Below are positions 1 to 64,000 of a stretch of 64,000 nt of DNA, one piece after another. The stretch is from assembly GCA_964372395.1 (NCBI GenBank), contig CAYJQV010000004.1:2984-66983 (forward strand). The letters are read 5' to 3'. The notes under the pieces were generated by a model. That model made no database searches and was not told where the DNA came from. It saw nothing but the letters and a program-made list of their open reading frames with translations. This DNA is from an uncultured Planctomycetia bacterium. Its GTDB lineage: Bacteria; Omnitrophota; Gorgyraeia; 1-14-0-20-64-10. A program made the translations under genes and the position numbers. Numbering within the stretch: position 1 is the first letter of the stretch; every line of letters begins with the position of its first letter.

Positions 1-2
1 TG

Positions 3-401
3 ATCGTTCCCCTCACCAGGGAGATCGGGCCCGGCTGGGCCCGCGGGAAGTTCCACTGGTGGCCGGAGGGCAATTTCGCCGCGTTCATTCACCCGTGGCA
101 CCGGCCGCTGTTTGGGGTGACGCCGATCCAGTTCCAATGGGAGTGGGCCACGCCGCGCCGCTGGAAGCCGTACCTCTTCGCGGGCGCGGGGGTCCTCTAC
201 GCCAATGTGAATCGCCGGGAGACGCGCAAGGAGCTCAACTTCAACCTGCAGGGCGGGATCGGCGCCTATTTCGACTTCGGCAAGGACACCTCCCTCATTG
301 TCGAGTACCGGCATATTCACCTCTCCAACGCGGGGCTCCACGAGGACAACGCGGGGATGAACACCAACAACTTTCTCGTCGGGGTCTCCGTCCGGAAGTA
401 G
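3..401 (+). CDS. PagL-like lipid A deacylase / acyloxyacyl hydrolase outer-membrane beta-barrel protein (C-terminal part; 5' end lies upstream of window)
   Basis: Frame-3 ORF open from the window start to a stop at 399-401. C-terminus ...EYRHIHLSNAG... resembles the His/Ser active-site region of PagL-family deacylases, and the alternating hydrophobic pattern fits a beta-barrel. Confidence 0.5.
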   Translation: MVPLTREIGPGWARGKFHWWPEGNFAAFIHPWHRPLFGVTPIQFQWEWATPRRWKPYLFAGAGVLYANVNRRETRKELNFNLQGGIGAYFDFGKDTSLIVEYRHIHLSNAGLHEDNAGMNTNNFLVGVSVRK

Positions 402-419
402 GGCGTACACCTCATCGCG

Positions 420-1445
420 ATGAAAACGGCGGTCAAGATCTCCCCAGGCAAGCTGAAAGGAATCCGGGCCGTGGCCGATCCGCGCGGGGTGATCCGGGCG
501 GCGGCGATGGACCAGAGGGGGTCCCTGCGCAAGTCGCTGGCCAAGGAGCGGGGCGTCCCGCCGGAGGAGATCACCGACCGGGAGATGGCGGAGTTCAAGA
601 CGCTGGTGAGCCGCGTGCTCACCGAGCATGCCAGCGCCATCCTCCTGGATCCGGAGTACGGGCTGGAGGCGGCGCGGGCGCGCCGGAAGGGGAGCGGCCT
701 TCTGCTCGCCTACGAGCAGACCGGCTACGACCAGACGATGGAGGGAAGGGTCCCCAGTCTCATCCCGTACTGGACGGTGAAGAAGACGATCGAGGCCGGC
801 GGGGACTGCGTGAAACTCCTCCTGTACTACAGCCCCGATGAGAAGCCGCAGGTGAACGAGGTCAAGAAGGCCTTCGTGACCCGGATCGGCGCCGAGTGCG
901 CCCACTACGACATCCCCTTCTTCCTGGAGTTTGTCGGGTACGACCCCAAGGGCGGGGACGGGAAGGGGCCGGAGTTCGCCAAGGAGAAGCCCCGCATCGT
1001 CACGGAGAGCATGCGGGAGTTTTCCAGACCGGAGTACGGGGTGGATGTGCTGAAGGTGGAGATCCCGGTGAACACGCAGTTCGTCGAGGGGACGAGGATG
1101 TTCAGGAACCAAGGGGTGGCGCAGACCCGCCCGCAGGCGCTGGAGGCGTACCGGCAGGCGGCCTCGGCGGCGCGGCTTCCCTTCATCTACTTAAGCGCGG
1201 GGGTGAGCGACGAGCAGTTCCGGGAATCGCTGGAGCTCGCCGGCGAGGCAGGGGTCTCTTTCGCAGGGGTGCTGTGCGGCCGGGCCACCTGGAAGGAGGG
1301 CATCCCGGTCTACGCCAAATCCGGGGCGGCGGCGTTCGAGGCGTGGCTCAATACCCAAGGGGTCAAGAACATCCAGGCGCTCAACGAGGTCCTGGACAGG
1401 AACGCCAGCCCCTGGCACGCGAAGTATGGAGAAGATTTTTCTTGA
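420..1445 (+). CDS. class I aldolase, tagatose-1,6-bisphosphate aldolase (LacD)-like
   Basis: 341-aa ORF. The AMDQRGSLRK motif and overall length match the LacD/DUF2090 aldolase family. RBS-like sequence upstream. Confidence 0.6.
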   Translation: MKTAVKISPGKLKGIRAVADPRGVIRAAAMDQRGSLRKSLAKERGVPPEEITDREMAEFKTLVSRVLTEHASAILLDPEYGLEAARARRKGSGLLLAYEQTGYDQTMEGRVPSLIPYWTVKKTIEAGGDCVKLLLYYSPDEKPQVNEVKKAFVTRIGAECAHYDIPFFLEFVGYDPKGGDGKGPEFAKEKPRIVTESMREFSRPEYGVDVLKVEIPVNTQFVEGTRMFRNQGVAQTRPQALEAYRQAASAARLPFIYLSAGVSDEQFRESLELAGEAGVSFAGVLCGRATWKEGIPVYAKSGAAAFEAWLNTQGVKNIQALNEVLDRNASPWHAKYGEDFS

Positions 1446-1541
1446 TTTCGAGGCGGGGCCCCTCTAGAATGGCGCACGCGCTCGATGGGAGCGCAAACGT
1501 TTGTGTCACATCGGCAAAACAGAAAGGCAGAGCACGTTCGA

Positions 1542-1757
1542 ATGGCAAAAGGAACAGTGAAGTGGTTCAGTGATCAGAAGGGGTACGGATTCATCACCCC
1601 CGAGAACGGGAAGGATGTCTTCGTGCACTACTCCGCGATTCAAGGGGAGGGTTTCAAGACCCTCCGGGAGGGTGAATCGGTGGAGTTCGACATCACCACC
1701 GGCCCCAAGGGCGAGCAGGCCTCCAACGTGAGGCGGCTTTCCCAGAGCAACGCGTAA
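1542..1757 (+). CDS. cspA: cold-shock protein, CspA family
   Basis: [34 protein letters not shown]... is a classic CSD with RNP1/RNP2 motifs. The internal ATG at 1542 was chosen over the upstream ORF-track start. Long 5' UTR as is typical for csp genes. Confidence 0.9.
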
Positions 1758-1790
1758 GGCTCACACCCTCACCGATTGCTTTTGACTTAA

Positions 1791-1826
1791 GGCCCGGGAG
1801 GTTTTTCTCCCGGGCCTGATTTTTTT
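1791..1826 (+). terminator. Rho-independent terminator after cspA
   Basis: GGCCCGGGAG-gtttttct-CCCGGGCC hairpin followed by TGATTTTTTTCTGG U-tract. Confidence 0.8.
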
Positions 1827-1840
1827 CTGGCGGGGGAGGC

Positions 1841-2260
1841 ATGGTGAACCCCTTCGGCGTGAGCGAGGCTAAAGCGTGGGATCTGGCCGAGCGACTGCAC
1901 CGGCTCGGCGTGCGGGAGGAGGATCTTCAGGAGACCTTTATCCGCTCGCGGGGACCCGGCGGCCAGAATGTGAACAAGGTCTCCACCTGCGTGGTCCTCA
2001 GGCATCGCCCCAGCGGGATCGAGGTCAGGGTGCAACGGGAACGCTCCCAGGCGCTGAACCGGTTCCTCGCCCGCCGGCTGCTGGCCGACCGGCTGGAGGA
2101 GATGCACTTGGGGCGGCTCTCCGCCGAGCGCCGGAGGATCTACCGGATCCGCCGCCAGAAGCAGAGACGCTCCCGCCGGACGCAGCAGAAGCTGCTCGCC
2201 GCCAAGCGCCTCCACTCCCTCAAGAAACAGAAGCGCCGCCGGCCCTCCCTGGATGAATGA
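1841..2260 (+). CDS. arfB: alternative ribosome-rescue factor ArfB (peptidyl-tRNA hydrolase, RF-1 domain)
   Basis: 139 aa with a GGQ motif (RSRGPGGQNVNKV) and a basic C-terminal tail, as in ArfB/YaeJ. Confidence 0.85.
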   Translation: MVNPFGVSEAKAWDLAERLHRLGVREEDLQETFIRSRGPGGQNVNKVSTCVVLRHRPSGIEVRVQRERSQALNRFLARRLLADRLEEMHLGRLSAERRRIYRIRRQKQRRSRRTQQKLLAAKRLHSLKKQKRRRPSLDE

Positions 2261-2873
2261 ACGCCTCGCAGCCGATCGGACAGTCGCCGCGTACCGGCTG
2301 CAGGCCCGCCGGGCGATCGCCAGCTGGAGCCGGGGCCGGCGGGTCCCTGCCTTCCTGAAGCAGTTTGTATCGAACCTTCCCTCCGGAGCGCGGGTTCTCG
2401 ACTACGGCTGCGGGATCGGGCGCGAGATCCGCTGGATGCAGCGGGGAGGACTGCGCGTGGAGGGGGTGGACGCGACGCTGGAATTCGTGCGGGAGGCCCG
2501 CCGCCGGTGTCCGGGGGTTCCGATCCGGCACGCTCGATTTGAGAGCGTCCCGCTGGAACCGGGCGCGTACGACGGGATCTGGTGCAACGCAGCCCTCACG
2601 CATGTTCCTCCCGAAGAGCTCAGGCGCCAGCTCGCCAAACTGCACCAGGCGCTGCAGCCCGGCGGCGTCCTGGGGCTCACCCTCGCCTGGGGCAGGCGGA
2701 AGGGGTTCACGGAGCGCGATTGGATCCCGGGCAGGTACGTGGCCGGTTATGGTCGCCGTGAAGCCGCCCTGTTCCTGCGGGGGTGGCAGCTTCTGTCGCT
2801 GAAGGTGGTCTCGCGGGACGGCCGGAAGGGACGCTGGATCCAGATTCTGGCTCGTCCGGATTTGATACACTAG
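2253..2873 (+). CDS. class I SAM-dependent methyltransferase
   Basis: VLDYGCGIGRE glycine-rich SAM motif. 8-nt overlap with arfB. Confidence 0.7.
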   Translation: MNERLAADRTVAAYRLQARRAIASWSRGRRVPAFLKQFVSNLPSGARVLDYGCGIGREIRWMQRGGLRVEGVDATLEFVREARRRCPGVPIRHARFESVPLEPGAYDGIWCNAALTHVPPEELRRQLAKLHQALQPGGVLGLTLAWGRRKGFTERDWIPGRYVAGYGRREAALFLRGWQLLSLKVVSRDGRKGRWIQILARPDLIH

Positions 2874-2887
2874 AAGGGAGCCCTCTC

Positions 2888-4819
2888 ATGGAGAAGAACG
2901 GTTTTTCGGATGCAGCGGTGATCTCCTTCGAGAGCCGGCTGATGGAGCCGATGGCGGAGAGCATCCGCCGCAACGGCGGCCGGCCGGTGAGCGCTCCCTC
3001 CCTGCGCGAGGTCCCCCTGGAAGAGAACCTGCAGGCCTTCGCCTTCGGGGAGAAGCTCCTGGCGGGGAAGATCGACATGCTGATCTGCCTGACCGGCGTG
3101 GGGACGCGGACCCTGCTGCAGGCCCTCTCCACCCGGTTTGACCTGGCGAAGGTCCTGGAGGCGCTCGGGCGGATCACGGTGGTGGCGCGCGGCCCCAAGC
3201 CGATCCGGGTCCTGAAGGAGTACGCGATCCCCATCACCCTGACGATCCCGGAGCCGAACACCTGGCGGGAGATTCTGGAAACGCTGGATGAGAGCGCGCG
3301 CGGCATCTCGCTGGGGGGCAAGACGGTGGCGGTTCAGGAGTACGGGATCTCCAACGCGCAGCTCATCGAGGGGTTGAAAGAGCGCGGGGCCAACGTCCTG
3401 CGGGTTCCGGTCTACCGCTGGGACCTGCCGAAGGACACCGGGCCTCTGCTGGCCGGGGTGCGGCAGATGATCGAGGGCCAGGTGCAGGTTGCCGTCTTCA
3501 CCAACGCGGCCCAGGTTCACCATCTGTTCCGGTTTGTCTCCGGCGAGGGATTGGAGAAGCCTCTGCGGGAGGCCCTGAGGCGGGTGGTGATCGCCTCGGT
3601 GGGGCCGATGACGACGGAGGCGCTCCTGGAGGCGGGGTTGTCGGCGGATTTCGAGCCGACGCATCCGAAGATGGGGGTGCTGGTGTCGGAGCTGGCCGAT
3701 CGGGCGGAGCAGCTCGTGCGCGAGAAGAGGGAGGGCCCGGCGCGGCCCTCCTGGCGGACGCGCCCGGCCTCGGCCGGTGCGTCTGGATCGAGGGAAGAGG
3801 CCGCGTTCTTAAGGACGTGCCGGCGGCAGCCGGTTCCCTTCACCCCGATCTGGCTCATGCGGCAGGCGGGAAGGTATCTCAAGGAGTACCGGGCGATCCG
3901 GAACAAGGTTCCGTTCGCCGAGCTGTGCAGGAATCCGCAGCTCGCGGCGGAGGTGACGGTGGTGGCGGCCGGGCGGCTCAAGGCCGACGCTGCGATTATC
4001 TTCTCCGACTTGCTGCTCATCCTGGAGCCGATGGGGTTGGCGCTGGAATACGGGTCGGAGAACGGGCCGGAGGTGGCCGGGAGGGTGGCCAGCGCGCAGG
4101 AGATCGATCGGCTGGCCGAGGTGGAGCCGGCCGAGTCGCTTCCATTTGTTTTCGAGGCGGTGCGGATCGCGCGGAGCGCCCTGAGCCCGCAGGTGCCGCT
4201 CATCGGATTCTCCGGGGCGCCCTTCACACTGGCCTCGTATCTCCTGGAAGGGGGAAGCTCCCGTTCGTTCCTCCGGACGAAGCAGCTCATGCACACCGAC
4301 CCCGGGGCCTGGAAGGCCCTCATGGAGAAGCTGGTGCGGGCTCTGGTGAAGCACCTCAACAAGCAGATCGAGGCCGGCGCCGATGCGGTGCAGATCTTCG
4401 ACAGCTGGGTGGGGTGCCTCGCCCCGGCCGATTACCGGGAGCATGTGCTCGCCCATACCCAGGCGTTGATCCAAGGGGTCAAGCCGGGGGTTCCGGTGAT
4501 CCATTTCGGGACCGGGACGGCGGCGTTCCTGAAGGAAATGCGCCAGGCCGGCGGGGATGTGATCGGTGTGGACTGGAGGGTGGAGCTGGACAAGGCCTGG
4601 GAGGCGGTGGGGCACGATGTCGGGATCCAGGGGAATCTGGATCCGGCGGTCCTGCTCTCTCCACGGGAGGTGATCCGTGAGCATGTGGAGCGGATCCTCG
4701 CCCAGGCGGGTGGCCGGCCGGGGCACATCTTCAACCTCGGGCATGGTGTGCTGCCCAATACCCCGGAGGAGAACGTCCTTTACCTCGTCGAGACGGTGCA
4801 CGAGCTGAGTCGGCGTTGA
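2888..4819 (+). CDS. fused uroporphyrinogen-III synthase (HemD) / uroporphyrinogen decarboxylase (HemE)
   Basis: ATG at 2888 with a GAAGGGA RBS. N-terminal ~270 aa is HemD-like. After a Pro/Ala/Ser-rich linker the sequence ...FTPIWLMRQAGRYLKEY... is the HemE N-terminal signature, and the remainder is HemE. One continuous 643-aa ORF. Confidence 0.8.
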   Translation: MEKNGFSDAAVISFESRLMEPMAESIRRNGGRPVSAPSLREVPLEENLQAFAFGEKLLAGKIDMLICLTGVGTRTLLQALSTRFDLAKVLEALGRITVVARGPKPIRVLKEYAIPITLTIPEPNTWREILETLDESARGISLGGKTVAVQEYGISNAQLIEGLKERGANVLRVPVYRWDLPKDTGPLLAGVRQMIEGQVQVAVFTNAAQVHHLFRFVSGEGLEKPLREALRRVVIASVGPMTTEALLEAGLSADFEPTHPKMGVLVSELADRAEQLVREKREGPARPSWRTRPASAGASGSREEAAFLRTCRRQPVPFTPIWLMRQAGRYLKEYRAIRNKVPFAELCRNPQLAAEVTVVAAGRLKADAAIIFSDLLLILEPMGLALEYGSENGPEVAGRVASAQEIDRLAEVEPAESLPFVFEAVRIARSALSPQVPLIGFSGAPFTLASYLLEGGSSRSFLRTKQLMHTDPGAWKALMEKLVRALVKHLNKQIEAGADAVQIFDSWVGCLAPADYREHVLAHTQALIQGVKPGVPVIHFGTGTAAFLKEMRQAGGDVIGVDWRVELDKAWEAVGHDVGIQGNLDPAVLLSPREVIREHVERILAQAGGRPGHIFNLGHGVLPNTPEENVLYLVETVHELSRR

Positions 4820-5952
4820 AGCGGACTGTCATCATCGGTGGCGGTATCTCCGGGCTGGCGCTGGCACACCGGCTCGCCGAGCTCAGCCGCGGGGCCGCTC
4901 ATCCGGTTACCCTGCTTGAAGCCAGCCCCCGGTTCGGCGGTCTCATCGAAACGCGCCGGCAGGATGGCTTTCTGCTGGAGGGGGGGCCGGATGGGTTTCT
5001 GGCAGAGAAGCCGGGGGCAGCCGAGCTGTGCCAACGGCTTGGGATCGCGGGAGAGCTGGTTCAGACCCGGGCCGATTTTCGTCGGCTGTACGTCCTGCAG
5101 CGGGGGAGTCTCGTCGAGTTCGAACGATGTGAGGAGGAGCTGCGCCAGCAGCTCGCCCGCCGCTTCTACGGGATGGAGGCGGGGAATCCCCGATACGGCC
5201 AGTTCGTGAGCCTTCGGGATGGGCTGGGCAGGCTGGTGGAGCGATTGCTTGAACAGATGCAGGAGGTCCGATTGCTTCCCAACACCCCGGCCTGCGGGCT
5301 GGAACGAACGGCTGCGGGCTGGAAGATCCATCTTCCGGGCGCAGAAACCCTTGAGGCCGAAGCGCTTTGCCTGGCGCTGCCGGCCCCTCAGGCGGCGGGG
5401 CTCACGAGGTCCTTCGCTCCGCAGATCGCCGATCTGCTGGAAGAGATCCGTTACATGCCGGTGGCCACCGTGAATCTGGGTTTCCGGAAAGAGGATCTGC
5501 CCGCGCTGCCCAGGGGATTCGGCTATGTGGTCCCGGCGGATGCCGTCGAGACGGTGCTGGGCTGCACATTCTCCGACTTCAAATTCCCGGGGCGCGCCCC
5601 CGAAGGGGGAGCCCTTCTTCGGATCTTTGCAGGGGGATCGGTCCGGCCTGAGGCGGTGACGCAGCCGGATGGAACGCTGGTGGAAGGGATCCGGTCGGAG
5701 CTCAGGCGGCACCTGGGGCTCCTCGCCAGACCGCGGCTGGTCTGGATCCGCCGATATCCCAACGCCGTGCCGGAGCATGCCCCAGGAAACTCGGGGGGCG
5801 TGGAAGCCCTGGAGAAAGAAACCGAACGCTGGCCCGGCCTTTACCTGACCGGCTGCCGGGGCGTGGGCCTCCCTGACCGCATCCGCCAGGCGGTGCTCAC
5901 CGCGGAACAGATCTCCGACTGGGCTGCCCATCCCCAGGCGCACTCAAAGTAG
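4816..5952 (+). CDS. hemY: protoporphyrinogen/coproporphyrinogen III oxidase (HemY/CgoX family, FAD-dependent)
   Basis: TTG start overlapping the hemDE stop. N-terminal VIIGGGISGLALAHRL FAD-binding fold. Position between hemE and hemH. Confidence 0.8.
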   Translation: MKRTVIIGGGISGLALAHRLAELSRGAAHPVTLLEASPRFGGLIETRRQDGFLLEGGPDGFLAEKPGAAELCQRLGIAGELVQTRADFRRLYVLQRGSLVEFERCEEELRQQLARRFYGMEAGNPRYGQFVSLRDGLGRLVERLLEQMQEVRLLPNTPACGLERTAAGWKIHLPGAETLEAEALCLALPAPQAAGLTRSFAPQIADLLEEIRYMPVATVNLGFRKEDLPALPRGFGYVVPADAVETVLGCTFSDFKFPGRAPEGGALLRIFAGGSVRPEAVTQPDGTLVEGIRSELRRHLGLLARPRLVWIRRYPNAVPEHAPGNSGGVEALEKETERWPGLYLTGCRGVGLPDRIRQAVLTAEQISDWAAHPQAHSK

Positions 5953-5956
5953 TCAT

Positions 5957-5971
5957 TTGTAATCTCTTGTA
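5957..5971 (+). promoter_or_regulatory. putative RelB operator: direct repeats TTGTA-N5-TTGTA
   Basis: AT-rich patch (tcaTTTGTAatctcTTGTAgtctatgg) just upstream of relB in an otherwise GC-rich region. The repeats are spaced one helical turn apart. Confidence 0.35.
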
Positions 5972-6006
5972 GTCTATGGTCTGCCTGCAGGGCGGAGGTG
6001 GATCGC

Positions 6007-6225
6007 ATGGTAAAGCCGCTCACGGTAAGACTGTCGGAAGAGGTCATGATGGCTCTGGATCGAGTCGCAGACGAGGTGGATCGCCCCCGATCCTACCTCA
6101 TCCGCAGGGCCGTGGAGGCTTATCTGGACGAATACGCGGAGTATCAGATTGCGCTGGAGCGCCTCCGGGACAAGGACGACAGGGTGATCTCCGGAAAAGA
6201 GCTGCGCAGGCGCCTTGGCCTTTAA
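6007..6225 (+). CDS. relB: type II antitoxin, RelB/DinJ family (ribbon-helix-helix)
   Basis: MVKPLTVRLSEEVMMALDRVADE... RHH fold. An acidic C-terminus overlaps the toxin gene. Confidence 0.8.
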   Translation: MVKPLTVRLSEEVMMALDRVADEVDRPRSYLIRRAVEAYLDEYAEYQIALERLRDKDDRVISGKELRRRLGL

Positions 6226-6466
6226 GGTCCACTACAAGTCTTCGGTCGAGCATGATCTCAGGAAGCTCGGACGGCCCACCGCCAAGCGACTGCTTTCCAA
6301 ACTGGAGAGGGTTCTGTCCGTGAACCCCCGCGCGGGAGAGCCGTTGCGCGGAGAATTCCAGGGATTATTCGGGGTTCGGATCGGGGAGCACCGCGTCATC
6401 TATTCGAAGATGCCGGAGGGGGTTCTTGCCCTCCGGATCGGCCACCGGCGGGAGGTATACCGATAG
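6215..6466 (+). CDS. relE: type II toxin, RelE/ParE family
   Basis: 83 aa, TTG start, 11-nt overlap with relB. The ...RIGEHRVIY... core resembles RelE/ParE. Confidence 0.75.
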   Translation: MAFKVHYKSSVEHDLRKLGRPTAKRLLSKLERVLSVNPRAGEPLRGEFQGLFGVRIGEHRVIYSKMPEGVLALRIGHRREVYR

Positions 6467-6481
6467 AGGCATGGTGCGCGG

Positions 6482-7417
6482 ATGAGGTTTGATCACGTCC
6501 TGCTGATCGGATTCGGGGGACCGACCCGGCCGGAGGAGGTCCGGCCTTTTCTGGAACGGGTGACCGGCGGCACCCGGGTCCCGGAGGCGCGCCTCCAGGA
6601 GGTGGCGCGGCATTACGAGGTGACCGGCGGTGTCTCTGCCTACAACCCGCTCGCCAGGAAGCTCTCGGAAAGGCTGGAGCAGGATCTGGCCGGCCGCGGC
6701 GCTCCCCTTCCGGTTTTTCTGGGGATGAGGAACTGGCATCCGCTTCTGCCGGATGTCCTGCGGACAATCCAGGGGCGCGGGCTCCGGCAAGGGATCGGGG
6801 TCATCCTGGCTCCCCACCGGTCCGAGGCGAGCTTCGACCGGTATATCGCAAGTCTCGAGGAGGCCCTCCTGGCAACATCGGCGGGGCTCTTCTACGAGTC
6901 CCTCGGCCCGTGGTACGATCATCCTCTCTTCATCGAGGCGCAGGCCGCCCGGGTTCTGGAGATGCAGGAAAGGCAGGGAGGGGCTGCGGCGGCCAGCACG
7001 CACCTGCTCTTCACCGCGCACTCCATTCCCCTGGAGATGGCGCACCGGTGCCGGTACGAGGAGGAGGTGGGCACCTCCAGCCGGAGGATCGCCGAGCGGC
7101 TGGGGGTGGACGACTGGTCTGTCGCGTACCAGTCCCGCAGCGGCCCGCCCGGACAGCGATGGCTGGAGCCGGATCTGCTCGCCGCTGCGCGGGGGCTGGC
7201 CCGCCGGGGGATCCAGGCCCTGGTGGCGGTGCCGGTCGGGTTTCTCTTCGATCACACGGAGGTGCTTTACGATCTGGACGTGGAGCTCCGGGCGGCCGCG
7301 GAGCAGGCGGGCCTGCGTTACTCACGGGCTTCCACCGTGATGGACCATCCGAGCTTTGTGGAGATGCTTTCGCAGCTCATTCGGACACAGGCGGGCCGCA
7401 ACGGAGGCGGAAGATGA
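6482..7417 (+). CDS. hemH: ferrochelatase
   Basis: 311 aa. MRFDHVLLIGFGGP... N-terminus and a ...AHSIPLEMA... His-region typical of ferrochelatase. Confidence 0.9.
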   Translation: MRFDHVLLIGFGGPTRPEEVRPFLERVTGGTRVPEARLQEVARHYEVTGGVSAYNPLARKLSERLEQDLAGRGAPLPVFLGMRNWHPLLPDVLRTIQGRGLRQGIGVILAPHRSEASFDRYIASLEEALLATSAGLFYESLGPWYDHPLFIEAQAARVLEMQERQGGAAAASTHLLFTAHSIPLEMAHRCRYEEEVGTSSRRIAERLGVDDWSVAYQSRSGPPGQRWLEPDLLAAARGLARRGIQALVAVPVGFLFDHTEVLYDLDVELRAAAEQAGLRYSRASTVMDHPSFVEMLSQLIRTQAGRNGGGR

Positions 7418-8328
7418 CGAGGACTGCCGAAACGGTTCTGGAGACGAATCTGCCGGGGATCCGGCGCTTCAAGAAGGGGAAGGTGCGGGACGTGTACGAC
7501 CTGGGAGAGGAGCTGCTCATCGTCGCCACGGACCGGATCTCCGCCTTCGACGTCGTGATCCCGACCGGGATCCCGTTCAAGGGGGCGGTGCTCACCCAGC
7601 TGTCGGCCTTCTGGTTCGAGAGGATGAAGGCCCTGACCCCGTCGCACTTCATCTCGGCCGACATCCGGCAGATCGCCGCGCGGCATCCGGAGCTGGCGCC
7701 CCATGAGCGCCTGCTGGCGGGGCGATCGACGCTGGTCCGGAAAGGCCAGGTGGTCCCCATCGAGTGCGTGGTGCGGGGCTACCTGTCCGGATCCGGCTGG
7801 AAGGATTATCTGAAGAGCGGCGCGGTCTGCGGGGTCGCGCTGCCGGAGGGCCTCCAGGAATCGGAGGAGCTGCCGGAGCCCATCTTCACCCCGGCGACGA
7901 AGGAAGAGCAGGGGCACGATCTCAACATCAGCGAAGAGGAGATGGCCAGCCGGGTGGGGCAGGGGCTCACCGGGAAGCTTAAATCGGTGAGCCTCAAGGT
8001 CTACACCGAGGCACGGGATTACGCCAGGACGCGCGGGATCCTGATCGCCGATACGAAGTTTGAGTTCGCCCTGCGGGATGAGGAGCCCCTGCTGGTGGAC
8101 GAGCTGCTCACGCCGGATTCCTCCCGGTTCTGGCCGAAGGGGGAGTACCAGCCGGGCCGGCCGCAGGCGAGCTTCGACAAGCAGTTTGTGCGGGACTACC
8201 TGGAGGGCATCCGGTGGGATAAGAACCCGCCGGCCCCGGCCCTCCCGGAGGAGATCGTCCGCAAGACGAGCGAGATCTACCTGCTGGCGCTGCAGCAGCT
8301 CACGGGGAGAAATCTGGGGGCACAATGA
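7414..8328 (+). CDS. purC: phosphoribosylaminoimidazole-succinocarboxamide synthase (SAICAR synthetase)
   Basis: ATGA overlap with the hemH stop. Strong PurC similarity throughout (...GKVRDVYDLG...LIADTKFEF...). Confidence 0.9.
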   Translation: MTRTAETVLETNLPGIRRFKKGKVRDVYDLGEELLIVATDRISAFDVVIPTGIPFKGAVLTQLSAFWFERMKALTPSHFISADIRQIAARHPELAPHERLLAGRSTLVRKGQVVPIECVVRGYLSGSGWKDYLKSGAVCGVALPEGLQESEELPEPIFTPATKEEQGHDLNISEEEMASRVGQGLTGKLKSVSLKVYTEARDYARTRGILIADTKFEFALRDEEPLLVDELLTPDSSRFWPKGEYQPGRPQASFDKQFVRDYLEGIRWDKNPPAPALPEEIVRKTSEIYLLALQQLTGRNLGAQ

Positions 8329-8359
8329 CCATTGTGTCCCCAAAATAGGGGGGAGGGCG

Positions 8360-8851
8360 ATGGCCTCTTCAAAGGAATCGGTACGGGTGGGGATCCTCAT
8401 GGGGAGCGAGAGCGACCTCTCCAAGATGGAGAAGGCGGCGGAGGTCCTGAAGCAGTTCGGCGTCCCGCACGAGATGAAGGTGATCTCCGCCCACCGCCTG
8501 CCGGACCGGGTGGCGGAGTACGCCAGCTCGGCAGAGAAGCGGGGGATCCAGGTGCTGATCGCGGGGGCGGGGATGGCCAATCACCTGGCCGGGACCCTGG
8601 CGGCCCGGACCACCCTGCCGGTCATCGGGGTGCCCCTGAGCGGTTCGGCCCTCTCCGGGGTGGATGCCCTCTATTCCACCGTTCAGATGCCCAAGGGGGT
8701 TCCGGTGGCGACGGTGGCGGTGGATCTGGCGGCCAACGCCGCCTTCCTGGCGGTGGAGATTCTGGCGCTCGGCGATGCCAAGCTGGGACGGAAGCTCAAA
8801 GAGTACCGGCAGGCCGAGCGGAAGAGACTGGAGGCGTCCCTCTCCGAATGA
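8360..8851 (+). CDS. purE: N5-carboxyaminoimidazole ribonucleotide mutase
   Basis: MASSKESVRVGILMGSESDL...GAGMANHLAGTLAA... is the canonical PurE. GGGGGAGGG RBS. The upstream part of the listed ORF is a GC-frame artefact. Confidence 0.9.
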   Translation: MASSKESVRVGILMGSESDLSKMEKAAEVLKQFGVPHEMKVISAHRLPDRVAEYASSAEKRGIQVLIAGAGMANHLAGTLAARTTLPVIGVPLSGSALSGVDALYSTVQMPKGVPVATVAVDLAANAAFLAVEILALGDAKLGRKLKEYRQAERKRLEASLSE

Positions 8852-8860
8852 AGCCCGTGG

Positions 8861-9517
8861 TTGCGGCGCGTGCAGCTCATCCTCTATGACCTCGATGGGA
8901 CCCTCGTCGACACGCGGGAGGACATCGCCCGGGCGGCCAATCACATGCGCTCGGCGATGGGGCTTGCGCCCCTGCCGCGGGAAGCGATCTGCGCCCACGT
9001 CGGCTGGGGCTTGAGCCAGCTCGTGCAGAGCTGCCTGGGAACCGGCGAGCCGCAGGCCATCGAGGAAGGGATCCGGATCTACCGGGCCCATTACGCCGAG
9101 CATCTTCTGGATCACACCGTTCTGTACCCCGGGGCTCAGGAGCTCCTGGAGCATTTTCGGGACAGGCGCCAGGCGGTGGTGACCAACAAACCCAACCCTT
9201 ACTCCCGCGAGATCCTGACCGCCCTGGGTGTGGCCGGTTATTTCTTCGAGATTGTGGCGGGCGACTCCGGCTTTGCCAAGAAGCCGGACCCCCAGGCGAT
9301 CCGGGCGCTGATGGAGCGGGCAGGGGTGCCGGCAGGGGAGACGCTTCTCGTCGGCGACAGCCCGATTGACGTGGAGACCGGCCGACGGGCGGGGGTGAAG
9401 TCTGTCGCGGTGGGCCACGGCTTTTCCCCGGAGGAGGAGCTCCAGAAGGCCTGCCCCGACTGGGCGGTGAGGGATCTCCGGGAGCTCCTGGATCTGGCGA
9501 GGAGCGAGCAATGGTAG
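8861..9517 (+). CDS. gph: HAD-family hydrolase, phosphoglycolate phosphatase-like
   Basis: LILYDLDGTLVDT motif I and a ...VGDSPIDVETG... motif III. Confidence 0.75.
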   Translation: MRRVQLILYDLDGTLVDTREDIARAANHMRSAMGLAPLPREAICAHVGWGLSQLVQSCLGTGEPQAIEEGIRIYRAHYAEHLLDHTVLYPGAQELLEHFRDRRQAVVTNKPNPYSREILTALGVAGYFFEIVAGDSGFAKKPDPQAIRALMERAGVPAGETLLVGDSPIDVETGRRAGVKSVAVGHGFSPEEELQKACPDWAVRDLRELLDLARSEQW

Positions 9518-10557
9518 CCCGCAGGCCCTACACCACGGGCTACGCCCAGGTGGACCGGAGGATCGCGGAGCTTCTGGAATCCTTCGGCGACGGTTTCGAC
9601 CGGGAGCTGCTGGCGGAGATGGTCACCTCCATCTACCGCTTCGGGCGGGACGGGGCCTCGACGATCGATCTGAAGATCGTCAACAGCGCGGTGAAGGAGC
9701 TGCGCTACGCCTTCAAGGTGTTCCAGCCCTATCGCCGTATCCGCAAGGTCGCGATCTTCGGGTCGGCCCGCACGCCGCGCGGGGATCCCTCTTACGAGAT
9801 GGCCAGGGAGTTCGGCCGGATCATGGCCCGGTCGAGGTGGATGGTGATCACCGGTGCGGCCAGCGGCATCATGAAGGCCGGCCACGAGGGGGCGGGTCGG
9901 GAGGCCAGCTTCGGCCTCAACATCCGGCTTCCCTTCGAGCAGGAGGCGAACCCCGTCATCGCCCGTGACAGGAAGCTGGTGAGCTGCAAGTACTTCTTCA
10001 CCCGGAAGCTGCTCTTCATCAAGGAGTCGGACGCTACGGTCCTCTTCCCCGGGGGGTTCGGGACGCTGGACGAGGGCTTCGAATGCCTGACCCTCGTCCA
10101 GACGGGCAAAAGCGTGCCGCGCCCCATCGTCTTCGTGGATTATCCGGACGGGCGCTTCTGGGGGCCCCTCCTGAAGTTCTTCGACGACGTCTGTCGCGAG
10201 GAGAAGATCTCCTCCAGCGACCGGTCGCTCTACACGGTGGCCCGTTCGGCGAGAGAGGCCGCCGCCCAGGTCAAGGGATTCTACCGGGTGTATCACTCCA
10301 TGCGGTACGTGGGGGAGGAGACGGTCTTCCGCCTCCAGAAGCCAATGCCGGATCGGGTGGTGCGGGATCTCTCCAGGCAGTTTGGGGACATCCTGATCTC
10401 CGGCAGGATCCGGCAGGGGGAGGCCCTTTCCGAAGAGGAGGAGAGCCAGCGGGACGAGCCGGAGCTGCAGAAGCTGCCGCGTCTCATCTTCCGTTTCAAC
10501 CGCAGGGACTACGGCCGCCTGGTGGAGCTCATCCACCGCATCAACGCCGGCGGCTGA
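9511..10557 (+). CDS. LOG-family (TIGR00730) nucleotide 5'-monophosphate nucleosidase, PpnN-like with N- and C-terminal extensions
   Basis: PGGFGTLDE and ...AIFGSAR... LOG motifs. 348 aa. Confidence 0.75.
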   Translation: MVARRPYTTGYAQVDRRIAELLESFGDGFDRELLAEMVTSIYRFGRDGASTIDLKIVNSAVKELRYAFKVFQPYRRIRKVAIFGSARTPRGDPSYEMAREFGRIMARSRWMVITGAASGIMKAGHEGAGREASFGLNIRLPFEQEANPVIARDRKLVSCKYFFTRKLLFIKESDATVLFPGGFGTLDEGFECLTLVQTGKSVPRPIVFVDYPDGRFWGPLLKFFDDVCREEKISSSDRSLYTVARSAREAAAQVKGFYRVYHSMRYVGEETVFRLQKPMPDRVVRDLSRQFGDILISGRIRQGEALSEEEESQRDEPELQKLPRLIFRFNRRDYGRLVELIHRINAGG

Positions 10558-10592
10558 GCCGGCCCCTCCGCCAGCCCCGATCCGGAGCCCCC

Positions 10593-10621
10593 TTGCCCAA
10601 CATGTCAATATGTAGTAAAAT
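10593..10621 (+). promoter_or_regulatory. sigma70-like promoter (TTGCCC-N17-TAAAAT) for the XRE regulator
   Basis: AT-rich island in a GC-rich context. Correct 17-nt spacing. The predicted TSS lies 1-3 nt upstream of ATG 10631, which would make the mRNA leaderless. Confidence 0.45.
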
Positions 10622-10630
10622 TGCTACTGA

Positions 10631-11128
10631 ATGCCATACCTGCCGTTTGCCCGATCAGTGGCGCTGTGGAGGATCGAGCGGGGGCTCAGCCAGGAGGAGC
10701 TCGCCCGGCGGGCGGGGATCCCCCGGCCGAACCTTTCGGCCATCGAACGGGGCAAACGGGACGTCACCCTGGCGACGCTGAGGGCGCTTGCGGGGGCGCT
10801 GCGTGTCCGGCCCGGGGTTCTGGCGGACTGTATCCCCCCGAGGGCGGATGAGGGGAAGGCGCCTCTCTCCCGGGAGGAGATGGAGCGTGTGGCGGACAGG
10901 GTGGTTTGGGGCGGATCGGCGCGAAGCCGGAGGGAGCGGGCGCTCGTGGATGCGCTGAGGAGCCTGGTCCGGCACCGGTTGACCCCGATTCAGAGAGGCG
11001 GCGGGGATCCCCGCAGAGGGTACCGGTCTGCAGCCAGGGCCTGGTTGTGGCTGAGGTCCACTTATCCCCCGGAGGCGGTGAAGGGTCTCCTTCAGCGGAT
11101 CACGGATCGGGAGGCGCGGGCAGCATGA
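10631..11128 (+). CDS. XRE-family helix-turn-helix transcriptional regulator with C-terminal extension
   Basis: LSQEELARRAGIPRPNLSAIERGKRDVTLATLRALAGAL is an HTH_XRE domain. Confidence 0.8.
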   Translation: MPYLPFARSVALWRIERGLSQEELARRAGIPRPNLSAIERGKRDVTLATLRALAGALRVRPGVLADCIPPRADEGKAPLSREEMERVADRVVWGGSARSRRERALVDALRSLVRHRLTPIQRGGGDPRRGYRSAARAWLWLRSTYPPEAVKGLLQRITDREARAA

Positions 11129-11730
11129 GGAAGCAGATCCATGAGTTCTTCGAGGTTCTTGCACGGGAGCTGGACCGGCCCGCGCGGGTCATCCTGATCG
11201 GAGCGGCCGCCGGCGCGCTGTGGGGCTCGGTGCGGCCGAGCCAGGATGTGGACTTCGAGATCCGGGTGGCTGGCTCCGGTCCTGCCGGCGAGCGGGATAT
11301 CCAGACGGCGATTCAGCGGGCCGTGGAGGCGACCGGGGTTCAGGCGAACTACGCCGAGGAGATCGGTCGCTGGGGCATGATCTCTCTTGCGGACTACCGC
11401 AGGCATACGGCCCTCTACCGCCGATTTGGAAAGCTGGAGCTTCGCCTGCTCGATCCTGCCTACTGGGCGATCGGGAAGCTGGACCGCTACGTGCAATCGG
11501 ATGCGCAGGATCTGCTCTTCGTCCTCAGGAAGCGGAGGCCCTCCCTGAGACACGCGACCCGGGTGTGGGGACGGGCACTGCGCCAGAGCCCCCTCTCGGA
11601 GACAAAGCTGCTCTTCCGCAGGCACGTCGGGCATTTCCTGCGCACTCACGGGCGGGAGATTTGGGGGGAGCGGTTTGACCCGGCTGAGGCGGTCCGGGCG
11701 TTCCACCGCCACGCCGGCGTCTCGGTTTGA
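11124..11730 (+). CDS. minimal nucleotidyltransferase (MNT/AbiEii-like fold) protein
   Basis: ATGA overlap with the XRE gene. The ...GAAAGALWGSVRPSQDVDFEI... motif matches the GS-x(n)-DxD nucleotidyltransferase signature. Confidence 0.55.
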
Positions 11731-12844
11731 GGGCATGGAATGAATCCTGGCGCGGCACCCGGAGCCGCGCCAGGCGGCTGCGCGGGGCGGGATAGAGCCG
11801 GCCGGCCAGGCGGCGCATCCCCGCGGTCAGGGAAACCGCTGCAAGTTCATGGGACGGCACCCAGCGCAGGTCGATGTACCCGCCGGAGGGGCGGGGCTTT
11901 CCCTTCCAGCGGCAGCGCAGGGCCCGCAGATGCAGACGGCGATGGGAGAGGATCTGAATGACCTGCGCCTGGGGTTGTCCGGGCTCCGCCTGCACGCCCA
12001 GCCGTTCCCGAAGCAGGCCGGAGAGGCGGCCGGCGCGGGAGCTGCCCGGCCGGTGTTCGCCTCCCGGGAATTCCCAGAGGCCGGGCAGGAGGCCGGACAG
12101 GGGCCGCCGCGCGAGAAGGACGCGGCCGTCCTGTTCCAGGATGCCGCACAGGTAGGTGATCCGCTTCTTCGGCGTCTGCCGGCGCGCGGGAGGGATCCGC
12201 TCCTGCCAGCCGTTGCGGCGGGTGACGCAGCCGGATCGGATCGGGCACGCGGGACAGCTCGGATGCCGGGGCAGGCAGATGGTCGCTCCCAGATCCATCA
12301 GGGCCTGGTTGAAATCGCCGGGGCGGTTCTCAGGCACAAGCTGACCGGCGATCCCCCAGAGCCGGGCCTGAACGGCGGTTTGCCAGGGGTCCTGCCGGAT
12401 CCCGAAATAGCGGCAGAGGACCCTGAGGACATTTCCGTCAAGGACCGGCGCGGGGCGGTCGAAGGCGATGCTGGCGATGGCGCCGGCGGTGGTCCTGCCG
12501 ATCCCAGGCAGCCGGGTGAGATCCTCCGGACGGTCGGGGATCCGGCCCCCGCGCTCGCGCACGACCTGGATCGCCCCGGCATGCAGGTTCTTCGCGCGCG
12601 AATAGTAGCCCAGCCCGGACCAGGAATCCAGGACGGCGGTCAGCGGGGCGCGGGAGAGGGCCTCGAGGCTCGGGAAGCGGCGGAGGAACCGCTCATAGTA
12701 GGGAATGACGGTCTCCACCTGCGTCTGCTGAAGCATCGCCTCGGACACCCAGATGTGGTAGGGATTCCCGCTCTTTCTCCAGGGAAGATGCCGGCGGGCG
12801 TGTCGCCGGTACCAGGCCAGAAGCCGATCCTGCAACGCGCGCAT
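11525..12844 (-). CDS. mutY: A/G-specific adenine DNA glycosylase
   Basis: HhH-GPD domain, an FeS cluster loop (CLPRHPSCPACPIRSGC) and a C-terminal NUDIX-like domain (GLWEFPGGE). A low-complexity tail extends the ORF to 11525. Confidence 0.85.
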   Translation of the reverse strand: MRALQDRLLAWYRRHARRHLPWRKSGNPYHIWVSEAMLQQTQVETVIPYYERFLRRFPSLEALSRAPLTAVLDSWSGLGYYSRAKNLHAGAIQVVRERGGRIPDRPEDLTRLPGIGRTTAGAIASIAFDRPAPVLDGNVLRVLCRYFGIRQDPWQTAVQARLWGIAGQLVPENRPGDFNQALMDLGATICLPRHPSCPACPIRSGCVTRRNGWQERIPPARRQTPKKRITYLCGILEQDGRVLLARRPLSGLLPGLWEFPGGEHRPGSSRAGRLSGLLRERLGVQAEPGQPQAQVIQILSHRRLHLRALRCRWKGKPRPSGGYIDLRWVPSHELAAVSLTAGMRRLAGRLYPAPRSRLARLRVPRQDSFHALKPRRRRGGGTPGPPQPGQTAPPKSPARECAGNARRACGRAALSPRGGSGAVPVPTPGSRVSGRASAS

Positions 12845-12875
12845 GGGCGATCCCCGACCTTCCGTTCGGAGCCGG

Positions 12876-13649
12876 TCAGGGACGGGCCGCGGGCATGAAG
12901 ACAAGCCCTCGGAATGACTGCCAGCGGGCGTCCCGGAACTCCCTCAGCCCGTAGAGGATTGAGGAGGCGTCCCGCCGGCAGTACGTCCGGCCCAGGCGGT
13001 CCCAGAAGGAGAAGATGCTGGCGTAGTTGGAGTTGGTCTCGGCCGGGATGTCGGAATGATGAACCCGGTGCATGTTGGGGGAGACCAGGGCCAGGCGGAT
13101 CCAGCGATCGATCCGCTGGGGGAGGGCGATGTTGCTGTGGTGGAAGAGGATGACCGGCTGAAGGACCAGCTCATACAGGACCAGATTCTTCAGGGAGATC
13201 CCCAGCAGCGGGATCACCGCCAGCCGCAGCAGCGTGGAGATCACCATCTCCCCGAGATGGAACCGGTAGGCCGAGGTGGAGTCCACCGCCGGGTCGCTGT
13301 GGTGAACGCGATGGAACCGCCAGAGGAGCGGCAGCGCATGATTGGCGCGGTGCCAGAGGTACATCCACAGATCAAAGGCGAGGAAGCCGGCCAGGAGCTG
13401 CGAACGGTCGGCCAGGTTCAGCCGCGGGAGGAGCCCGACGGCGGTGAGCTCTCCCCAGCGGGCCGAGGCGGCCACCAGTCCGCTGAATCCGAGGGTCAGC
13501 ACGAAGCCGTTGAGGAGCCCGATGCCGATGTTCCGGATCCCGTGCGTGAGCCGCTGCGGCCGATCCATGAAGAGGGGGACAACCGACTCCAGCCAGAGGC
13601 ACAATCCCAGGGCGGACAGGTGGATTGCGAAGGCCGCCTGCCCCATCAT
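12876..13649 (-). CDS. sterol desaturase / fatty-acid hydroxylase superfamily membrane protein
   Basis: Histidine boxes HRANH, HRVHH and HRVHHSD. Confidence 0.75.
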   Translation of the reverse strand: MMGQAAFAIHLSALGLCLWLESVVPLFMDRPQRLTHGIRNIGIGLLNGFVLTLGFSGLVAASARWGELTAVGLLPRLNLADRSQLLAGFLAFDLWMYLWHRANHALPLLWRFHRVHHSDPAVDSTSAYRFHLGEMVISTLLRLAVIPLLGISLKNLVLYELVLQPVILFHHSNIALPQRIDRWIRLALVSPNMHRVHHSDIPAETNSNYASIFSFWDRLGRTYCRRDASSILYGLREFRDARWQSFRGLVFMPAARP

Positions 13650-13655
13650 CGTGCC

Positions 13656-14174
13656 CTACGAAACAGCCAGCTCTTCCTCATCCCACCAGCGCAGCTCCTC
13701 GAGGATCTCTTCCTCGGAGCCCAGCTCTTCCGGCGACGGGGCCTCGTCCGTCTGCTCCAGCTCTTCCCAGAGTTTCAGGATCTCCGCCTCCTCTTGGGGG
13801 CCGATCGCCTCCGCCAGCACGATCCGATCGGATTCCTCCAGCTCCTCTTCCAGGGAACGTTCCCCCAGCTCCTCCAGGAGGGACACCTCCATCAGGATCT
13901 CGGATTCCGGGCCCACGATTCCCGGGGGGATTCCTGTCGGGCGCAATCCCGCGACGACGAGGAGCAGCGCAGCAGCCAGAGCGCCGCTCCACGCAAGGCC
14001 CCATCGGGGCTGCAGGGTCCAGCGGGGACGGAAGAGCGGTGCCGGTGCTTCGCGCGGACGGATCCGGGCCAGGACTTCCTCGCTGAACCGCTCCAGGAGA
14101 TGCGCAGGAGGGTTCTTCAATGGATGACGGCTCAGCCATCCGCGGAGCCAGGAGTCCCAATCGGCGGGCTTCAT
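13656..14174 (-). CDS. putative membrane anti-sigma factor
   Basis: ATGA overlap with the ECF sigma stop. One TM helix and a very acidic C-terminal domain. Confidence 0.5.
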   Translation of the reverse strand: MKPADWDSWLRGWLSRHPLKNPPAHLLERFSEEVLARIRPREAPAPLFRPRWTLQPRWGLAWSGALAAALLLVVAGLRPTGIPPGIVGPESEILMEVSLLEELGERSLEEELEESDRIVLAEAIGPQEEAEILKLWEELEQTDEAPSPEELGSEEEILEELRWWDEEELAVS

Positions 14175-14761
14175 CGGCCGCCCCCCGCTGAGAGGAACGG
14201 CTCCAGCAGGCCTCGCAGGCCGTGTGCCGCCCGGAAGAGGTGCGCCTTGACCGTTCCCAGGCGGCATCCCATGACCTCGGAGACTTCCTCGAGAGACATC
14301 CCATGCAGATGATGCAGCAGGAAAGCGGTGCGCTGTTTCATCGGCAGCCTCCCGAGGCCGTCTGCCAGGCGGCCTGCCAGCTCCCGGTCCGCTGCCGCCT
14401 GTCGGGGATCCTGCCGGGGGTCGGCCAGCTCAAAAAGCTCAGGGGCCTCCTCGGGAGGGTCCGCCTCGGACCGGAGGGAAACCATGGCGGGCTGGCGTGC
14501 CTTCCTTCGGAAGAAGTCCTTGCACTCGTTCGCCACGATCCGGTAGAGCCAGGTTGAAAAGCGGGATCCTCCGCGAAAGCGGCCGAGGGCGCGGTAGGCC
14601 TGGACAAAGGCGTTCTGGGCCAGATCCCGGGCGTCTTCGAAGTTGCCCACGAAGCTGTAGGCGAGCTTGCATGCGGCGAGCTGGTAGCGCTCCACCAGCT
14701 CGCCGTAGCGCTCAACCTCGCCGCCTCGCACCGCCCCAAGGATCTCCTCATCGGTGGCCAT
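14171..14761 (-). CDS. RNA polymerase ECF sigma factor (sigma-70 family, sigma-24 type)
   Basis: Region 2 (YRLAYSFVGNFEDARDLAQNAFVQAYR) and region 4 (MSLEEVSEVMGCRLGTVKAHLFRA). Confidence 0.85.
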   Translation of the reverse strand: MATDEEILGAVRGGEVERYGELVERYQLAACKLAYSFVGNFEDARDLAQNAFVQAYRALGRFRGGSRFSTWLYRIVANECKDFFRRKARQPAMVSLRSEADPPEEAPELFELADPRQDPRQAAADRELAGRLADGLGRLPMKQRTAFLLHHLHGMSLEEVSEVMGCRLGTVKAHLFRAAHGLRGLLEPFLSAGGGR

Positions 14762-14777
14762 GGCCGGAGACAGTGTA

Positions 14778-15467
14778 TCACCTACGGTTTCCCCCGCGAG
14801 ACCCTTGGCCCCCGCGAGACCCCTGGCCCCCGTGAGACCGCGGCGAACGATGCTCTCCGCCGCGCCCAACCCCGCCGCGCCCTTCACCTCGGCCGTGGTC
14901 GCGGACCCCGTGGTCGCGGTGCGGGTGCCGCCCGTCCCGGAGGCCCTCCCTGCGGTCGTGAACGCGCTCCCTCCAGTGCGGATGGTTCTTCATGAACCGG
15001 CGGTGGGCCTCCGGGTGGGTTTCCTTCATACGCTCCAGCTTTTCCCGGCGCCAGTTCTGCCGATGCTCCAGCACCTCCCGGTAACGTTCCGGGTTCTTCT
15101 GCTTCAGCTCCGAGAGCCGCTTCTCCAGCCGCTCCTGGCGCTTCGCCTTCAGGCGCTCGTACAGCTGCGGCCGGTTTTCCTTGATCCACTGGAGCCGCTT
15201 CTGTTTCTTCTCCCGGATCTTGGCCATCGCCTGCCGGTAGGCATCCGGGTTGTTCTCCTTCAGGTACTCGAGCCGTTCACGCAGCTTGGCCCGCTTTTCC
15301 TGAACCGCCTGGCGGAACTTCTCCCTATCCGGTCCGGCGGTTCGCGCCTCCTCGCCGTATTCCTCGTCTCCCTCCGCCTGTTCCTCCGACTCCGCGTGGG
15401 CAGGCCGGCCGAGGGGAAGAATCGCAAGCCAAAGCACTGCAACGAGAAGAAGCAAATGTCTGTTCAT
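14778..15467 (-). CDS. secreted repeat protein (signal peptide; helical NPxxY/R-rich repeats; Gly/Arg-rich C-terminus)
   Basis: MNRHLLLLVAVLWLAILPLGRPAHA signal peptide. Repeated ENNPDAYRQ / ENRPQLYER / KNPERYRE units. First gene of the ECF sigma operon. Confidence 0.5.
   Translation of the reverse strand: MNRHLLLLVAVLWLAILPLGRPAHAESEEQAEGDEEYGEEARTAGPDREKFRQAVQEKRAKLRERLEYLKENNPDAYRQAMAKIREKKQKRLQWIKENRPQLYERLKAKRQERLEKRLSELKQKNPERYREVLEHRQNWRREKLERMKETHPEAHRRFMKNHPHWRERVHDRREGLRDGRHPHRDHGVRDHGRGEGRGGVGRGGEHRSPRSHGGQGSRGGQGSRGGNRR
14787..14840. repeat. 18-bp tandem repeat (about 2.7 copies; gagacccttggcccccgc-like) encoding GGQGSRGG repeats
   Basis: Direct inspection of the sequence. Confidence 0.6.
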
Positions 15468-15515
15468 CGTCTTTCCCTCCTTCTGCCCATTTAGACGCCG
15501 GACAGAGGAAAAGGT

Positions 15516-15905
15516 TTACAGAGAACCGGTCAGAGGAACCCGGGGTGCACGGCGGCGCTCTTCGGGGATGCCGGGAGGAGAGATGAGCTGGCGGACGAGG
15601 GTTCGGTCCGATTCCTCCATTCGCGTGAAGGAGATCCCCAGGCGGAACCGTCCGGCGTAGGGCAGGCAGTGAACCACGCGGCCGGTGATCTGCATGAGCC
15701 CCGGCGGGTGAGCGGGGAGGGGCAAGGCAGTGCGTGAGAATTCAAGCCGAACCAGCAGGCCCCACGGGAGAGAAACGTTGCTCAGGAGGCCGAGCCCATA
15801 CTCGCTGATGTCGTAGAGGAAGGCCTCGATCGGCCCGTCCGGCTTGTACACCGTCTGCGACCGCTCCGGATCTTCATGGACCTCCACGTTTACAGGGATC
15901 GGCAT
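15516..15905 (-). CDS. PilZ domain protein (c-di-GMP receptor-like)
   Basis: ~130 aa with PilZ-like motifs. Confidence 0.5.
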   Translation of the reverse strand: MPIPVNVEVHEDPERSQTVYKPDGPIEAFLYDISEYGLGLLSNVSLPWGLLVRLEFSRTALPLPAHPPGLMQITGRVVHCLPYAGRFRLGISFTRMEESDRTLVRQLISPPGIPEERRRAPRVPLTGSL

Positions 15906-15951
15906 TGCTAGCAACTATTCTATCACCCACCGCCCAGAGGAGGCCGGTATA

Positions 15952-18900
15952 ATGGAGAGGGTTAAGGTCGCCATGCCGAACAAGACGCTGGAGGTTTTGC
16001 TCAAGGAGGGAAGGGCCTTCCCGCCGCCGGAAGCTTTTGCCCGCCGCGCGAACGTCCGGGATCCCGGCGTGTACGAACAGGCCGCCAGGGACCCATTGGC
16101 ATTCTGGGAATCGTTCGCCGGGGAGCTGCACTGGTTCAGCCGGTGGGGCAAGGTGCTGGAGTGGGAGCTGCCGGACGCCCGCTGGTTTGTCGGCGGCAAG
16201 ACCAACCTCTCCTATAACTGCCTGGACCGCCACCTGTCCGGCGCGCGCAGGGACAAGCCGGCGATCCTGTGGGAGGGAGAGCCCGGGGAGGAGCGGCGCC
16301 TCACCTACGCCCAGCTGCACCGGGAGGTCTGCCGGTTCGCGCACGCGCTCGAGCGGCTCGGGGTGAAGCGGGGTGATCGTGTGACGATCTACATGCCGAT
16401 GGTGCCGGAGCTGGCGATCGCCATGCTCGCCTGCGCGCGGATCGGGGCCCCGCACAGCGTGGTCTTCGGCGGGTTCAGCGCCGAGGCGCTGGGGGACCGG
16501 CTCCGTGATTCGCAGTCCAGGGTGCTGGTGACCGCCGATGGGGGCTGGAGGCGGGGCTCTGTGGTGCCGCTCAAGAGGAGCGCCGACGAGGCGCTGGAGG
16601 CGGCCCCCTCCGTGGAGAAGGTGGTCGTCTTCCGGCGGTTGAAGGAATCGGGCTGTCCGATGAAGCCGGGCCGGGATCTCTGGTGGGAGGAGCTCGTGGC
16701 CGGGCAGCCGGACCAGCACGAGGCGGCTCGGCTCGATTCGGAGCAGATGCTGTACCTCCTGTACACGAGCGGGACCACCGGCAAGCCCAAGGGGATCGTC
16801 CACACCACCGGCGGCTACATGGTCGGCTGCTACGCGACCACGAGGTGGATCTTCGACCTGAAGGAGGAGGACACCTTCTGGTGCGTTCCCCCAGGAACCA
16901 AAGTGATCGCGAACCCAGAGCCCAAATCCATTGAGCAGATTAAGGTCGGAGATCGAGTTCTAGCACACGACGGGAGGTACTCTGAAGTCCGTCGACTTTA
17001 CAGGCGGCACTACGAAGGCGACCTCGTAAGGATCCAGACTCTGTATTGCGGCGAACCGTTCCTGCTGACCCCCAACCACTCTGTGCTCTGCGGACGAAAG
17101 GGGAGAACAGGGATTCTCTGGAAACCGGCAGGTGAACTGACGGAAAAGGATTTCGTCTTGCTTCCGAAACTCCGAGAAAACCAAGACCGGGAATTCATAA
17201 AGATATCCGCCGTCGTCAGGGGATGTGTGGTCGTCGGCGAGAGAGTCCGGCGCCCGAAGATCCGCTTTTCCCTGCCTGAGAAAATACCCCTTGATCCTCG
17301 TTTTATGCGTTTAGCAGGCTACTATCTTGCAGGGGGAAGCGTGGCGTCCAAAGGCCGCGCACTGCAGTTCTCCTTTAATCGGCGCGAGGAGCCTTATGCC
17401 GATGACGTCCTATCTCTTTTGGAGGAAATCTTCGGAATCAGCGGAAAGAAGGCATGGATCAATAACCTCTGCGAGATCCGGGTGGGCTCTGTACTGCTCG
17501 CCGAGTTCATGCCTGCCCTCTTTGGAAGCAAAGCCCCTAACAAGCGAATTCCGGACGAGTGGCTCTGTTTTCCCGATGGAAAGCTGGCCGAGCTGCTGAA
17601 GGGTCTTTGGCGGGGAGATGGCAGTGCGGATCGGGACTCGTTCAGGTTCCACACCACATCCGAAGTTCTCGCCCACCAGGTCAGGATGATTCTAACCAAG
17701 ATGGGCTTGCTGAGCTCGATCGGTTGTCGCAAGAGGGAGCGCATTGGGCCCAGCCGGATCGGCGGCAGAAGCATCATCGCCCGGCACGATTGCTATTGCA
17801 TAAAAGTGGGCGGAAGGGCGCTCCAAAAGCTCTCTGAAATCCTCGGGGTGCGCCATCCTTTTATCGGGAAGCGCATCTCGGTTCGGCGACGCGGCATGCG
17901 CTCGAAAAATTACCTGTGGTTGCCCATCCGGTCCGTCAAGCGGGAGTATTACGAGGGCGAAGTCTACAACATAGAGACCGACAAGCATTCCTATGTCCTG
18001 AGTAACATGGCGGTCCATAACTGCACGGCTGACATCGGTTGGGTGACAGGCCATTCGTACGTGGTTTACGGACCTCTGCTCAACGGGGCGACCACCCTCA
18101 TGTACGAGGGGGCGCCGGATCATCCGGGCAAGGACCGCTTCTGGCAGATCGTGGAGAAGTACCGGGTCAGCGTCTTCTACACCGCCCCCACGGCGATCCG
18201 GGCCTTCATCAAATGGGGAGAGGAGCTGCCCGGCGGTCATGACCTCACGAGCCTGCGGCTGCTCGGCTCGGTGGGGGAGCCGATCAACCCCGAGGCCTGG
18301 ATCTGGTACCACCGGGTGGTGGGCCACGGCCGCTGTCCCGTGGTGGATACCTGGTGGCAGACCGAGACCGGACAGATCCTGATCTCGCCCCTTCCCGGGC
18401 TGACGAAGCTCAAGCCCGGCTCGGCGACCCTTCCGTTCCCGGGGATCGAGGCGGACGTGGTGGACGACAAGGGGAATCGCTCCGATTCCGGCTACCTGGT
18501 GATCCGATCCCCCTGGCCCGGGATGCTGCGGGGAATCTACGGGGATCCGGAGCGCTACCGGGCCCAGTACTGGAGCCGGTTCCCCGGCCTTTACTTCACC
18601 GGCGATGGGGCGAAGCGGGATCCGGACGGCTGCTTCTGGCTGCTCGGCCGGGTGGACGACGTCCTGAAGGTGAGCGGCCACCGGCTTTCCACCATGGAGA
18701 TCGAGTCGGCGCTGGTGGACCATCCCTCGGTCGCCGAGGCGGCGGTGGTGGCCAAGCCGCATGAGATCAAGGAGAACGCCGTGGTCGCCTTCGTGACGCT
18801 CAAGTCCAGCGTCCGGCCCGCCGATGGTTTGACGGAGGAGCTCAAGGCGCACGTGGTGCGGAAGATCGGTGCCATCGCGCGGCCGGATGAGGTGATCCTG

Positions 18901-19050
18901 ACGGCCGAGCTGCCGAAGACCCGATCTGGCAAGATCATGCGGCGCCTGCTGCGCGACATCGCGGAGGGGAAGGCTCTTGGAGACACCACCACGCTGGCGG
19001 ACGCGGGCGTCGTGCAGGCGCTGAAGGAGAAGTATGGCGAGTCTGAGTGA
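15952..19050 (+). CDS. acs: acetyl-CoA synthetase (AMP-forming), interrupted by an in-frame intein (extein 1: 15952-16881; extein 2: 18022-19050)
   Basis: AGGAGG RBS with ATG at 15952. YTSGTTGKPKG P-loop. The conserved FW|CTADIGWVTGHSY motif is split by a 380-aa insert. The C-terminus is typical Acs (...KTRSGKIMRRLLR...). Confidence 0.9.
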   Translation: MERVKVAMPNKTLEVLLKEGRAFPPPEAFARRANVRDPGVYEQAARDPLAFWESFAGELHWFSRWGKVLEWELPDARWFVGGKTNLSYNCLDRHLSGARRDKPAILWEGEPGEERRLTYAQLHREVCRFAHALERLGVKRGDRVTIYMPMVPELAIAMLACARIGAPHSVVFGGFSAEALGDRLRDSQSRVLVTADGGWRRGSVVPLKRSADEALEAAPSVEKVVVFRRLKESGCPMKPGRDLWWEELVAGQPDQHEAARLDSEQMLYLLYTSGTTGKPKGIVHTTGGYMVGCYATTRWIFDLKEEDTFWCVPPGTKVIANPEPKSIEQIKVGDRVLAHDGRYSEVRRLYRRHYEGDLVRIQTLYCGEPFLLTPNHSVLCGRKGRTGILWKPAGELTEKDFVLLPKLRENQDREFIKISAVVRGCVVVGERVRRPKIRFSLPEKIPLDPRFMRLAGYYLAGGSVASKGRALQFSFNRREEPYADDVLSLLEEIFGISGKKAWINNLCEIRVGSVLLAEFMPALFGSKAPNKRIPDEWLCFPDGKLAELLKGLWRGDGSADRDSFRFHTTSEVLAHQVRMILTKMGLLSSIGCRKRERIGPSRIGGRSIIARHDCYCIKVGGRALQKLSEILGVRHPFIGKRISVRRRGMRSKNYLWLPIRSVKREYYEGEVYNIETDKHSYVLSNMAVHNCTADIGWVTGHSYVVYGPLLNGATTLMYEGAPDHPGKDRFWQIVEKYRVSVFYTAPTAIRAFIKWGEELPGGHDLTSLRLLGSVGEPINPEAWIWYHRVVGHGRCPVVDTWWQTETGQILISPLPGLTKLKPGSATLPFPGIEADVVDDKGNRSDSGYLVIRSPWPGMLRGIYGDPERYRAQYWSRFPGLYFTGDGAKRDPDGCFWLLGRVDDVLKVSGHRLSTMEIESALVDHPSVAEAAVVAKPHEIKENAVVAFVTLKSSVRPADGLTEELKAHVVRKIGAIARPDEVILTAELPKTRSGKIMRRLLRDIAEGKALGDTTTLADAGVVQALKEKYGESE
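16882..18021 (+). mobile_element. full-size intein with LAGLIDADG homing-endonuclease domain inside acs
   Basis: Starts with Cys (CVPPGTKVIANPEP...). Block B TPNH. LAGLIDADG-like motifs LAGYYLAGGSV and LLKGLWRGDGS. Ends ...MAVHN followed by the +1 Cys of the extein. Confidence 0.85.
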
Positions 19051-20236
19051 GGTCGAGAAAAGCTCCCGGCGGACGGTCTGGCTGGAGGGGCAGGTATTGT
19101 GCCTCCTGGATCAGCGGGCCCTGCCGCACCGCAGGGTCGTCCTGCGCCTGGAGTCGTATCGGCAATCCGTGCAGGCGATCCGGGAGATGGCGGTGCGCGG
19201 GGCGGGGACCATCGGTGCCGCAGGCGCATTCGCCATGGCGCAGGCGGTGCTTGCTGCCCCGCCGGACCGATTCCAGGAAGAGATCGAGCAGGCGCGGGCG
19301 GCTGTGAGCGGCGCCCGGCCCACAGCCAAGAACCTTTCCTACGGTGTCGAGCGGGTGGTGCGTGCGGTCCGCTCCGCGCGCGGTGTGGAAGAGGCCAGGG
19401 TGAAGGCGGCGGCGGAGGCGCAGGCCGTTTACGACGACGATGTCCGGATGACGGAGAAGATCGCCGAGGCAGGCCTGGGGGTGCTGCCGGGCGGCAAGGC
19501 GGTGCTCACCCACTGCAATGCCGGCTGGCTGGCGTACCCGGGATGGGGCACGGCGCTGGCGCCCCTGTACCTGGCCCACTCCACCGGCCGCCCGGTCTTT
19601 GTGATTGCGACGGAGACGCGCCCGCGCAGCCAGGGGGCGAAGCTGACGACCTGGGAGCTGTCCCAGGCCGGGGTGCCGCATGCGCTGATCGCCGACACCG
19701 CGGCCGGTTCCACCATGGCGCAGGGGGAGATCGGCGCGGTGATTGTGGGAGCGGACCGGATCGCGGCCAATGGGGATACCGCCAACAAGGTCGGGACCTA
19801 CACCCTGGCGGTTCTGGCGAAGGCGCATGGGATCCCGTTTTATGTCGCGGCCCCCTCCCCTACCTTCGATGCGAAGTGCCCATCCGGCGCCCAGATCCCG
19901 ATTGAGGAGAGGGACGAGCGGGAGGTTCTGGAGGTGGAGGGGGCGGTGGACGCCGGCGCCGGGACGCTCGCTTCGGTTCGCGTAGCCACACCGGGCGTCC
20001 GCGCCAGGAACCCGGCCTTTGACGTGACCCCGGCTTCCTACATCACCGCCTTCATCACCGAGTGCGGGTTGATCCAGCCCAACCGGGAATCGGTCGGGCG
20101 ATTCTTTGCCAGCACCGCTGAAGGAAGAGCCCCAGCAGCGCTCCAACCCAGTTCAACGCCACATCCGACCACTGAAAAAACCTCTGCGGCAGGAATCCCT
20201 GGACGGCCTCCTCAGCCCAGCCGACCAGTAAGATAA
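19034..20236 (+). CDS. mtnA: S-methyl-5-thioribose-1-phosphate isomerase (eIF-2B alpha/beta/delta family) with ~50-aa low-complexity C-terminal tail
   Basis: ...GADRIAANGDTANKVGTY... and ...NPAFDVTPASYITAFITE... are MtnA signatures. 17-nt overlap with acs. Confidence 0.8.
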   Translation: MASLSEVEKSSRRTVWLEGQVLCLLDQRALPHRRVVLRLESYRQSVQAIREMAVRGAGTIGAAGAFAMAQAVLAAPPDRFQEEIEQARAAVSGARPTAKNLSYGVERVVRAVRSARGVEEARVKAAAEAQAVYDDDVRMTEKIAEAGLGVLPGGKAVLTHCNAGWLAYPGWGTALAPLYLAHSTGRPVFVIATETRPRSQGAKLTTWELSQAGVPHALIADTAAGSTMAQGEIGAVIVGADRIAANGDTANKVGTYTLAVLAKAHGIPFYVAAPSPTFDAKCPSGAQIPIEERDEREVLEVEGAVDAGAGTLASVRVATPGVRARNPAFDVTPASYITAFITECGLIQPNRESVGRFFASTAEGRAPAALQPSSTPHPTTEKTSAAGIPGRPPQPSRPVR

Positions 20237-20444
20237 TGGCCAAGGGGAAAGGCCGTCCGGCCCGAAAGGCCCAGCCGGTCAGGACACCCAGCGCAGCGTA
20301 CTCCAGGATGTGAAACTCCTCGATCGTCACAAATCTTCCGATCCGGTCCCGGAGGAAACCGGTCCAGACAGGCCAGGCGGCCGGGAGCGTTGCAAAGAGG
20401 AGGAGGATGTACCCCGCCACACACCAGCGGGGAGCGCTCTTCAC
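20055..20444 (-). CDS. VanZ-family membrane protein
   Basis: 129 aa, 3-4 TM helices. ...EEAVQGFLPQRFFQWSDVALNWVGALLG... matches the VanZ signature (ExxQxxxPxR..D...N..G). Confidence 0.65.
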   Translation of the reverse strand: MKSAPRWCVAGYILLLFATLPAAWPVWTGFLRDRIGRFVTIEEFHILEYAALGVLTGWAFRAGRPFPLAIILLVGWAEEAVQGFLPQRFFQWSDVALNWVGALLGLFLQRCWQRIARPIPGWAGSTRTR

Positions 20445-20445
20445 G

Positions 20446-20769
20446 TCAGCCGGGACCCTCCCTCTCAGGCAGCAGGGTCACCTCCAGGGATGTCGTTTGC
20501 CACCAGATCCAACGGCCGAATGGGCCCGCCCAGGCGACCCAGGCGAACGGCAGGATGCTGGTGGCACGATAGCGGGTATTGCACGACACGCAGTAACAGG
20601 TGAGCCCCATCCGCTGGAGCGGGCCGCGGAGGAAGGTTCGCCGGACCGGCACGGCAGTGGCAAGCCGCCCGCGGCAGGAGGGGCAGAAGCGAGGGGCGGG
20701 GTAGAACTGATAGGCGGGCAGGGGTGCGGTGGGAGGCGCGGGTGGGGGCGGAGACGGGGGCAGCGCCAC
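20446..20769 (-). CDS. small Pro-rich zinc-ribbon membrane protein (DUF983-like), hypothetical
   Basis: GTG start overlapping the stop of the upstream FAD oxidase. CPSC...CVSC zinc ribbon followed by a hydrophobic helix. Strong GC3 coding bias. Lies between two same-strand genes. Confidence 0.4.
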   Translation of the reverse strand: MALPPSPPPPAPPTAPLPAYQFYPAPRFCPSCRGRLATAVPVRRTFLRGPLQRMGLTCYCVSCNTRYRATSILPFAWVAWAGPFGRWIWWQTTSLEVTLLPEREGPG

Positions 20770-22289
20770 TACAGCTCCTGGAGTAGCTCGATGGGAAAGA
20801 TGTTCCCTGGGCTGAGGATCCCCCGGGGATCGAGCCCCTTCTTCACACGCGCCATCTCCTTCAGCCCCTCGCGTCCTACCATCATCTCCAGGTAGGGGAC
20901 GCGCAGCTTTCCGATCCCATGCTCGGCGGAGATCGTACCGCCCAGCTGAATTGCCTTGCGGGCGATCCGCTCGTAGAAGGCAAGGGCACGCTTGAACTCC
21001 TCCTGGGTCGCGGGAAGGAAGTTGGCGTGCAGATGGTTGTCCCCGAGGTGTCCCCAGAGGGTGGCAGCCATCTGCGACTTCGGCAGCTCCTCCAGAGTGA
21101 AGCGGAACATCTCCTCCGCTCCGGGGTCCGGGACCGCGCAGTCGGTCCCGACCTTCCGGAAACCGTTCCGGGCCACCTTCTCGTTGACGAGCACCGGCAG
21201 GTCGTACCGGAATTTCCGGAACTCGCGGTGGTCCTCCGGCCGATGGGAGAACCAGCAGTCGGATGCACTGGCCCCCGCCGACTCGGAGGCCCCCGTCCAT
21301 TCCTGGAGGAGCGCCTCCTGCTCCGATTTGCTGCACTCCTGCTCGAAGAGCAGGGCCGCCCCCGCGTGCTCCGGCGTGTCCGGATGCTTCTCTGAAAGGA
21401 GCCGCAGGGAACAGGAGTCGAAGAACTCCAGGGCACGGGGGGAAAGCCCCATTCCCTGCACCCGTGGGGTCAGACCCTCTGGGGTCTGACCCCAGAGGGT
21501 CTGACCCCATTCTGCCTGGCCCTTGGCCTTGGCTGCGAAGCGGAAACAGTCCAGCTCCGTATTGAAGAAGAGGATCCCGCTGAAGACCGACTCGGGCCTC
21601 GGCAGGACTTTCAGCTCGATCCGGGTCACCACCCCCAGCGTTCCCTCGGATCCCACAAAGAGATCCACAAGATCCATTCCATCCTCGGCGAAATAGCCGG
21701 CCGCGTTCTTGGGGCAGCGGGACCGGTAGGTGGGCACCGGCAGGTCCGCGGAGGCGCCAGCCGGGAAGGGAATCCGGAGGATTCCCTGGCGGGCGGTAAT
21801 CTCTCCGCGCCGGATCTCCAGAACCTCCCCGCTGGCCAGCACGACGCGCAGGGCTTGCACGTACGCGCGGGTCGGGCCGTACTTGAACGACCGTGAACCG
21901 GAGGCGTTGGTGGCCACGTTCCCCCCGAGCGAGGCCTTCCTCTCTCCGGGGTCCGGCGGATAGAAGAGCCCTCGCGGCTCCAGTGCGGCGTCCAGCTCGG
22001 AGAGGGTAACGCCCGGCTCAACGATGGCGATCCCTGCGGGAGAGGTCCTGTCCCACCGGACCTCCAGGATCCGGTTCATCTTCTCCGTGCAGAGGACCAC
22101 GCCCCCTTGAGGGACCCTCGCCCCGGTCAAGCCGGTTCCCGCGCCGGAGATCGTCACGGAAATTCCCTGCTTCTGGAAGGTGCCGAGGAGGGAGGCCACC
22201 TCACCTTCGGAGGTCGGCAGGAAGATCCGGTCCGCCTTCCCGCGAAAATGGGAGGCGTCCCGCAGATGGTCGTCCGCCGCCTGGTTCAC
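20769..22289 (-). CDS. FAD-linked oxidase (GlcD / D-lactate dehydrogenase family) carrying an in-frame repeat-derived insertion
   Basis: FAD-binding PCMH domain (...TISGAGTGLTGARVP...) and a C-terminal FAD-oxidase domain. A 15-aa WGQTLWGQTPEGLTP insert is encoded by the palindromic repeat at 21466-21508. Confidence 0.8.
   Translation of the reverse strand: MNQAADDHLRDASHFRGKADRIFLPTSEGEVASLLGTFQKQGISVTISGAGTGLTGARVPQGGVVLCTEKMNRILEVRWDRTSPAGIAIVEPGVTLSELDAALEPRGLFYPPDPGERKASLGGNVATNASGSRSFKYGPTRAYVQALRVVLASGEVLEIRRGEITARQGILRIPFPAGASADLPVPTYRSRCPKNAAGYFAEDGMDLVDLFVGSEGTLGVVTRIELKVLPRPESVFSGILFFNTELDCFRFAAKAKGQAEWGQTLWGQTPEGLTPRVQGMGLSPRALEFFDSCSLRLLSEKHPDTPEHAGAALLFEQECSKSEQEALLQEWTGASESAGASASDCWFSHRPEDHREFRKFRYDLPVLVNEKVARNGFRKVGTDCAVPDPGAEEMFRFTLEELPKSQMAATLWGHLGDNHLHANFLPATQEEFKRALAFYERIARKAIQLGGTISAEHGIGKLRVPYLEMMVGREGLKEMARVKKGLDPRGILSPGNIFPIELLQEL
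21466..21508. repeat. palindromic repeat element copy A (GGGGTCAGACCC-tct-GGGGTCTGACCCC-agag-GGTCTGACCCC)
   Basis: Perfect 12-bp inverted repeat plus a third arm. Lies inside a CDS and is in frame. Confidence 0.8.
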
Positions 22290-22311
22290 TCCGGCTTCGG
22301 AATCAGCTGCG

Positions 22312-22944
22312 CTAGCGGCCGCGTCGGGCGGTGACGACCGAGGATTTCATGAGGGCGTCGGCCGCCGGCGGCGAGAAGCCGACATAGCCGCGGTGTCTCT
22401 CGATGATCTCGACCACCGTGAAGGGGTGCCCGCGCTTGACGTCGGCGGCGGTGAAGACCTGCCTGAGATCGGTTCCCGGCGCCCCGACGATCGGCCCGGC
22501 GAAGCGGATCCCCTTCTTCTTCATGAGGATGACCGCCCGGTCAATCTCCTCGACCCGGACCGCGATGTGGTGGAGGACCCTGTCCGAAAAGCGCCGCACC
22601 CAGGGAGGGATGACGCTGGTGTTGCCGCGGGGCCCCTTGAAGGCCTGATCCATGAAAACGGCCGGCAGCCCGGGCTTTCGGTACACCTTGGCCCACCAGT
22701 CGTCGTACTCGAGGATGCCCTCCCTGCCGATCGTCCGGTCCCAACGGAACCCCAGCCGGAGGAACTCCTTCGCCCGCCGGTCCACATCCAGAGTCCGGAC
22801 CGTGATGTGGTCCACCAGGGGGAAGAGGCCGACCCCGATCCGATCCAGGTGCTCCCGGAGAATGCCGGAGGGGCGGGAGTTCCTCACGAACTCCTCCACA
22901 TAGCGCCGGACGACCCTTTCCGCGCGATCGCGAGGCGGCTTCAT
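22312..22944 (-). CDS. VOC (glyoxalase/dioxygenase-like) family protein
   Basis: Two glyoxalase-like beta-alpha-beta modules. Weak family assignment. Confidence 0.45.
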   Translation of the reverse strand: MKPPRDRAERVVRRYVEEFVRNSRPSGILREHLDRIGVGLFPLVDHITVRTLDVDRRAKEFLRLGFRWDRTIGREGILEYDDWWAKVYRKPGLPAVFMDQAFKGPRGNTSVIPPWVRRFSDRVLHHIAVRVEEIDRAVILMKKKGIRFAGPIVGAPGTDLRQVFTAADVKRGHPFTVVEIIERHRGYVGFSPPAADALMKSSVVTARRGR

Positions 22945-23038
22945 GGCAGCATTATAACCGATTCAGCCGGGCTGGCTGAAACGAACAGCCCCGGGATCTT
23001 TGAAGACCCCGGGGCCGTTGGGGATGAGACGCGGGCTC

Positions 23039-23404
23039 TTACGCGCCCCACATGCACATGGGGCAGTCGGAAGCGATCTGAGAGCCGTCCTTGGCCTTGG
23101 GCAAGGGAGCGGTGATGATTTCAGACGCACCCTTGACGGCGCGCAGGCAGGTGTGTCCGATCCCCTTCCCAACGCCGACCAGAACGTTCCCGCCAGCCCT
23201 GGCCTCCTTCACCGGCTGATTGACCAACTCCGTCCAGCACAGGCCGGTGTTGGCCGCCCCGCGGGTCAACTGCGAGCCGCTCTTCACCAGGTGGTTGTCG
23301 GAGGTTGTGTTCGTGCAGACCGGGCAGTCCCCCGCAGCCAGGGCGACGGCGGACAGCCCGAGCAGTACCGTCAACACCACAACTCCCTGCAAGAACCTTT
23401 TCAT
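23039..23404 (-). CDS. small secreted Cys-rich hypothetical protein
   Basis: MKRFLQGVVVLTVLLGLSAVALAA signal peptide. Six Cys residues. ATG at 23402-23404. The upstream ORF extension is ignored. Confidence 0.5.
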   Translation of the reverse strand: MKRFLQGVVVLTVLLGLSAVALAAGDCPVCTNTTSDNHLVKSGSQLTRGAANTGLCWTELVNQPVKEARAGGNVLVGVGKGIGHTCLRAVKGASEIITAPLPKAKDGSQIASDCPMCMWGA

Positions 23405-23639
23405 CCTGCCCTCCCCATGGGTTGTACCGGCCCAACGCACCGGTGTGAAATTGCCATAGGATACAATACGCCGGCCTTTCGCGCAAGCAATGCCGTCACC
23501 GCCTGGCATCGGTGGCTTTCCAGGCAAGGGGTCCCCATCCATGCGGCGGGTCGTTAATAGGCATTAAAATCTACTTAGATCATTGACGCTGGTGGATCGA
23601 TCAGCCATACTTTCTAATGAAACCACCGAGGAGCTAGAG

Positions 23640-24002
23640 ATGAAGGCAACTTTACCTGTCTTGATCACAGCGGCAAGCATAGCGTTTTTCTCGCCTGAGA
23701 ACGCCCAGGCGATAGAGCCGATACAGGGTCATGGAGCCGTCGAATCTGCCGTCAGCGATGGAGGGCCCCAGGCGATTCCTGAAGAGATGAAACCCCAAGC
23801 CGCCAGCCTTACATTGATCGTGGATCCAAAGAACCGGGAGCTGCCAAAGCCGCCTCCTCGCCCAATTCCAGATCCCGAGCCGGAGCCGCCACCGCCGCCT
23901 GTCCCTCCGAGCAGAATCGTGAATCCGGAAACCGGGGAGCCGGTCATAGACTCTCAGCCTGCCTTGCCCGATCTGAAAGATATTCCCGAGGGGATTGTGT
24001 AA
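23640..24002 (+). CDS. secreted Pro-rich hypothetical protein (lower GC than surroundings)
   Basis: GAGGAG RBS. MKATLPVLITAASIAFFSPENAQA signal peptide. PEPEPPPPPVPP tract. Local GC is ~55%. Confidence 0.5.
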   Translation: MKATLPVLITAASIAFFSPENAQAIEPIQGHGAVESAVSDGGPQAIPEEMKPQAASLTLIVDPKNRELPKPPPRPIPDPEPEPPPPPVPPSRIVNPETGEPVIDSQPALPDLKDIPEGIV

Positions 24003-24007
24003 GAAGG

Positions 24008-24898
24008 TTAAGTTAAACCGAGGCCGGTGAGGATCGCCTCGGTGGAGCGGAAGCGATTCAAGGCGTAGAAGTGGAGTCCCGGCACGCCGGATTTAAGCAG
24101 TTCCTCGCACATCCTCGTTGAGAGCTCGATCCCGTACTGAGTCGCCCCCTCGTCGTCCTTTTCGTACTTGGCCAGATCCTGCTCAATCTTGGGCGGGATC
24201 TTGGCTCCGCAGAGGGCGGCGAAGCGCCTGAGCTGCGCCACCGACAGGATCGGCAGGATCCCTGGGATGACAGGCACGGTGACACCGGCTCTGCGGACCT
24301 CTTCCATGAATTCAAAGAAGCAGGTGTTGTCGAGGAAAAGCTGCGTGATCACCACGCAGCCCCCTGCCTGAATCTTCCTTTTCAAGAAGGCGATGTCCGA
24401 GGCCCGGTCCTTCGCCTCCGGGTGAACCTCGGGGAAGCCGGTCACCGCGATGGCAAACCATGGCTCGCCGGTCTTCTCCGACCGGATCCGGCGGGCCTCC
24501 TCAATCAGCTCGACCGAGGAGGTGAAGCCATCCGGATGGGGCTTGAAGTCCGGCTGATCGCGCGGAGGGTCTCCCCGAAGCGCCAGGAGATTGTACACGC
24601 CGGCCGCCTGGATCCGCCCGAGGTTCTCGCGCGTGTCGGCCTTGGACTGGCCGATGATGTTGAGATGGCAGGTCGTTTCGACCTGCGCCTGGTTCTTCAT
24701 CCGGCCGCACAGCTCGATGGTGAGATCCCGGGTGGAGCCGCCGGCCCCGTAGGTCATGGAGAAGAAGGCCGGGTGGAAACGTTTCAGCCGGGGGATCGTC
24801 TCGCCGAAGAGCTTCTCGATCCCCTCCGGGGTCTTGGGCGGGAAGAACTCGATGGAGATGTCCGGCTTTCCCGAACGGTAGAGCTCGTGGAATCTCAC
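24008..24898 (-). CDS. metF: 5,10-methylenetetrahydrofolate reductase
   Basis: ISIEFFPPKT...MTYGAGGSTR... are MetF signatures. Confidence 0.9.
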   Translation of the reverse strand: MRFHELYRSGKPDISIEFFPPKTPEGIEKLFGETIPRLKRFHPAFFSMTYGAGGSTRDLTIELCGRMKNQAQVETTCHLNIIGQSKADTRENLGRIQAAGVYNLLALRGDPPRDQPDFKPHPDGFTSSVELIEEARRIRSEKTGEPWFAIAVTGFPEVHPEAKDRASDIAFLKRKIQAGGCVVITQLFLDNTCFFEFMEEVRRAGVTVPVIPGILPILSVAQLRRFAALCGAKIPPKIEQDLAKYEKDDEGATQYGIELSTRMCEELLKSGVPGLHFYALNRFRSTEAILTGLGLT

Positions 24899-25521
24899 GA
24901 GCGGCGGTCAGCCGCGGGGGCGTTGCGGCCTTTGCGGCGGGCGGCGCGGACGATGGCGAAGGCGAGCCCGGCAAAGAGGACGTAGGGAGTGGCCATGAGG
25001 AAATAGATGGAGCGAGCGTATGCCACGGTCAGCCGCCGGGCCAGCTCCGGATCGCCGGCGGAGGAGATGGCGTCCTTGCAGGCGGGACAGGCGGAGGCCC
25101 AGTCGATCTGGTAGAGCATCAGGTAAACGACCACACCGGTCACCGAGACGTACAGCCAAAGGGGCAATGTCCAGCGGGCGATGCGTTCGTGTTCCACGAG
25201 GCGATTCCGGAGCGCCAGGAAGAGGGTCCGGAGGGCGAGCGGCACAATCGCCACGGCGAGCACGGTGTGGGAGATGAGGATGACAAAGTAGAGTGGACGC
25301 ACCCATCCAGTTCCCTGGAACCGGGTCGATCCGTGCAGGTAATGGTAGGTGAGGTACGAGAGGAGGAAGAGGATTGAGACGGCGAAGGCGGCTCCCATGC
25401 AGGCGGCGTGCGAGGCGGTGTTTCGCCGGCGGATGAAGAGGTATCCGGCCAGGAGCAGGACCGCGGAGGTGGCGTTGAGCACCGCGTTGACGCCGGGGAG
25501 CATGCTAGAGGGCACGGGCAT
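24895..25521 (-). CDS. DUF420 membrane protein with C-terminal CxxC/TM extension (oxidase-associated)
   Basis: Four TM helices typical of DUF420, then ...ACPACKD... and a further TM helix. Sits in the cytochrome oxidase operon. Confidence 0.55.
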   Translation of the reverse strand: MPVPSSMLPGVNAVLNATSAVLLLAGYLFIRRRNTASHAACMGAAFAVSILFLLSYLTYHYLHGSTRFQGTGWVRPLYFVILISHTVLAVAIVPLALRTLFLALRNRLVEHERIARWTLPLWLYVSVTGVVVYLMLYQIDWASACPACKDAISSAGDPELARRLTVAYARSIYFLMATPYVLFAGLAFAIVRAARRKGRNAPAADRRS

Positions 25522-26116
25522 TTCGGATCAGTTTCTTGAAGGCCTTCGGTTCGGTGGAATCGTACCAGCCGCGGATCGTTCCCTCGCGGTCCATGAGGAC
25601 GAAGCGGACGCTGTGGGTGATCGGCTCCTCGGCGGTGCCTTCGTTGGAGAGACTCAGCCCGAAATCGCCCACGACGAGGCGAGGGATCTGCCGGGGCTCT
25701 CCGGTCAGGAAATGCCAGCGGGAGTGGTCGGCCCCATAGCGCTTCGCGTAGTCGGCCAGGACCGGCGGCGTGTCCCGCTGCGGGTCCACGCTGACAGAGA
25801 CCAGATGGATCTCGGGAGGAAGCTCCTTCTGCAGGATCGCCATCTTCCGGGTCATCTCCGGGCAGGTGCCGGGGCAGGAGGTGAAGATGAAGTCTGCGAT
25901 CCAGACCCTGCCCTTGAGAGTTGAGCTGTCGAACCGCTGCGCATTCTGATCCACGAGCTGAAAGGGAGGGGGCTGGCCATAACGGGGCAGCTCCATCCCG
26001 GGGCCGGAGGTGTGCGGCAACTTCGCCCATTGGCTCCAGGCGAAGGAGCCGAGCACGGCGATCAGGGCCGCCGCGAAGAGGCCCCAGAGCAGATGACTCG
26101 AGCGGGTTGTGCCCAT
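25505..26116 (-). CDS. SCO1/SenC copper chaperone (thioredoxin-like)
   Basis: N-terminal TM helix. The FIFTSCPGTCP CxxxC copper-binding motif, plus the conserved His further down. Confidence 0.85.
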   Translation of the reverse strand: MGTTRSSHLLWGLFAAALIAVLGSFAWSQWAKLPHTSGPGMELPRYGQPPPFQLVDQNAQRFDSSTLKGRVWIADFIFTSCPGTCPEMTRKMAILQKELPPEIHLVSVSVDPQRDTPPVLADYAKRYGADHSRWHFLTGEPRQIPRLVVGDFGLSLSNEGTAEEPITHSVRFVLMDREGTIRGWYDSTEPKAFKKLIRNARAL

Positions 26117-26131
26117 CCTTTCAAACTCCGG

Positions 26132-26410
26132 CTAGAGGGCGGCGGTCAGAACCAGGAGAACCGCAAGCCCGATGAGGAAGAAAGGAAAGACAGCGACCAC
26201 CCAGATGGGGACCAGCCGCTCGAATTTCAGGTGCATGTAGAAGAGACTCACCAGCGCCGCCTTGACGGCGGCAACGGCGAGGATGAGCAGGACCGCGCCG
26301 GTCTTGGAGACCGGCAGAACCGTCACGTAGGTTCCGGCGACCAGAAGCGCGATGAGCCAGACCCAGATCCAGAAGTATTTCGCGTAAGTCGGCTGCGCGT
26401 GCGTGGACAC
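26132..26410 (-). CDS. cytochrome c oxidase subunit IV (bacterial CoxD/CtaF family)
   Basis: 92 aa, three TM helices, YMHLKFE motif. Confidence 0.7.
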   Translation of the reverse strand: MSTHAQPTYAKYFWIWVWLIALLVAGTYVTVLPVSKTGAVLLILAVAAVKAALVSLFYMHLKFERLVPIWVVAVFPFFLIGLAVLLVLTAAL

Positions 26411-26425
26411 TCGGACAGCGCCCTC

Positions 26426-27013
26426 CTAGATGAGATACAGCAGTGGAAAGAGAAAGATCCAGACCAGATCCACGAAATGCCAGTACAGCCCGGAGATCTC
26501 GACGATGTGGCTGCGCGCCCTGAAGAAATCACTCCGGAAGGTCGACGCCAGGACCCAGAGATTGGCGATCACCCCGCCGAGCACATGAAGCCCATGGAAG
26601 CCGGTCAGGGTGAAGTAACAGTCCCAGAAGAGGCCTGTTCCGGGCAGATGGCCGTGGGCAAACTTCACCGAGTACTCGTACGCCTTGACCCCGAGGAAAG
26701 CGGCCCCCAGCAGGATCGTCAAGGCGAGGAAGAGCCGCAGCCGGGCCGCGTCCTGCTGATGAACCGCGGCGACACCCAGCGCCATCGTCATCGAGCTCGA
26801 GAGAAGGATGAAGGTGTTGAGGGCCGCCAGCGGGATCTGGAGCTCCTCGCCCGGCTGCGGCCAGTGGGGCAGCCCCGCGCGCAGCACGATGGAGGCCCCG
26901 ATGAGGCCGGTGAAGAACATGACCTCCGAGGCCAGGAAGAGCCACATCCCCAGCTTGGGCGAGGGGATCCCGGTGGAGGTCGCCTCCAATGCATGTGCCG
27001 CTGGCTGCGTCAT
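26426..27013 (-). CDS. ctaE: cytochrome c oxidase subunit III
   Basis: ...GMWLFLASEVMFF...HGLHVLGGV... His-rich TM helices. ATGA overlap with the upstream gene. Confidence 0.85.
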   Translation of the reverse strand: MTQPAAHALEATSTGIPSPKLGMWLFLASEVMFFTGLIGASIVLRAGLPHWPQPGEELQIPLAALNTFILLSSSMTMALGVAAVHQQDAARLRLFLALTILLGAAFLGVKAYEYSVKFAHGHLPGTGLFWDCYFTLTGFHGLHVLGGVIANLWVLASTFRSDFFRARSHIVEISGLYWHFVDLVWIFLFPLLYLI

Positions 27014-28792
27014 GAGATCACCCGATCCAGCGTCAGCGTGGTCAAAAGAACCGGCAGGTACACGACCGAGGCCAGGAAGAGCCGATGGGCGGTCTGTCCT
27101 GAGCGGGCCCGTGCCGTGGCAAGCCCCAGCCCCAGGAAGATGACCCCACCCGCCAGTGCCACCGAAAAGTAGAGCCATCCGGCGAAGCCCAGACCCACCG
27201 GGAGAAGACTGACCGGCAGAAGCGCGGCCAGGTACAGAACCACCTGCCGGAAGGTGAGGCCCCCTTCCGGATCGAGAACCGGCAGCATCCGGAAGCCGGC
27301 CTGCCGGTAGTCGGACCGGAACTGCCAGGCGAGCGCCAGGAAATGAGGGAGCTGCCAGAGGAAGAGGATGGAGAAGAGCCACCAGGCCGGCAGGCCCAGC
27401 ATCCCCCGCGCCGCTGCCCAGCCGATCATGGGTGGCAGGGCGCCCGGCACCGCCCCCAGCAGAGTGCAGAGCGCCGAGCGGCTCTTGAGCGGCGTGTAGA
27501 TGAAGAGGTAGGTGACCAGGGTCAGGGCAGCCAGCGCCGCGGCCAGCAAGTGAACCCCGAAGCTGAGCGTGGCCAGGCCGGCGATCGATAGGGTGACCCC
27601 CACAGCCAACCCTGCTTCCGGTGACACCCTGCCGGAGGGGATGGGGCGCGTGCGGGTGCGAGACATCCGGGAATCGGCCTGCCACTCCATCGCCTGATTG
27701 AGCGCGGCCGCTGCTGCGCCCACCAGCGTGGTTCCGATGAGTGTTGCGATGAACCGCCCCCAGGGGAACGGGCCCACTTGGCCCATGAGGAATCCGAGCA
27801 GAACCGTGAGGACCGACAGGATCGTCAACCGCGGCTTGGTGAGCTCCAGGAGGTCGGCAAGGCGCGCGCCACCGGACTGGCGGCGCGAGAGAGGCGCAGA
27901 GCCGGGCAGGGGGGCGAGAGCCGCGCGCAGGGAGTGGGTGGTGAGAACCGCTGAGGTGGCCAGGAGGAGAGCTCCCACGGCGACATGACCCGTGGCGGTG
28001 AACGGATTCGAGCCCTGGAGGAAGGTCAGGAGACCCAGGAGGATTTGCAGCGGAACGAGCAGAAGGAGAATCCGCGCCGGCCCGACGTATTCGGGCCGGT
28101 CGGAGTAGTCCCTGAGACAGACGAAGGCGGCGCGCAGGAGAACCGCCCCGGCCAGGATCGCTCCGGTTCCGTGCGCCGCCAAGAGCGGGGCGCTCCATCC
28201 GAGATGCCGCAGGGCCGCACCTAGCAGGAGCTGAAGGTAAACCAGCGCGGTCATCGAGAGGAACAACCCCCAAGGCACGCGTCGAGGGGTCAGACCCTCT
28301 GGGGTCAGACCCTGGAGGGTCTGACCCCAGAGGGTGTTCCAGCCGGGGCCGAGCACTGTGGCGAGGACTGCCAACAGCGCAAAGAAGGTCTGTCCCAGCG
28401 TTGCATGGGCGATGGAGATTGGCGCCGGCAGGAGGAGCAGCACCGTCAATCCCCCCAGGATCCCCTGCAGGACCACGGCGGCGAATGCCGCCAGCGCCAG
28501 CCGGCGAACCCAGCGGCGCTTCTCAGCGGCCAGGATGGCGAGGGTGAGCAGCAAGGTCAACAGCCCCACACCCGCGGCAACCAGGCGGTGGGTGTGCTCG
28601 TAACGGATGCCGCCCACCATCGGGGGGAACAGGGAGCCGTACGAAAGGGGCCAGTCCGGGACGGCGAGCCCGGAGCCGGTGGAGGTGACCAGCCCGCCTG
28701 CGATGATCAGAAGAAAGCCAGCCGCCGCGGTGAACCAGGCGAAAACCTGAAGGGGTCTGACCCCAAGAGGCTTTTCGGGGTCAGACCCCATG
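27010..28792 (-). CDS. fused haem A synthase (CtaA/COX15, N-terminal) / protohaem IX farnesyltransferase (CtaB/COX10, C-terminal); carries one internal and one N-terminal palindromic-repeat insertion
   Basis: N-terminus ...GGLVTSTGSGLAVPDWPLSYG... is CtaA. The C-terminal half has the UbiA-family motif NQAMEWQADSRMSRTRTRP, which is CtaB. The start is placed at the ATG inside the repeat (28790-28792), and the true start is uncertain. An in-frame LWGQTLQGLTPEGLTP insert is present. Confidence 0.75.
28286..28328. repeat. palindromic repeat element copy B (GGGGTCAGACCC x2 direct, then GGGTCTGACCCC)
   Basis: Inside the ctaA-ctaB CDS, in frame. Confidence 0.8.
28752..28789. repeat. palindromic repeat element copy C (GGGGTCTGACCCC-N12-GGGGTCAGACCCC) at the ctaD/ctaA junction
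   Basis: Contains the ctaD stop codon (TGA inside GGGGTCTGA on the minus strand) and a candidate ctaA start ATG. Confidence 0.75.
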
Positions 28793-30526
28793 GGGTTTCT
28801 CCGTCTGCAGCTGCCAGTCCCGTCTTGCCCCTGGCACGGAGTACTCGTATGGCCCGCAGTGGACGGTGGGTGTGGTGGCGAAGTTCCCGTGGGGCGGAGG
28901 AGAAGGGACGGTCCACTCCAGTGTCGTCGCCTCCCAGGGATTCTCATTCACCCTCTTGCCGCGGAAGAGAGATGAGAAGAAGTTATAGACGAAGAGAAGC
29001 TGCGACGCGAACAGGCAGAAGGCGGCCACACTCATCATCCGGTTCAACCCCACCAGATTCGCCAGGGCCGGATACTGCGTGTAGTCGTAGATCCGCCGCG
29101 GCATGCCGCCCAGGCCCAGGATGAACATCGGGAACATGACCGCATTGAAGAGCAGGAAGGAGAGCCAGAAATGGATCTTCCCCAGCCGCTCGTTCATTGC
29201 GCGGCCGAACATCTTGGGGAACCAGTAGATGATGCCGGCGAAGGCGCCGAAGAGGGAGCCGCCGAAGAGGACGTAGTGGATGTGCCCGACGACGAAGTAG
29301 GTGTCGTGCAGGTACATGTCCACCGGGGTGGAGCCGAGGAAGATGCCGGTGAGGCCCCCGATGATGAACATCGAGATGAAGCCCAGCGCGTGGAGCATCG
29401 GCGTGGTCAGCCGGATGGATCCGCGCCAGAGGGTGCCCAGCCAGCTGAACACCTTGACGCCGGTGGGGACCGCCACCGCCATGGTGGAGATCATGAAGGT
29501 GGTTCCCAGGACCGGATTCATCCCGGCGTGGAACATGTGGTGCGCCCAGACGAGGAAACCGACCGCCCCGATCCCCACGGAGGCGTAGGCGATCGCCCTG
29601 TAGCCGAAGAGCGGCTTCCGGGAGAAGTTGGGCAGGATGTCGGAGATAAAGCCCATCGCCGGCAGGATCATGATATAGACCGCCGGGTGGGAGTAGAACC
29701 AGAAGAGGTGCTGCCAGAGGACCGCCTGCCCGCCGGCGTAGGGAAGGGGATTGCCGTCAACGATCATCCCGGCCGGCAGGAAGAAGCTGGTCCCCAGCGT
29801 CCGATCCAGGAGCAGCAGGATGAGGGCTGAGGCGAGGACCGGCGTCGCCAGCAGGGTGAGCACCGCCGTCGTGAAGAGGGCCCAGATGGAGATCGGCAGA
29901 CGATGGAAGCTCATCCCCGGGGCGCGGTGATTGACGATGGTGGCGATGTAGTTCACCGACCCGAGGATGTTGGAGAACCCCAGCAGGATGAGCCCCGCCG
30001 TCCAGAAGGTCTGGCCCGCCCCCATCGTCTCCTTCGCCCCGGACAGCGGCGGGTAGGCGGTCCAGCCGGCGGCGGCGGCCCCCCCCTCCGCCCAGAACCC
30101 GAGCATGACGGTGATCGCCGCAGGCGGGAAGAGCCAGTAGGAGAGCATGTTGAGCCGCGGGAACGCCATGTCGGGCGCGCCCACTTTAAGCGGGATGAGG
30201 TAATTGCCGAAGGCGCCCGCCAGGAGCGGGATGATCCCGAAGAAGATCATCGCCGAGCCGTGCATGGTGAAGAGGACGTTGTAATACTCCGGCACCATGT
30301 AGCCGCCCGGCATCCCCTCCGGGGCGAACTTCTCCATGAAGGGCAGCGGTGTCCCCGGCCAGCCGAGCTGCCAGCGCATCAGCATGGCCAGCACGCCGCC
30401 GAAGAGCATGAAGAGCAGCGAGCTGAAGAGGAACTGGATGCCGATGATCTTATGGTCGGTCGAGAAGATGTACCTCCTCAGAAAGGGGACTGTCCCCCCC
30501 CGCCCCGGATGCGCTGCTTCACTCAT
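28781..30526 (-). CDS. ctaD: cytochrome c oxidase subunit I
   Basis: 581 aa with haem-copper oxidase His ligands throughout. The C-terminal ...KPHGV and the stop are encoded by the palindromic repeat. Confidence 0.9.
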   Translation of the reverse strand: MSEAAHPGRGGTVPFLRRYIFSTDHKIIGIQFLFSSLLFMLFGGVLAMLMRWQLGWPGTPLPFMEKFAPEGMPGGYMVPEYYNVLFTMHGSAMIFFGIIPLLAGAFGNYLIPLKVGAPDMAFPRLNMLSYWLFPPAAITVMLGFWAEGGAAAAGWTAYPPLSGAKETMGAGQTFWTAGLILLGFSNILGSVNYIATIVNHRAPGMSFHRLPISIWALFTTAVLTLLATPVLASALILLLLDRTLGTSFFLPAGMIVDGNPLPYAGGQAVLWQHLFWFYSHPAVYIMILPAMGFISDILPNFSRKPLFGYRAIAYASVGIGAVGFLVWAHHMFHAGMNPVLGTTFMISTMAVAVPTGVKVFSWLGTLWRGSIRLTTPMLHALGFISMFIIGGLTGIFLGSTPVDMYLHDTYFVVGHIHYVLFGGSLFGAFAGIIYWFPKMFGRAMNERLGKIHFWLSFLLFNAVMFPMFILGLGGMPRRIYDYTQYPALANLVGLNRMMSVAAFCLFASQLLFVYNFFSSLFRGKRVNENPWEATTLEWTVPSPPPHGNFATTPTVHCGPYEYSVPGARRDWQLQTEKPHGV

Positions 30527-31178
30527 TGGCCTTGGTCTCCTTCAGCCAGGTTTCAAACTCCGCCGGGGACTCAGCGGTCACGAATCCCCGCATGCGGTAG
30601 TGGCCCAAACCGCACAGCTCCGCGCAGCGGATCTCGAAGACCCCGGGCCGGGTCACCTCCAGCCACGCCTCCGTCGGCATCCCCGGCACGGTGTCCTGCT
30701 TCAGGCGGAACTCCGCCACGAAGAAGCTGTGGATCACATCCTTGGATCGAAGCTTGAGGAGCACCGGCTGTCCGACGGGCAGGTGCAGCTCGTTGAGGCT
30801 CGCCACGTCGTCCTCCGTCTCGAGCTGGCCGTCGGCTCCGGGGTAGCGGATGTTCCAGGCGAACTGCTCGGCCAGGATCTCGACCTGGAGCGCGTCGGGG
30901 GGCCGGTAGCCGGGGTAGCGGATCTCCGCCCAGACCCGCTGGCTGGCGAGGGTCAGCCCCGCCAGGATGAGCGCCGGGATCACCGTCCAGATGACCTCCA
31001 GGCCGGTGTGGCCGTGGACGTAAGAGGCCTTCCGATCGGCGCGCGAGCGGTACCTTAGCACGAACAGCAGAAGCCCGCCCTGGACCAGGAAGAAGAAAAA
31101 GCCGGTGATCCAGAGGATCGCCCAGAAGAGCTGATCAACCTTCGGGCCGTACGTGGAGGCCGACTCAGGAAACCACAT
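30519..31178 (-). CDS. ctaC: cytochrome c oxidase subunit II (CuA; no fused cytochrome c domain)
   Basis: Two N-terminal TM helices. HSFFVAEF...CAELCGLGHYRM is the CuA site. Confidence 0.85.
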   Translation of the reverse strand: MWFPESASTYGPKVDQLFWAILWITGFFFFLVQGGLLLFVLRYRSRADRKASYVHGHTGLEVIWTVIPALILAGLTLASQRVWAEIRYPGYRPPDALQVEILAEQFAWNIRYPGADGQLETEDDVASLNELHLPVGQPVLLKLRSKDVIHSFFVAEFRLKQDTVPGMPTEAWLEVTRPGVFEIRCAELCGLGHYRMRGFVTAESPAEFETWLKETKANE

Positions 31179-31181
31179 GCG

Positions 31182-32021
31182 TTACTTGGGGGCGAAGCCG
31201 AAGCTCACCTGCTTGCTTTCCCCCTCCTCCAGCGTGATCTTTTGAACCTGCGTCCCCAGCTTCTCGTGCCAGGCCTCCACCGTGTAGGAGCCGGCCGGCA
31301 GGCCCCGGATTGAAAAGGTTCCATCCTCCTTGCTCACGGCGAAGAAGGGATGGCTGAAGACGCCCGCGTGGGCCGACATCCAGGGGTGGACATTGCACTT
31401 GAAGGGGACCCCCACCTCCTCCTTGTCGAACGTCTTGGTGGTCTTCATCCCCTTCTGCGGCTGGGCGAGGTTGAACTTCTTGTTCAGCTTCGCCTGGCAG
31501 TTGATGTTGTGGAGGGTGGGGTCGGAGTTTCGGATCTCCAGCGGCTGGCCCGCCTGGATCCCGAAGACGTGAGGTTCGTAGAGGCAGCCAGCCTGGTCGA
31601 GGACGACCGGCGCGGTCGGGGCGGGGAAGCTTCCCTGCACCCCCTCCTTGACGTAGACGAGCACGTGCTGGAGGGCGCCGTTGTTGACCACCACCTCCTG
31701 CGAGAGGGCCTCCCCCGAATGCTGCTGAAGGCAGACCGGATCGGCGGACATCTTCAGCTTCTGGCGGGCGGGTGCTGAACCGCTGAAACTCACCTTGCCG
31801 GAGATGCTGCCGCTTCCCGCGGGAGCCGCTTCTGCTAAGTTTTTGTCCAGGAATGTCCCGCGATGCGGGGCTTCTTCCGGCGCCGGGGCCTGTGCTACCC
31901 GGCCGGCGGTGGTCCCTTCCGGCTTCTTCCCCGCCGCCAGCGCCGATAAACCGTCCAACCCCCACACCACAAGAAGAGAAGTAACGCATGCCGTTGCCGC
32001 TGCCTTGAAGAGGGGTCTCAT
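31182..32021 (-). CDS. secreted cupredoxin-like (type-1 copper) protein
   Basis: AAAGGAGGAGG RBS. Signal peptide MRPLFKAAATACVTSLLVVWG. Candidate T1Cu ligands ...EPHVFG... and ...FKCNVHPWMSAH... (C-x2-H-x2-M). Confidence 0.5.
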   Translation of the reverse strand: MRPLFKAAATACVTSLLVVWGLDGLSALAAGKKPEGTTAGRVAQAPAPEEAPHRGTFLDKNLAEAAPAGSGSISGKVSFSGSAPARQKLKMSADPVCLQQHSGEALSQEVVVNNGALQHVLVYVKEGVQGSFPAPTAPVVLDQAGCLYEPHVFGIQAGQPLEIRNSDPTLHNINCQAKLNKKFNLAQPQKGMKTTKTFDKEEVGVPFKCNVHPWMSAHAGVFSHPFFAVSKEDGTFSIRGLPAGSYTVEAWHEKLGTQVQKITLEEGESKQVSFGFAPK

Positions 32022-33340
32022 TCCTGTGCCTCCTCCTTTTCCTCCGACGTTAAGACCAGGTTGACCCAAAGAGAATTGGACCGATGCCTTCCCTGCTCGC
32101 CATTGCCGCCGTCCCAGAGCATGATCCCCAGCGGCACCCGTTTCCCAGCGGCCAGCTCAACCCCGCCGGCTCCTGCTTTCAGCGGGCGCCGGAGGAGGAG
32201 CGTCCACCGGCCATCGCTGTAAGAAGCCCCCCCGCGCGCTTCCTTTTCAGCGGACCACATGCGCAGATCCAGCGCCGGTGCATCGGGGCCGGCCGACCAG
32301 TTCCGGAGGGATCCGAAGGACTCCCTCTGCCTGGGATCCGGAAGGAAGGCCAGCGCCGCCGCGTCAGGCGGCGACTCCCGGCTTTCGGTCCGGTCGTGCC
32401 AGGCAAGGAGGAAGGCGATCTCCTCGTCATTGTACAACGCCTTGGCGGAGATTGCATTGACCCGCGAGGGAACGACGCGCCCTTCTCGATAGAGGTTTCC
32501 GGAGAGTCTTAAATCCGACCAGGGGATCGCCTCCCACTGGGGATCCTGCGGACCCTCGGGGAGTTTCCCTGCGGCGGGTGCCGCCTCCACCGTGCGGCTC
32601 CAGCGGGGTTTCACCTGCAGCGAATGGACGTAGTAGGCGAGATCCCACACCTCCGCCGCGGAGACCGCCTCCGCATAGGAGGGCATCGGGGTTCCGTCAA
32701 TGCCGGTCATCAGCCGCGTCAGGATCTCCTTGGGCTCGGAGCCGCTGCGGTAGTTCCATCCCTGCGTCAGATCCGCCGCCTGGATCGGCTCATTCCACTG
32801 GTCCACCAGGGTGGGGGCGGAAGGCCCGTCCCCGCGGCCGAGGTTCCCGTGGCAGGCGTTGCATCCGAGCTGCTTGTACAGCTCCTGGCCCCGCTGGAGG
32901 TTTGCCTTGGGCCGGCCCGGATCGGTGCCGAGCGGGATCGGTTCCGGCTTCTGGTCCGCGAAGGCGGGCGAGAGGCCCTTCACATACTCCACAAGCTGCC
33001 AGCGGGTTTCCTCGGGCAGCCGGGTGAAGTCCGGCATCCGGCTGCCGGGCAGGCCGCCACTAATCGTTTGGAAGAGGTCCTCGTCCGTGGGCGGGGTGCC
33101 GCTCGCGGTGGTTCGGAACTTGAAGACCCCCTCGGACAACGGGCGGGGTCGGGGGAACATGCGTGCCGCGTCCCGGCCGTCACCGGCCCCGGTCGGCCCG
33201 TGGCAGCGGGCGCAGTTGTCCTGATACGCCTGTTGGCCGGCCGCCGGGTCCGGAGCGGGCCGGGCCTGCTGACCAGCCGCCGGAGTGGGCCAGGAGAGGA
33301 GTACGGTCAGGATGAGGGATGCCGGTGGAATTGATCTCAT
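32018..33340 (-). CDS. dihaem c-type cytochrome (signal peptide; CARCH and CNACH motifs) with C-terminal domain of unknown function
   Basis: Two CxxCH haem-binding motifs. First gene of the oxidase operon. Confidence 0.7.
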   Translation of the reverse strand: MRSIPPASLILTVLLSWPTPAAGQQARPAPDPAAGQQAYQDNCARCHGPTGAGDGRDAARMFPRPRPLSEGVFKFRTTASGTPPTDEDLFQTISGGLPGSRMPDFTRLPEETRWQLVEYVKGLSPAFADQKPEPIPLGTDPGRPKANLQRGQELYKQLGCNACHGNLGRGDGPSAPTLVDQWNEPIQAADLTQGWNYRSGSEPKEILTRLMTGIDGTPMPSYAEAVSAAEVWDLAYYVHSLQVKPRWSRTVEAAPAAGKLPEGPQDPQWEAIPWSDLRLSGNLYREGRVVPSRVNAISAKALYNDEEIAFLLAWHDRTESRESPPDAAALAFLPDPRQRESFGSLRNWSAGPDAPALDLRMWSAEKEARGGASYSDGRWTLLLRRPLKAGAGGVELAAGKRVPLGIMLWDGGNGEQGRHRSNSLWVNLVLTSEEKEEAQE

Positions 33341-33413
33341 GGAGAAAGCCCCATTCTAGCCAATGCCAATCCGGCTTGCAACAGCTTCGGGCAGGCCTTC
33401 TTCGGGCCGGCCG

Positions 33414-34493
33414 CTAGAGCTGGCGCAGCAGCAGGGCCGTGAGCAGGCCGAGGTACGTCCCCAGGATGTTCCCGAAGATCGCCATGAGGAGGCCCGCGGT
33501 GGCCAGCCGGGGTGAGAAGGTGGCTCCGACGATCGGCGCCGAGATGGTGCCGCCGATGTTGGCCTGCGAGGCGGTGGCGATGAGCCCCAGGGGCGCCCGG
33601 AGAAGGCAGCCCGCAAGGAGCAGGACCGCCCCGTGGATGGCGATCCAGGTCACCCCCAGCGCGAGAAAGACGGGGGCGGCGGTGACGGCGGTCAGATCGG
33701 CTCGGGCCCCGATGGAGGCGAGCAGCACGTACAGGGCAAGGGTCCCCAGCCGCGGCAGAGCCCCTTGGCCCAGCGTGCGGGCGGCTGTCCCTGAAAGCAG
33801 AAGGGCGAACGTGGTCACGAGCAGGACGGTCCAGGTGGGGGCTGTGATAACCCTGCCGACCGGAGGCAGCCTCTGAGCCAGAGATTGGGCCGCCCAGGAG
33901 ACCGCCAGGCCGAGGCCAATTCCCAGGGCCAGATTCCTGGCGGAGCGGGAGGCGCCGCTCTCGTGGCTGGTCCGCCGCGCGGTTTCCTCGTCTGTTTCCG
34001 GCATGACCCCGCGCCAGACCCACTTTTCCTGCAACCCGGCGCTGGCGATGAGGAGCGCCATCCAGCTGTAGGCCACCGCGGCATCCACGACCACGATGGG
34101 ACCGATGAGGGAATCCGGCACCTGCAGCGCCTCCTTGATCGCCAGCAGATTCGCAGAGCCCCCGATCCAGCTGGCCGATAGGGCACCCACCGCTCCCCAG
34201 GCGCCGGCGGGCAGCCAGGCCCTGTAGAGGGAAAAGCTCACCAGGGCTCCGATCACGGTGCCGGCGGAACCGGCCAGCATGACGAGCAGCGCCTTTCTTC
34301 CGAGAGCCGCCATGGACGCGAGGTCGGTTCCCAACAGGAGGAAGACGAGACAGATCGGCAGGAGCTGCTCGGAGAGGAGGGGGTAGGCGGGATGGCTTCT
34401 CGGGATCCAGCCCGCCGCGCTGGCCAGCATCGGCAGGAAGTAGCACCAGAACGGGACCGGTATCCGGCGCAGGATTCGAGGCAGAGAATTCAT
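33414..34493 (-). CDS. DUF819-family integral membrane protein
   Basis: 359 aa with ~10 TM helices. Confidence 0.55.
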   Translation of the reverse strand: MNSLPRILRRIPVPFWCYFLPMLASAAGWIPRSHPAYPLLSEQLLPICLVFLLLGTDLASMAALGRKALLVMLAGSAGTVIGALVSFSLYRAWLPAGAWGAVGALSASWIGGSANLLAIKEALQVPDSLIGPIVVVDAAVAYSWMALLIASAGLQEKWVWRGVMPETDEETARRTSHESGASRSARNLALGIGLGLAVSWAAQSLAQRLPPVGRVITAPTWTVLLVTTFALLLSGTAARTLGQGALPRLGTLALYVLLASIGARADLTAVTAAPVFLALGVTWIAIHGAVLLLAGCLLRAPLGLIATASQANIGGTISAPIVGATFSPRLATAGLLMAIFGNILGTYLGLLTALLLRQL

Positions 34494-35578
34494 GGGCCCG
34501 GAAAGGGGAACTCCACGCCGGTCCCCGGTCGAGTGGGGCAGACCCCCAGGCGAGCCCCTCGGGCCGAGAAGCCGGGGCGGCAGCGCGGGGAGACGACCAG
34601 GAGGTGCGAGTCCAGGTCAACGAAGTTGAAGGCGCCGGATCCGCAGGCCAGGGCGACACTGTGCGAGAGGCCGATCGCCGATTCCGCCATGCATCCGATC
34701 ATGAGCGTTCTCTGAGCCGCCCGGGCCCGCCCGATGATCTGGATCGCACCCATCAGGCCGCACTTGGCCAGCTTCACGTTGATCACCGAGACCCACCGCC
34801 GGCGCAGAAGCCGCAGCGTCTCCTCCACGGTCCGGGCCGATTCGTCCGCGGCGACCGGGATGAGCCCTTCCATTTCCACCCGGCGCAGGCCCTCCGGATC
34901 GGAGCGCGGGACCGGCTGTTCGAACAGCCGGACCGGCAACCGCTGCTGGCGCAGGAAAAGGCAGAATCGGATCGCCTCCAAAGCGGAGAATCCCTGGTTG
35001 CCGTCCATCCAGAGGGCCGCGCGTGGGGCGACGCGGTGAACCGCGACCAGCCTGCGGAGGTCCTGGTCGATGTCCCGGCCGGTGACCTTCACCTTGAGCC
35101 GGCGGAAGCCGGCGCGGGCCACCCGGCGCGCGAAGCGTGCGGCAACCTCCGGCTCCCAGGCGGAGATCGTGATGCCCGTGGTGACGGAACGCCGCCGCCC
35201 ACCCAGCCAGCGCCAGAGGGGCAGACCCGCCGCGCGGGTGTAGGCATCGATGAGCGCGCATTCCAGCGCCGAGGCCGCTGCCGGCTGTTCCCCCGCTTGC
35301 TGCCAGAGGCGATGAAGCCGTCGGCGAAAGGAGGAGATCGGCTGCCCCATGAGCGTCGGGATGAGGGGCCGCAGCGCCTTGACCATCGATCCTTGCGTCT
35401 CCTCCGGCCAGGCGAGGGAGGCGGAGGCCTCCCCGTAGCCGGTCGTCCCATTCGACAGCCGCACGGCCACCAGGAGATTCCGGCTTTCCCATTTCTCACC
35501 GAGGGCCGTGACGAACGGCTGGCGCAGGGGCAGATGGAGGGGCAGCAGCCCCACGCCGGCGATCCGCGGGGCAGTCAC
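34490..35578 (-). CDS. mandelate racemase/muconate lactonizing enzyme family protein, dipeptide (L-Ala-D/L-Glu) epimerase-like
   Basis: GTG start overlapping the NlpC/P60 stop (GTGA). KVKV catalytic lysines, metal ligands (...WMDGNQG..., ...AADES..., ...DLDS...), second Lys in ...INVKLAKCG.... Confidence 0.7.
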   Translation of the reverse strand: MTAPRIAGVGLLPLHLPLRQPFVTALGEKWESRNLLVAVRLSNGTTGYGEASASLAWPEETQGSMVKALRPLIPTLMGQPISSFRRRLHRLWQQAGEQPAAASALECALIDAYTRAAGLPLWRWLGGRRRSVTTGITISAWEPEVAARFARRVARAGFRRLKVKVTGRDIDQDLRRLVAVHRVAPRAALWMDGNQGFSALEAIRFCLFLRQQRLPVRLFEQPVPRSDPEGLRRVEMEGLIPVAADESARTVEETLRLLRRRWVSVINVKLAKCGLMGAIQIIGRARAAQRTLMIGCMAESAIGLSHSVALACGSGAFNFVDLDSHLLVVSPRCRPGFSARGARLGVCPTRPGTGVEFPFPGP

Positions 35579-36540
35579 CGAAGATAGCTCCCGAACCAGA
35601 CACGGCGGTTGCCTGCCTGTCTGAGCCACTCCTCCAGTGAGATCTCCCGCACCCGCTGCCCTGTGCCGGGGCCCTCGATCACCTTTCCATCGCCCGCGTA
35701 AAGTGCGACATGGCTGATCCGATCCGGTTTTTCCGGATCGGAGAGAAAGAGCAGATCGGCCGGCTGCAGCTCCTCGCGCCCGATCTGCCGCGCCTTCATC
35801 CACTGTTCGTGCGCATCCCGCGGGATCTGGACACCGGCGGCCTGATGGACCAGCCCGACAAGGCCGGAGCAGTCGACTGCGGTGTGCGGCGGGCCGACGG
35901 CACCGGGATCGTGCGCCGATCGCCCCCCCCAGTAGTAGGGATCGCCGAGGAAGAGGCGCGCCAACCGGACGATCTCCTCCCGGGCGGGAAATTGGTCCGC
36001 AGCGTTCAGGGCGCCGGGCTCCCGCGCCTCCTTCTCCCGGAGCCAGCCGGCGGTGCCGTCCAGCAACCGGATCTTCCGCCAGCCGCCGTGGGACGTCCCC
36101 ATCAGCCGCGTTCCGAGGGAGAGGGAAAGCAATGCGGCCGCCCGGCCGTTCGGGGCAGAGCGCACCTGCGCGATTTTCGCGAGGACCACCAGATTGAAGA
36201 GCCAGCCCTTCTGCTCCTCCACCAGATCGGAAAGCCGGACCCAGCCCGGATACCCTTCCCACTGCCCGTTGTGGGTCCATTCCAGCTGGTCCACAGCAGC
36301 CACGCGGGCCCAGCCTCCACGGATCTCCTGCACCCGGACCGGGTCGCCGTAGAGGAGCTGGCTTTCCTCCAGCGGATCGTGCTCCAGCGTGGGCCCCGGT
36401 TCCCCGGGCTCGCGGCGCAGATCGGCCACGGGCACGGCGACCCGCGCCCGGTACAGGAAAGGTTCCTCGGCATTCGCAAGGGGGGATCGAAGCAGCAGCG
36501 CGAGAAGAGCGAGGCCGAGGCAGATCCGCATGGGCTTCAT
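35575..36540 (-). CDS. NlpC/P60 family peptidase with SH3b domains (gamma-D-Glu-L-Lys endopeptidase, YkfC-like)
   Basis: Signal peptide. Two SH3b-like domains. C-terminal ...AVDCSGLVGLVH...H...H... Cys-His-His catalytic triad. Confidence 0.75.
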   Translation of the reverse strand: MKPMRICLGLALLALLLRSPLANAEEPFLYRARVAVPVADLRREPGEPGPTLEHDPLEESQLLYGDPVRVQEIRGGWARVAAVDQLEWTHNGQWEGYPGWVRLSDLVEEQKGWLFNLVVLAKIAQVRSAPNGRAAALLSLSLGTRLMGTSHGGWRKIRLLDGTAGWLREKEAREPGALNAADQFPAREEIVRLARLFLGDPYYWGGRSAHDPGAVGPPHTAVDCSGLVGLVHQAAGVQIPRDAHEQWMKARQIGREELQPADLLFLSDPEKPDRISHVALYAGDGKVIEGPGTGQRVREISLEEWLRQAGNRRVWFGSYLR

Positions 36541-36586
36541 TATCCCACCGGGGCCCAAGCGGCGGGATTATAATGGGACCGTTGCC

Positions 36587-37384
36587 ATGCGCCGGATTTC
36601 CGTCCTCGCGATCTCAGCCCTTCTTTATTCTTCCCTTTTCCCGCGCCCGGTTTTCCCCCTGAACCTGGATCGTCTGGACGCCGAGGAGCTCCGCTTGAGG
36701 GAATCGATCATGAGGCGGCTCGTTCCGCTCGCCGACCGGCGCAGGCAAGAGGGAACCGCACCCCTCATCACCTTCGAGGAGCTGTACGCGGGCCTGAGCC
36801 AGCGGGAGATCGAGTTCCTCGAGCAGTTCCGCCGGGTGGACCCGGCGGAGGTGGGCGGCTCCAGCCGGCGGCTTCCGCCGCCAGCGGCCGACAGCGAATT
36901 CGTCCGGCTGGACCGGCAGGTGGTCCTGCGCGAGGGCAAGCCGATCCGGCTCGATGCACAGTATCTGCCGCGGACAGCGCACGAGGCGTACCGCCGGATG
37001 ATGGCGGCCATGGAGGAGGATCTCGGCAAGCGGCTGCTGGTCGAGTCCGGATACCGCTCCCCGGCCTATCAGCTCTACCTCTTCCTCTACTACATGCCAA
37101 AGCACGGCCACTCCGTCCGGGAGACCAACCGCCACGTCGCCCTGCCCGGGTGCAGCGAGCATGGGAGCCCCGATTTTCAGGCGATCGACTTCATCACCCC
37201 GGAGGGGGTGAACGGCGAGGATCGGCCGGAGGAGTTCGAGGAGCTGCAGGAGTACGGCTGGCTGCGGGCTCGCGCGCGGGAGTTCGGCTTTCGCCTGTCG
37301 TACCCTCGCGGCGGTCCCTCCGCATTCGAGCCATGGCACTGGCATTGGGAGAAAGGGAACTTTTCGGAAAGGGACTTTCCATGA
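36587..37384 (+). CDS. peptidase M15 family (VanY-like D-Ala-D-Ala / L,D-carboxypeptidase), secreted
   Basis: Signal peptide MRRISVLAISALLYSSLF. ...SGYRSPAYQ... and ...HGSPDFQAIDF... are Zn-ligand motifs. Confidence 0.7.
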   Translation: MRRISVLAISALLYSSLFPRPVFPLNLDRLDAEELRLRESIMRRLVPLADRRRQEGTAPLITFEELYAGLSQREIEFLEQFRRVDPAEVGGSSRRLPPPAADSEFVRLDRQVVLREGKPIRLDAQYLPRTAHEAYRRMMAAMEEDLGKRLLVESGYRSPAYQLYLFLYYMPKHGHSVRETNRHVALPGCSEHGSPDFQAIDFITPEGVNGEDRPEEFEELQEYGWLRARAREFGFRLSYPRGGPSAFEPWHWHWEKGNFSERDFP

Positions 37385-38943
37385 AGCCGGTGTCTCCCAA
37401 GGCGGAGCGCCCCAGCCTTTCCTGGAAGGGGCTGTACAAGGAGGCGGCGCTCTACCAAGCGGCGCTGAAGCTTTACACCAAGGCCCTCTTCCAGTGGAGG
37501 AAAGCCCTCTCCACCTCCTCCGATGGGAAGACGCTCTACGATTTTGCCCGGACGGGTCTGGAGCGCTTGGATTCGGTTCATGGAAGGCTCGAGTCTGCCA
37601 CGTTCCACTTCCGCGCGGGGACCGCCCGCACCCACAACTTCAACGGAAAGATCCGAACGCTGTACATCTATCCATGGGAGGAAAAGGTGGTGGATCTGCT
37701 GCTCTACCGGCTGATGAATGCGAAATTCCACGCCCTTTTTTCACCCTGCTCTTACGCCTACCGGTGGCGCGGGTACGGCGTAGACCTCTGCCAGAGGCGC
37801 CTCGCGTCCCAGATCGGACGGAAGGGCAAGCCCCTCTATCTCTTCAAGCGGGACATTGCCAGGTTCTTCGATTCCATCGACCATTCGATTTTGCTGGAGC
37901 GGCTCTCCGAATACGTCCCGCAGGAGGATTACCTCTGGCAGCTTCTCCGGCAGCGGGTGGAGTTTCCCTATGAAGCAGGCGGGCGGATCGTACGGGCGGC
38001 GCAGGGGGTTCCTTTCGGGACCCCGGTGGCCTGTTTCTTTGCGAACCTGTATCTGACGTGGCTGGACCGCCAGCTGGACCAGCGAAAGGGCCTGGCGTAC
38101 TTCCGCTATGCAGATGACCTGATCGGGATCGGATCCGATCCCGATGTGGTGCTGGCTGCGGCCGACTGCTGCGACCGGATGCTGGAGGAGCTGAAACTCT
38201 CCGTCAAGCCGAGCCAGTTTCTGCAGGGAGTTGTCTGCGCCACCCCGACGGAGCGCCCGCCCTTTGCCTGGATCACAAGGTTCAGGCACCTGGGACTGGA
38301 ATTTCGGTGCGATGGCCGCACAGGCCTTTCGAGGGACAAGAGGCGGAAGATCTGCAACCTTTTCCAGTATGCCTTCCGCCGCAAGGCAGGGCGGTTTCGC
38401 AAGATTTCCTCTCCGCAAAAGCGGGCCGAGCTGGCGGTGGAGATCGCCCGAAGGGTTCTGGACCAGCAGCTCCGGCACGTCAGCATCATCGACTACTACC
38501 TCAGGCACGTCCGGGATGAAGAGCAACTGCGGCAGATCGACCGGTGGCTGGCGGAGGAGGTTCTCTCCATCTCTCTGGGCGGGCACCGAAGGGGACATTT
38601 TCGTCGGATCTCCTTCCGGCGGTTGCGCGAGATGGGCCTGCCCTGCCTACGGCACCGCAGCCGCCTGATCCGCCACGGCCAGATCAAAACCTCCTTCTTC
38701 CGTTGGAAGGAGTATCAGCAACAGAAGGCAAAGCGAGGGGGATGGCGCCAGGCTGGAGGTCGGAAAAACCCCAGCCTTTTCCCCGTGCCTGGAAGCATCC
38801 GCCGCGAGCACCCCGTGGGAGAGGGAGGCGGACTGTCGACAGGCGGTATTGAAGACAGATTCGCTGAAGCGAATCTGTCGTTGTCCTGCCATCCCCCTTC
38901 GCTTCCATCCAAGAGAGAGGAGCCGACCGATGGGGCTTCTTGA
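37381..38943 (+). CDS. reverse transcriptase (RNA-directed DNA polymerase), retron / group-II-intron-like lineage, free-standing
   Basis: ATGA overlap with the M15 stop. RT motifs 1/2 (RTLYIYPWEEKVVDLLLYRLMN; SYAYRWRGYG), motif A (LFKRDIARFFDSIDHSILL), motif B (QGVPFGTPVACFFANLYL), motif C FRYADDLIGIG (YADD at 38107-38118), motifs 6/7 (LKLSVKPSQF...FRHLGLEF). No En/HNH or maturase-intron context. The C-terminal ~100 aa is low-complexity and may be non-coding. Confidence 0.85.
   Translation: MKPVSPKAERPSLSWKGLYKEAALYQAALKLYTKALFQWRKALSTSSDGKTLYDFARTGLERLDSVHGRLESATFHFRAGTARTHNFNGKIRTLYIYPWEEKVVDLLLYRLMNAKFHALFSPCSYAYRWRGYGVDLCQRRLASQIGRKGKPLYLFKRDIARFFDSIDHSILLERLSEYVPQEDYLWQLLRQRVEFPYEAGGRIVRAAQGVPFGTPVACFFANLYLTWLDRQLDQRKGLAYFRYADDLIGIGSDPDVVLAAADCCDRMLEELKLSVKPSQFLQGVVCATPTERPPFAWITRFRHLGLEFRCDGRTGLSRDKRRKICNLFQYAFRRKAGRFRKISSPQKRAELAVEIARRVLDQQLRHVSIIDYYLRHVRDEEQLRQIDRWLAEEVLSISLGGHRRGHFRRISFRRLREMGLPCLRHRSRLIRHGQIKTSFFRWKEYQQQKAKRGGWRQAGGRKNPSLFPVPGSIRREHPVGEGGGLSTGGIEDRFAEANLSLSCHPPSLPSKREEPTDGAS
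38854..38879 (+). ncRNA. perfect 11-bp stem / 4-nt loop hairpin (GACAGATTCGC-TGAA-GCGAATCTGTC), candidate structured RNA element at the RT / Zn-ribbon junction
   Basis: Seen directly. The lower-GC, non-coding-looking stretch 38700-38930 surrounds it. Confidence 0.35.
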
Positions 38944-39436
38944 CCGATTGAAGAGAATCGCGCTCTGTCCGGAGTGCCGCTCCAAAGGCGCTGTACGGGA
39001 CTGGAAGGGGGCAGTCCGGTGCCGCAGGCCGGGTTGTCGCCACTACGATTCGAGCCTTTTGAAGGAGGGAAGGCCGTTCGACGTATCCCACCCTGTTGCC
39101 AGGAGAAGTCATACCGGTTCCTTCGATCCAGGGCCACACGGCGTGATGATCCGGTACAGGAACTTCGAGGGGGATGACGTGGAATTCGAAGGGGGCCGCA
39201 GGACGGTGCGTTTTCGGAAGGCCCATATTTCCGTGCGCGCAGCTCCGACCGGGCGACGGATCTCCCTGGCGAAGAAGTTCATCGAAAATCTGTCGGACCT
39301 CAAGCCCAACCCGGCCTTCCCTGTGCCAGAGCCGAGCCGGGTCGAGCGCCAAATCCTGGCGTTCCACCACAGAAGGGGGAGCACATCGCCGCGCTACGAG
39401 GAGTTGCGCCGGAAGTATCCCAGTTGGACCCCGTGA
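38930..39436 (+). CDS. zinc-ribbon hypothetical protein co-transcribed with the RT
   Basis: AGAGAGGAG RBS. CPEC...CRRPGC Zn ribbon at the N-terminus. 14-nt overlap with the RT ORF end. Confidence 0.55.
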   Translation: MGLLDRLKRIALCPECRSKGAVRDWKGAVRCRRPGCRHYDSSLLKEGRPFDVSHPVARRSHTGSFDPGPHGVMIRYRNFEGDDVEFEGGRRTVRFRKAHISVRAAPTGRRISLAKKFIENLSDLKPNPAFPVPEPSRVERQILAFHHRRGSTSPRYEELRRKYPSWTP

Positions 39437-40770
39437 CGGAACCGCCGGCCCATTCGCTGAAGCGAGCGCTTGGCCTGTGGGACGCGACGGCGCTGGTGGT
39501 CGGCTGCGTGATCGGGGCGGGGATCTTCCGCACCGCCGGCTCGATCGCGGCGCAGCTGCATTCGCCGGGGCTCTTCATGGCGGTCTGGCTGGCGGGCGGC
39601 GTCATCTCCTTCGCCGGGGCCCTCTGCTACGCGGAGCTGGGGGCGGCCTACCCGAAGACCGGCGGGGACTACGTCTACCTGCAGGAGGCCTACGGGCGGC
39701 CGACCGGTTTCGTCTTCGGCTGGGCGAAGCTCTTCACCGAGCGGATCGGAACGATCGCGATCCTGGCGATGGTCTTTGCGGAATACCTGGGATCGAGCGG
39801 CCTGTACGGGCAAACGGCGGTGCGCTGGGTCGCCACGGGCGCGGTCATTCTGCTCACCACGGCCAACGTGGTGGGGGTGCAGGTGGGCAAGAATGTCCAG
39901 AACGTGTTCACCGCACTCAAGCTGGCGGCGATTCTTGGGATCATTGGGATCGGATTTTTCGCCAGCGGGGCCGGGTGGGCGCCGGCGGTTCCGGCCGCTT
40001 CCGCTGCGACGGAGGATGTCCCATGGCGCGCTTTTGGGGTGGCCCTTGTCTTCGTCCTCTGGACCTACGGCGGCTGGACCGAGTCGGCTTATGTCGCGGA
40101 GGAGATCCACGATCCCCACCGGAACCTCCCCTGGTCGATCCTGCTGGGGCTGGGGATTGTCACAGCGCTGTACCTGGCGGTCAACTGGGTTTACCTCTGC
40201 GCGATTCCGTTGGAGGAGATGCCGGGCCGGCCGCTGGTGGCGGCCGAGGTGATGCAGAAAGCGGTCGGCCCTGTGGGGGCCCGGGTGACGGCGCTCATGG
40301 TAGCCGCCTCTGCCTTCGGAGCGCTCAACGGCTACATCATGACCGGCGGGAGGATCCTGCTGGCCCTCGGCCAGGATCATCCGCTGTTCCGACAGTTGGG
40401 GGGGATTCACCCGAGGTTCCTCACCCCGGCGCGTGCCCTCCTCTTCAGCGCCCTGGGCGCGATGGCCATGCTTTGGATCGGCACCTTTGACCAGATCGTG
40501 ACCTACTCCACGGTGGCGATCTCCCTCTTCTTCGCTCTGGGGGCCTTCAGCGTTGTGGTGCTGCGGGTGAAAGACCCAGCCCGGCCCCGGCCGTACCGGG
40601 TGTGGGGTTATCCTCTCACCCCGCTCTTCTTCGTCGCGGCGATGGCCTTCTTCATCGCCGATGTGACCTGGATGCAGCCGAAGGAAACCCTCTTTGGATT
40701 TGGGCTCACGCTCCTGGGGATCCCGGTGTACCTCTGGTCGCGGCGGCTGGAAAAGGAGCGGCGGGGGTGA
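39424..40770 (+). CDS. APC-family amino acid permease
   Basis: 12 TM helices. ...GAGIFRTAGSIAAQ... APC signature. TTG/GTG start. Confidence 0.8.
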   Translation: MDPVTEPPAHSLKRALGLWDATALVVGCVIGAGIFRTAGSIAAQLHSPGLFMAVWLAGGVISFAGALCYAELGAAYPKTGGDYVYLQEAYGRPTGFVFGWAKLFTERIGTIAILAMVFAEYLGSSGLYGQTAVRWVATGAVILLTTANVVGVQVGKNVQNVFTALKLAAILGIIGIGFFASGAGWAPAVPAASAATEDVPWRAFGVALVFVLWTYGGWTESAYVAEEIHDPHRNLPWSILLGLGIVTALYLAVNWVYLCAIPLEEMPGRPLVAAEVMQKAVGPVGARVTALMVAASAFGALNGYIMTGGRILLALGQDHPLFRQLGGIHPRFLTPARALLFSALGAMAMLWIGTFDQIVTYSTVAISLFFALGAFSVVVLRVKDPARPRPYRVWGYPLTPLFFVAAMAFFIADVTWMQPKETLFGFGLTLLGIPVYLWSRRLEKERRG

Positions 40771-41471
40771 GCAGGGGGCGGCTGGGATTGGCGGGGGTTC
40801 TTCTCACGCTGGTTCCGGCGCTGGCGGCCGCGGCCGACCCGGACGAATTCGTCCGCCAGCGCGAGGCGATGGTGGCCGAGCAGATCGAGGCGCGCGGGGT
40901 GAAGGATCCCGGCGTGCTTGATGCGATGCGAACGGTTCCGCGGCACGAGTTTGTTCCGGAGTCGCTGCGCGCGGCCGCGTACCAGGACTCCCCGCTTCCC
41001 ATCGGCGAGGGGCAGACGATCTCCCAGCCGTACATCGTGGCCCTCATGACGGAGCTGGCCGAGGTGGGCCCGCAGGACAAGGCACTCGAGATCGGCACCG
41101 GATCCGGGTACCAGGCTGCGGTGCTGGCGGAGCTCACCCCGCGGCTCTTCACGATCGAGATCCTGCCGGCCCTGGCAGCCCGGGCCGAGGCGACCCTCAG
41201 GCGGCTCGGCTACACCCGCGTGAGGGTGCGCGTGGGGGACGGCTACCTCGGCTGGCCGGAGGAGGCGCCGTTCGATGCGATCCTGGTGACCGCCGCCCCG
41301 GATCACATCCCCCAGCCGCTCGTGGACCAGCTGGCGGAGGGCGGGGTGCTGGTGATCCCGGTCGGGCCGGAGGGCCGGACGCAAGAGCTGAAGCGTCTCC
41401 GGAAGCAAGAAGGCCGCGTGGTTGAAGAGGAGGTCATCCCCGTCATCTTCGTTCCCTTGGTTCGGCAGTAG
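40767..41471 (+). CDS. pcm: protein-L-isoaspartate O-methyltransferase, apparently with N-terminal signal peptide
   Basis: GTGA overlap with the permease stop. N-terminal hydrophobic segment VSRGRLGLAGVLLTLVPALAAAA. ...TISQPYIVALM... and ...EIGTGSGYQAAVLA... are PCMT motifs. Confidence 0.8.
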   Translation: MSRGRLGLAGVLLTLVPALAAAADPDEFVRQREAMVAEQIEARGVKDPGVLDAMRTVPRHEFVPESLRAAAYQDSPLPIGEGQTISQPYIVALMTELAEVGPQDKALEIGTGSGYQAAVLAELTPRLFTIEILPALAARAEATLRRLGYTRVRVRVGDGYLGWPEEAPFDAILVTAAPDHIPQPLVDQLAEGGVLVIPVGPEGRTQELKRLRKQEGRVVEEEVIPVIFVPLVRQ

Positions 41472-41529
41472 CAGGGCATGCTATACTGTCGTCCATGCCG
41501 CACCTGTGGCGGGGTAGCCAGCCAGCTGA

Positions 41530-42546
41530 ATGAGTAGATCCGCTTCGAGAATCTTCCCGGGGTTCGTTCTTGCGCTGCTCATCGGGCTTTGCCCGGAGGG
41601 CTTCCCGAACGTTCCGGTGCGTTCCTTCCGGCTGACGTATGAGGTGAGCCTGCCCGCCATCCCGAACGAGGCGGGTGAGCTGAAGATCTGGGTTCCGCTG
41701 AGCCGGTCCGACGAGATTCAGAGGATCCGGTGGCGGGTGATCCAGGTCCCCTATGCCTACCGGCTGACGAAAGACCCGCAGTACGGCAACGAGATCCTCT
41801 TCCTGGATCTGAAGCGGCCGCTCCCGCCGGCCCTGGATCTGGCGATCCATTACGACGCGGAGGTCCGGGAGGTTCGGCCGGCGATGGAGAGGGCGGAGCC
41901 GTTCATCCCCGACGAGGTCCGCCGCCGGCTGGCCCTTCATCTCGAATCGAATCAGCTCATGGTGGTGGACGACGGGGTTCGGGAGCTGGCCCGGTCGGTG
42001 ACGGCCCATGCGGGCACACCGGCGGAGAAGGCCAGGGCGATCTTCCAGTACGTCATCGAGCGGATGCGCTACGAGAAGGAGACGCCCGGCTGGGGTCAGG
42101 GCGATACCCTGCGGGCCTGCGCGGTCGGGGCGGGCAACTGCACCGATTTCCATTCCCTCTTCATCTCGCTGGCGCGGGCCTCCGGCATCCCGGCCCGGTT
42201 TGCGATCGGCCTGCCGGTGCCGCAGAAGCCGGAGGGGGAGATCCCGGGGTATCACTGCTGGGCGGAGTTCTTCCTGCCGGGTGCCGGCTGGGTTCCGGTG
42301 GATGCGTCAGAGGCCTGGAAGGACCCGCAGCGCACGGATTACTTCTTCGGCACGTACGACCCGAATCGGCTGACGGTGAGTCTCGGGCGGGACGTCCAGC
42401 TCGAGCCGAAGCCGGCCTCCAGCGATTTCATCAACATCTTCTTCTTCCCTTATGTGGAGTTGGACGGGATGCCGTTGGAGAAGGGGCGGTTTCAGACGAG
42501 GTTTCGGTTCCGCGATTTGAACAGCAGAGGAGGCGTTGATGCGTAG
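41530..42546 (+). CDS. transglutaminase-like cysteine protease domain protein (secreted)
   Basis: Signal peptide. ...GAGNCTDFHSLF...H...D... is the Cys-His-Asp core. Confidence 0.7.
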   Translation: MSRSASRIFPGFVLALLIGLCPEGFPNVPVRSFRLTYEVSLPAIPNEAGELKIWVPLSRSDEIQRIRWRVIQVPYAYRLTKDPQYGNEILFLDLKRPLPPALDLAIHYDAEVREVRPAMERAEPFIPDEVRRRLALHLESNQLMVVDDGVRELARSVTAHAGTPAEKARAIFQYVIERMRYEKETPGWGQGDTLRACAVGAGNCTDFHSLFISLARASGIPARFAIGLPVPQKPEGEIPGYHCWAEFFLPGAGWVPVDASEAWKDPQRTDYFFGTYDPNRLTVSLGRDVQLEPKPASSDFINIFFFPYVELDGMPLEKGRFQTRFRFRDLNSRGGVDA

Positions 42547-42763
42547 AGCGCGTTGGATGACTGCGGCGGTGGTTTCGAGCGTCGCGGGGCTTGCCCTGAT
42601 CGGTTGCCAGAGGCAGCAGCCGGCGGGCAAGGGCAAGGAGCACGGCGGCAAGGAGCATGCGGGCGCGGCGCTGAAGGAGCACGGCGGCAAGGAGCACGGC
42701 GGGGCCGCGGTGGCCAAGGAGCACGGCGGCAAGGAGCACGGCGGGGCGACCGTCACGAATTAG
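42536..42763 (+). CDS. small lipoprotein with six KEHGG(A) repeats
   Basis: Lipobox LIGC. Repeats KEHGGKEHAG / KEHGGKEHGG x3. Confidence 0.55.
   Translation: MMRRARWMTAAVVSSVAGLALIGCQRQQPAGKGKEHGGKEHAGAALKEHGGKEHGGAAVAKEHGGKEHGGATVTN
42625..42750. repeat. tandem ~15-bp repeats (aaggagcacggcggc) encoding the KEHGG units
   Basis: Direct inspection of the sequence. Confidence 0.6.
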
Positions 42764-42778
42764 GAAGGAGGAATCAAG

Positions 42779-43189
42779 GTGACGAAAGGCATGAGCACGG
42801 TCCTCTTTGCCGCGTTCGCGATCCTGTCGTTGGCGGGCTCCTCTTTGGGCGCCGAGCCGACGGCGGAGGAGCTGCGGCAGACGATCCGGGATTACATCCA
42901 GTCGCAGGAGCAGCAGACAGGGGCGTTTATCATCCCTGATCCCAAGCAGAAGGGGCTGCTGCGCACCCTGTCCCTCATCCGGGTCCATGAGCGGGTCGGC
43001 AAAACAGGCGATTACTACTACTCCTGCACCGACATGAAGGATCTGAAGAGCCAGGACGAGCTGGACCTGGATTTCGACGTCTCCGACACGGGCGGGAAAC
43101 TTGCGGTCGTTGCGGTGAGGATCCACAAGGACAACGGGAACCCCCGCTACACGTACGACTCGAACGACAACCTCATCCCGCTGGAGTAG
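42779..43189 (+). CDS. secreted hypothetical protein
   Basis: Signal peptide MSTVLFAAFAILSLAGSSLGA. No recognisable domain. Confidence 0.45.
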   Translation: MTKGMSTVLFAAFAILSLAGSSLGAEPTAEELRQTIRDYIQSQEQQTGAFIIPDPKQKGLLRTLSLIRVHERVGKTGDYYYSCTDMKDLKSQDELDLDFDVSDTGGKLAVVAVRIHKDNGNPRYTYDSNDNLIPLE

Positions 43190-43334
43190 TCGGGCAAGTC
43201 CCCCAGGCATCGGCGGACAGCAGCCCCTGATTCTCCAGGTCTGCCTGACCGAGGCCGAGATCCATCGGGATTTCATCCTTGCCCTGAAGCGCCGGAGGCT
43301 CACGGAGCGGTTCTTCTACTGGTTCCCCGCCTCC

Positions 43335-44168
43335 GTGCGGGCTTGGTTGCGGCTTTGCAGTTCCAGGCGGTATAAGAATGCGGCCCGCTCGCGGCAGCTT
43401 TGCGAGCGGGCCGCTTCTTTTCTGGTCCCGCGCCTGCGGGCCGGCCCCGCGCAGTGGGTCGCCCTCGGCGTGGGGCAGGGGGAGAAGGAGATGCTTTTCC
43501 TGCGGCCTCTGGCGCCTCGGCAGAGGATCGAGTACGTACCGTGGGACACCAGTCAGACTCTCCTCGAAATGGCCGGCCGGCGCGCTCTGGGCTGCGGGCT
43601 TTCCGTTTGGGCCATGAAGGCGGACCTGGAGCAGGAGTCGCACTGGAAAGCCGTTCCGGCCGCTCCGCGTGGGAGCCGGAGGGTCCTCTCGGTTTTCGGG
43701 AACAGCCTGGGGGCCGTGAGGCTGGATCGGTTGCTCACCCGCGCCAGCCAGCTCCTTCACCGCGGAGACTGGTTCCTGGTGGACGGGGAGCTCCATGCCG
43801 GAGAGGCAACGCTCGCCGGCTACGATCATCCGGTCAACCGCGCCTTTGCCTTTGCGCCGCTTGAGGCGGCCGGATTCTCGCGGGCCGACGGGGAGCTTCG
43901 CTTCACGCTGCGCGCCCCGAGCGGCGGCTCGCCGCTGGGGCGGCTGGAGAAGCAGTTTGACCTGAAGAGACCGGTCGCCCTGCGCCTGGGCGGGGAGATG
44001 CTCCGGTTCCGGAGGGGAGATCGGATCCGGATGAGTCCTTCCGACAAGTGCGACCTCGAGGCCATGACGGCGCGGCTCGGGCAGGACCGGCTGTTTCAAG
44101 TCGAGGAGCGGCTCCTCTCGTCGGATCGGAGGTTCGCCCTCTGGATCCTGCGCAGGAGCGGCCGGTGA
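43335..44168 (+). CDS. EgtD-like (Methyltransf_33) SAM-dependent methyltransferase, N-terminally short or disrupted
   Basis: ...WVALGVGQGEKEMLFL... (compare ELGSGTSEKT), ...RIEYVPWDTS... (compare FIPFDVD), ...LSVFGNSLGAV... (compare FLGSTIGN). The upstream in-frame region still encodes an EgtD-like N-terminus but has no canonical start codon. Confidence 0.45.
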   Translation: MRAWLRLCSSRRYKNAARSRQLCERAASFLVPRLRAGPAQWVALGVGQGEKEMLFLRPLAPRQRIEYVPWDTSQTLLEMAGRRALGCGLSVWAMKADLEQESHWKAVPAAPRGSRRVLSVFGNSLGAVRLDRLLTRASQLLHRGDWFLVDGELHAGEATLAGYDHPVNRAFAFAPLEAAGFSRADGELRFTLRAPSGGSPLGRLEKQFDLKRPVALRLGGEMLRFRRGDRIRMSPSDKCDLEAMTARLGQDRLFQVEERLLSSDRRFALWILRRSGR

Positions 44169-44836
44169 AGGAGACCGCGCAGGCCTACGACCGGCTGGCG
44201 GCCGTTTACGACGAGCGGTGGCGGCACTATCTGGACGAGACCTTGGACTGGGTCTCGAGGCACGTGGAGGCCCGCTGGCCGCTCCGCCTGCTGGACGTCG
44301 GGTGCGGCACCGGCGAGCTCATCCGGCGGCTCAAGACCCACATGCGGGAGACGTTCTTCGTCGGGCTGGACCCTTCCGCCGGGATGCTGGGCCGGGCGGA
44401 TCTGAAGTTCCCGGAGGGGGAAGGCCGCACGGCGCTGGTGCAGGCTACCGCTGACAGGATCCCTTTGAAGGACGGCTCCTTCGACTGGGTCGCCTGCGTC
44501 AACAGCCTGCACTGCTTCGCAGAACCCGAGCGGGCGACCATGGAGATGGCGCGCGTCTTGAGGCCGGAAGGGAAGCTCCTTCTCATTGACTGGAGCGGGG
44601 AGTCGTGGCTGTGCCGGCTGCTGGACGCCTGGTGCCGCCGGTTCGATCCGGCCCATGTCCGGATGTACCGGCCGGACGAGGCGAAGGAGATGCTGGAGCG
44701 GGCCGGGCTTTCCCTGCTGGCGATTGAGAACTTCCGGGTGGGCGGGCCGGCCGGCCTTCGCCTGTGGGAGATGATGTCGCTGACGGCGGTCAAGCCGGCC
44801 TCCGGGCTGCCCGCGTCAAGCGGGTTGGCCGCGTGA
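44165..44836 (+). CDS. class I SAM-dependent methyltransferase (Methyltransf_11/25-like)
   Basis: GTGA overlap with the upstream stop. [11 protein letters not shown] motif I. Confidence 0.7.
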
Positions 44837-44840
44837 CCTG

Positions 44841-44880
44841 TTCCCCCGGAGGTCAGACCCCCAGGGGGACAGGTCCCTTA
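44841..44880. repeat. degenerate copy D of the palindromic repeat (GGTCAGACCCCC-AGGGGGACAGGTCCC)
   Basis: Intergenic. Partial match to the GGGGTCAGACCC family. Confidence 0.4.
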
Positions 44881-44970
44881 TTTGTGGTAGCATGGGCGCT
44901 GGCGGCGGCGTGGCTGGCCCTCTTCGTCGCGGGCGGGCCGGACGCAGAGGCGGCAGGGACCTCGCCCAGG

Positions 44971-47109
44971 ATGAAACGAGACGCTCCACCCCACACCAAT
45001 CGGCTGATCCGGGAAAAATCCCCCTATCTCCTCCAGCACGCGGACAACCCTGTGGACTGGTACCCCTGGGGGGAGGAGGCCTTCGAGAAGGCCCGCCGGG
45101 AGGAGAAGCCGATCTTTCTCTCCATCGGCTACTCCACCTGTCACTGGTGCCACGTCATGGAGCGGGAATCATTCGAGGATCCGGAGGTGGCCTCCATCCT
45201 GAACGAGCATTTTGTCTCCATCAAGGTGGACCGGGAGGAGCGGCCGGACGTGGACAGCCTCTACATGCAGTCGGTCATCGAGATCACCGGGCAGGGGGGC
45301 TGGCCGCTGTCGGTCTTCCTGACGCCGGAGCTCAAGCCGTTCTACGGAGGGACCTACTTCCCGCCGGAGGACCGCTGGGGCCAGCCGGGCTTCAAGAGAC
45401 TTCTGCTCGGCCTGGCCGACGCCTGGAAGAAACAGCGGGACCAGATCCTCGACTCCAGCGAGCGGCTGGTCCGGCTGCTCCGGGAGGGGGAGGGATCGCT
45501 CGGTTCGGGTGAGCTTCTCCTTTCGGAAGAGGTCCTGCGCACCGCCTACCGGCTCTTCGAGGCCACCTTCGATGAGCGGTTCGGCGGCTTCGGCTCGGCG
45601 CCCAAGTTTCCGTCGGCCCACAACCTCTCGTTCCTGCTCCGGTATTGGAAGCGGTCCCGGCAGGAGCGCGCGCTCGAGATGGTGGAGGCGACCCTCGAGG
45701 CGATGGCGGCGGGCGGGATCTTCGATCAGCTCGGAGGCGGCTTCCACCGCTACTCCACCGACGCCCAGTGGCGGATCCCCCATTTTGAGAAGATGCTCTA
45801 CGACCAGGCGATCCTCTCCCGCGCCTATCTGGAGGCGCATCAGGCAGCGGGGAAGGAGGCGTACGGCGCGGTGGCCCGCCGGATCTTCGACTACGTCCTT
45901 CAGGATCTGACCGGGCCGGAAGGGGCCTTTTATTCAGCGGAGGACGCCGACAGCGAGGAACCCGCGACGGCGCCCTCGGCACCAAGTGCCAAGCCGGTAC
46001 CTGGTACCGAAAAGAAGGAAGGGGCCTTCTATCTCTGGACGGAGAAGGAGATCGAGGAGCTTCTGGGTCCTGAGCGGGCGAAGACTTTCAGGGCCGCCTA
46101 CGGCGTGACGCGCGGCGGCAATGCGCTGAGTGACCCCACAGGGGAGCTGCGCGGAAAGAACGTCCTGTACCTCGCCCGCCCTGCCGGAGAGATGCCGGAG
46201 CTGGCGCGGGAGAAGGAGATCCTCCTGGCGGCGCGCCTTCGCAGGCCGAGGCCGCACCGGGATGACAAGGTTCTGACCGACTGGAATGGCCTCATGATCT
46301 CCAGTCTCGCCTTCGGCTCGCGTGTCCTGGCTGAGCCGCGGTACCGGGAGGCGGCGGAAAGGGCGGCACAGTTCATCCTGGCCCGGCTGATCCGGGAGGA
46401 CGGCCGGCTCCTCCACCGCTGGCGGGATGGGGAGGCGGCCATCCTGGGGACCCTCGAGGATTACGCCTTCCTGATCCACGGCCTCGTGGATCTCTACGAG
46501 GCGACCTTCGAGGCGGTCTACCTCGCGCAGGCCAAGCGGCTGACCGGGGAGATGGTGCGCCTCTTCTGGGATGAATCTCAGGGCGGTTTCTTCCTCGCCG
46601 GCTCCGACGCGGAGCTGCTGCCGGTCCGCCAGAAGCGGTTCTCCGACGGGGCGATCCCCTCAGGGCACTCCATCGCGGTGCTCGATCTGGTCCGGGTGGG
46701 GCGGCTCACCATGCAGCGGGACTGGGAGGCAAGGGCGGAGCAGGTGCTGCGGTCTCTGCTCGAGAAATCGTCAGCGCCGGAATCGGCCCGGCACCCGGGT
46801 GCTTTCCCCCAGATCCTGGCCGCGCTCGATTTCCTGCTGGGCCCCTCGATGGAAATCGTGATCGCCGGAGCCCCGGAGGACCCGGCGACCGGAAAGATGA
46901 TCCGGGCGGTCTGGGAGAGATTCATCCCCAACCGGGTGGTCGTCTTCCATCCGCCCGGCCCGGCCGGCGAGGCGATCGAGAAGGTGGTCCCCTTCGTGGA
47001 AGGCCAAGTTGCCCAGGAGGGCAAGCCGACCGCCTACGTCTGCCGGAACTACGCCTGCGACCTGCCGGTGACCAGCGTGGAGAAGCTCCATGAGCAGCTC
47101 GAGCGATAG
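44971..47109 (+). CDS. thioredoxin-domain protein of the DUF255/YyaL family (N-terminal Trx-like domain + six-hairpin glycosidase-like domain)
   Basis: ...[29 protein letters not shown]...STCHWCHVM... is the hallmark of this family. An alternative GTG at 44884 would add a signal-peptide-like extension. Confidence 0.8.
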
Positions 47110-49678
47110 GGACGCTCGGACCGTTCCGGCTTCCGGCGTCCATCTTCCCAGAATGTTCCGCTGGCAAGCGGAGGAGATCTTCTTTTTCCTGGACCCTGAA
47201 TCCCCCCACTGGATCGCCACCGATGCGCGGGCGGCCAGGATCATCGGCTGGCTGGAGGAGGGCTTGACCGGCGAGCCGCTCCTTCATCGCTACGCCCAGG
47301 CCGAGGGGCTTGCGGTGGAGAAGGCCTGGCTGCACCTGCACGACTTCACAGGGGCGCTGTTGCGCTGCGGGTTCGCTCAAACCCAACCGGCCCAGCCGAA
47401 GCCTTACCTCGGCCGGGCCGCTTACGCCGCTGCCGGCGCCTTGCGGGAGCTCTGGCTCCACACGAACAACATCTGCAACCTGAGCTGCACCCATTGCCTG
47501 GTGGACTCCGCCCCATGGGTGAAGGACTGGGGCCTTCCGACGCCGCAGATCCCCGAGCTGGTGGACGAGGCGGCGGCCCTCGGTGCGGACCGGTTCTATC
47601 TGACCGGCGGGGAGCCGTTCATGAGGAAGGATCTGGGCCGGATCCTCAGCCACATCACCGAGCGCCGGAAGGCGGAGGCGATCGTGCTCACCAACGCGAT
47701 GCTGCTCAAGGGAGAGCGCGGCGGGGAGCTGAAACGCCTGCCGAGGGAGCGTCTGCGGTTTCAGGTGAGTCTGGATGGGGCGACTCCTGCAACCAACGAC
47801 CGGATCCGGGGCGTCGGCTCCTTCGAGCGGACGCTGGAAGGCCTTCGCTGGCTCAACGCCCACGGCTTTGAAACCTCTCTGACCACCGTGGTGACCCGAG
47901 CCAACCTGCAGGAGCTGCCGGGGCTGGCCCGCCTCTGCCGGCAGGCGGGCGGCCGGGTGCAGCACCTCATGTGGGCTCATCGCCGGGGCCGGATCCTCTC
48001 CGGGACGGCAGCGGACGATTTCCCAACGGCGGAGGAGCTGGCCGCGGCGGTCCGCCGGGTCCGGCGCGTCGCGGAAGAGGAGGGTGTCGCGCTGGACAAC
48101 TGGGAGACGGTCAAGCAGCGGGTCAACGGCCCCCCCGGGGTCAAGTACGATCTGGGCAACGCCTGCTGGGATTCCCTCTGCATCTATTCCGACGGGACGG
48201 TGTACCCCTCCGCGGCGCTGGCCAATTTTCCGCCGCTCGCGCTGGGCTCCCTGCAAGGATCCGGCCGGGAACCGGGCCGCAAGCCCGACCGGCTCGCCGA
48301 GATCTGGCAGAATTCACCGGTCGCCCGGACGTTCCGCCGGATGAGCCTGGTGGACAAGCAAACCCTGGCGGAGGATCCTTTCCGGTTCCTCACCGGAGGG
48401 GGGGACATCGAGCACTCCTTCTGGTTCAACCTCAACGGCGAATCCCCCGCGGCTCCCATCGCCCCGGAGCGGCTCCGCCGGATCCTGGCGGGGCCGGATC
48501 CCTACCATCCGCTCTACGTCGCGCTCATGAAGGATGCGATGGCCGAGATCGCCCGCCGCCAGCGCGATTCGATCAACCGCCGCTCCGGCTACGATGTGCC
48601 GCGGATCCTCCATGCCATGGGGCAGGGGGCGATCCACTGCGCCACGGAGGATCTGGCGGTGACCGAGGAGGTGGATGTCCGGACGCTCCATTCCAACTGC
48701 GTCCTGGCATTCGACGTGGACAAGCCCCGGCGGCTGGTGCGCGAGTACTACGGAAAGGCCGCTTTAAAACCGGTGGCGGAGCTCTGCTGTCCGACGAAGT
48801 TCGATCCATCCCTCGTCGGGCACATCCCCCAGGAGGTGGTGGATCGGTTCTACGGCTGCGGCTCGCCGGTCACCCTGGCGGGGCTCCGGCCGGGCGAGAC
48901 GCTGGTCGACCTGGGCTCGGGCGCCGGGATTGACTGCTTCATCGCGGCCAAGCTCGCGGGGCCGACCGGCAAAGCGATCGGCATCGATATGACCGATGAG
49001 ATGCTCAAGGTGGCCAATGCGAATCGGCCTGTGGTCGCCGCCAACCTCGGCTACGACGTCGTCGAGTTCCGCAGCGGGTACCTCGAGCAGGTGCCGGTGG
49101 AATCCAAGTTTGCGGATGTGGTCACCTCCAACTGTGTGGTCAACCTCTCGCCGGACAAGCCGAAGGTCTTCGCCGAGATTTGGAGGATCCTGAAGGACAA
49201 CGGCCGGATGGTGGTGGCCGACATCGTCTCCGACCGGCCGGTGCCGGCCCGCCTGAAGGTCAATCCCCAGCTCTGGGGCGAGTGCACGGTGGGCGCCCTC
49301 ACCGAGGCGGAATTCCTGGCTGGGTTGGAGGAGGCCGGCTTCTACGGCCTGTCTGTCTTGAAGAAGAGCTACTGGAAGGCGATCGAGGGCTACGACTTTT
49401 ATTCGGTGACGGTGCTGGGGTTCAAGTTCGAGAAGACGTCCGGCTGCCGCTTCATCGGTCAGCGGGCGATCTACCTCGGCCCCTTCAAGTCGGCCATGGA
49501 CGAGGAAGGGCATCTCTTCCCCCGCAACGAGCCGGTGGAGGTCTGCACCGACACCGCCGCCAAGCTGGCCAAGCCCCCATACGCCGGCAGATTCATCGTC
49601 ATTGCGAGCCCCGGCCCTTCCGCCGTTGCGGGCCCCGAAGGGGCGAAGCAATCTGCGTGCGGCCCCGGCTGCTGCTAA
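47090..49678 (+). CDS. fusion protein: radical SAM / SPASM-like domain (ArsS-like) + arsenite S-adenosylmethionine methyltransferase (ArsM)
   Basis: CNLSCTHC (CxxxCxxC) radical SAM cluster. ...[14 protein letters not shown]... auxiliary-cluster-like Cys. C-terminal half has ...ELCCPTKF...[52 protein letters not shown]...SNCVVNL...WGECTVGA... with all ArsM catalytic cysteines. An alternative start ATG lies at 47153. Confidence 0.75.
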
Positions 49679-49709
49679 AAGACTCCTTTTGCAATCACAA
49701 AAACCGCTA

Positions 49710-49742
49710 GGCCGATTGAGAAATCGGCCATACTTTATGTTT
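49710..49742 (+). terminator. candidate intrinsic terminator / hairpin (GGCCGATT-gaga-AATCGGCC + T-rich tail)
   Basis: 8-bp perfect stem followed by atactttatgttt. Sits in the AT-rich gap after the rSAM-ArsM gene. Confidence 0.35.
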
Positions 49743-49767
49743 AGACGGAGCAGAAGGAGGGAAGAGC

Positions 49768-50106
49768 ATGGCACGCAACCGATCTTGGATGCTCGTTGTG
49801 ATCTTGACGGGGATGGTGGCACTCGCCTCGGCGGGGGTCTCCTCTGCGGAGGAGGCGACCGCCTGGAACAAGCTGCAGCGGGGCGCGGTCAACACGACCA
49901 CCGGATGGCTGGAGATGATGGTTCAGCCGGTCGAGGGAGCGAAGGCCGAGTCCCCCTTCATGGGGGTGGTCACCGGCTTTGGGAAGGGGATCCTGCTGGG
50001 ACTGCAGCGGACCGGCCTGGGACTGGCGGACAGCCTCTCCTTTCCGGTCGGGCCGTACGATCGGCCCGCCATGGAGCCGGAGACCCTCTTCGGCCCGGTC
50101 AAGTAA
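49768..50106 (+). CDS. exosortase system-associated protein, TIGR04073 family
   Basis: 112 aa, signal peptide. ...GAVNTTTGWLEMM... is the family core. Confidence 0.6.
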   Translation: MARNRSWMLVVILTGMVALASAGVSSAEEATAWNKLQRGAVNTTTGWLEMMVQPVEGAKAESPFMGVVTGFGKGILLGLQRTGLGLADSLSFPVGPYDRPAMEPETLFGPVK

Positions 50107-50139
50107 GCTTAGTCGGCGTATCCGTCGTTTCAGCGGCAC

Positions 50140-50178
50140 GGGGTCAGACCCTCAAGGGGTCTGACCCCGTTTTTTCGG
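50140..50178 (+). terminator. Rho-independent terminator formed by palindromic repeat copy E (GGGGTCAGACCC-tcaa-GGGGTCTGACCCC + GTTTTTTCGG)
   Basis: Perfect 12-bp stem, 4-nt loop and a U-run. Confidence 0.8.
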
Positions 50179-50191
50179 TAGGCCAGCCAGC

Positions 50192-51433
50192 GTGAAGGTT
50201 TCGGTCATCCTGCCGGTGCTGGACGAAGCGGAGAACCTGCGCCGGCTGCTCCCCCAGCTTGTCGGCCGCGCCGAGGAGGTATGGGTGGCTGACGGCGGCT
50301 CCACCGACTCCACGGCTCGAGATGCCGAGGCCGCAGGCGCCCGAGTGATCCGATCCCCGCGCGGCCGCGGAGCGCAGATGAATGCGGCAGCGGCGCAGGC
50401 GACCGGGGATCTCCTGTGGTTCCTCCACGCCGATTCCGTCGTGCCGGCCGACTGGCGGCACCAGATCACGCAAGCCCTCCGGGACCCTGCGATTCTCGGC
50501 GGAGCGTTCCGTGTCCGGATTGACGCCCCCGGCCTGCCTTACCGCCTGCTGGATGCGTGGGGCCTGCTGCGGCTCAGATTCCAGCCGGGCTGTTTCTACG
50601 GGGATCAGGGGATCTTCGTCCGGCGGGAGGCGTTTGAGCGTCTCGGCGGCTTCTCCGACTGGCCGGCGCTGGAGGACCTGGACTTCTCATTTCGCTTGAA
50701 TCGGCTCAGGAGGACGCGCCTGCTCAACGCAAAAATCCTCACCTCCGCCCGGCGCTGGAAGCAGGAAGGTTGGTGGCGCACGGTGATCCAGCACAGCCGG
50801 GCGGCCCTCTCGTATCGGCCATTGACCTTGGGGATCCTGGCCAAGGCCCCGATCCCAGGCCAGGTCAAGACCCGCTTGTGCCCGCCGCTCACGCCGGAGC
50901 AGGCGGCGAATCTGGCCGGCCGGCTCCTCGCGGAAACGGTCTCAACCGCCCGGGAGCTTCCCCGGGTGCGCGTGACGGTGGTGGTGGCGCCGGATGAAGG
51001 GATCCCGCATGTCCGGGAGCTTCTCCCCAGAGCCATTCCGATGATTCCGCAGGGGGACGGTGATTTCGGCAGGAGGATGCTTCGGTTCTTTGAGTCGGCC
51101 TTCCAGGAGGGATCCCGCGGAGCCGTCATCCTGGGCGCGGATCACCCCGGCCTGCCCAAGGAGTACCTGGCGCAGGCGATCGGTTTCCTTCGGAAGGGAA
51201 GGGACGAGGTGGTTCTCGGTCCGACGGAGGACGGCGGCTACTACCTGATCGGGATGGCCCGGCTTCACCCGGAGCTGTTCGAGGGGATCCCCTGGAGCAC
51301 ATCGGAGGCGTTCCGGCTGACCTGCGACCGGGCGAAGCGCCTCGGCTTGCCGGTTGCCGTGCTGCCGTCGTGGTTCGACCTCGACCGCCCGGAGGACCTG
51401 GCCCGGTTTGCGCGGCATACCGCCGTCGGGTAG
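50192..51433 (+). CDS. fused family-2 glycosyltransferase (TIGR04283-like) / DUF2064 (TIGR04282-like) protein
   Basis: GTG start. N-terminal VSVILPVLDEAENL...ADGGSTD GT2 motifs. The C-terminal half resembles DUF2064. Confidence 0.6.
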   Translation: MKVSVILPVLDEAENLRRLLPQLVGRAEEVWVADGGSTDSTARDAEAAGARVIRSPRGRGAQMNAAAAQATGDLLWFLHADSVVPADWRHQITQALRDPAILGGAFRVRIDAPGLPYRLLDAWGLLRLRFQPGCFYGDQGIFVRREAFERLGGFSDWPALEDLDFSFRLNRLRRTRLLNAKILTSARRWKQEGWWRTVIQHSRAALSYRPLTLGILAKAPIPGQVKTRLCPPLTPEQAANLAGRLLAETVSTARELPRVRVTVVVAPDEGIPHVRELLPRAIPMIPQGDGDFGRRMLRFFESAFQEGSRGAVILGADHPGLPKEYLAQAIGFLRKGRDEVVLGPTEDGGYYLIGMARLHPELFEGIPWSTSEAFRLTCDRAKRLGLPVAVLPSWFDLDRPEDLARFARHTAVG

Positions 51434-51442
51434 AATGGCCTT

Positions 51443-51769
51443 ATGGGGATGCCGGACAAGCCGCCGCGGGCGAGGGACCCGAGGATCGCAGCGGTGGTCA
51501 ACCAGAACGGGTGCACCGGGTGCGAGGCGTGTATCACCGTCTGCCCGGTGGACTGCATCGAGACCGTGCCGGGAGCGGAGAGGCCGGGGCTGTTCAGGCT
51601 CGTGGAGATCGACCTGGACCGCTGCATCGGCTGCGGGCTCTGCCCCAAGATCTGCCCGTGGGACACGATCACGATGGAGCCGTACCCGCAGGCCAAGGAG
51701 ATCGCCCCGCTGGTCACCTTTCGCAGCGTGGTCCCCGGCCATCGGGCGGGGGTGAGCTCGCCGGTCTGA
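51443..51769 (+). CDS. 2x[4Fe-4S] ferredoxin
   Basis: CTGCEACITVCP and CIGCGLCPKICP cluster motifs. Confidence 0.8.
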   Translation: MGMPDKPPRARDPRIAAVVNQNGCTGCEACITVCPVDCIETVPGAERPGLFRLVEIDLDRCIGCGLCPKICPWDTITMEPYPQAKEIAPLVTFRSVVPGHRAGVSSPV

Positions 51770-51787
51770 CGTTTAACCTCTCACCGA

Positions 51788-52258
51788 ATGGCGACGTATC
51801 TGACCAAGGCCGGCGTGGCCAAGCTGGAGGGCGAGCTGAAGGAATTTCGCCGGCAGAAACACTCCCTGGAGGAAGAGGTACGTAAGGCCCGTGAACACGG
51901 CGACCTCCGGGAGAACGCGGAGTACCAGGCGGCCAAGGAGCGCCTGCAGCAGGTCATGGGCAGGATCGCGGATCTGCAGTACAAGCTCTCCCACGTCGAG
52001 GTCGTGGATCCCTCCGAACAGAAGAGCGATGCGGCGATCCTCGGCACCCGCGTCACCGTCAGGGATTTGAGCACCGGCCGGCAGGAGCGGTACACGCTGG
52101 TGGGGCCGGATGAATCGGATCCGGCCTCCGGCAGGATCTCCATGCTCTCCCCCCTGGGCAAGGCGTTCCTCGGGCACAAGGTGAAGGAAAAGGTGACCGC
52201 CCAGCTTCCCGGCGGGGCGCTCTCCTTCGAGATCCTCTCCATCGAGCCGGCCGGGTAG
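51788..52258 (+). CDS. greA: transcription elongation factor GreA
   Basis: N-terminal coiled coil. The ...GDLRENAEY... acidic finger. C-terminal FKBP-like domain. Confidence 0.9.
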   Translation: MATYLTKAGVAKLEGELKEFRRQKHSLEEEVRKAREHGDLRENAEYQAAKERLQQVMGRIADLQYKLSHVEVVDPSEQKSDAAILGTRVTVRDLSTGRQERYTLVGPDESDPASGRISMLSPLGKAFLGHKVKEKVTAQLPGGALSFEILSIEPAG

Positions 52259-52264
52259 CCCCTC

Positions 52265-53467
52265 TTGGGATCCCCAGACCGGAACCGGATTCTCCTGGCG
52301 GCGTTCCTGCGCGCGTTGGGAACCGGTCAGGTGGGGGTGCTGCTCGCCCTCTATCTGGCCAAGGGGGGATTGGACGCCGGCCGGATCGGTCTCCTGGTGG
52401 CGATCGGGCTGGCGGGGCTGGCGGCCGGGACCTTCCTGGTCAGCTTCTGGGCCGATCGGATCGGACGGCGGCGGACCCTCATGCTCCTCGCCGGGTTGAC
52501 TGCGCTCGGCGGTTTCGGGCTGGCCCTTTTCCCTTCGTTTCCTCTGCTGGCGGGCCTGTGCTTCCTTGGGATGGTCAACGCCATGGGCCGGGAGCGGGGA
52601 GCCCTCTTCACGCTGGAGGTGGCGATTCTCCCCGAGACCACCGACGCGGCCCACCGCACCCAGGCGCTGGCCTGGTACAACCTTATCCTGGATGTCGGGC
52701 TGGGCCTGGGTTCCCTTCTGGCCGGTCTGCCGGTTCTCCTGCGCCGCACGCTCGCTCTTCCCGAGTTGGCGTCGTATCAGTGGACCTTCGCGGGGTATGG
52801 CGCGCTGGGGATTTTGTCCATCCTCCTCTATCTGGGCCTGACACCCCGGGTCGAGACGCACGGGCCGACCCCGTGGCACCGGGTCAGCCCCGCATCCCGC
52901 AAGGTGATTACCCGCCTGTCGCTGCTCTCGGGGCTCGACAGCTTTGCCGGCGGATTCCTGCCCGCGACCCTGATCGCTTACTGGTTCTTCAAGAGGTTCG
53001 GCGCGGACGAGGCGGTCCTTGGGCCCCTCTTCCTCGTGGCCCACCTGGTGAACGCCCCGTCGTACCTGGTGGCGGCGTGGCTCTCCCGGCGGATCGGTCT
53101 GGTGAACACCATGGTCTTCACCCACCTTCCGGCCAACCTGTCCCTCATCGCGATTCCCTTCGCTCCTTCTTTTGCAGCGGCGGTCGGGCTTTATCTGGTG
53201 CGGGAGTTCCTGGTGGAGATGGATGTCCCCACGCGGCAGTCGTACATCCTGGCCGTGGTGGAGCCCGGCGAGCGGACCCTGGCGTCGGGGGTCACGAATC
53301 TCAGCCGGACCGGGGCCTGGGCGCTGGGGCCCACCCTCTCGGGATACGCGATGAAGAACCTGAGCCTGAGCATGCCCCTCTTCATCGGCGGGGGACTCAA
53401 GGTGGTTTACGATCTGTGGCTGTGGGCCGCCTTCCGGCGGCTCAAGCCGCCCGAGGAACGGCGATGA
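52265..53467 (+). CDS. MFS transporter
   Basis: 12 TM helices. Start TTG. Confidence 0.7.
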   Translation: MGSPDRNRILLAAFLRALGTGQVGVLLALYLAKGGLDAGRIGLLVAIGLAGLAAGTFLVSFWADRIGRRRTLMLLAGLTALGGFGLALFPSFPLLAGLCFLGMVNAMGRERGALFTLEVAILPETTDAAHRTQALAWYNLILDVGLGLGSLLAGLPVLLRRTLALPELASYQWTFAGYGALGILSILLYLGLTPRVETHGPTPWHRVSPASRKVITRLSLLSGLDSFAGGFLPATLIAYWFFKRFGADEAVLGPLFLVAHLVNAPSYLVAAWLSRRIGLVNTMVFTHLPANLSLIAIPFAPSFAAAVGLYLVREFLVEMDVPTRQSYILAVVEPGERTLASGVTNLSRTGAWALGPTLSGYAMKNLSLSMPLFIGGGLKVVYDLWLWAAFRRLKPPEERR

Positions 53468-53814
53468 GGATTCTCGTCGACGGGAACAACGTTCTTCCGG
53501 CGCTTGGGCTCCTGCGCCCTCCGCAGGCGGAGCAGTTCCTTCAGCAGCTGGAACGGACGGCGGCGGAGAGGGATTGGGATGTCACCGTGGTCTTTGATGG
53601 GCCGGAGCGGTTCCTGCGCCGCGAGGAGGGAATCCTGACGGTTTTTTATGGAAAGGGCAGAAGCGCGGATGCGCTGATCGAACGGATGGTGCATGAGGCG
53701 CCGGATCGCTCGCAGGTGGTGGTCGTGACCCAGGACCGGAGCGAGGCCGATCTCGTGCTGGGTCTGGGAAGCCGTGTCTGGAGCCCCAGCCGGCTGAAGG
53801 AAGAGATGGGGTAA
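53464..53814 (+). CDS. NYN/YacP-like domain protein
   Basis: MRILVDGNNV... and ...VVFDG... are NYN-domain motifs. ATGA overlap. Confidence 0.6.
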   Translation: MRILVDGNNVLPALGLLRPPQAEQFLQQLERTAAERDWDVTVVFDGPERFLRREEGILTVFYGKGRSADALIERMVHEAPDRSQVVVVTQDRSEADLVLGLGSRVWSPSRLKEEMG

Positions 53815-53844
53815 AATAGGGGCCAAAATGAGAGGGAGGTACCG

Positions 53845-54399
53845 ATGATCATGGTTTGGATCATTCTTGCAATTCTGTTGGCGGTCGTCGTCTGGGCGGT
53901 CGCGGTGTACAACGGGCTCATCCAGCTTCGGATCCGGGCGGAGGGGTCCTGGTCGGACATTGACGTCCAGCTCAAGCGCCGGTACGACTTGATCCCGAAT
54001 CTCGTGGAGACGGTGAAGGGCTACGCCGCCCACGAGAAGAGGGTCTTTGAGGCGGTGACCGAGGCGCGGGCCAGGGCGATGGGGGCGACCTCACCTGGTG
54101 CCAGGGGAGAAGCCGAGCAGGGGCTGGCGGGGGCCTTGAAGAGCCTCTTTGCCGTTGCGGAGAATTACCCGCAGCTGCGCGCCAGCGAGAACTTCCAGGG
54201 ACTTCAAGGTTCCCTCAACCAGTTGGAGGAGGCGATCCAGAACGCCCGCCGGTACTACAACGCGGTGGTCCGGGACTACAACACCAAGATCCATCTCCTT
54301 CCGGACCGGCTCGTGGCGGCCCTGGCCGGGTTCCAGACGAAGGAATTCTTCCAGCCGGACAGCGCGGAAGAGCGCAGGAACGTCAAGGTTGCCTTCTAG
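53845..54399 (+). CDS. lemA: LemA family protein
   Basis: N-terminal TM helix. ...YNGLIQLRIRAEGSWSDIDVQLKRRYDLIPNLVETVKGYAAHEK... is LemA-like. Confidence 0.85.
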   Translation: MIMVWIILAILLAVVVWAVAVYNGLIQLRIRAEGSWSDIDVQLKRRYDLIPNLVETVKGYAAHEKRVFEAVTEARARAMGATSPGARGEAEQGLAGALKSLFAVAENYPQLRASENFQGLQGSLNQLEEAIQNARRYYNAVVRDYNTKIHLLPDRLVAALAGFQTKEFFQPDSAEERRNVKVAF

Positions 54400-56062
54400 A
54401 CCGCTCCTGGCGCTGGCGACGCTGCTCCTGCTCGCGGGCGGGGCGGCAGCGTGGGAGATCGAGTCCTTCCACGCGGATCTTGCGGTGCAGCCGGACGGCT
54501 CCCTGCGAGTCACGGAGACGATCGCCGCTGATTTCCAGGGCGAGGAGCGGCACGGCATCTACCGGGACATCCCGCTGGTCAGCGAAGACCGGATGCGGAT
54601 CCGCCGCTCCATCCGGGTGACCTTCCTGGAGGCGACGGACGAGAACGGGCAGCGGTGGCCGGCGCGGCTGGAGCGGGAGGGGATCTTCCGCCGGATCCGC
54701 CTGGGCTCCCGAACGGCGACCCACAGCGGGCGAAAGAGCTTCCGGATCGTGTATCGGGTGGACCGGATCCTGCAATCCTTTCCCGGGCACGACGAGCTGT
54801 ACTGGAACGTGACCGGCAACGAATGGGCGGTTCCGATCCGGCGCGCCTCGGCACGGCTCTGGCTGCCTGAGCCGGTCGAACGGCAGCGGCTGCTGGCGAC
54901 CGCCTACACCGGCCGGTACAGCTCCACCGCGGGCGATGTGGAGATCACCCTCGAGGGGGACCGTGCCATCCGGTACCAGGCCCGTTCCGGCTTCAGCCCG
55001 CTGGAGGGGCTGACCATCGTGGCCGGCTGGCCGCCGGGATTGGTGGAGATGCCCTCGGCGCTCGCCCGCCTCCTCTGGTTCTTCCAGGACAACTGGGTCC
55101 TCTCCATTCCGCTGGCGGTGTTCCTCGTCATGCTGATCCTCTGGTGGAACTTCGGGAGGGATCTGCCGCGAGAGAGCGTCACCGTGCAGTACGAGCCGCC
55201 GCAGGGGATGACCCCGGGGGAGGTCGGCACACTTCTCGACGACCACGCCGAGCTTCGGGATGTCACCGCAGGCATCGTGGATCTGGCCCGGCGCGGGTAC
55301 CTGACCATCGAGGAGAAGAAGAGCCGGGAGTATCGTCTCATCCGGCAACCCGGCGCCGGAGACAAGGGGCAGGAGAAGCCGAAGCCGCACGAATCGCTGC
55401 TCCTCGCCCAGCTCTTCGCTGCGGCCGATACGGTGGAACTTTCCAGTCTGGAGAACCGCTTCTACAGGCACCTCCCCGAGGTCCGGAAGCGGCTGTACGA
55501 GGAGCTCACCCGCCAGGGGTACTGGGCGGCGAGTCCCGAGACAGTGCGCGGAGTTTGGCGGATTATCGCCATCGCCCTCGTTGTGATCGGCTATCTCGCT
55601 CTCGATCTTGTGCCGCTGTCCGTGGCGCTCTGCCTCTTCCTCTCGGGCGGGATCGTCTGGTGGTTCGGCCGCTACATGCCGCGCAAGACCCCCCAAGGGA
55701 TGCGGGCCCTGGAGAGAATCCTCGGGCTCCAGGAGTTCCTGCGGCGGACCGACGAGGATCGCCTCCGTCGGGAATCCGACCCCTCCGCCCTGTTCGAGAG
55801 GATGCTTCCCTATGCCATGGCGCTGGGGGTGGCGAACCAATGGGCAAGCGCCTTTGAGGAGATCTACCGAGTCCACCGGCCGCGCTGGTACTCCAGCTAC
55901 GATGGGAGCACCTTCACCCCGTCCGACTTCACCCGGCGGGTGGACCGGAGCGTTGCGCGCATGGGAACGGTTTTGGCCTCAGCGCCCCGGCACAGCGGAG
56001 GAAGCGGCTTTGGCGGCGGTTTCTCCGGCGGCGGCGGTGGCGGAGGGGGAGGGGCTTGGTAG
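54389..56062 (+). CDS. DUF2207 domain membrane protein (Gly-rich C-terminus)
   Basis: TTG start overlapping lemA. Signal or TM segment, large extracytoplasmic domain, TM helices, GGGGGGGGAW tail. Canonical LemA partner. Confidence 0.7.
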   Translation: MPSRPLLALATLLLLAGGAAAWEIESFHADLAVQPDGSLRVTETIAADFQGEERHGIYRDIPLVSEDRMRIRRSIRVTFLEATDENGQRWPARLEREGIFRRIRLGSRTATHSGRKSFRIVYRVDRILQSFPGHDELYWNVTGNEWAVPIRRASARLWLPEPVERQRLLATAYTGRYSSTAGDVEITLEGDRAIRYQARSGFSPLEGLTIVAGWPPGLVEMPSALARLLWFFQDNWVLSIPLAVFLVMLILWWNFGRDLPRESVTVQYEPPQGMTPGEVGTLLDDHAELRDVTAGIVDLARRGYLTIEEKKSREYRLIRQPGAGDKGQEKPKPHESLLLAQLFAAADTVELSSLENRFYRHLPEVRKRLYEELTRQGYWAASPETVRGVWRIIAIALVVIGYLALDLVPLSVALCLFLSGGIVWWFGRYMPRKTPQGMRALERILGLQEFLRRTDEDRLRRESDPSALFERMLPYAMALGVANQWASAFEEIYRVHRPRWYSSYDGSTFTPSDFTRRVDRSVARMGTVLASAPRHSGGSGFGGGFSGGGGGGGGGAW

Positions 56063-56586
56063 AGCTTCCGCTCCGGATCGGGGTGATCGGCTCAGGGCGG
56101 GCAAATCCCCGCTGGGATGAATGGGCCACTCAGGTCGGTCAGGCCATCGCGCAGGCGAAGGCGGTCCTCATCTGCGGGGGATTGAGCGGGGTGATGGCCG
56201 CGGCCGCCCGCGGGGCCCGGCAGGCCGGCGGGATGACGATCGGGATCCTGCCCGGCGCCGATGCGCGGCAGGCCAACCCGGACATCCAGATCCCGATCCC
56301 GACGGGGCTGGGAGAGGGGCGCAATCTCCTCGTGGTGCAATCCAGCGATGTCCTCATCGCGATCGGCGGCGGGGCCGGAACGCTCTCCGAGATCGGGTTC
56401 GCCCTGAAACTCCGCAAGCCGCTGCTGCTTCTGGGCTCCTGGAAGATCGATCTTCCGGACGGGGCGGATCCCCTTGCCGTTCCTCCCAGGGCCGTCCAAA
56501 CGCCCGAGGAGGCCGTGCGCTTGGCGCTTGATCTGGCTGGGGGTAGTAAGCCTTCGGAAAGAAGGCGCCCTTATTTATTTCAGTAA
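56056..56586 (+). CDS. TIGR00725-family (SLOG/LOG-like Rossmann fold) protein
   Basis: ...IGVIGSGRAN...LICGGLSGVMAAAARGA...IAIGGGAGTLSE... Confidence 0.65.
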   Translation: MVELPLRIGVIGSGRANPRWDEWATQVGQAIAQAKAVLICGGLSGVMAAAARGARQAGGMTIGILPGADARQANPDIQIPIPTGLGEGRNLLVVQSSDVLIAIGGGAGTLSEIGFALKLRKPLLLLGSWKIDLPDGADPLAVPPRAVQTPEEAVRLALDLAGGSKPSERRRPYLFQ

Positions 56587-56598
56587 TACATTTTTATA

Positions 56599-56627
56599 TT
56601 GACTTACTTTGTTTGAATCGGTATACT
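56599..56627 (+). promoter_or_regulatory. strong sigma70-type promoter TTGACT-N17-TATACT (vapBC), with TACTTTGT direct repeats as a candidate operator
   Basis: AT-rich island. Perfect 17-nt spacing. GAGGAGG RBS 8 nt before the ATG at 56650. Confidence 0.6.
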
Positions 56628-56649
56628 TTGTGTTGAGGAGGTGATCCTG

Positions 56650-56883
56650 ATGGTAGAGACCGCTGTTGTCACAACCAAGGGGCAGTTGGTTATCCCCGCC
56701 CGCCTCCGGCGGCGGCATCACATCAAACCGGGGACACGGGTCTGCCTCGTCGAGGAGGGGGACCGGGTGATCCTCAAGCCCCTGACGCCCGAATACTTCG
56801 AGAAGATGGCGGGCATCCTCGGCACCGGAGGCCGCGTGCTGAAGGCGTTCCTGGAGGAGAAGAAAAGGGAGCGGGAGCTGTGA
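56650..56883 (+). CDS. vapB: AbrB/MazE/SpoVT-family antitoxin (VapB-like)
   Basis: ...VVTTKGQLVIPARLRRRHHIKPGTRVCLVEEGDRVILKP is a SpoVT-AbrB swapped-hairpin domain. Confidence 0.75.
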   Translation: MVETAVVTTKGQLVIPARLRRRHHIKPGTRVCLVEEGDRVILKPLTPEYFEKMAGILGTGGRVLKAFLEEKKREREL

Positions 56884-57278
56884 GCGGGTTTGTGCTCGAC
56901 GCGTACAGCCTCTTTGTCTATCTGGAGCGCGGGGCCGGCTACGAGCAGATGGCTGCCCATTTGCAGCACGCGACCCAGGCGGATAGGGATCTTCTGCTTT
57001 GCACCGCCAACTGGGGGGAGGTGTATTACGGTTTCATGCGGGAAGCAGGCCAGGCGAAGGCGGAGGAGGTCAGGCGGATTATCGAAACCCTGCCCATTGA
57101 GATGGTTGACGCCGATCTGAATCTCGCGCGTCAAGCCGCGATCTACAAGGCTACTCACAAGATGTCCTACGCCGACTGCTTCGCCGCCGCCCTGGCGAAA
57201 GCGCACCGCGCTACCTTAGTGACTGGCGACAGAGACTTCAAGCAGCTTGAGGGCGAGATCAAGGTTCGCTGGATGTGA
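56880..57278 (+). CDS. vapC: PIN-domain ribonuclease toxin (VapC)
   Basis: GTGA overlap with vapB. VLDAYSLFVYL at the N-terminus. Acidic residues at PIN positions (D..E..D..D). Confidence 0.75.
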   Translation: MSGFVLDAYSLFVYLERGAGYEQMAAHLQHATQADRDLLLCTANWGEVYYGFMREAGQAKAEEVRRIIETLPIEMVDADLNLARQAAIYKATHKMSYADCFAAALAKAHRATLVTGDRDFKQLEGEIKVRWM

Positions 57279-57420
57279 AGCGTTAGAGAAAAAGAGAACG
57301 GGGTTATTGTGGCGCAGATTTTTGCTCCAGAAAGATACATGAGATCAGAAGAGGATGGTTTGGTTGCCGTCGCCCTTGACGCTGTGGTGAGATCAGGGGC
57401 AACCCAAGGGCGAAGCACTG

Positions 57421-57756
57421 GTGAAGAAAACCCTGGCCTTGTTGACTGGTGGGGTTGAGCAAGATGTGCCGGCTACTGGCAATAGGAAGAAGGTAGACCG
57501 GCAGACCATGGAGGGACGGATTGCTACGAGGGTCGAGAACAGTCAGGCGTACAAGAAGTATCTACAGGCCAAATCTCTCGAAGGAATAACCGAGTATGAA
57601 CTGTGCGATCTCCTTTATGCTACCCTGGAGAGTACACCGGAAACTCTCGCCAAGAACTTCGAGGTAATCGTGCAGCAGTTGCAGCGATCATCCACAAGGT
57701 CTTGTTGGATTCAAGATTCCGACGCAGATAGACCTTCGAAATTTCGCGAGCAGTAG
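57421..57756 (+). CDS. hypothetical protein (low-GC ORF, ~50% GC)
   Basis: GTG start. No recognisable domain. Local GC composition is far below the genomic background. Confidence 0.35.
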   Translation: MKKTLALLTGGVEQDVPATGNRKKVDRQTMEGRIATRVENSQAYKKYLQAKSLEGITEYELCDLLYATLESTPETLAKNFEVIVQQLQRSSTRSCWIQDSDADRPSKFREQ

Positions 57757-57792
57757 TAACGGGGGACATAAGCAGTAACCACACGGGGCACC

Positions 57793-58431
57793 ATGGTTCA
57801 AAGCAAGACGATTCGGCGACTGGAGGAGCGGATGGCGGTCGTGGAACCCGGCACGCTCCGGTACGAAACGCTGGAGGCGGCCAGGCGGTTCAAGGGCTCC
57901 TGGATCGAGCTCGGGCGCCATCTCTGGACGGTCTGGAAGGAGAAGGCGTATCGTCCCTGGGGCTACCTCACCTTCGAGGCGTACTGTGCCAAGGAGCTCC
58001 ACATCCGCTCCGCCACCGCGAAGAAGCTCCTGCACTCCTATTTCTTCCTCGAAAAGGAGGAGCCGGCCACCCTCAAGCGGCTGACCTCCGAGGCCCCGGC
58101 GGCCGCCCTGCCTTCGGCGGAGGCGGTGAATGTCCTGCGGCTGCTCAAGGGCCGGCAGGGGATTCCCGAGGGGGAGTACCAGCGGGTTCGCACGTATGTC
58201 CTGGAGGACGGCCGCGATCTCCCGCTGGTTCAGAAGGAGGTCCGCCAGATCCTGGAGGAGAGCCGTCCCGACTCGCAGGAAGCCCGGGCGCAGCGGAGGA
58301 GGGCGGTGATCCGAAGGACAGTGGGGACGCTCAAATCCCTTCGGCGCGAGCTGGCCGAGGGCGATTCCATTCCGAAAAAGCTGCTCGGCGAGCTGGATCA
58401 GCTCGTGCGAAAACTTGAGGAGGTCCTTTGA
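57793..58431 (+). CDS. hypothetical protein
   Basis: 212-aa ORF with good coding bias. No confident family. Confidence 0.4.
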   Translation: MVQSKTIRRLEERMAVVEPGTLRYETLEAARRFKGSWIELGRHLWTVWKEKAYRPWGYLTFEAYCAKELHIRSATAKKLLHSYFFLEKEEPATLKRLTSEAPAAALPSAEAVNVLRLLKGRQGIPEGEYQRVRTYVLEDGRDLPLVQKEVRQILEESRPDSQEARAQRRRAVIRRTVGTLKSLRRELAEGDSIPKKLLGELDQLVRKLEEVL

Positions 58432-58453
58432 AACTGGGCGAGGTCATTTGAGG

Positions 58454-58864
58454 ATGATCCGGAAGATCCAGTCCACCCAGGCCGGCTGGGGGGTGGCGCT
58501 CCTGAGGATGACCTTAGGTGTGCTCTTCTTCCGGGAAGGGGCGATGAAGCTCTTCGGGTGGTTTGGAGGAGGCGGTTTCGCCAGCACCTGCGCCTACTTC
58601 CGGCAGCTTGGGATTCCGTTTCCGGAATTCAACGCCGTGTGGGTGGGATCCGTGGAGCTGGTGGGGGGAGCGGCCCTGCTGGCCGGTTTCTTGACACGGC
58701 TGGCCGCCGTTCCCATCGCGGCGACGATGGGGGTGGCGATCGCGACAGCGCATCTGGCCGGCGGCTGGAGCTACCCGGCGCTGATCATCGCCTCCTGCGC
58801 AACCCTCCTGCAGGCCGGGTCCGGCCCTCTCTCTGTGGACGCCGCCCTCTCCAAGAAGCCCTGA
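58454..58864 (+). CDS. DoxX-family membrane protein
   Basis: 4 TM helices. ...RMTLGVLFFREGAMKLFGWFGG... is DoxX-like. Confidence 0.65.
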   Translation: MIRKIQSTQAGWGVALLRMTLGVLFFREGAMKLFGWFGGGGFASTCAYFRQLGIPFPEFNAVWVGSVELVGGAALLAGFLTRLAAVPIAATMGVAIATAHLAGGWSYPALIIASCATLLQAGSGPLSVDAALSKKP

Positions 58865-58867
58865 CGG

Positions 58868-59236
58868 GTGAGCCTCCCGCCCTTCGTCCAATGGATGAGC
58901 CGGCGCAACGGCGAGTCGCTCGCCAAGGCCCTCTCAAAACGGATTCAGAGATCGTCCGCCGAATCTCCGAAGCTCTCGCCCTCCGAGCACTGGGGGAGAG
59001 CGCTGGAGAGCCGGCCGGGCTGGCAGGGGATGGGGGGAGGCGCGTACCGTTTCCGGACCGGGGAATCGGTCGAGTTGAAATCCGGCAGCTCGCCCCGGGA
59101 GCTCCTGGCCCGGATCACCGCGATTGAGGTGAAGCCCCTGGCGTCGGGGATGCCGCCGGAGGTGCAGCGCATCCTGGAGGAAGAGGCGGTTTCCGCCGCG
59201 GTCGCCTGGTGGGAGGAGAATCACCGGATCCCATGA
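58868..59236 (+). CDS. hypothetical protein
   Basis: GTG-start 122-aa ORF between doxX and the O-methyltransferase. Weak call. Confidence 0.3.
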   Translation: MSLPPFVQWMSRRNGESLAKALSKRIQRSSAESPKLSPSEHWGRALESRPGWQGMGGGAYRFRTGESVELKSGSSPRELLARITAIEVKPLASGMPPEVQRILEEEAVSAAVAWWEENHRIP

Positions 59237-59871
59237 TTTCCGTTTTGGAGCCATTGGAGCTTTACGCCGAGAGGTGGACCTCTGCGGAGCCGGGAATCCT
59301 GAGGCGGCTGCGCGAGGAGACCCTCCGGACCCAGCCGATCCCTCAAATGATTGCCGGGCCGCTGCAGGGGCGCCTGCTGGCGCTGCTCGCCAGGATCTCC
59401 GGCGCGCGGCGGGTTCTGGAGATCGGAACGTTCGTCGGCTACAGCGCCCTTTGCTTTGCCGAGGCGCTTCCGGCTGGCGGGGAGGTGGTTACCATTGACT
59501 CCGATCCCTCGATCCTGAGCGTCACCCGGCGCTACTTTTCCCAGGTCCCTTACGGGAGGAAGATCCGGCTCCTCATGGGGCAGGCGTTGGAGATTATCCC
59601 GCGCCTGCCCGGTCCCTTTCATCTTGTCTACATTGATGCCGACAAGGTGAACTACGACCGCTATTACGACCTGGCCTTTCCCAAGGTTCCCTCGGGCGGC
59701 CTCATCCTCGCGGACAACGTCCTCTGGTCCGGGGCGGTGCTGGACGGCCGGGTGCGCGATCCCGATACCCGGGCGCTGCGGGCGTTTGTCCGGAAGGTCC
59801 GGCAGGACCGCAGGGTGGAGGCAATCCTGCTCACGGTGAGGGACGGGCTGCTGTTGGCCCGGAAGCGCTAG
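59233..59871 (+). CDS. class I SAM-dependent O-methyltransferase (family 3, caffeoyl-CoA OMT / YrrM-like)
   Basis: ...RVLEIGTFVGYSALCFAEAL... and ...LVYIDADKVNY... motifs. Confidence 0.8.
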   Translation: MISVLEPLELYAERWTSAEPGILRRLREETLRTQPIPQMIAGPLQGRLLALLARISGARRVLEIGTFVGYSALCFAEALPAGGEVVTIDSDPSILSVTRRYFSQVPYGRKIRLLMGQALEIIPRLPGPFHLVYIDADKVNYDRYYDLAFPKVPSGGLILADNVLWSGAVLDGRVRDPDTRALRAFVRKVRQDRRVEAILLTVRDGLLLARKR

Positions 59872-59933
59872 ATGACCAGAGACGTTCTTACGGCAGGGGC
59901 CGGGCGGCCCAAGGCGCTGGGGGAGGTCCCGGT

Positions 59934-61193
59934 ATGACCCGGCCGATCGGCCTCAAGCGGGGTTTACGCACCCCTTTCGTCAAGATGGGCAGGGAATTCG
60001 CCCGCCTGAATGCGGTGGATCTTTCCGTCCGCCTGGTGAACGCCCTGCTGGAGAAGCAGGTGGTTCCTCCGGAGCTCATCCAGCATCTCATCTGGGGGAT
60101 GGTGGTGCCGGACCCCAACATCTATTCGATCGCGCGCGAGGCGGTCCTCGGCTCGCGGCTCGACAACCGGGTGGAGGCGTACAGCATCTCCAGGGCCTGC
60201 GCCACCTCCCTGCAGGCCGCGGCCAACGCGGCTTCCTATTACCAGGCCTTTCCCGATGAGGGGAGCGTCGCCCTCGTGGGCGGGGTCGAATCGTTCTCCG
60301 CCAGCCGGCCGGTCCTCACGGACCGGGCCGCCGCCTTCTTCAAAACCCTGGCGAGCAAGGCGCCTATCGGTGCAAAGCTCCGGGCCTTCCTTGCCACACC
60401 GCCCGGGGCCTGGTGGCCCGTGGCCCCCTCCGCGAAGGAGTACTCCACGGGGCTGACCATGGGGGAGCACTGCGAGCTCATGGTGAAGGCCTTTGGCATC
60501 GCCCGGGAGCGCCAGGACCGGTTCGCCCTTGCCTCCCACCGGAATGCCGCCGCCGCCCGCGCGAAGATCGCCCCGCAGCTTGTTCCGGTGGACGGGGTGA
60601 ACCGGGACACGCTCATCCGGGAGCAGACCTCGATGGAGGCGCTGGGAGCGCTGCCGCCGGCCTTCGACCGATCCCCGGCCGGGACGATCACCGCGGGCAA
60701 CGCGAGCCCATTCACCGACGGAGCGGCCGCCCTTTTCGTGATCTCCCCCGCGCTGGAGGGCAGGGTCAAGCCCGACGCGGTCCTGCTGGATTTTGAATTC
60801 GTCGCCGTGGAGCCCAAGGAGGGATTGCTCATGGGGCCGGGGAAGGCGATGCTGAGGATCCTGAAGCGGCGGAATTTGCGGTGGAGCGATCTGGATTATC
60901 TGGAGATGCACGAGGCGTTCGCCGGCCAGGTCCTGTGCAATGTGGATGCGGTGAACAACCTCCGTCACCGGAGGGAGAGTTACGGGGTCGATTACGACGC
61001 TGGGATCCTGGATGAGGCCCGGCTCAACCCCTGGGGATCCTCCATCGCCTACGGGCATCCCTTCGGCGCCACGGGTGCCCGCATGCTCAGCCAGGCGATC
61101 GCCTATCTGCACGACACGAACAGCCGGCGCGCTCTTCTGGGGATCTGCACCGCCGGCGGCCTGGCCGGGTCGGCCCTCGTCGAGCGCCGCTGA
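59934..61193 (+). CDS. acetyl-CoA C-acyltransferase (thiolase)
   Basis: ...RACATSLQA... active-site Cys and the C-terminal ...GHPFGATGAR...GLAGSALVERR typical of thiolases. Confidence 0.85.
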   Translation: MTRPIGLKRGLRTPFVKMGREFARLNAVDLSVRLVNALLEKQVVPPELIQHLIWGMVVPDPNIYSIAREAVLGSRLDNRVEAYSISRACATSLQAAANAASYYQAFPDEGSVALVGGVESFSASRPVLTDRAAAFFKTLASKAPIGAKLRAFLATPPGAWWPVAPSAKEYSTGLTMGEHCELMVKAFGIARERQDRFALASHRNAAAARAKIAPQLVPVDGVNRDTLIREQTSMEALGALPPAFDRSPAGTITAGNASPFTDGAAALFVISPALEGRVKPDAVLLDFEFVAVEPKEGLLMGPGKAMLRILKRRNLRWSDLDYLEMHEAFAGQVLCNVDAVNNLRHRRESYGVDYDAGILDEARLNPWGSSIAYGHPFGATGARMLSQAIAYLHDTNSRRALLGICTAGGLAGSALVERR

Positions 61194-61276
61194 AGGAAAA
61201 CGTCTTTGCGAGGAGCGATAGCGACGAAGCAATCTGGTTTTGAAAGCAGGATTGCTTCGCCCCTCCGGGGCTCGCA

Positions 61277-61654
61277 ATGACGGCAGTGAAGTTTCTCTCC
61301 CTATGGCTACCCGTGGCCGGTTACACCGCCCTCATCTTCTGGGTCTCTTCCGTCTACCGGCCGGTTCCCGGGATCGAGCTCTTTGCCCAGATGGACAAGC
61401 TCTGGCACCTGGCCGAATACGCTCCGCTGGGCTGCTTTGTGCTGCGGGCGATCACCCGCTCCTTCCGTTCCATCGGGATGGCCCGCGCCTGGATGGCCGG
61501 CGGGGCATACGCCCTTGTCGTCGGGGTTCTGGATGAGTTTTACCAGTCCTTCGTCCCGATGAAGAATCCCAGCGGGTTCGATCTTCTCTTTGACCTGGCC
61601 GGGGCGCTCCTCGGCCAGTGGCTCTACGGCAGGAGGGTGGCCAAGACCCCGTAG
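61277..61654 (+). CDS. VanZ-family membrane protein (second copy in window)
   Basis: ...LDEFYQSFVPMKNPSGFDLLFDLAGALLG... Confidence 0.65.
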   Translation: MTAVKFLSLWLPVAGYTALIFWVSSVYRPVPGIELFAQMDKLWHLAEYAPLGCFVLRAITRSFRSIGMARAWMAGGAYALVVGVLDEFYQSFVPMKNPSGFDLLFDLAGALLGQWLYGRRVAKTP

Positions 61655-62385
61655 TGGTCGGAAGGGTGGCCCCCGGCGGCGGACGGCTGCCGGCAGGCCA
61701 CCTCGCACTGCACCGGCTTGAAGGGGCCCGCAGGATCCTGCCGGAGAAACAGGAAGTCGATGCGCCGATCCGGAAAGCGGACCGCATGCGACTGAATGTA
61801 CGGATTGGCGTTGTCCCACGTGATCCCGGCCTCGTTTGGATGGAGCTGCCCGAAGAGGTCGGTGAATCCGCCCTCCCGGATCCGGGCGATCGGCGCCTGA
61901 TCCGGTGCCGCGTTGAAATCGCCCGCCAGGAGAACCGTCGGCTTCAGGGAGGCCCCGCGATGCGGGACTCTCCCGGACAGAAACGAAAGGGAGGCCCCCC
62001 AGTACAGGAGTTGCTCCACCTGCGCCAGGCGAGTCGGCTCATCCTCCGCCCTCCATGCCAGATGAGTATTGCCGAGCCAGAGCGGGCCGGCGGCGCAGGA
62101 CAGCTCAGCCAGGAACAGCTGCCTGCGGTACGGCTCCAGCGGGGAGACGGCCGAGTAGGTGAAGGTTCTCGACGAGCTCACCGGGAACCGGCTTAAGATC
62201 GCCAGGCCTGCCTGCGGCGCATGCAGGCGGACCGGATAATTGGCAAAGGCCTCCAGGAGGGCGGGGTCGGTGACCTCCTGGAGGCAGGCGACGTCCGGGG
62301 CGAGATCCAGGATGGCCTGCACGAGCACGGACCGGCGCTCGGTCGGCCCGTTCTTTCCCCAGGTGTTGAGGGTGAGGATCTTCAT
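61624..62385 (-). CDS. endonuclease/exonuclease/phosphatase (EEP) family protein
   Basis: MKILTLNTWG...CLQEV...LLAGDFNA...SDHYGV are EEP motifs. The remainder of the 732-aa minus-strand ORF is an artefact opposite a plus-strand gene. Confidence 0.75.
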   Translation of the reverse strand: MKILTLNTWGKNGPTERRSVLVQAILDLAPDVACLQEVTDPALLEAFANYPVRLHAPQAGLAILSRFPVSSSRTFTYSAVSPLEPYRRQLFLAELSCAAGPLWLGNTHLAWRAEDEPTRLAQVEQLLYWGASLSFLSGRVPHRGASLKPTVLLAGDFNAAPDQAPIARIREGGFTDLFGQLHPNEAGITWDNANPYIQSHAVRFPDRRIDFLFLRQDPAGPFKPVQCEVACRQPSAAGGHPSDHYGVLATLLP

Positions 62386-62448
62386 CGCACCGGTCCTTTC
62401 GCCTTCGTCGTGGCCGATGATACCATATGCTCGATGGAGCCAAACCCG

Positions 62449-64000
62449 TTGCCGCAGCCGTGGAGATTCCCCGTTGCTGCGCTGATGGTCGCGCTCGCAG
62501 CTCTTGCGACCTCCTGCGGGCGCGCGGCGGATCCCCCCCAGCGCGTGTTGGGTCAGATCCGCTCCATGATCCACGGGGAATCGTTCCGGGAGGCCGCCTC
62601 GGAGGCCCGGGCCGCGCTGAAGCGGTACCCCAAGTCCGTCCGTCTGCAGCTTCTGCTGGCGAAGGCGGAGATGGGGCTGGGTCGCTTTGACGAAGCGGTG
62701 AAGGCCTTGGAGCCGGCGGCCCAGGCCGGCTGGGGAGGCGTGGAGCTCAACGGCACGCTCGGCCTGGCCCATTTCCGGCTTGGGCACTTTGAAAAGGCGA
62801 ATGCCTTCCTGGAGAAGGCCGAGGCGGCAGGCGCGCTCAGCGCCGGGTTCAGGAAGAAGCTTGGCTACGCCCGGTACTACCTGCGCGACGGGCGCGGAGC
62901 GATCGAAACCTTTCAGGCGCTGGCTGAGGCCGATCCGAAGGACGTAGAGACGCAGCTGGCGCTGGATGCGCTGATGAACCTCACCGGTCAGTGGCCGGCG
63001 GCCTGGATGGTCTGGTATCCGGAACCGTCTGGCGGCCTGCAGATCGCCTACCCGGGTGGTTGGGAGCGGCAGAGGAAGGAGTTCCTGACCGAGGCGGGGA
63101 AGCTCACATTCGTCTTCTGCTCTGGCAAGGTGTTCGAGCGGGAGGAACGCTTCCATCTGGGAGGGATTCTGTTTCTTTCCGTCTACCAGAACGCCTCCAA
63201 GGGGCCGCTGCCCAAGGTCCTGAAGGGACCTTACCGGCGCGGGGAGAAGGTCTTTGGAGAAGACGGGAGGGTCACCTACCACGCCACCTCCCCCACTGCG
63301 GAGCCGAGGTATGCAGCCGTCCCAAGGGAGCCGGGAGAGTTTGCCCGGTTCATGAGCCAGCAGACCCTGCGCGATATACTGGATGTCTGGGGCTTTTCCC
63401 TCAGGGACGCCGATTTGCATCCCTGGACCGGCAGGCGGGGCAACGCCTCGTACTGTGTCGGGGAGGTGATCGCGGAGGATCGGCAGGGCCGCCGGCTGTT
63501 TGGCCGGAGTCTCGGCTTCTACGACTCGTTCAACGACACCTACGGGGCCCTCCAGATCTACGGCCCGGATTGGGACGAGGAGAAGGTCCGGCAGATGTCC
63601 GAGGCGATCTTCCACCTGGCCCTCTTCGGCGGGGTGGTGGGGATTCCTCCCCTGCCGGAGGGGATGGTCTCCGTGGAGGAGTACCAATCCCGGATCCTGG
63701 GATTCCTGGAGAAGGGGGAGGCCGACCGGGCGCTCACCGAGGCGAAACGGGCTTTGACCGCCCATCCGCAGGTTTCCCAGCTTTACGTCCTTCTGGGCCG
63801 GGCCCATGAGGCACTTTGGCATCCTGAGGAGGCGGCGGCTGCGTATGAGAAGGCGCGCGAGCTGGGGACCCTCGACTTTGAGTCAGAGCTTGCCCTGGGC
63901 GGCCTGCGGTTGGGCCTGGGAGAGCTGGATGGGGCGAGGATCGCCTACACCCGGTCCCTCTCACTCAAGCCGTCCCATCCGGCCGCCCTCATCGGCCTGG
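62449..64000 (+). CDS. TPR-repeat lipoprotein (3' end beyond window)
   Basis: Open frame with no stop to the window end. TTG/ATG start. Lipobox LATSC. TPR-like repeats at both ends and a central domain of unknown function. Not in the ORF track because it has no stop codon in the window. Confidence 0.6.
   Translation, partial: MPQPWRFPVAALMVALAALATSCGRAADPPQRVLGQIRSMIHGESFREAASEARAALKRYPKSVRLQLLLAKAEMGLGRFDEAVKALEPAAQAGWGGVELNGTLGLAHFRLGHFEKANAFLEKAEAAGALSAGFRKKLGYARYYLRDGRGAIETFQALAEADPKDVETQLALDALMNLTGQWPAAWMVWYPEPSGGLQIAYPGGWERQRKEFLTEAGKLTFVFCSGKVFEREERFHLGGILFLSVYQNASKGPLPKVLKGPYRRGEKVFGEDGRVTYHATSPTAEPRYAAVPREPGEFARFMSQQTLRDILDVWGFSLRDADLHPWTGRRGNASYCVGEVIAEDRQGRRLFGRSLGFYDSFNDTYGALQIYGPDWDEEKVRQMSEAIFHLALFGGVVGIPPLPEGMVSVEEYQSRILGFLEKGEADRALTEAKRALTAHPQVSQLYVLLGRAHEALWHPEEAAAAYEKARELGTLDFESELALGGLRLGLGELDGARIAYTRSLSLKPSHPAALIGL

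Follow-up and report, generated by a model that had tools for sequence, protein, structure and literature searches.

The occurrence of a palindromic repeat within the reading frame of a respiratory gene raises the question of what this sequence is, how it came to lie there and what, if anything, it does to the protein. The gene in question (27010..28791, minus strand), a ctaA-ctaB fusion encoding haem A synthase and haem O synthase as one product of 593 amino acids (PF02628, COX15-CtaA, and PF01040, UbiA), is found in a window of 64 kb, by which we mean the whole stretch of DNA analysed, and has ctaD (COX1) and ctaE (COX3) as its neighbours within the operon of an aa3-type oxidase. In the model of the fusion protein, the N-terminal half matches 8AW5/6A2J and the C-terminal half matches UbiA-type prenyltransferases. 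The 593-codon frame is unbroken and every family-invariant residue, the conserved histidine included, is present, while dN/dS amounts to 0.22 against the related locus L001 and 0.20 against L002; taken by half, it is 0.29 for CtaA and 0.13 for CtaB, for 0.22 overall. The concern that a repeat of this kind might simply mark a pseudogene is thus answered in the negative by the intact frame, the retained invariant residues and a dN/dS of about 0.2, and the gene is, as far as its sequence tells, functional and under purifying selection.

The original prediction recognised two direct copies and one inverted copy of GGGGTCAGACCC at 28286-28328, and this repeat content matches exactly: the three 12-nt units, at a pitch of 15-16 nt, occupy 28286-28297 and 28301-28312 on the plus strand and, as the reverse complement, 28317-28328. 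The structure is nevertheless bigger than was described then, since it forms a perfect inverted repeat at 28294-28335, whose 20-nt arms (28294-28313 and 28316-28335) surround a 2-nt centre, are 100% complementary and yield a 19-20 bp hairpin in single-stranded DNA or mRNA; folded as RNA on the gene strand it reaches -43.5 kcal/mol (z = -6.2 versus shuffles). The cluster as a whole (28286-28335) comprises 3.3 units over about 50 nt, the leftmost unit being truncated to ACCC. Read in frame on the minus strand, it encodes ...NTLWGQTLQGLTPEGLTPRRV..., residues 152-172 of the product starting at 28791, and the lineage-specific segment of 57 nt (28279..28335, minus strand, codons 153-171) gives the peptide TLWGQTLQGLTPEGLTPRR, with a GC3 of 0.68 versus 0.82 for the entire gene. 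An intrinsic terminator was considered and set aside, as the hairpin is followed by CUGACCCCUCGACG, without a U-run.

That an in-frame palindromic repeat has been inserted in the CtaA half is borne out by the comparison with orthologues. The two nearest, P0002 (92% identical) and P0003 (81%), possess no homologous sequence at this position and their loci are devoid of repeat units; in place of the 57 nt of the window L001 has 15 nt, which leaves the window with 42 nt (14 codons) more, and L002 has 39 nt of unrelated sequence. Among 120 homologues, repeat-encoded peptides occur in P0001 and P0035 only. The latter belongs to a different clade and its two-unit insert (L003:7346-7373, RWGQTPRGLTPP) begins four codons away in the same linker, so that it represents an independent event. 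No target-site duplication surrounds the insert when it is compared with the empty sites of L001 and L002, so it is not MITE-like and, given that 57 nt replace the 15 nt of L001, the event left no clean cut-and-paste footprint.

With regard to the protein, the insert falls between TM4 (residues 123-146) and TM5 (174-197), according to both the profile alignment to 6A2J and 8AW5 and the AlphaFold helices, that is, in the linker named intracellular loop 2 (ICL2; 28273..28353, minus strand, codons 147-173; ICL and ECL naming after PMC8239418), which connects the two four-helix bundles of CtaA. The TM2-TM3 loop on the same side of the membrane, EKRRWVRR, is strongly basic, which makes the insert cytoplasmic, and the suggestion of a periplasmic loop has to be abandoned in the light of alignment and topology. 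The same holds for the proposal that the insert occupies the loop bearing the cysteine pair of type-1 CtaA proteins: the alignment with B. subtilis CtaA (6A2J) places the Cys pairs in ECL1, where GCGRQWPLCHG aligns with GLAVPDWPLSYG of the window (residues about 40-50), and in ECL3, where the pair follows TM5. The CtaA of the window has no Cys pair at all, its sole cysteine being C225, and its ECL3 is reduced to three residues. The linker is modelled with low confidence (pLDDT about 50-58, and below 50 for residues 161-167) and varies in length and sequence among orthologues, P0049 carrying about 40 additional residues there. Natural variation in the length of the TM4-TM5 loop in CtaA families has been documented (Table 1, PMC8239418), which is consistent with a loop that tolerates an insert. 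While the long ICL2 of other haem A synthase variants is a family trait, the extra residues of the window stem from an identifiable insertion of the repeat; ICL2, at which the two halves of the ancient 4-TM duplication meet, is thus marked as a place where insertions are tolerated.

The ctaA copy does not stand alone. Units with at most one mismatch number 15 in the window versus 1.24 expected, a count that none of 100 shuffles reached, and four clusters totalling ten units occur in 64 kb, where base composition would predict about 0.27 units. Folding energies of the clusters range from -33 to -47 kcal/mol (z from -5.3 to -8.1), with perfectly complementary arms of 20-21 nt, and the partner units of an inverted doublet differ by a flipped central A/T base. 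As had been anticipated, a further in-frame copy is present: at 21466..21508, three units form a perfect palindrome of 43 nt that encodes the in-frame peptide QAEWGQTLWGQTPEGLTPRVQ inside a gene for a FAD-linked oxidase (20769..22289, minus strand), whose orthologues lack it; this host is not a core respiratory gene. The copy at the ctaD/ctaA junction (28752..28789, a 13-bp stem with a 12-nt loop) provides the TGA stop codon of ctaD (28781-28783) and adjoins the ATG of ctaA (28789-28791), whereas L001 shows at this junction a plain ATGA overlap without repeat; the resulting KPHGV*/MGSDP junction is found in the window and in L017. The fourth copy is intergenic (50140..50168, plus strand), lies 33 nt past the stop of the open reading frame 49768..50106 (plus strand) and looks like an intrinsic terminator, judging from its hairpin followed by TTTTTT. 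A degenerate single unit, GAGGTCAGACCC, is also seen in a G/C-rich palindromic context at 44849..44860 (plus strand). It is worth noting that the label "extragenic" fits poorly in this window, where two of the four clusters are intragenic and one more straddles a gene junction.

Beyond the window, the family unit can be written as GGGGTC[A/T]GACCC[C/T], a 13-nt palindrome arranged as inverted doublets (also written as GGGGTCWGACCCC doublets) or triplets at a pitch of about 15 nt. Clusters hold two to five units with the pitch fixed at 15 nt, a spacing that the pattern of the contig survey itself required, so that the survey speaks for presence across phyla and not for abundance or unbiased spacing. 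The identical 13-mer was encountered in several phyla among the matches listed, isolate and complete genomes included, and in at least many contigs of the related metagenome-assembled genome JACPXU01; among the relatives of the window's organism the palindrome extends as CCTRACG...CGTYAGG, while the flanks are not conserved between lineages. About 88% of the 141 clusters at all loci lie outside long high-GC3 open reading frames and some 12% are intragenic, as estimated by an ORF/GC3 heuristic and not by gene calls. Depending on the frame, the repeat reads GSDP, GQTP/GLTP or GVRP, and it is found in Tgt, in a beta-CASP RNase and in the FAD oxidase as well as in intergenic hairpins; because the same DNA gives frame-dependent peptides in unrelated proteins, the repeat exists at the level of DNA and not as a peptide motif. 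On either strand, the GQT/GLT frame and the GSDP frame contain no stop codon, and the third frame meets the TGA of GGGGTCTGACCCC.

Searches for a known identity returned little. Over the whole window no hit came up to the gathering score of any Rfam family; when 28100-28900 was scanned permissively, the only hits were to animal miRNA models, below threshold and of a generic-hairpin kind; and a literature search with the literal 12-mer retrieved only three unrelated eukaryotic papers. The doublet has no match in viral contigs, hence a phage vector is not supported; blastn with a 36-nt consensus found no match in plasmids, a weak test because the spacer varies. Tn3-family terminal inverted repeats start with GGGGTCTGAC, and the likeness to our element spans only 10 nt, the element being far shorter than the 38-bp repeat. 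Integron attC sites, brought to mind by the CTAACG...CGTTAG flanks of some relatives, have the wrong size and the cassette context is missing. On these grounds the two candidates were set aside.

Classical enterobacterial and pseudomonad REP sequences carry a conserved GTAG/GTGG-type head adjoining the palindrome, and no GTAG motif accompanies the palindrome here. In other respects the REP/REPIN systems (P. fluorescens GI-GIII, E. coli REP/BIME) offer a close parallel, with short GC-rich palindromic cores (GGGGGCTTGCCCCC in P. fluorescens, PMC3337134, versus GGGGTCAGACCCC here), hairpin-forming inverted doublets, dispersed copies that by the ORF/GC3 heuristic lie mostly outside genes and are sometimes terminator-like, and, in two gammaproteobacterial contigs, a Y1/HUH transposase gene flanked by repeats. 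In these contigs, L071 and L116, exact doublets stand on both sides of a 205-aa PF01797 Y1 transposase gene (P0121), the Pfam assignment being made via P0121/L116 because Ns cover the catalytic core in the L071 record. P0121 matches NCBIfam REP_Tyr_transpos in part (E = 2.8e-4, well below the curated cut-off), the hairpins flanking its relatives share the half-site GGGG[T/A]CAGA, and the features of a doublet-flanked Y1 transposase agree with the definitions of REPIN and RAYT (PMC3337134). No RAYT gene turned up in the 64-kb window or in any of 108 other repeat-bearing loci, and when 120 Y1 transposases were compared by tblastn with the window together with 115 loci, L071 alone was matched. 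Differences from the classical systems must also be acknowledged: the unit has only 13 nt, much less than the length of a typical REPIN, and is itself palindromic, the doublets are 2 nt apart (the 15-nt pitch) with no longer spacer, the core is distributed in many phyla among the matches listed, not what one usually sees in REPIN-RAYT systems with their vertical inheritance, and in-frame genic copies, at about 12% by the heuristic, are not rare.

Taken together, it seems probable that the ctaA insert is a copy of this dispersed REP/REPIN-like family, tolerated by its host gene and likely mobilised by a RAYT. One repeat copy would have entered ctaA-ctaB after the lineage split from its closest sequenced relatives; it may have survived because the net change of 42 nt is a multiple of three, because its reading frame is one of the two without a stop codon and because it landed in the poorly conserved, presumably disordered cytoplasmic ICL2 between the four-helix bundles. 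By analogy with REPINs, spread in the source genome would most likely have relied on a HUH/Y1 transposase of the RAYT type, with the single-stranded hairpin as its substrate. The roughly 14 extra residues most likely form a loop that is carried along as a neutral passenger, as suggested by their position and the selection statistics, and the insert is thereby a small piece of tolerated "selfish DNA" and not a new functional module.

Could the repeat have multiplied without any transposase? Slipped-strand or template-switch expansion of a 15-nt unit, or gene conversion and illegitimate recombination from other copies, would make the ctaA copy a recombination product, and several observations sit well with such host processes, namely the replacement of the ancestral linker without target-site duplication, the variable number of units at a constant pitch, the truncation of the leftmost ctaA unit and the fact that no RAYT was found close to the 108 other loci. 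Slippage, however, cannot seed a first copy at an unrelated site, and no seed sequence is present in L001 or L002; identical units are dispersed at unlinked loci and, among the matches listed, in other phyla, and in two contigs the doublets specifically stand on both sides of a Y1 transposase gene, with related hairpins around its relatives. We therefore regard this explanation as unlikely.

A second alternative holds that the insert is useful, either as an RNA hairpin that pauses the ribosome between the CtaA halves, protects the mRNA or offers an RNase site, or as a Gly/Pro/Thr-rich loop that binds a partner such as CtaB or Cox1. Despite a synonymous divergence from the nearest relative of dS = 0.2, the hairpin arms are still 100% complementary, the repeat has entered the same linker independently in a distant relative (P0035), the junction copy provides a working stop and start codon and the intergenic copy is terminator-like. 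Yet the closest relatives do without the insert, the same DNA supplies different peptides in different hosts, the loop is modelled with low confidence and Rfam returned generic hairpins below threshold; moreover, both length and sequence of the linker are hypervariable among family members, and tolerance alone would therefore lead to repeated insertion at this place. A benefit to the host thus appears quite improbable, and an RNA-level effect of the -43 kcal/mol hairpin is speculative. Finally, an assembly or sequencing artefact or a decaying pseudogene is effectively refuted, for although some library and assembly errors create palindromes and the source is a metagenome-assembled genome, its contig and two sequencing runs, each assembled on its own (three assemblies in all), agree letter for letter on the DNA of the insert, members of the family are also present in isolate genomes and complete genomes, and the gene is intact as described above.

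Coming back to the tolerated REPIN-like copy, the elements most like it in function are the Rickettsia palindromic elements (RPEs), palindromic selfish DNA that inserts in frame in conserved housekeeping genes and adds a stretch of peptide at positions compatible with fold and function (PMC10969869, summarising Ogata et al. 2000). In the present case, the outcome is the same for CtaA, for Tgt, for the FAD oxidase and for the beta-CASP RNase. RPEs measure about 100-150 bp, their conserved peptide has 30-50 aa and they are confined to Rickettsia, whereas our element measures 43-57 nt (14-20 aa), shares no sequence similarity with them, gives a frame-dependent peptide and resides in a host other than Rickettsia; it works like an RPE without being a member of that family. 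MITEs and ERIC-type small mobile sequences are likewise non-autonomous repeats occasionally fused in frame with host ORFs (PMC10969869), and MITEs differ from our element by their terminal inverted repeats, their target-site duplications and a size usually above 100 bp. Rickettsia offers the best-documented case of in-frame colonisation by palindromes; here it extends to an uncultured free-living lineage, Marinobacter and others, with a much smaller REP-like unit, and it affects a membrane enzyme of respiration.

It is tempting, if doubtful, to go further and to hypothesize that the GGGGTC[A/T]GACCCC doublets form a cross-phylum, "coding-competent" REPIN-like family that routinely colonises genes and gene junctions and is driven by one RAYT clade. 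Such routine colonisation would follow from a pitch that is a multiple of three, two frames open on both strands, a built-in TGA and an ATG at the edge, and the junction shared with L017 and the repeated insertions in the same CtaA linker may serve as examples. If this were true, the repeat would supply conserved proteins with new loops and neighbouring cistrons with new stop/start pairs, and proteins and operons outside Rickettsia would thereby have a general, RPE-like way to innovate; should the RAYT link and the cross-phylum range hold, the family would be useful for studying how REPINs enter coding sequence. For annotation, runs of GSDP, GQTP or GLTP, together with some start and stop codons, are to be read with caution as by-products of a DNA repeat.

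The three GGGGTCAGACCC units that the original prediction had placed within ctaA, two direct (28286-28297 and 28301-28312, plus strand) and one inverted (28317-28328), are present exactly at these positions, and the inverted repeat extends beyond them, with perfect 20-nt arms (28294-28313 and 28316-28335) around a 2-nt centre. Each unit is a 13-mer, GGGGTC[A/T]GACCC[C/T], near-palindromic by itself, and adjacent units follow at a pitch of 15-16 nt, one pair being spaced by 25 nt. When up to one mismatch is allowed, 15 units are found in the window for 1.24 expected, a count matched in none of 100 shuffles. They form four clusters, located within the FAD-linked oxidase gene (21466-21508), within ctaA (28286-28335), at the ctaD/ctaA junction (28752-28789) and in an intergenic region (50140-50168), together with one degenerate single unit (44849). 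The encoded peptide varies with the frame (GSDP, GQTP/GLTP or GVRP) and the T-centred unit yields TGA in the third frame; this is a DNA-level repeat rather than a peptide motif. It matches no family in Rfam. The intergenic copy, a hairpin followed by TTTTTT, begins 33 nt past the stop of ORF 49768..50106(+), ends 24 nt ahead of the next GTG start and is built like an intrinsic terminator.

The host gene lies in a minus-strand ORF (27010..28947) for which the public-data call starts at ATG 28791, giving P0001, the 593-aa CtaA-CtaB fusion (PF02628, COX15-CtaA, and PF01040, UbiA). Its sequence matches the haem A synthase structures 8AW5 (Aquifex) and 6A2J (B. subtilis), as does the predicted fold of its N-terminal half, the C-terminal half resembling UbiA-type prenyltransferases, and it is flanked by COX1 on one side and COX3/COX4/SCO1 on the other in an aa3-type oxidase operon. 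In-frame translation of the repeat gives residues 152-172, NTLWGQTLQGLTPEGLTPRRV. In an alignment of 22 fusion orthologues, no stretch is more variable in length and sequence than the TM4-TM5 linker: the window has GPGWNTLWGQTLQGLTPEGLTPRRVPWGLF, with 57 nt at the site (28279-28335), P0002 of locus L001 (92% identity to P0001) has SPGWKGSQAEAPCGLF and 15 nt, a net difference of 42 nt, and P0003 of locus L002 (81% identity) has SPGWKSSQDQTASARNGHAPWGLL and 39 unrelated nt. Neither of these closest orthologues carries repeat units at the linker, which marks the insertion as lineage-specific, and the main prediction, that the repeat is inserted in frame within CtaA, stands. GC3 is 0.68 in the 57-nt segment versus 0.82 in the whole gene. 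Comparison with L001 and L002 reveals no duplication of the target site, and only ACCC is left of the leftmost unit, so the event looks like insertion with replacement. An assembler artefact is excluded by identical gene DNA in the MAG contig (GCA_947085785.1) and two independently assembled runs. Decay of the gene had also been raised; comparison with L001 gives a dN/dS of 0.22 and with L002 one of 0.20 (0.29 and 0.23 for the CtaA half) and P0001 keeps all family-invariant residues, so that purifying selection acts on ctaA-ctaB and a pseudogene is ruled out.

The insert was positioned by profile alignment to B. subtilis CtaA (6A2J) and an AlphaFold model (mean pLDDT 83.9), in which TM4 (residues 123-146) is followed by a short helix (149-160), a coil (161-173; pLDDT about 50-58, and below 50 at residues 161-167), TM5 (174-197) and an extracellular loop 3 (ECL3) of just three residues (198-200). 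Since residues 152-172 fall between TM4 and TM5, the model places the insert in intracellular loop 2 (ICL2), the seam joining the two homologous four-helix bundles. It had been proposed to occupy the loop that bears the Cys pair in type-1 proteins, possibly on the periplasmic side, and neither location holds. The first Cys pair of 6A2J aligns to ECL1 (GCGRQWPLCHG opposite GLAVPDWPLSYG) and the second to ECL3, past TM5; the CtaA half has a single Cys, C225, and thus lacks a pair of either kind, and the insert is on the same membrane side as the basic TM2-TM3 loop EKRRWVRR. Compared with the classes of PMC8239418, the source of the ECL1/ECL3/ICL2 naming, which also describes "long ICL2" variants, the window CtaA (27757-28791) is nearer in its loops to the Cys-less type 0/type 2 than to type 1, owing to its ECL1 without Cys pair and three-residue ECL3.

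The same linker has been entered twice. P0035, a distant relative (62% identical, from JACPXU01) in a separate clade of the neighbour-joining tree, has a copy of two units (L003:7346-7373, RWGQTPRGLTPP), starting four codons upstream of the site used in the window, and this is an independent event; the repeat-encoded peptide is absent from the other 118 homologues listed. Such recurrence could conceivably reflect targeting, but in a linker as variable as this one the best reading is that the site tolerates insertion. The insert would add about 14 residues, rich in Gly, Thr, Pro and Leu, to a low-confidence loop on the cytoplasmic face, and it is most likely a neutral passenger, given that the nearest relatives do without it and that the gene remains under selection. 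The gene-strand RNA forms a 19-bp hairpin (-43.5 kcal/mol, z = -6.2 against dinucleotide shuffles) which, although very stable, has no U-tract, and a terminator role was rejected; the predicted mRNA hairpin might possibly affect ribosome transit or mRNA decay.

The junction copy (28752-28789; 13-bp stem, 12-nt loop, -33 kcal/mol) is probably of greater consequence than the internal one. The ctaD TGA stop lies within its first unit and the ctaA ATG directly abuts the element, whereas the closest orthologue has a plain ATGA overlap and the N-terminus MRLLAQ in place of MGSDPEKPLGVRPLQ; it follows that the repeat created the present stop/start pair. It would have replaced the ATGA overlap and altered the ctaD C-terminus to ...KPHGV*, and would provide the sole plausible in-frame ctaA start (MGSDPEKPLGVRP...). 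The junction string AAACCCCATGGGGTCTGA (window 28777-28800) is also found, identical, in the related MAG contig L017 (L017:3570-3598, JACPXU010000033.1), between unrelated genes: an upstream hexapeptide-repeat protein ending in ...KPHGV* and a downstream Tgt beginning MGSDP.... This suggests a portable junction, or an insertion preference for start/stop overlaps.

Insertion in frame is not confined to ctaA. The gene of the window for an FAD-linked oxidase or D-lactate-dehydrogenase-like protein (20769..22289, minus strand; PF01565 and PF02913) contains a perfect 43-nt palindrome of three units (21466-21508) read in frame as QAEWGQTLWGQTPEGLTPRVQ. An orthologue with 81% identity lacks these 20 inserted residues, and an 86%-identical relative, P0243, has a different tandem insertion, AQRLALAEAPPRAP twice, at the same spot. 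Of 141 clusters among the matches listed, an ORF/GC3 heuristic places 17 (12%) in frame within long coding ORFs. Examples include the queuine tRNA-ribosyltransferase Tgt of the related MAG (L017:2411-3598; PF01702, E = 2.9e-145), with one doublet mid-protein (KNLTGSDPAGSDPKRP) and a second forming its N-terminus, and a 545-aa beta-CASP/MBL RNase-type protein of two Marinobacter species (L061:4561-6198, L072:1-1635), with 2-4 in-frame doublets (GSDPxGSDP) at matching positions in both, inside longer inserted segments.

Scanning species-representative genomes with a two-unit pattern returned at least 109 loci. Among the matches listed (L007-L115), the identical 13-mer doublet GGGGTCWGACCCC-NN-GGGGTCWGACCCC occurs in isolates and MAGs of Pseudomonadota (Marinobacter, Oxalobacteraceae), Actinomycetota (Gaiellaceae and others), Acidobacteriota, Gemmatimonadota (Gemmatimonas), one Bacillota isolate (Scopulibacillus) and MAGs labelled Omnitrophota or Planctomycetia, which by CtaAB and FAD-oxidase similarity are relatives of the window organism. 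The flanks are unrelated from lineage to lineage, and none of 2.9 million viral contigs contains the doublet. In-frame insertion recalls the Rickettsia palindromic elements (PMC10969869), a functional match; membership is ruled out by differing size, sequence and host. In structure and genetics the repeat is closest to REP/REPIN elements, yet it differs from the classical ones in its self-palindromic 13-nt unit, its 2-nt spacer, the lack of a GTAG head, its presence across phyla and intragenic copies that are not rare.

Just one of the 109 loci listed, L071, encodes a Y1/HUH transposase near its repeats, and P0121 (205 aa, L116; PF01797, HVHLIL motif, RHSSY) is its near-identical unmasked copy. 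Exact GGGGTCWGACCCC doublets stand on both flanks of this RAYT-like gene (L116:2825-3630 and L071:895-1486), with a further single unit upstream and one within the gene (AMGSDPNQ). This matches the pattern described by Bertels and Rainey (PMC3337134), in which inverted REP doublets form hairpins and REP-associated tyrosine transposases (RAYTs) are flanked by their own REPs; a C-terminal fragment partially matches the NCBIfam model of that name (E = 2.8e-4, well below the curated cut-off). The exact unit is not found beside 80 metagenomic relatives of P0121 (34-52% identity), many of which have flanking hairpins whose cores are related (GGGGACAGACCCC, GGGGTCAGAGTGA, GGGGTCAGACTG, GGGGACAGTCCCC) and share the half-site GGGG[T/A]CAGA. 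By inference, a RAYT-type transposase would be the probable means of spread in the window genome as well; none lies within the 64-kb window or at the other listed repeat loci. At 44849-44883, CCAGGGGGACAGGTCCC comes after the degenerate unit (GAGGTCAGACCC); this stretch could be a hairpin, decayed or related, of the GGGGACAG type found beside some RAYT relatives.

Follow-up and report, generated by a model that had tools for sequence, protein, structure and literature searches.

A dispersed palindromic repeat probably inserted at the overlapping ends of ctaD and ctaA-ctaB

At the junction between ctaD and the downstream ctaA-ctaB fusion gene, a palindromic sequence is read in the frames of both genes. 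This raises the question of where the sequence came from, and whether it provides the stop codon of the first gene, the start codon of the second, or both. The locus was examined within a 64-kb stretch of DNA (the window), to which all positions refer. The features of the junction are the following.

28781..30526, minus strand: ctaD, cytochrome c oxidase subunit I (CoxI), 581 aa, PF00115
27010..28791, minus strand: ctaA-ctaB fusion, heme A synthase plus heme O synthase, 593 aa, PF02628 and PF01040
28783-28781, minus strand: TGA stop codon of ctaD, within the first arm of the repeat
28791-28789, minus strand: ATG start codon of ctaA-ctaB, of which only the G belongs to the 13-nt unit (as the first base of the arm)
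28799..28802, minus strand: GGAG, a putative Shine-Dalgarno sequence read from the sequence, 7 nt upstream of the ATG
28777..28789, minus strand: first (5′) arm, unit GGGGTCTGACCCC, T-centred, bearing the ctaD stop; in the other frame it encodes CtaA residues G2-S3-D4-P5
28765..28776, minus strand: loop GAAAAGCCTCTT, 12 nt, encoding CtaA residues E6-K7-P8-L9
28752..28764, minus strand: second (3′) arm, unit GGGGTCAGACCCC, A-centred, encoding CtaA residues G10-V11-R12-P13
28743..28798, minus strand: extended hairpin with 22-nt imperfect arms, from inverted-repeat search and folding

Across the junction, the minus strand reads CCCC-ATG-GGGTCTGACCCC-gaaaagcctctt-GGGGTCAGACCCC (28795-28752, CCCC ATG GGG TCT GAC CCC GAA AAG CCT CTT GGG GTC AGA CCC C). 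The arms GGGGTCTGACCCC and GGGGTCAGACCCC, each of 13 nt, are perfect reverse complements and are separated by the 12-nt loop in a hairpin of 38 bases, and the inverted repeat reaches 22 nt at 86% complementarity (28743-28764/28777-28798). Folding of the junction gave an energy of -42.1 kcal/mol (z = -4.05), and the repeat-free junction of the closest relative gave z = +0.4. In the minimum-energy fold, part of the Shine-Dalgarno-like sequence is base-paired and the ATG lies within the structure. The 101-nt junction was matched exactly in four other assemblies, namely one NCBI MAG contig and three Logan assemblies from separate runs, and a 101-nt segment of the CtaA loop was likewise identical in the same four; one MAG contig showed 2 mismatches in 7.8 kb. 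Palindromes can mislead assembly and the source is a metagenome-assembled genome; however, the identity of both segments in four other assemblies, three of them from separate runs, together with the intactness of both reading frames, leaves an assembly or sequencing artefact a negligible probability. The perfect 13-nt arms, the strong fold and the occurrence in other assemblies confirm that the palindrome, which was described in an earlier note on this DNA, is a genuine feature of the genome.

The 3′ end of ctaD reads ...AAA CCC CAT GGG GTC TGA (KPHGV*), and its Gly, Val and stop codons lie in the first arm, in agreement with the proposal of the earlier note that the repeat supplies the last codons and the TGA of ctaD. 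The same note had placed the ATG of ctaA in the partner arm. This was not borne out: when the sequence is read in the direction of the genes, the T-centred first arm is where both start and stop are located. GGGGTCAGACCCCATGGGG is what the TGA-bearing arm reads on the plus strand, and the partner arm instead encodes Gly-Val-Arg-Pro, residues 10-13 of CtaA. The two genes overlap by 11 nt. Canonical in-frame starts of ctaA are present only at -52, 0 and +57 codons. Use of a downstream start as the sole start is ruled against, because the next canonical one, 57 codons in, would remove TM1 and the invariant TSTGSGLAVPDWPLSYG motif, so that no downstream start can substitute for the ATG. Gene callers also use the ATG at 28791-28789 (P0121, 593 aa), and the N-terminal peptide expected for a start at 28791 is MGSDPEKPLGVRPLQ. 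The GGAG is part of the codons for the conserved Thr-Glu of QTE in CoxI, and L001 and L002, relatives without the repeat, have it ahead of the ATG as well.

The 13-nt unit of the arms, GGGGTCWGACCCC, was found in 11 copies at five loci in the 64-kb window when up to one mismatch was allowed, compared with 0.36 copies expected. None of 100 shuffles reached 11 copies, and the 11-mer core of the unit is the commonest 11-mer in the window. The copies typically form hairpin doublets or triplets at 15-nt spacing. Besides the junction, the loci are as follows.

28286..28328, minus strand: three units at 15-nt spacing, in frame in CtaA (WGQTLQGLTPEGLTP, TM4-TM5 loop)
21466..21508, minus strand: 43-nt near-perfect palindrome of three units, in frame in an FAD-binding oxidase (WGQTLWGQTPEGLTP)
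50140..50168, plus strand: intergenic doublet, a 15-bp hairpin then TTTTTT (terminator-like), after ORF 49768-50106
44849..44861, plus strand: single unit with 1 mismatch, in the spacer after the methyltransferase gene 44048-44836, beside a weak terminator-like hairpin

Three of the five loci thus lie within or overlap genes (the CtaA loop, the FAD oxidase and the ctaD/ctaA ends), and the doublet at 50140-50168 folds as a hairpin, like the junction. The 43-nt triplets in CtaA and the FAD oxidase hardly differ in sequence, and the two genes are unrelated. Compared with the closest relative, the window has 42 nt more in the TM4-TM5 loop of CtaA, and compared with the relative L125 it has 60 nt more at the FAD oxidase site, with the frame intact in both cases. 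Of the six frame/version combinations of the unit, five are free of stops and encode the peptides GSDP, GLTP, GQTP and GVRP, and the sixth contains a stop; the hairpin doublet has exactly one TGA on each strand. A gathering-threshold scan of the whole window against Rfam matched no family, and a search of PMC/bioRxiv full text for the unit sequence matched only unrelated primers and viral sequences. Comparison of the flanks of the five loci revealed no conserved sequence and no clear target duplication, and the possible flank repeats AAACCCC/AGACCCC and CAGG..GAATGGGG are short and ambiguous. The window also encodes an RT_UG26-like stand-alone reverse transcriptase; it lies 6-9 kb away from the closest units, and nothing evident connects it to them.

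Since the unit is a perfect 13-bp palindrome and its arrays are spaced at 15-16 bp or 25 bp, the copies might be operators for a palindrome-recognising DNA-binding protein that controls the cox operon and other genes. This explanation is very improbable, however, as most copies are in-frame additions in coding sequence that are absent from close orthologues, spacing and copy number are variable, the neighbouring genes are functionally unrelated, and no regulator gene is evident nearby.

The closest relatives by CtaA-CtaB identity, L001 (92%) and L002 (81%), have no unit at the junction. Their junction is compact (GGAGGAGCGATGAGACTC), with an ATGA stop/start overlap of the kind also present in L126, L129 and L130, and the window is 41 nt longer there. 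The comparison of gene ends with these orthologues upheld the view that the repeat occupies the adjoining ends of the two genes and forms part of both reading frames. Excision of 30 nt right after the ATG gives ATGAGACCCCTTCAGG/ATGAGACCCCTTCAGGTTTTCGC (MRPLQVF), compared with ATGAAACCCCTTCAGGTTTTCGC in L126; because L126 has ATGAAACCCCTTCAGGTTTTCGC, the sequence past the second arm can be taken as ancestral ctaA. The last 7 nt of the second arm, AGACCCC (28758-28752), match ancestral ctaA codons 2-3 (AAACCCC in L126), and deletion of the left unit, the loop and the right unit minus 7 nt yields the ancestral-like ATGAGACCCC, although at a single site with an ambiguous alignment. The DNA that may have been inserted is the following.

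28759..28788, minus strand: putative inserted DNA, 30 nt, GGGTCTGACCCCGAAAAGCCTCTTGGGGTC, deduced from alignment with L126

As removal of these 30 nt restores an ancestral-looking start, the ATG of ctaA is probably the ancestral start codon, merely abutted by the repeat, and the alignment clearly supports a repeat origin of the ctaD stop codon. The boundaries of the insertion are ambiguous, and a plain 30-nt insertion leaves the TGA out of the ctaD frame, so that a second small change must be assumed. A simple 7-nt target duplication (AAACCCC...AGACCCC) was considered and rejected, since the ancestral ATG must directly precede A(A/G)ACCCC. A shared insertion in L129 and L130, whose CoxI ends in KGV* and whose CtaA begins with MKSDPKESL, was likewise rejected: their DNA, GGGTGTATGAAAAGCGACCCT, has a different Ser codon and no unit, and the resemblance of the peptides is treated as coincidence or similarity at the protein level.

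The empty sites are partly unit-like, with AAACCCC in L126, GGGTCTGTCTCCCC in L125 and GGATCAAACC in L002, which could reflect a target preference, decayed old copies or a local origin of the palindrome. According to the last explanation, template switching or slippage copied the half-site AGACCCC, and gene conversion then homogenised the copies. Such an origin would be consistent with the unit-like sequence at the empty sites, with the triplet period of 15 nt (5 codons), which is typical of slippage, and with a different tandem insertion that the relative P0243 carries at the same FAD oxidase loop. However, near-identical 43-nt triplets in two unrelated genes, one 13-mer at five loci in 64 kb, and the recurrence of the unit across several further lineages and in additional cox genes require copying between distant sites, and a local origin is accordingly improbable.

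It is likely that the junction feature is instead one copy of a dispersed palindromic repeat family, which inserted at the ctaD/ctaA-ctaB ATGA overlap in this lineage. The mobile piece would be the 30 nt comprising the left unit, the loop and all but the last 7 nt of the right unit; it would have entered directly after the ancestral ATG, beside a pre-existing AGACCCC, and a later change of 1-2 nt upstream would have put the TGA of the unit into the ctaD frame. The repeat may have been tolerated because only one of the six frame/version combinations bears a stop, and both proteins appear to accept variable tails. Spread was probably REPIN-like, with a tyrosine transposase (RAYT/IS200-like) mobilising the hairpin as single-stranded DNA. 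Pfam analysis detected no transposase/RAYT (Y1_Tnp) domain among about 50 ORFs of the 64-kb window, so that, within the 64 kb searched, it is the distribution of the repeat that points to its mobility.

Tails and loops of orthologues vary in length at the unit-bearing positions. The suggestion that the repeat lengthens CoxI held in part: the tail KPHGV is longer than the ER of L001, but its length is within the normal range, as orthologous CoxI proteins have short tails of varying length (about 1-10 residues) beyond the conserved QTE. The N-terminus of CtaA was indeed found to be altered, with a gain of GSDPEKPLGV (10 residues) relative to orthologues, although the N-terminal tails of CtaA differ widely among orthologues too. 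In the AlphaFold model of CtaA-CtaB (pLDDT 92.4), residues 1-10 and 160-173 are predicted as coil, with block pLDDT values of 53 and 63.

A doublet at the 3′ end of ctaD was also found in L127 and L211, where it is A-first and has a different loop. In L127, ctaD again ends in GGG GTC TGA; in L211, an 11-nt difference shifts the ctaD frame, so that the protein ends in QQGSDPVGH* at a TAA that lies in the loop. Judged from these sequences, the doublet at the junction in this second lineage is an independent one. Doublets are present in the CtaA loop of L128 and in a CtaB loop of L167, and L167 also has a lone unit in CoxIII. Among 80 distant metagenome CtaA-CtaB loci, perfect units were present in only one (L167), indicating that the unit family is not general to all CtaA-CtaB operons. 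A contig scan of 596 Gb revealed doublets in many phyla (at least 118 stretches), but since so much DNA holds very many hairpins, chance could account for part of this breadth; in IMG/VR, 36 stretches were found, compared with 0-13 for five control palindromes of the same composition. We tentatively raise the possibility that GGGGTCWGACCCC elements are widespread, cross-phylum REPIN-like mini-elements adapted to intragenic life, which insert beside GACCCC-like half-sites and act as a portable linker/stop module. In-frame units in CtaA, CtaB, CoxIII and the FAD oxidase across several lineages give a hint of such adaptation.

An mRNA hairpin of -42 kcal/mol would bury the initiation region of ctaA, whose translation would then rely on ribosomes that open the first arm while finishing ctaD and then start anew 8 nt upstream of the ctaD stop. 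A review (PMC12548453) covers models in which translational coupling works by RNA unfolding or by reinitiation; structure just downstream of the stop codon of the upstream gene is reported there to reduce coupling efficiency. The sign of the hairpin effect is accordingly uncertain, and the net effect on expression is probably small. We infer that the hairpin may have a regulatory role, in translational coupling or attenuation. As an intrinsic terminator, the junction is not supported: it is not flagged by a consensus scan and has a 12-nt loop and an interrupted U-tract in the tail UUCAGGUUUUC; the family copy at 50138-50170 does have the GC-rich hairpin followed by a U-tract.

The hairpin could nevertheless be a selected element, serving as a partial intrinsic terminator or 3′-end stabiliser that keeps the mRNA of the structural subunits (ctaC-ctaD) more abundant than that of the heme A/O synthases, which are needed catalytically. 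REP/BIME hairpins stabilise upstream mRNA and attenuate transcription, at 50138-50170 the unit doublet together with TTTTTT resembles a textbook terminator, the hairpin at the junction is highly stable and precedes UUCAGGUUUUC, and a doublet is present at the same junction in the second lineage, L127/L211. On the other hand, the junction is not terminator-like by the consensus scan, its T-rich run is ancestral ctaA coding sequence that is also found in the repeat-free L126, and the closest relatives do without any hairpin. Recurrence at the junction is expected anyway, since the relatives were examined only at their cox loci, where permissive sites are few. Selection of the hairpin as such is therefore possible but doubtful.

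If the junction feature is an inserted copy of the repeat family, a very small repeat has rewritten the ends of two essential, putatively translationally coupled genes and left both unbroken, one arm giving the stop codon and the remainder becoming a disordered N-terminal tail. For annotation, this means that the start of CtaA-CtaB is set at 28791 and that GSDP, GVRP, GLTP and GQTP peptides in the clade would be translated repeat DNA. Should the units indeed act as a portable linker/stop module, this module would repeatedly reshape loops and termini of conserved proteins, respiratory enzymes included. The findings raise the questions of whether a hairpin over the stop/start overlap tightens or weakens the coupling of CoxI with heme A/O synthase, and whether REP-like elements can adapt to intragenic life, as Rickettsia palindromic elements (RPEs) have in Rickettsia. 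Events of this type are already known from other repeat families, so that the surprise for specialists is moderate.

Several known systems resemble the junction element in part. Correia/NEMIS elements, ERIC-type MITEs and the pneumococcal SPRITE (PMC2229807, PMC10969869) are also small repeats found between and within genes, some with open frames fused to host ORFs, and some (SPRITE) resemble Rho-independent terminators, as does the copy at 50138-50170. Unlike the present repeat, however, they are 100-170 bp long and have terminal inverted repeats and target duplications; with 29-43 nt, the elements described here fall outside the definition of MITEs (terminal inverted repeats plus target-site duplication, about 50-500 bp). 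The mycobacterial MIRU (PMC12548453) are mobile repeats at operon start codons that keep translation of the downstream gene coupled to a reading frame upstream, as may also be the case here, but they have longer units (tens of bp, tandem), their own small ORF and a -4 overlap, whereas the junction element has no separate ORF and is absorbed into both gene ends with an 11-nt overlap. RPEs (PMC2229807, PMC10969869) share the in-frame insertion into conserved functional genes, with a peptide at permissive surface sites; they differ in being about 100-150 bp long with a conserved peptide and in being restricted to Rickettsia, the present elements being 38-43 nt, built from 13-nt units and found in an unrelated high-GC lineage.

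REP/REPIN elements of Pseudomonas and Enterobacteria (PMC3116915, PMC3337134) likewise consist of inverted doublets of short palindromic units that form a hairpin with a variable spacer, and they too occur in many dispersed copies with clusters and tandem arrays (here 11 units at five loci in the 64-kb window). When REPINs are excised, the final ~6 bp of the right REP stay at the site (PMC3116915), and the putative mobile piece here would similarly be without the last ~7 nt of the right unit, as read from one site with an ambiguous alignment. In contrast to REPs, the present unit has only 13 nt and is perfectly palindromic, and REPs are extragenic by definition, whereas three of the five loci here lie in or overlap genes. 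The RAYT gene is usually flanked by the repeat, and none was found in the 64 kb searched. RAYTs are typically single-copy. Taken together, the comparison indicates that the junction element is best read as a REPIN-like hairpin repeat.

The feature is located within a minus-strand cytochrome c oxidase operon, whose genes stand in the following order.

30519-31178, minus strand: coxB, first in the listed operon order
28781-30526, minus strand: ctaD, the CoxI gene
27010-28791, minus strand: ctaA-ctaB fusion
26426-27013, minus strand: coxC
after coxC, minus strand: subunit IV gene, SCO1, DUF420 and MTHFR, in that order

In gene orientation, positions 28802-28741 read GGAG AAACCCC ATG GGGTCTGACCCC GAAAAGCCTCTT GGGGTCAGACCCC TTCAGGTTTTC. 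The palindromic repeat reported at this junction was confirmed: a 12-nt loop separates two 13-nt arms, 28789-28777 and 28764-28752, that match each other exactly as reverse complements, and imperfect pairing lengthens the inverted repeat to 22 nt. The 3′ end of ctaD reads ...CAG ACG GAG AAA CCC CAT GGG GTC TGA, with the stop codon (28783-28781) within the first arm, showing that the repeat does supply the CoxI stop, as the earlier note had claimed. The ctaA-ctaB ORF starts at ATG 28791-28789 and overlaps ctaD by 11 nt. This ATG had been assigned to the partner arm, which is wrong: the GGGGTCAGACCCCATGGGG cited for it is the first arm in plus-strand reading, and start and stop share one arm, the G of the ATG being base 1 of that arm. 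The partner arm codes for Gly-Val-Arg-Pro, residues 10-13 of CtaA. A GGAG motif stands 7 nt 5′ of the ATG, in conserved Thr-Glu codons of ctaD, and stands ahead of the ATG in repeat-free relatives as well.

With up to one mismatch allowed, the 64 kb contain 11 copies of the unit GGGGTCWGACCCC versus 0.36 expected, a count reached in none of 100 shuffles, and the core of the unit is the most frequent 11-mer in the window. The 11 units are distributed over five loci.

28752-28789, minus strand: doublet at the ctaD/ctaA junction
28286-28328, minus strand: triplet with 15-nt spacing, in frame in ctaA (loop TM4-TM5), encoding WGQTLQGLTPEGLTP
21466-21508, minus strand: triplet in an FAD oxidase gene, a 43-nt near-perfect palindrome, in frame, encoding WGQTLWGQTPEGLTP
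50140-50168, plus strand: intergenic doublet, a 15-bp hairpin followed by TTTTTT, terminator-like
44849-44861: intergenic single unit

The CtaA triplet forms a hairpin of -45 kcal/mol within the coding region for a conserved heme A synthase, and the other triplet, within an FAD-binding oxidase ORF (20769-22289, minus strand; PF01565/PF02913), folds at -54.6 kcal/mol (z = -6.6). The two triplets are almost identical while their host genes are unrelated, which suggests that they arose by copying between sites and not independently. The terminator-like site (50138-50170, plus strand), made of the unit doublet, has textbook form and stands 3′ of the ORF at 49768-50106. An Rfam search gave no family match, and a full-text literature search with the unit sequence gave no relevant match.

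Other features were also observed on the plus strand of the window. An acetyl-CoA synthetase ORF (15844-19050, 1068 aa) is split by an intein with Pfam Intein_splicing and LAGLIDADG_3 homing-endonuclease domains at about residues 347-726. A stand-alone reverse transcriptase ORF (37150-38943, RVT_1) has a GC3 below that of neighbouring genes and RT_UG26 as its best PADLOC match (E = 7e-36); its score with the group II intron RT model was far under the cut-off. A small ORF (42536-42763) with a lipoprotein-like signal (…LIGC) carries a His-rich repeat, (KEHGG)n, which corresponds to a 15/42-nt tandem repeat in the DNA (42632-42747).

The exact CoxI and CtaA-CtaB proteins are present in public collections, with identical start. 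The loci of the closest relatives, L001 (CtaA-CtaB 92% identical; 9.0 kb) and L002 (81%; 5.3 kb), contain no unit anywhere. Their junction, ...CAGACGGAGGAGCGATGAGACTC..., shows the usual ATGA overlap, found likewise in the related loci L126, L129 and L130, and the window is 41 nt longer there. Since the junction of L126 reads ...GAAAAATGAAACCCCTTCAGGTTTTCGC, encoding MKPLQVF..., the AGACCCCTTCAGGTTTTCGC of the window, starting in the second arm, is probably ancestral ctaA sequence from codon 2 onward. Removal of the 30 nt GGGTCTGACCCCGAAAAGCCTCTTGGGGTC (28788-28759) gives back ATGAGACCCCTTCAGG (MRPLQVF). We infer that the present ATG is the ancestral start codon. The element would have entered directly 3′ of it, in frame for ctaA, with the final 7 nt of the right arm already in place at the target site. 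Simple insertion alone would abolish the ATGA stop; an additional change of 1-2 nt, suggested by the 7-nt spacer AAACCCC in the window versus GAGCG in L001, would then have put the unit's TGA into the ctaD frame.

At the other coding sites, the window exceeds L001 by 42 nt at the CtaA triplet and the related locus L125 by 60 nt at the FAD oxidase triplet with its flanks; both insertion sites vary in length within their families. The FAD oxidase of one relative (P0243) has a different tandem insertion, two copies of AQRLALAEAPPRAP, at the same loop. Some repeat-free sites are already unit-like: AAACCCC (L126, ~3001-3012), GGGTCTGTCTCCCC (L125, ~1860-1880) and GGATCAAACC (L002, ~520-535), which may reflect half-site target preference, decayed old copies or local origin. 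In L129 (2930-2975) and L130 (430-475), without a DNA unit, CoxI ends in KGV* and CtaA begins MKSDPKESL, resembling the window's GV* and MGSDPEKPL, but the codons differ and the resemblance is probably coincidence.

The CoxI tail KPHGV is 3 residues longer than the ER of L001, in line with the proposed extension by a few residues, and its length is ordinary: in the 40 best orthologues, the tail that follows the conserved QTE motif is short and ranges from about 1 to 10 residues. The N-terminus of CtaA is indeed altered by a gain of GSDPEKPLGV, in a region ahead of TM1 that differs widely among orthologues. The ctaA frame has only three canonical starts, one 52 codons upstream (deep in ctaD), ATG 28791 and one 57 codons downstream; initiation at this third site would cost the protein TM1 and the invariant TSTGSGLAVPDWPLSYG motif, ruling out exclusive use of a downstream start. 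In an AlphaFold model of the CtaA-CtaB fusion (70 sequences; mean pLDDT 92.4), both repeat-encoded segments were modelled as coil outside helices, with pLDDT of 53 for residues 1-10, and with residues 160-173 falling in blocks of pLDDT 78 and 63. None of the three frames of the A-centred unit has a stop (GVRP, GSDP, GQTP), and the T-centred unit is open in two (GSDP, GLTP), the third having a TGA, and the hairpin doublet, read directly, has exactly one TGA per strand; this composition accounts for the in-frame copies as well as for the donated stop codon. Taken together, the comparisons support the earlier note's interpretation, with corrections on the arm carrying the ATG and on the origin of that codon, which is likely ancestral.

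For the junction RNA the folding energy is -42.1 kcal/mol (z = -4.05), whereas at the corresponding region of the closest relative no special structure is seen (z = +0.4). The junction is not an artefact: its 101 nt recur without change in four other assemblies, of which three come from separate runs. In the minimum-energy structure GGAG is partly paired and the AUG embedded, and the hairpin would hide the ctaA initiation region; a ribosome that terminates on the TGA of the 5′ arm would have opened the stem, and reinitiation could follow 8 nt upstream. Such a scheme fits RNA-unfolding and reinitiation models of coupling (PMC12548453), but according to the same review structure shortly 3′ of the upstream gene's stop may also reduce coupling, so the hairpin could affect ctaD-ctaA coupling in either direction. 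A rival explanation, that the hairpin is a terminator or mRNA stabiliser, is weakened by the lack of a proper U-tract at the junction; the T-rich run after the hairpin is ancestral coding sequence.

The junction is also occupied in two MAG contigs, L127 (1761-1799) and L211 (2773-2811), whose CoxI proteins cluster together at ≥90% and are ~72% identical to that of the window. In both, a doublet lies at the ctaD 3′ end, with the ctaA ATG 6 nt past it. In L127, ctaD ends ...AGG GGT CAG ACC CCT TTG GGC ATT AAA GGG GTC TGA (RGQTPLGIKGV*), the stop being the unit's TGA; in L211 an 11-nt indel upstream alters the frame, and CoxI ends QQGSDPVGH*, the loop supplying a TAA stop. Whichever strand is read, the order of A- and T-centred units stays the same, and these doublets are A-first whereas the window's is T-first; because the loops are also unrelated, we read them as independent insertions. 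Relatives were sampled at cox loci only, so recurrence at the junction mainly shows the scarcity of permissive sites there. Locus L128 (5413-5440) has an in-frame doublet in the same CtaA loop (WGQTPRGLTPP). L167, the only one of 80 more distant CtaA-CtaB loci (363 kb) with perfect units, has an in-frame doublet in a CtaB loop (549-584, GVRPLFNLGSDP) and a single unit in CoxIII (1965-1977, GSDP). In a scan of species-representative genomes (at least 118 loci, L007-L124), the doublet matches listed span many phyla and GC contents and include a subfamily from Oxalobacteraceae whose spacer is 3 nt. The doublet pattern matched 36 stretches in IMG/VR (L212-L247), versus 1, 13, 0, 2 and 7 for five control palindromes of the same composition, which hints that the unit recurs unusually often, though the number of controls is small and chance among hairpins could account for part of the breadth.

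The putative mobile piece consists of the left unit, the loop and the right unit without its last 7 nt. REPIN excision products in Pseudomonas fluorescens are asymmetric in a similar way, the right REP leaving its last ~6 bp behind (PMC3116915). This similarity and the doublet/hairpin organisation make single-strand transposition of the REPIN kind the most likely mechanism. However, neither a RAYT nor any other transposase was found in the 64-kb window, and REPs are extragenic whereas three of the five unit loci here are not, so the feature would be said to work like a REPIN rather than to be a member of that group. MIRUs, which insert at start codons with coupling kept, are the nearest functional analogue, and for the in-frame copies the nearest analogue is the RPEs. 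The feature is a REP/REPIN-like repeat with RPE-like and MIRU-like behaviour.

What the first reader, a model, noticed from the sequence alone, without database searches (positions are those of the whole stretch)
37381..39436. Orphan reverse transcriptase translationally coupled to a Zn-ribbon protein: candidate defence-type RT system
A 520-aa ORF carries all RT motifs (motif A FFDSIDH, motif B QGVPFGTP, motif C YADD, motifs 6-7 ...HLGLEF). It therefore belongs to the retron / group-II-intron-like lineage, with the QGxxxxP form rather than the DGR SQ form. It is not inside an intron: the upstream flank is the coding sequence of an M15 peptidase whose stop overlaps the RT start (ATGA). There is no endonuclease domain, no Cas genes, and no obvious TR/VR pair. 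The RT stop is overlapped by the start of a 168-aa protein with an N-terminal CPEC...CRRPGC zinc ribbon and no known domain, which in turn overlaps the next gene. The module has somewhat lower GC than its neighbours, and the last ~100 codons of the RT ORF look non-coding (homopolymers, no GC3 bias) and contain a perfect hairpin. This matches the organisation of defence-associated RTs (retrons, DRT/UG, Abi-like), where an RT cooperates with a small effector and a structured ncRNA. The M15 peptidase gene in first position may be just a neighbour or may be a cell-wall-acting effector.
Basis: partly seen in the sequence, partly recalled or inferred. Interest (0 to 1): 0.8.

Follow-up and report, generated by a model that had tools for sequence, protein, structure and literature searches.

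The report
Reverse transcriptase, structured RNA, partner protein
This soil-bacterium locus holds a reverse transcriptase gene, a previously uncatalogued 175-base folded RNA and a small zinc-finger protein gene that always travel together, which resembles the RNA-guided DNA-writing systems bacteria use against viruses, although its actual role is untested.

Summary
The ORF at 37381-38943 is a genuine reverse transcriptase (RT) with an intact YADD. Its last ~70 codons are not evolving as coding sequence.

That stretch (38731-38904) encodes a ~175-nt structured RNA with a 16-20 bp closing stem, four helices and a pseudoknot. In 66 homologues, 96% of cells are paired and 54 of 59 pairs show compensatory changes. 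No Rfam family matches.

The 168-aa Zn-ribbon protein follows the RT in every locus with enough sequence. A search started from the RNA alone found the RT upstream in 26 of 26 metagenome loci and the partner downstream in 23 of 23 with room. RT, RNA and partner are therefore an obligate three-part module. The M15 peptidase is only a neighbour.

The RT scores best against UG26, an uncharacterised class 2 UG/Abi group, but only at 122 bits. Its closest structures are DRT9 and group II intron RTs. The partner has a C4 zinc finger, an SH3/Sm/WYL-like barrel and two helices, with no toxic domain.

I found no defence-island context, no phage copies and no mobile-element genes nearby. The architecture is that of an RNA-templated DRT or retron-like system. 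A defence role remains inference.

The parts
37381..38943 (+). Reverse transcriptase gene. The folded, conserved protein is aa 1-~452 (nt 37381-~38736). The remaining ~70 codons read through the ncRNA.
   Evidence: RVT_1 E 2e-17. Best PADLOC model is RT_UG26, 122.5 bits. More than 1000 homologues at 50-64% identity. AlphaFold pLDDT 82, with aa 455-520 below 50. Closest structures are DRT9, GsI-IIC and G2L4.
38731..38904 (+). Structured ncRNA of about 175 nt, read on the same strand as the RT.
   Evidence: Covariance model R1 scores 145 bits, E 9e-36, and this is the only real match in the window. One copy per locus in all homologous loci; plus strand 96-184 bits against 25-38 bits on the minus strand. 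59 pairs, 54 with compensatory changes, 96.2% of cells paired against 41-50% for slid controls. No Rfam family.
38731..38746 (+). P1 5' strand. It pairs with 38889-38904 to close the RNA.
   Evidence: Helix 1: all 17-20 pairs show changes on both sides. Window alignment.
38889..38904 (+). P1 3' strand.
38747..38749 (+). Conserved unpaired GCC after the P1 5' strand. G38747 is invariant.
   Evidence: Invariant column G21 of A6. It is unpaired in the consensus structure.
38750..38777 (+). P2 hairpin. The base is conserved. The tip varies in length and sequence.
   Evidence: Helix 2: 6 of 7 pairs covary.
38778..38783 (+). Pseudoknot 5' strand (UUUCCC here, UCUCUC in the consensus). It pairs with 38817-38822.
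   Evidence: Helix 3: 99.7% of cells paired, 5 of 6 pairs with changes on both sides.
38787..38844 (+). P3, a two-part stem with a conserved GAA/AGA-type internal loop. It encloses P3a.
   Evidence: Helices 4 and 5.
38811..38826 (+). P3a hairpin. Its loop GUGGGAGA (38815-38822) supplies the pseudoknot 3' strand, 38817-38822.
   Evidence: Helices 6 and 3.
38845..38853 (+). Conserved single-stranded junction (GGUAUUGAA here; the consensus, extended by one base, is GUUAUGGAAG). A38848, U38849, G38851, A38852 and A38853 are invariant.
   Evidence: Invariant columns in A6. Unpaired in the consensus.
38854..38879 (+). The stem sequence varies freely while the structure is kept.
   Evidence: Helices 7 and 8: 9 of 9 pairs with changes on both sides, 98-99% paired.
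38930..39436 (+). Partner gene, 168 aa. C4 Zn-ribbon (aa ~9-36), disordered linker, small SH3/Sm/WYL-like beta-barrel (aa 71-114), two C-terminal helices (aa 137-162).

Best explanation
This is a three-part reverse-transcriptase ribonucleoprotein module made of an RT, a dedicated ~175-nt pseudoknotted ncRNA and a small nucleic-acid-binding partner protein.

Shown:
- The three parts are inseparable across at least 100 loci from several phyla.
- The RNA has a conserved fold on the RT strand.
- The RT keeps its catalytic YADD.
- The RT ORF merely runs into the RNA.

Inferred:
- The RT binds this RNA and uses part of it as an internal template, and possibly as a primer, to make a defined cDNA. Class 2 UG/DRT enzymes (DRT2, DRT9, DRT10) and retrons do this with their neighbouring ncRNAs.
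- The most likely template lies in the conserved single-stranded junctions around the P4 hairpin.
- The partner binds the RNA or the single-stranded DNA product through its Zn-ribbon and its SH3/Sm/WYL-like barrel, and couples it to the output.
- The output is most probably a conflict or defence function. The module is patchily distributed, compositionally foreign in this window, and evolves several times faster than its housekeeping neighbour.
For: Linkage:
- The partner is downstream in 80 of 84 loci. The other 4 are truncated.
- The RNA is present once per locus, on the RT strand.
- The RNA-first metagenome search gave the RT upstream in 26 of 26 loci and the partner downstream in 23 of 23 with room.

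RNA:
- RNAalifold predicts 46 pairs, 42 of them compensatory.
- With the pseudoknot added there are 59 pairs, 54 with changes on both sides. 96.2% of cells are paired against 41-50% for slid controls, and 0 of 500 shuffles reach the observed values.
- The tail has no codon periodicity and is predicted disordered.
- The RNA starts exactly 19 nt after the last conserved RT motif in 55 of 64 loci.

RT:
- YADD, YSDD or YGDD is present in 80 of 84 loci; YGGD in L003/L024, and two odd counts (L037, L046) look like pattern mis-hits.
- The best HMM is UG26 in all 34 members tested.
- The top structural neighbour is DRT9, an ncRNA-templated RT.

Partner:
- Its Zn finger resembles the DNA-ligase C4 finger.
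- Its barrel resembles ssDNA- or RNA-binding WYL and Sm folds.

Accessory character:
- It is found in 141 of 185,579 species genomes.
- GC is 4-10 points lower than the flanks.
- In one syntenic clade the RT is 84% identical and the partner 77%, against 95.5% for the flanking ComM-like gene.

Precedent: class 2 UG RTs use adjacent ncRNA templates (PMC12632851, PMC9226505).
Against: - There is no expression, binding or cDNA data.
- No template can be named from sequence alone.
- I found no recognisable effector or toxin. Only two variants (L011, L016) have predicted membrane helices.
- I found no defence-island context in 226 neighbouring ORFs, no viral copies, and no integrases or transposases among the recurrent neighbouring Pfam families.
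- Stable synteny across 13 species in one clade is unusual for defence genes.
- The RNA lies downstream of the RT, whereas in DRT2, DRT9, DRT10 and retrons it lies upstream.
Confidence: 0.55

Rival explanations
1. The parts are the same, but the job is a cellular one rather than defence. On this view it is a domesticated RT ribonucleoprotein that makes a templated DNA for genome maintenance, repair or another host process, comparable to G2L4 in double-strand-break repair or to telomerase-like repeat addition.
For: - Neighbours are housekeeping genes with no defence enrichment.
- It is absent from viral contigs.
- Synteny (ComM-like gene, RT, partner, CLC channel) is conserved across 13 species genomes.
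- RT and RNA sequences are very strongly conserved across phyla.
- The RT is as close to group II and G2L4 RTs as to DRTs.
Against: - Only 141 of 185,579 species genomes carry it, so it is not a core function.
- It evolves 3-5 times faster than the adjacent ComM-like gene.
- Its GC is lower than the flanks in the window.
- The scattered phylum distribution at about 50% identity suggests horizontal transfer.
Confidence: 0.25
2. The priming mode is retron-like rather than protein-primed. P1 plays the part of the a1/a2 stem. The invariant unpaired G at 38747, just after the P1 5' strand, supplies a 2'-OH primer. The RT copies the segment just upstream of the P1 3' strand (junction plus P4 hairpin) into a small branched msDNA-like product.
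For: - A 16-20 bp closing stem joins the RNA ends.
- An invariant unpaired G directly follows its 5' strand.
- P4 keeps its structure while its sequence varies freely, as msd stems do.
- The comparison with retron anatomy rests on established knowledge of retrons.
Against: - The RT is not a retron RT by sequence. NCBIfam retron_St85 scores 35.8 bits against a cut-off of 235.
- The RNA is downstream of the RT, not upstream.
- The closest solved relative, DRT9, is protein-primed (PMC12483538).
Confidence: 0.15
3. The RNA is a cis-regulatory element, not a template or scaffold. It could be an RT-binding operator or a translational-coupling structure that controls expression of the partner gene just downstream, much as group II intron proteins bind DIVa.
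For: - It sits between two overlapping or adjacent ORFs and ends 25 nt before the partner's ATG.
- RT ribosomes must read into its 5' part in every locus.
Against: - 175 nt, five helices, a pseudoknot and near-invariant junctions conserved across phyla are far more than coupling needs.
- The partner's Shine-Dalgarno sequence lies outside the structure.
- The distance from the RNA to the ATG varies, with inserts of up to ~120 nt in L058, L066, L069 and L075.
Confidence: 0.1
4. It is a decayed group II intron or another mobile retroelement. On this view the downstream RNA is a remnant of the intron domains.
For: - NCBIfam group_II_RT_mat aligns over aa 44-395 at 110 bits.
- GsI-IIC RT is a top structural match.
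Against: - The score is far below the 300-bit cut-off.
- No Intron_gpII or any other Rfam match was found, even with permissive filters.
- There is no upstream RNA. The RT start overlaps the preceding gene.
- There is no endonuclease domain and only a single copy per locus.
- The conserved partner gene is not a group II intron feature.
Confidence: 0.03

Closest known systems
UG26 (class 2 UG/Abi reverse transcriptases; Mestre et al. 2022, PMC9226505)
   Same: - It is the best-scoring RT model for the window protein and for all 34 family members tested.
- The RT has no fused known domain, as in class 2.
- The published defence prediction for UG26 was also inconclusive.
   Different: - The score is only 122 bits (best member E 6e-42), about 18 bits above a generic RT model.
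- The profile does not cover the conserved N-terminal ~85 aa.
- The paper reports 35 members, 9 of them next to a Vsr/YcjD endonuclease, and mentions no ncRNA and no Zn-ribbon partner.
- No such endonuclease recurs among 226 neighbours here.
DRT9 (UG28) RT-ncRNA system
   Same: - It is the top structural neighbour of the RT (9vma, E 6e-19), and ties with GsI-IIC as the top sequence match (phmmer).
- It also has a highly conserved structured ncRNA next to the RT, and a stand-alone RT with no enzymatic effector.
   Different: - In DRT9 the ncRNA is upstream of the RT and carries a poly-U template for poly-dA synthesis.
- DRT9 has no obligate partner protein.
- Here the U run after P4 is short and not universal.
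DRT10 (UG17): RT + ncRNA + SLATT protein, telomerase-like repeat synthesis (PMC12632851)
   Same: It is also a three-part system of RT, ncRNA and protein partner. UG17 is among the better-scoring RT models (75.6 bits).
   Different: - Its partner is a membrane SLATT effector.
- It sits in defence islands.
- Its ncRNA is not downstream of the RT.
- No A-B-A' template pattern could be identified here.
UG27 systems of gut phages (PMC9226505)
   Same: The gene order is the same: RT, then a conserved structured ncRNA in the gap, then a partner gene of unknown function.
   Different: - UG27 is phage-borne and its RNA has three long stem-loops.
- The RT here scores only 49 bits on the UG27 model.
- This family is absent from IMG/VR.
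Retrons
   Same: - RT, ncRNA and an accessory protein.
- The RNA ends are joined by a long stem, with a conserved unpaired G beside it.
- A hairpin whose sequence varies while its structure is kept.
   Different: - The RT fails the retron models.
- The RNA is downstream of the RT.
- It has a pseudoknot.
- No msDNA has been shown.
Group II intron RTs and G2L4
   Same: Fingers, palm and thumb architecture. GsI-IIC gives TM 0.60-0.73 and G2L4 gives E 5e-15.
   Different: - There is no intron RNA.
- It is below the NCBIfam cut-off.
- G2L4 is not known to have a dedicated ncRNA or this partner.

Membership tests
UG26 (class 2 UG/Abi RT) | The RT scores best, and strongly, on the UG26 profile. | tested here: inconclusive
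   It is best among 79 PADLOC RT models, but at only 122.5 bits (E 4.5e-36). All 34 members have UG26 as best model, with best E 6e-42. PADLOC supplies no curated cut-off here.
UG26 (class 2 UG/Abi RT) | Placement inside the UG26 clade in an RT-domain phylogeny. | not testable with these tools
The paper's supplements are not held.
UG26 (class 2 UG/Abi RT) | No additional known domain fused to the RT, the class 2 hallmark. | tested here: met
   Pfam finds only RVT_1. The C-terminal helical domain has no Pfam family.
UG26 (class 2 UG/Abi RT) | Reported co-location with a COG2852/Vsr-like endonuclease (9 of 35 members). | tested here: not met
   It is not among the recurrent Pfam families in 226 flanking ORFs. 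This is an accessory feature, not a defining one.
ncRNA-templated DRT systems (DRT2, DRT9, DRT10) | A conserved structured ncRNA encoded next to the RT. | tested here: met
ncRNA-templated DRT systems (DRT2, DRT9, DRT10) | The RT binds the ncRNA and reverse-transcribes part of it. | not testable with these tools
   This needs RIP-seq and cDNA sequencing.
ncRNA-templated DRT systems (DRT2, DRT9, DRT10) | It confers phage resistance. | not testable with these tools
   This needs phage challenge of the cloned module.
ncRNA-templated DRT systems (DRT2, DRT9, DRT10) | Enrichment in defence islands. | tested here: not met
   PADLOC scans of 135 and 91 flanking ORFs gave only sporadic generic hits.
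Group II intron | Intron RNA domains (D5/D6) flanking the ORF. | tested here: not met
   No Rfam match at E up to 1 over 8 kb, nor at E up to 10 over the tail. The RT start overlaps the upstream gene.
Group II intron | RT/maturase above the NCBIfam TIGR04416 cut-off. | tested here: not met
   110.1 bits against a cut-off of 300.
Retron | Retron-type RT. | tested here: not met
   retron_St85 scores 35.8 bits against a cut-off of 235, and Ec67 scores 13.3 against 450.
Retron | msr/msd RNA with a1/a2 terminal pairing and a branching G. | tested here: inconclusive
   A terminal stem P1 and an invariant adjacent G exist. However, the RNA is downstream of the RT, and a branch cannot be tested here.
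Diversity-generating retroelement | A TR/VR repeat pair near the RT. | tested here: not met
   No repeat of 35 nt or more involves the RT region within 30000-48000.
WYL-domain proteins (partner protein) | A match to the WYL family profile or fold. | tested here: inconclusive

The most novel reading that the evidence does not exclude
This is a vertically maintained, non-defence RT ribonucleoprotein of soil Acidobacteriota and allied phyla. Its pseudoknotted RNA, closed by a terminal stem, would serve as the internal template for a defined or repetitive DNA made for a host process. An Sm/SH3-like Zn-finger protein would act as the RNA or DNA chaperone. That would make it a bacterial analogue of telomerase-type RNPs, outside the known DRT, retron and group II intron categories.
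Probability: 0.15. Interest if true: 0.9.

Novelty: new variant of a known kind. Interest (0 to 1): 0.75.

Why it matters
RT-plus-ncRNA systems such as retrons, DRT2, DRT9 and DRT10 have each revealed an unexpected way of writing DNA, and several have become tools. This module adds a well-defined, easily clonable case of about 2.1 kb from a lineage that has not been studied.

- It is widespread in soil Acidobacteriota and has more than 1000 RT homologues.
- Its RNA fold, with a pseudoknot, a terminal closing stem and near-invariant junctions, is absent from Rfam.
- Its partner protein belongs to no described family.
- The RT sits between group II intron RTs and class 2 UG RTs. That region of the RT tree is now discussed as the origin of telomerase.

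Its product and priming mode would therefore be informative whatever its biological role turns out to be.

Tried and rejected
- Group II intron remnant. Rfam found nothing at permissive thresholds.
- DGR. No TR/VR repeat pair was found.
- M15 peptidase as a component. Upstream genes differ between lineages. In the window the peptidase belongs to a peptidoglycan-peptide cluster.
- Neo-like endless ORF in the RNA, as in DRT2. The sense strand shows no excess of stop-free frames. The antisense strand shows a modest excess, but not in all sequences, and unit lengths are not multiples of 3.
- Phage-borne system. No relatives were found in IMG/VR.
- Defence-island context. None was found.
- Promoter or terminator scan around the RNA. 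No sigma-70-like site was found, and the only terminator-like site is on the opposite strand. This is uninformative for this phylum.
- The first genome scan, with the single protein, found nothing. The alignment-based scan worked.
- Supplements of Mestre et al. with the UG26 members are not held, so no direct phylogeny was possible.
- The afdb50 fold library was unavailable. Foldseek against PDB for the partner gave no significant hit.
- A literature search for UG26 and DRT11-15 found no characterisation of this family.


Full report
**What is at the coordinates**

The ORF at 37381-38943 (+) encodes a 520-aa protein with a Pfam RVT_1 domain (E 2e-17, aa 89-278).

Its ATG overlaps the stop of a VanY/M15 peptidase gene (ATGA). 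A 168-aa ORF (38930-39436) starts 14 nt before the RT stop. Its own stop overlaps the GTG start of an APC amino-acid permease gene.

The two-gene stretch has GC 0.60-0.625, against 0.65-0.72 on either side. The window is contig CAMTXW010000070.1 of MAG GCA_947085785.1.

The peptidase sits next to an NlpC/P60-SH3 endopeptidase gene and an MR_MLE-type epimerase gene. That looks like a peptidoglycan-peptide cluster unrelated to the RT.

**The RT family**

The RT has more than 1000 homologues at 50-64% identity and 443-538 aa. Most come from soil and groundwater metagenomes.

An alignment-based scan of one genome per species found relatives in 141 of 185,579 genomes. Most are Acidobacteriota (Terriglobia: Acidiferrum, Acidoferrales, Angelobacter, Sulfotelmatobacter). 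A few MAGs are labelled Planctomycetota, Verrucomicrobiota, Elusimicrobia, Omnitrophota, Eisenbacteria or Binatia.

Classification results:
- Among PADLOC models the best is RT_UG26 (122.5 bits), followed by a generic RT model (104.9), Drt9 (83.6) and UG17 (75.6). All 34 members tested give UG26 as best, with a best E-value of only 6e-42.
- NCBIfam's group II RT/maturase model aligns at 110 bits, far below its 300-bit cut-off. The retron and Drt2/Drt3 models also fail their cut-offs.
- A family profile searched against PDB sequences hits Cas6-RT-Cas1, DRT9 and the GsI-IIC group II RT at nearly equal E-values of about 1e-18.
- The AlphaFold model (pLDDT 82) is closest to DRT9, GsI-IIC and G2L4.

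The RT is therefore a group-II-like, class 2 UG-like enzyme. It is related to the uncharacterised UG26 group but not clearly inside it. The published description of UG26 covers 35 members, some next to a Vsr-like endonuclease, with an inconclusive defence prediction and no mention of an ncRNA or this partner.

YADD, YSDD or YGDD is kept in 80 of 84 loci. The genuine exception is an Elusimicrobia genome with YGGD, fetched twice as L003 and L024; two odd counts (L037, L046) look like pattern mis-hits.

**The partner is conserved and the peptidase is not**

In three long contigs the RT is followed by a 165-187-aa gene with no Pfam hit, while the flanking genes are unrelated.

An HMM of this protein finds it directly downstream, on the same strand, in 80 of 84 loci. 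The other four are cut by contig ends. The Zn-ribbon cysteines are nearly invariant but are missing in one member. The most conserved part is the central and C-terminal region.

**The RNA**

The distance from the last conserved RT motif (FFxW, aa ~439-442) to the partner's ATG is almost constant, at 216-243 nt in most loci. The RT stop codon wanders from about 45 to about 260 nt after that motif.

Aligning these tails shows blocks of near-invariant nucleotides separated by hairpins whose sequences change in a compensatory way.

Structure evidence:
- RNAalifold predicts 46 nested pairs, 42 of them with compensatory changes.
- I added a pseudoknot by inspection: UCUCUC after P2 pairs with GAGAGA in the loop of P3a. 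In an alignment not fitted to any structure, 96.0% of cells are paired against 40-50% when partners are slid. 47 of 52 pairs change on both sides, and no shuffle out of 500 reaches the observed values. The pseudoknot helix is 99.7% paired, with 5 of 6 pairs covarying.
- A covariance model built from 57 sequences finds one match in the window, 38731-38904 on the plus strand, at 145 bits and E 9e-36. The next best match scores 12 bits.
- The model finds exactly one copy per homologous locus, always between the RT core and the partner gene. Scores are 96-184 bits on the RT strand and 25-38 bits on the opposite strand.
- On the model-fitted alignment of 66 sequences, 54 of 59 pairs have changes on both sides and 96.2% of cells are paired.

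Rfam has no matching family.

- Codon-position entropy is 0.93/0.72/1.54 in the last 50 core codons and 0.89/0.78/0.88 across the RNA.
- AlphaFold confidence is below 50 for aa 455-520.
- The RNA begins exactly 19 nt after the W codon in 55 of 64 loci.

**Anatomy in the window**

- P1: 38731-38746 pairs with 38889-38904.
- An unpaired GCC follows, with an invariant G at 38747.
- P2: 38750-38777, with a variable tip.
- Pseudoknot: 38778-38783 pairs with 38817-38822.
- P3: 38787-38844, with a conserved purine-rich internal loop. It encloses hairpin P3a (38811-38826).
- A near-invariant junction at 38845-38853 (GUUAUGGAAG in the consensus, one base longer).
Its stem sequence varies freely.
- A short CGUU(U) junction, then the P1 3' strand.
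- The partner's Shine-Dalgarno sequence (GAGGAG, 38915-38920) and its ATG (38930) lie outside the fold.

**An independent test of linkage**

I searched metagenome contigs with a degenerate pattern taken from the RNA alone and screened the 80 returned loci with the covariance model.
- 26 loci carry a true copy at 140-185 bits.
- All 26 have the RT immediately upstream.
- All 23 with enough downstream sequence have the partner.

The RNA is therefore not a general riboswitch-like element. The three parts form one unit.

**The partner protein**

AlphaFold with 62 homologues gives pLDDT 87. The model has a zinc ribbon (aa ~9-31), a disordered linker, a four-stranded small barrel (aa 71-114) and two C-terminal helices.

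- 37 of 62 members weakly match the NAD-ligase C4 zinc finger.
- Foldseek finds nothing significant.
- The family is narrow, with 262 clusters among 1.84 billion representatives.

Some variants carry two to four tandem barrels plus a module resembling the ribosomal L7/L12 C-terminal domain. Two others have what look by eye like transmembrane segments. No member shows a nuclease, a toxin or another enzymatic domain.

**Context**

I scanned 135 immediate and 91 second-ring flanking ORFs (rough ORF calls).
- They are dominated by housekeeping families: CLC channels with CBS domains, ComM/Mg-chelatase-like ATPases, aldo-keto reductases, M48 peptidases and TPR proteins.
- Defence-model hits are sporadic and generic.
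- No integrase or transposase appears among the recurrent Pfam families.
- No relative is present in IMG/VR.

In 13 Acidiferrum-type species genomes the order ComM-like gene, RT, RNA, partner, CLC channel is conserved. There the flanking ComM-like protein is 95.5% identical on average, the RT 84.4% and the partner 77.2%. In that clade the module is inherited vertically but evolves several times faster than its neighbour.

**Interpretation**

Shown:
- An obligate RT-ncRNA-partner module.
- A complex conserved RNA fold on the RT strand.
- A catalytically intact RT.
- A partner built from nucleic-acid-binding-type folds.

Inferred:
- The RT binds this RNA and copies part of it.
- The partner handles the RNA or the DNA product.
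- The purpose is a conflict or defence function.

The inference rests on precedent. DRT2, DRT9 and DRT10 all use adjacent ncRNA templates. It also rests on the accessory, fast-evolving, compositionally foreign character of the module.

The anatomy also allows a retron-like reading, based on the terminal stem, the adjacent invariant G and the variable P4 hairpin.

Against the defence reading stand the housekeeping context, the stable synteny and the lack of an effector. A non-defence cellular role is therefore a serious rival.

A purely cis-regulatory RNA is unlikely given the size and conservation of the fold. A decayed group II intron is contradicted by the tests above.

I looked for a Neo-like endless ORF and did not find one. 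No TR/VR pair exists.

**Novelty**

In the literature I could search, UG26 is only listed as uncharacterised. DRT10 corresponds to UG17 and DRT11 to UG5. Nothing describes this RNA or this partner.

I rate it a new variant of a known kind, namely ncRNA-associated bacterial RT systems. Its distinct features are the gene order, the RNA fold and the partner family.

Noticed in passing
window 34490-37384: Upstream of the RT lies what looks like a peptidoglycan-peptide recycling cluster. It comprises an MR_MLE-type (dipeptide) epimerase on the minus strand, an NlpC/P60 endopeptidase with SH3 domains (35575-36558, minus strand) and the VanY/M15 carboxypeptidase (~36587-37384, plus strand). This explains the peptidase without any link to the RT.
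   Followed up: partly
L070:6737-7876; proteins P0238, P0260, P0293, P0322, P0330, P0332: Some partner-protein variants, seen in Verrucomicrobiota-labelled MAGs, have 2-4 tandem copies of the small barrel. They also carry a module matching the ribosomal L7/L12 C-terminal domain (Pfam PF00542, E down to 3e-27) in place of the usual two C-terminal helices. This hints at contact with translation factors or at reuse of that fold.
   Followed up: partly
L011:6485-7291 and L016:5704-6363: Two partner variants carry long hydrophobic, apparently transmembrane, segments between the Zn-ribbon and the barrel, and lack the C-terminal helices. They could be a membrane-anchored form. The segments were judged by eye only.
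   Followed up: no
protein P0241 (411 aa): One database protein joins the N-terminal half of the RT, ending just before YADD, directly to a full partner protein. It is probably a deletion or an assembly chimera. It does show again that the two genes are adjacent.
   Followed up: no
L003/L024:5001-6527: The Elusimicrobia homologue has YGGD instead of YADD in motif C. It still keeps the ncRNA (160.7 bits) and the partner. It may be an inactive or altered-chemistry RT.
   Followed up: no
L004, L009, L022, L023, L028, L042, L050, L055 (A6 columns ~90-107): The Acidiferrum-type RNAs carry an extra small hairpin (for example CCUC-GCAA-GAGG) inside P3, between the inner stem and P3a. This makes them about 200 nt long instead of about 185 nt.
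   Followed up: partly
L004, L005, L009, L014, L015, L017, L018, L020, L023, L025, L026, L028, L031: The locus order is conserved across 13 species genomes: ComM/Mg-chelatase-like ATPase gene (minus strand), RT, ncRNA, partner, CLC chloride channel gene with CBS domains (minus strand). The flank is 95.5% identical, the RT 84% and the partner 77%.
   Followed up: yes
window 42536-42763 (+), repeats at 42622-42744: A small predicted lipoprotein-like ORF contains tandem 39-42-nt DNA repeats that encode repeated KEHGG(K/A) peptides. It could be a histidine-rich metal-binding protein. It is unrelated to the RT module.
   Followed up: no
L058, L066, L069, L075 (between the ncRNA and the partner ATG): In a few loci the spacer between the end of the RNA and the partner's start codon is 80-120 nt longer than usual. 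The RNA-to-ATG distance is therefore not strictly fixed.
   Followed up: no
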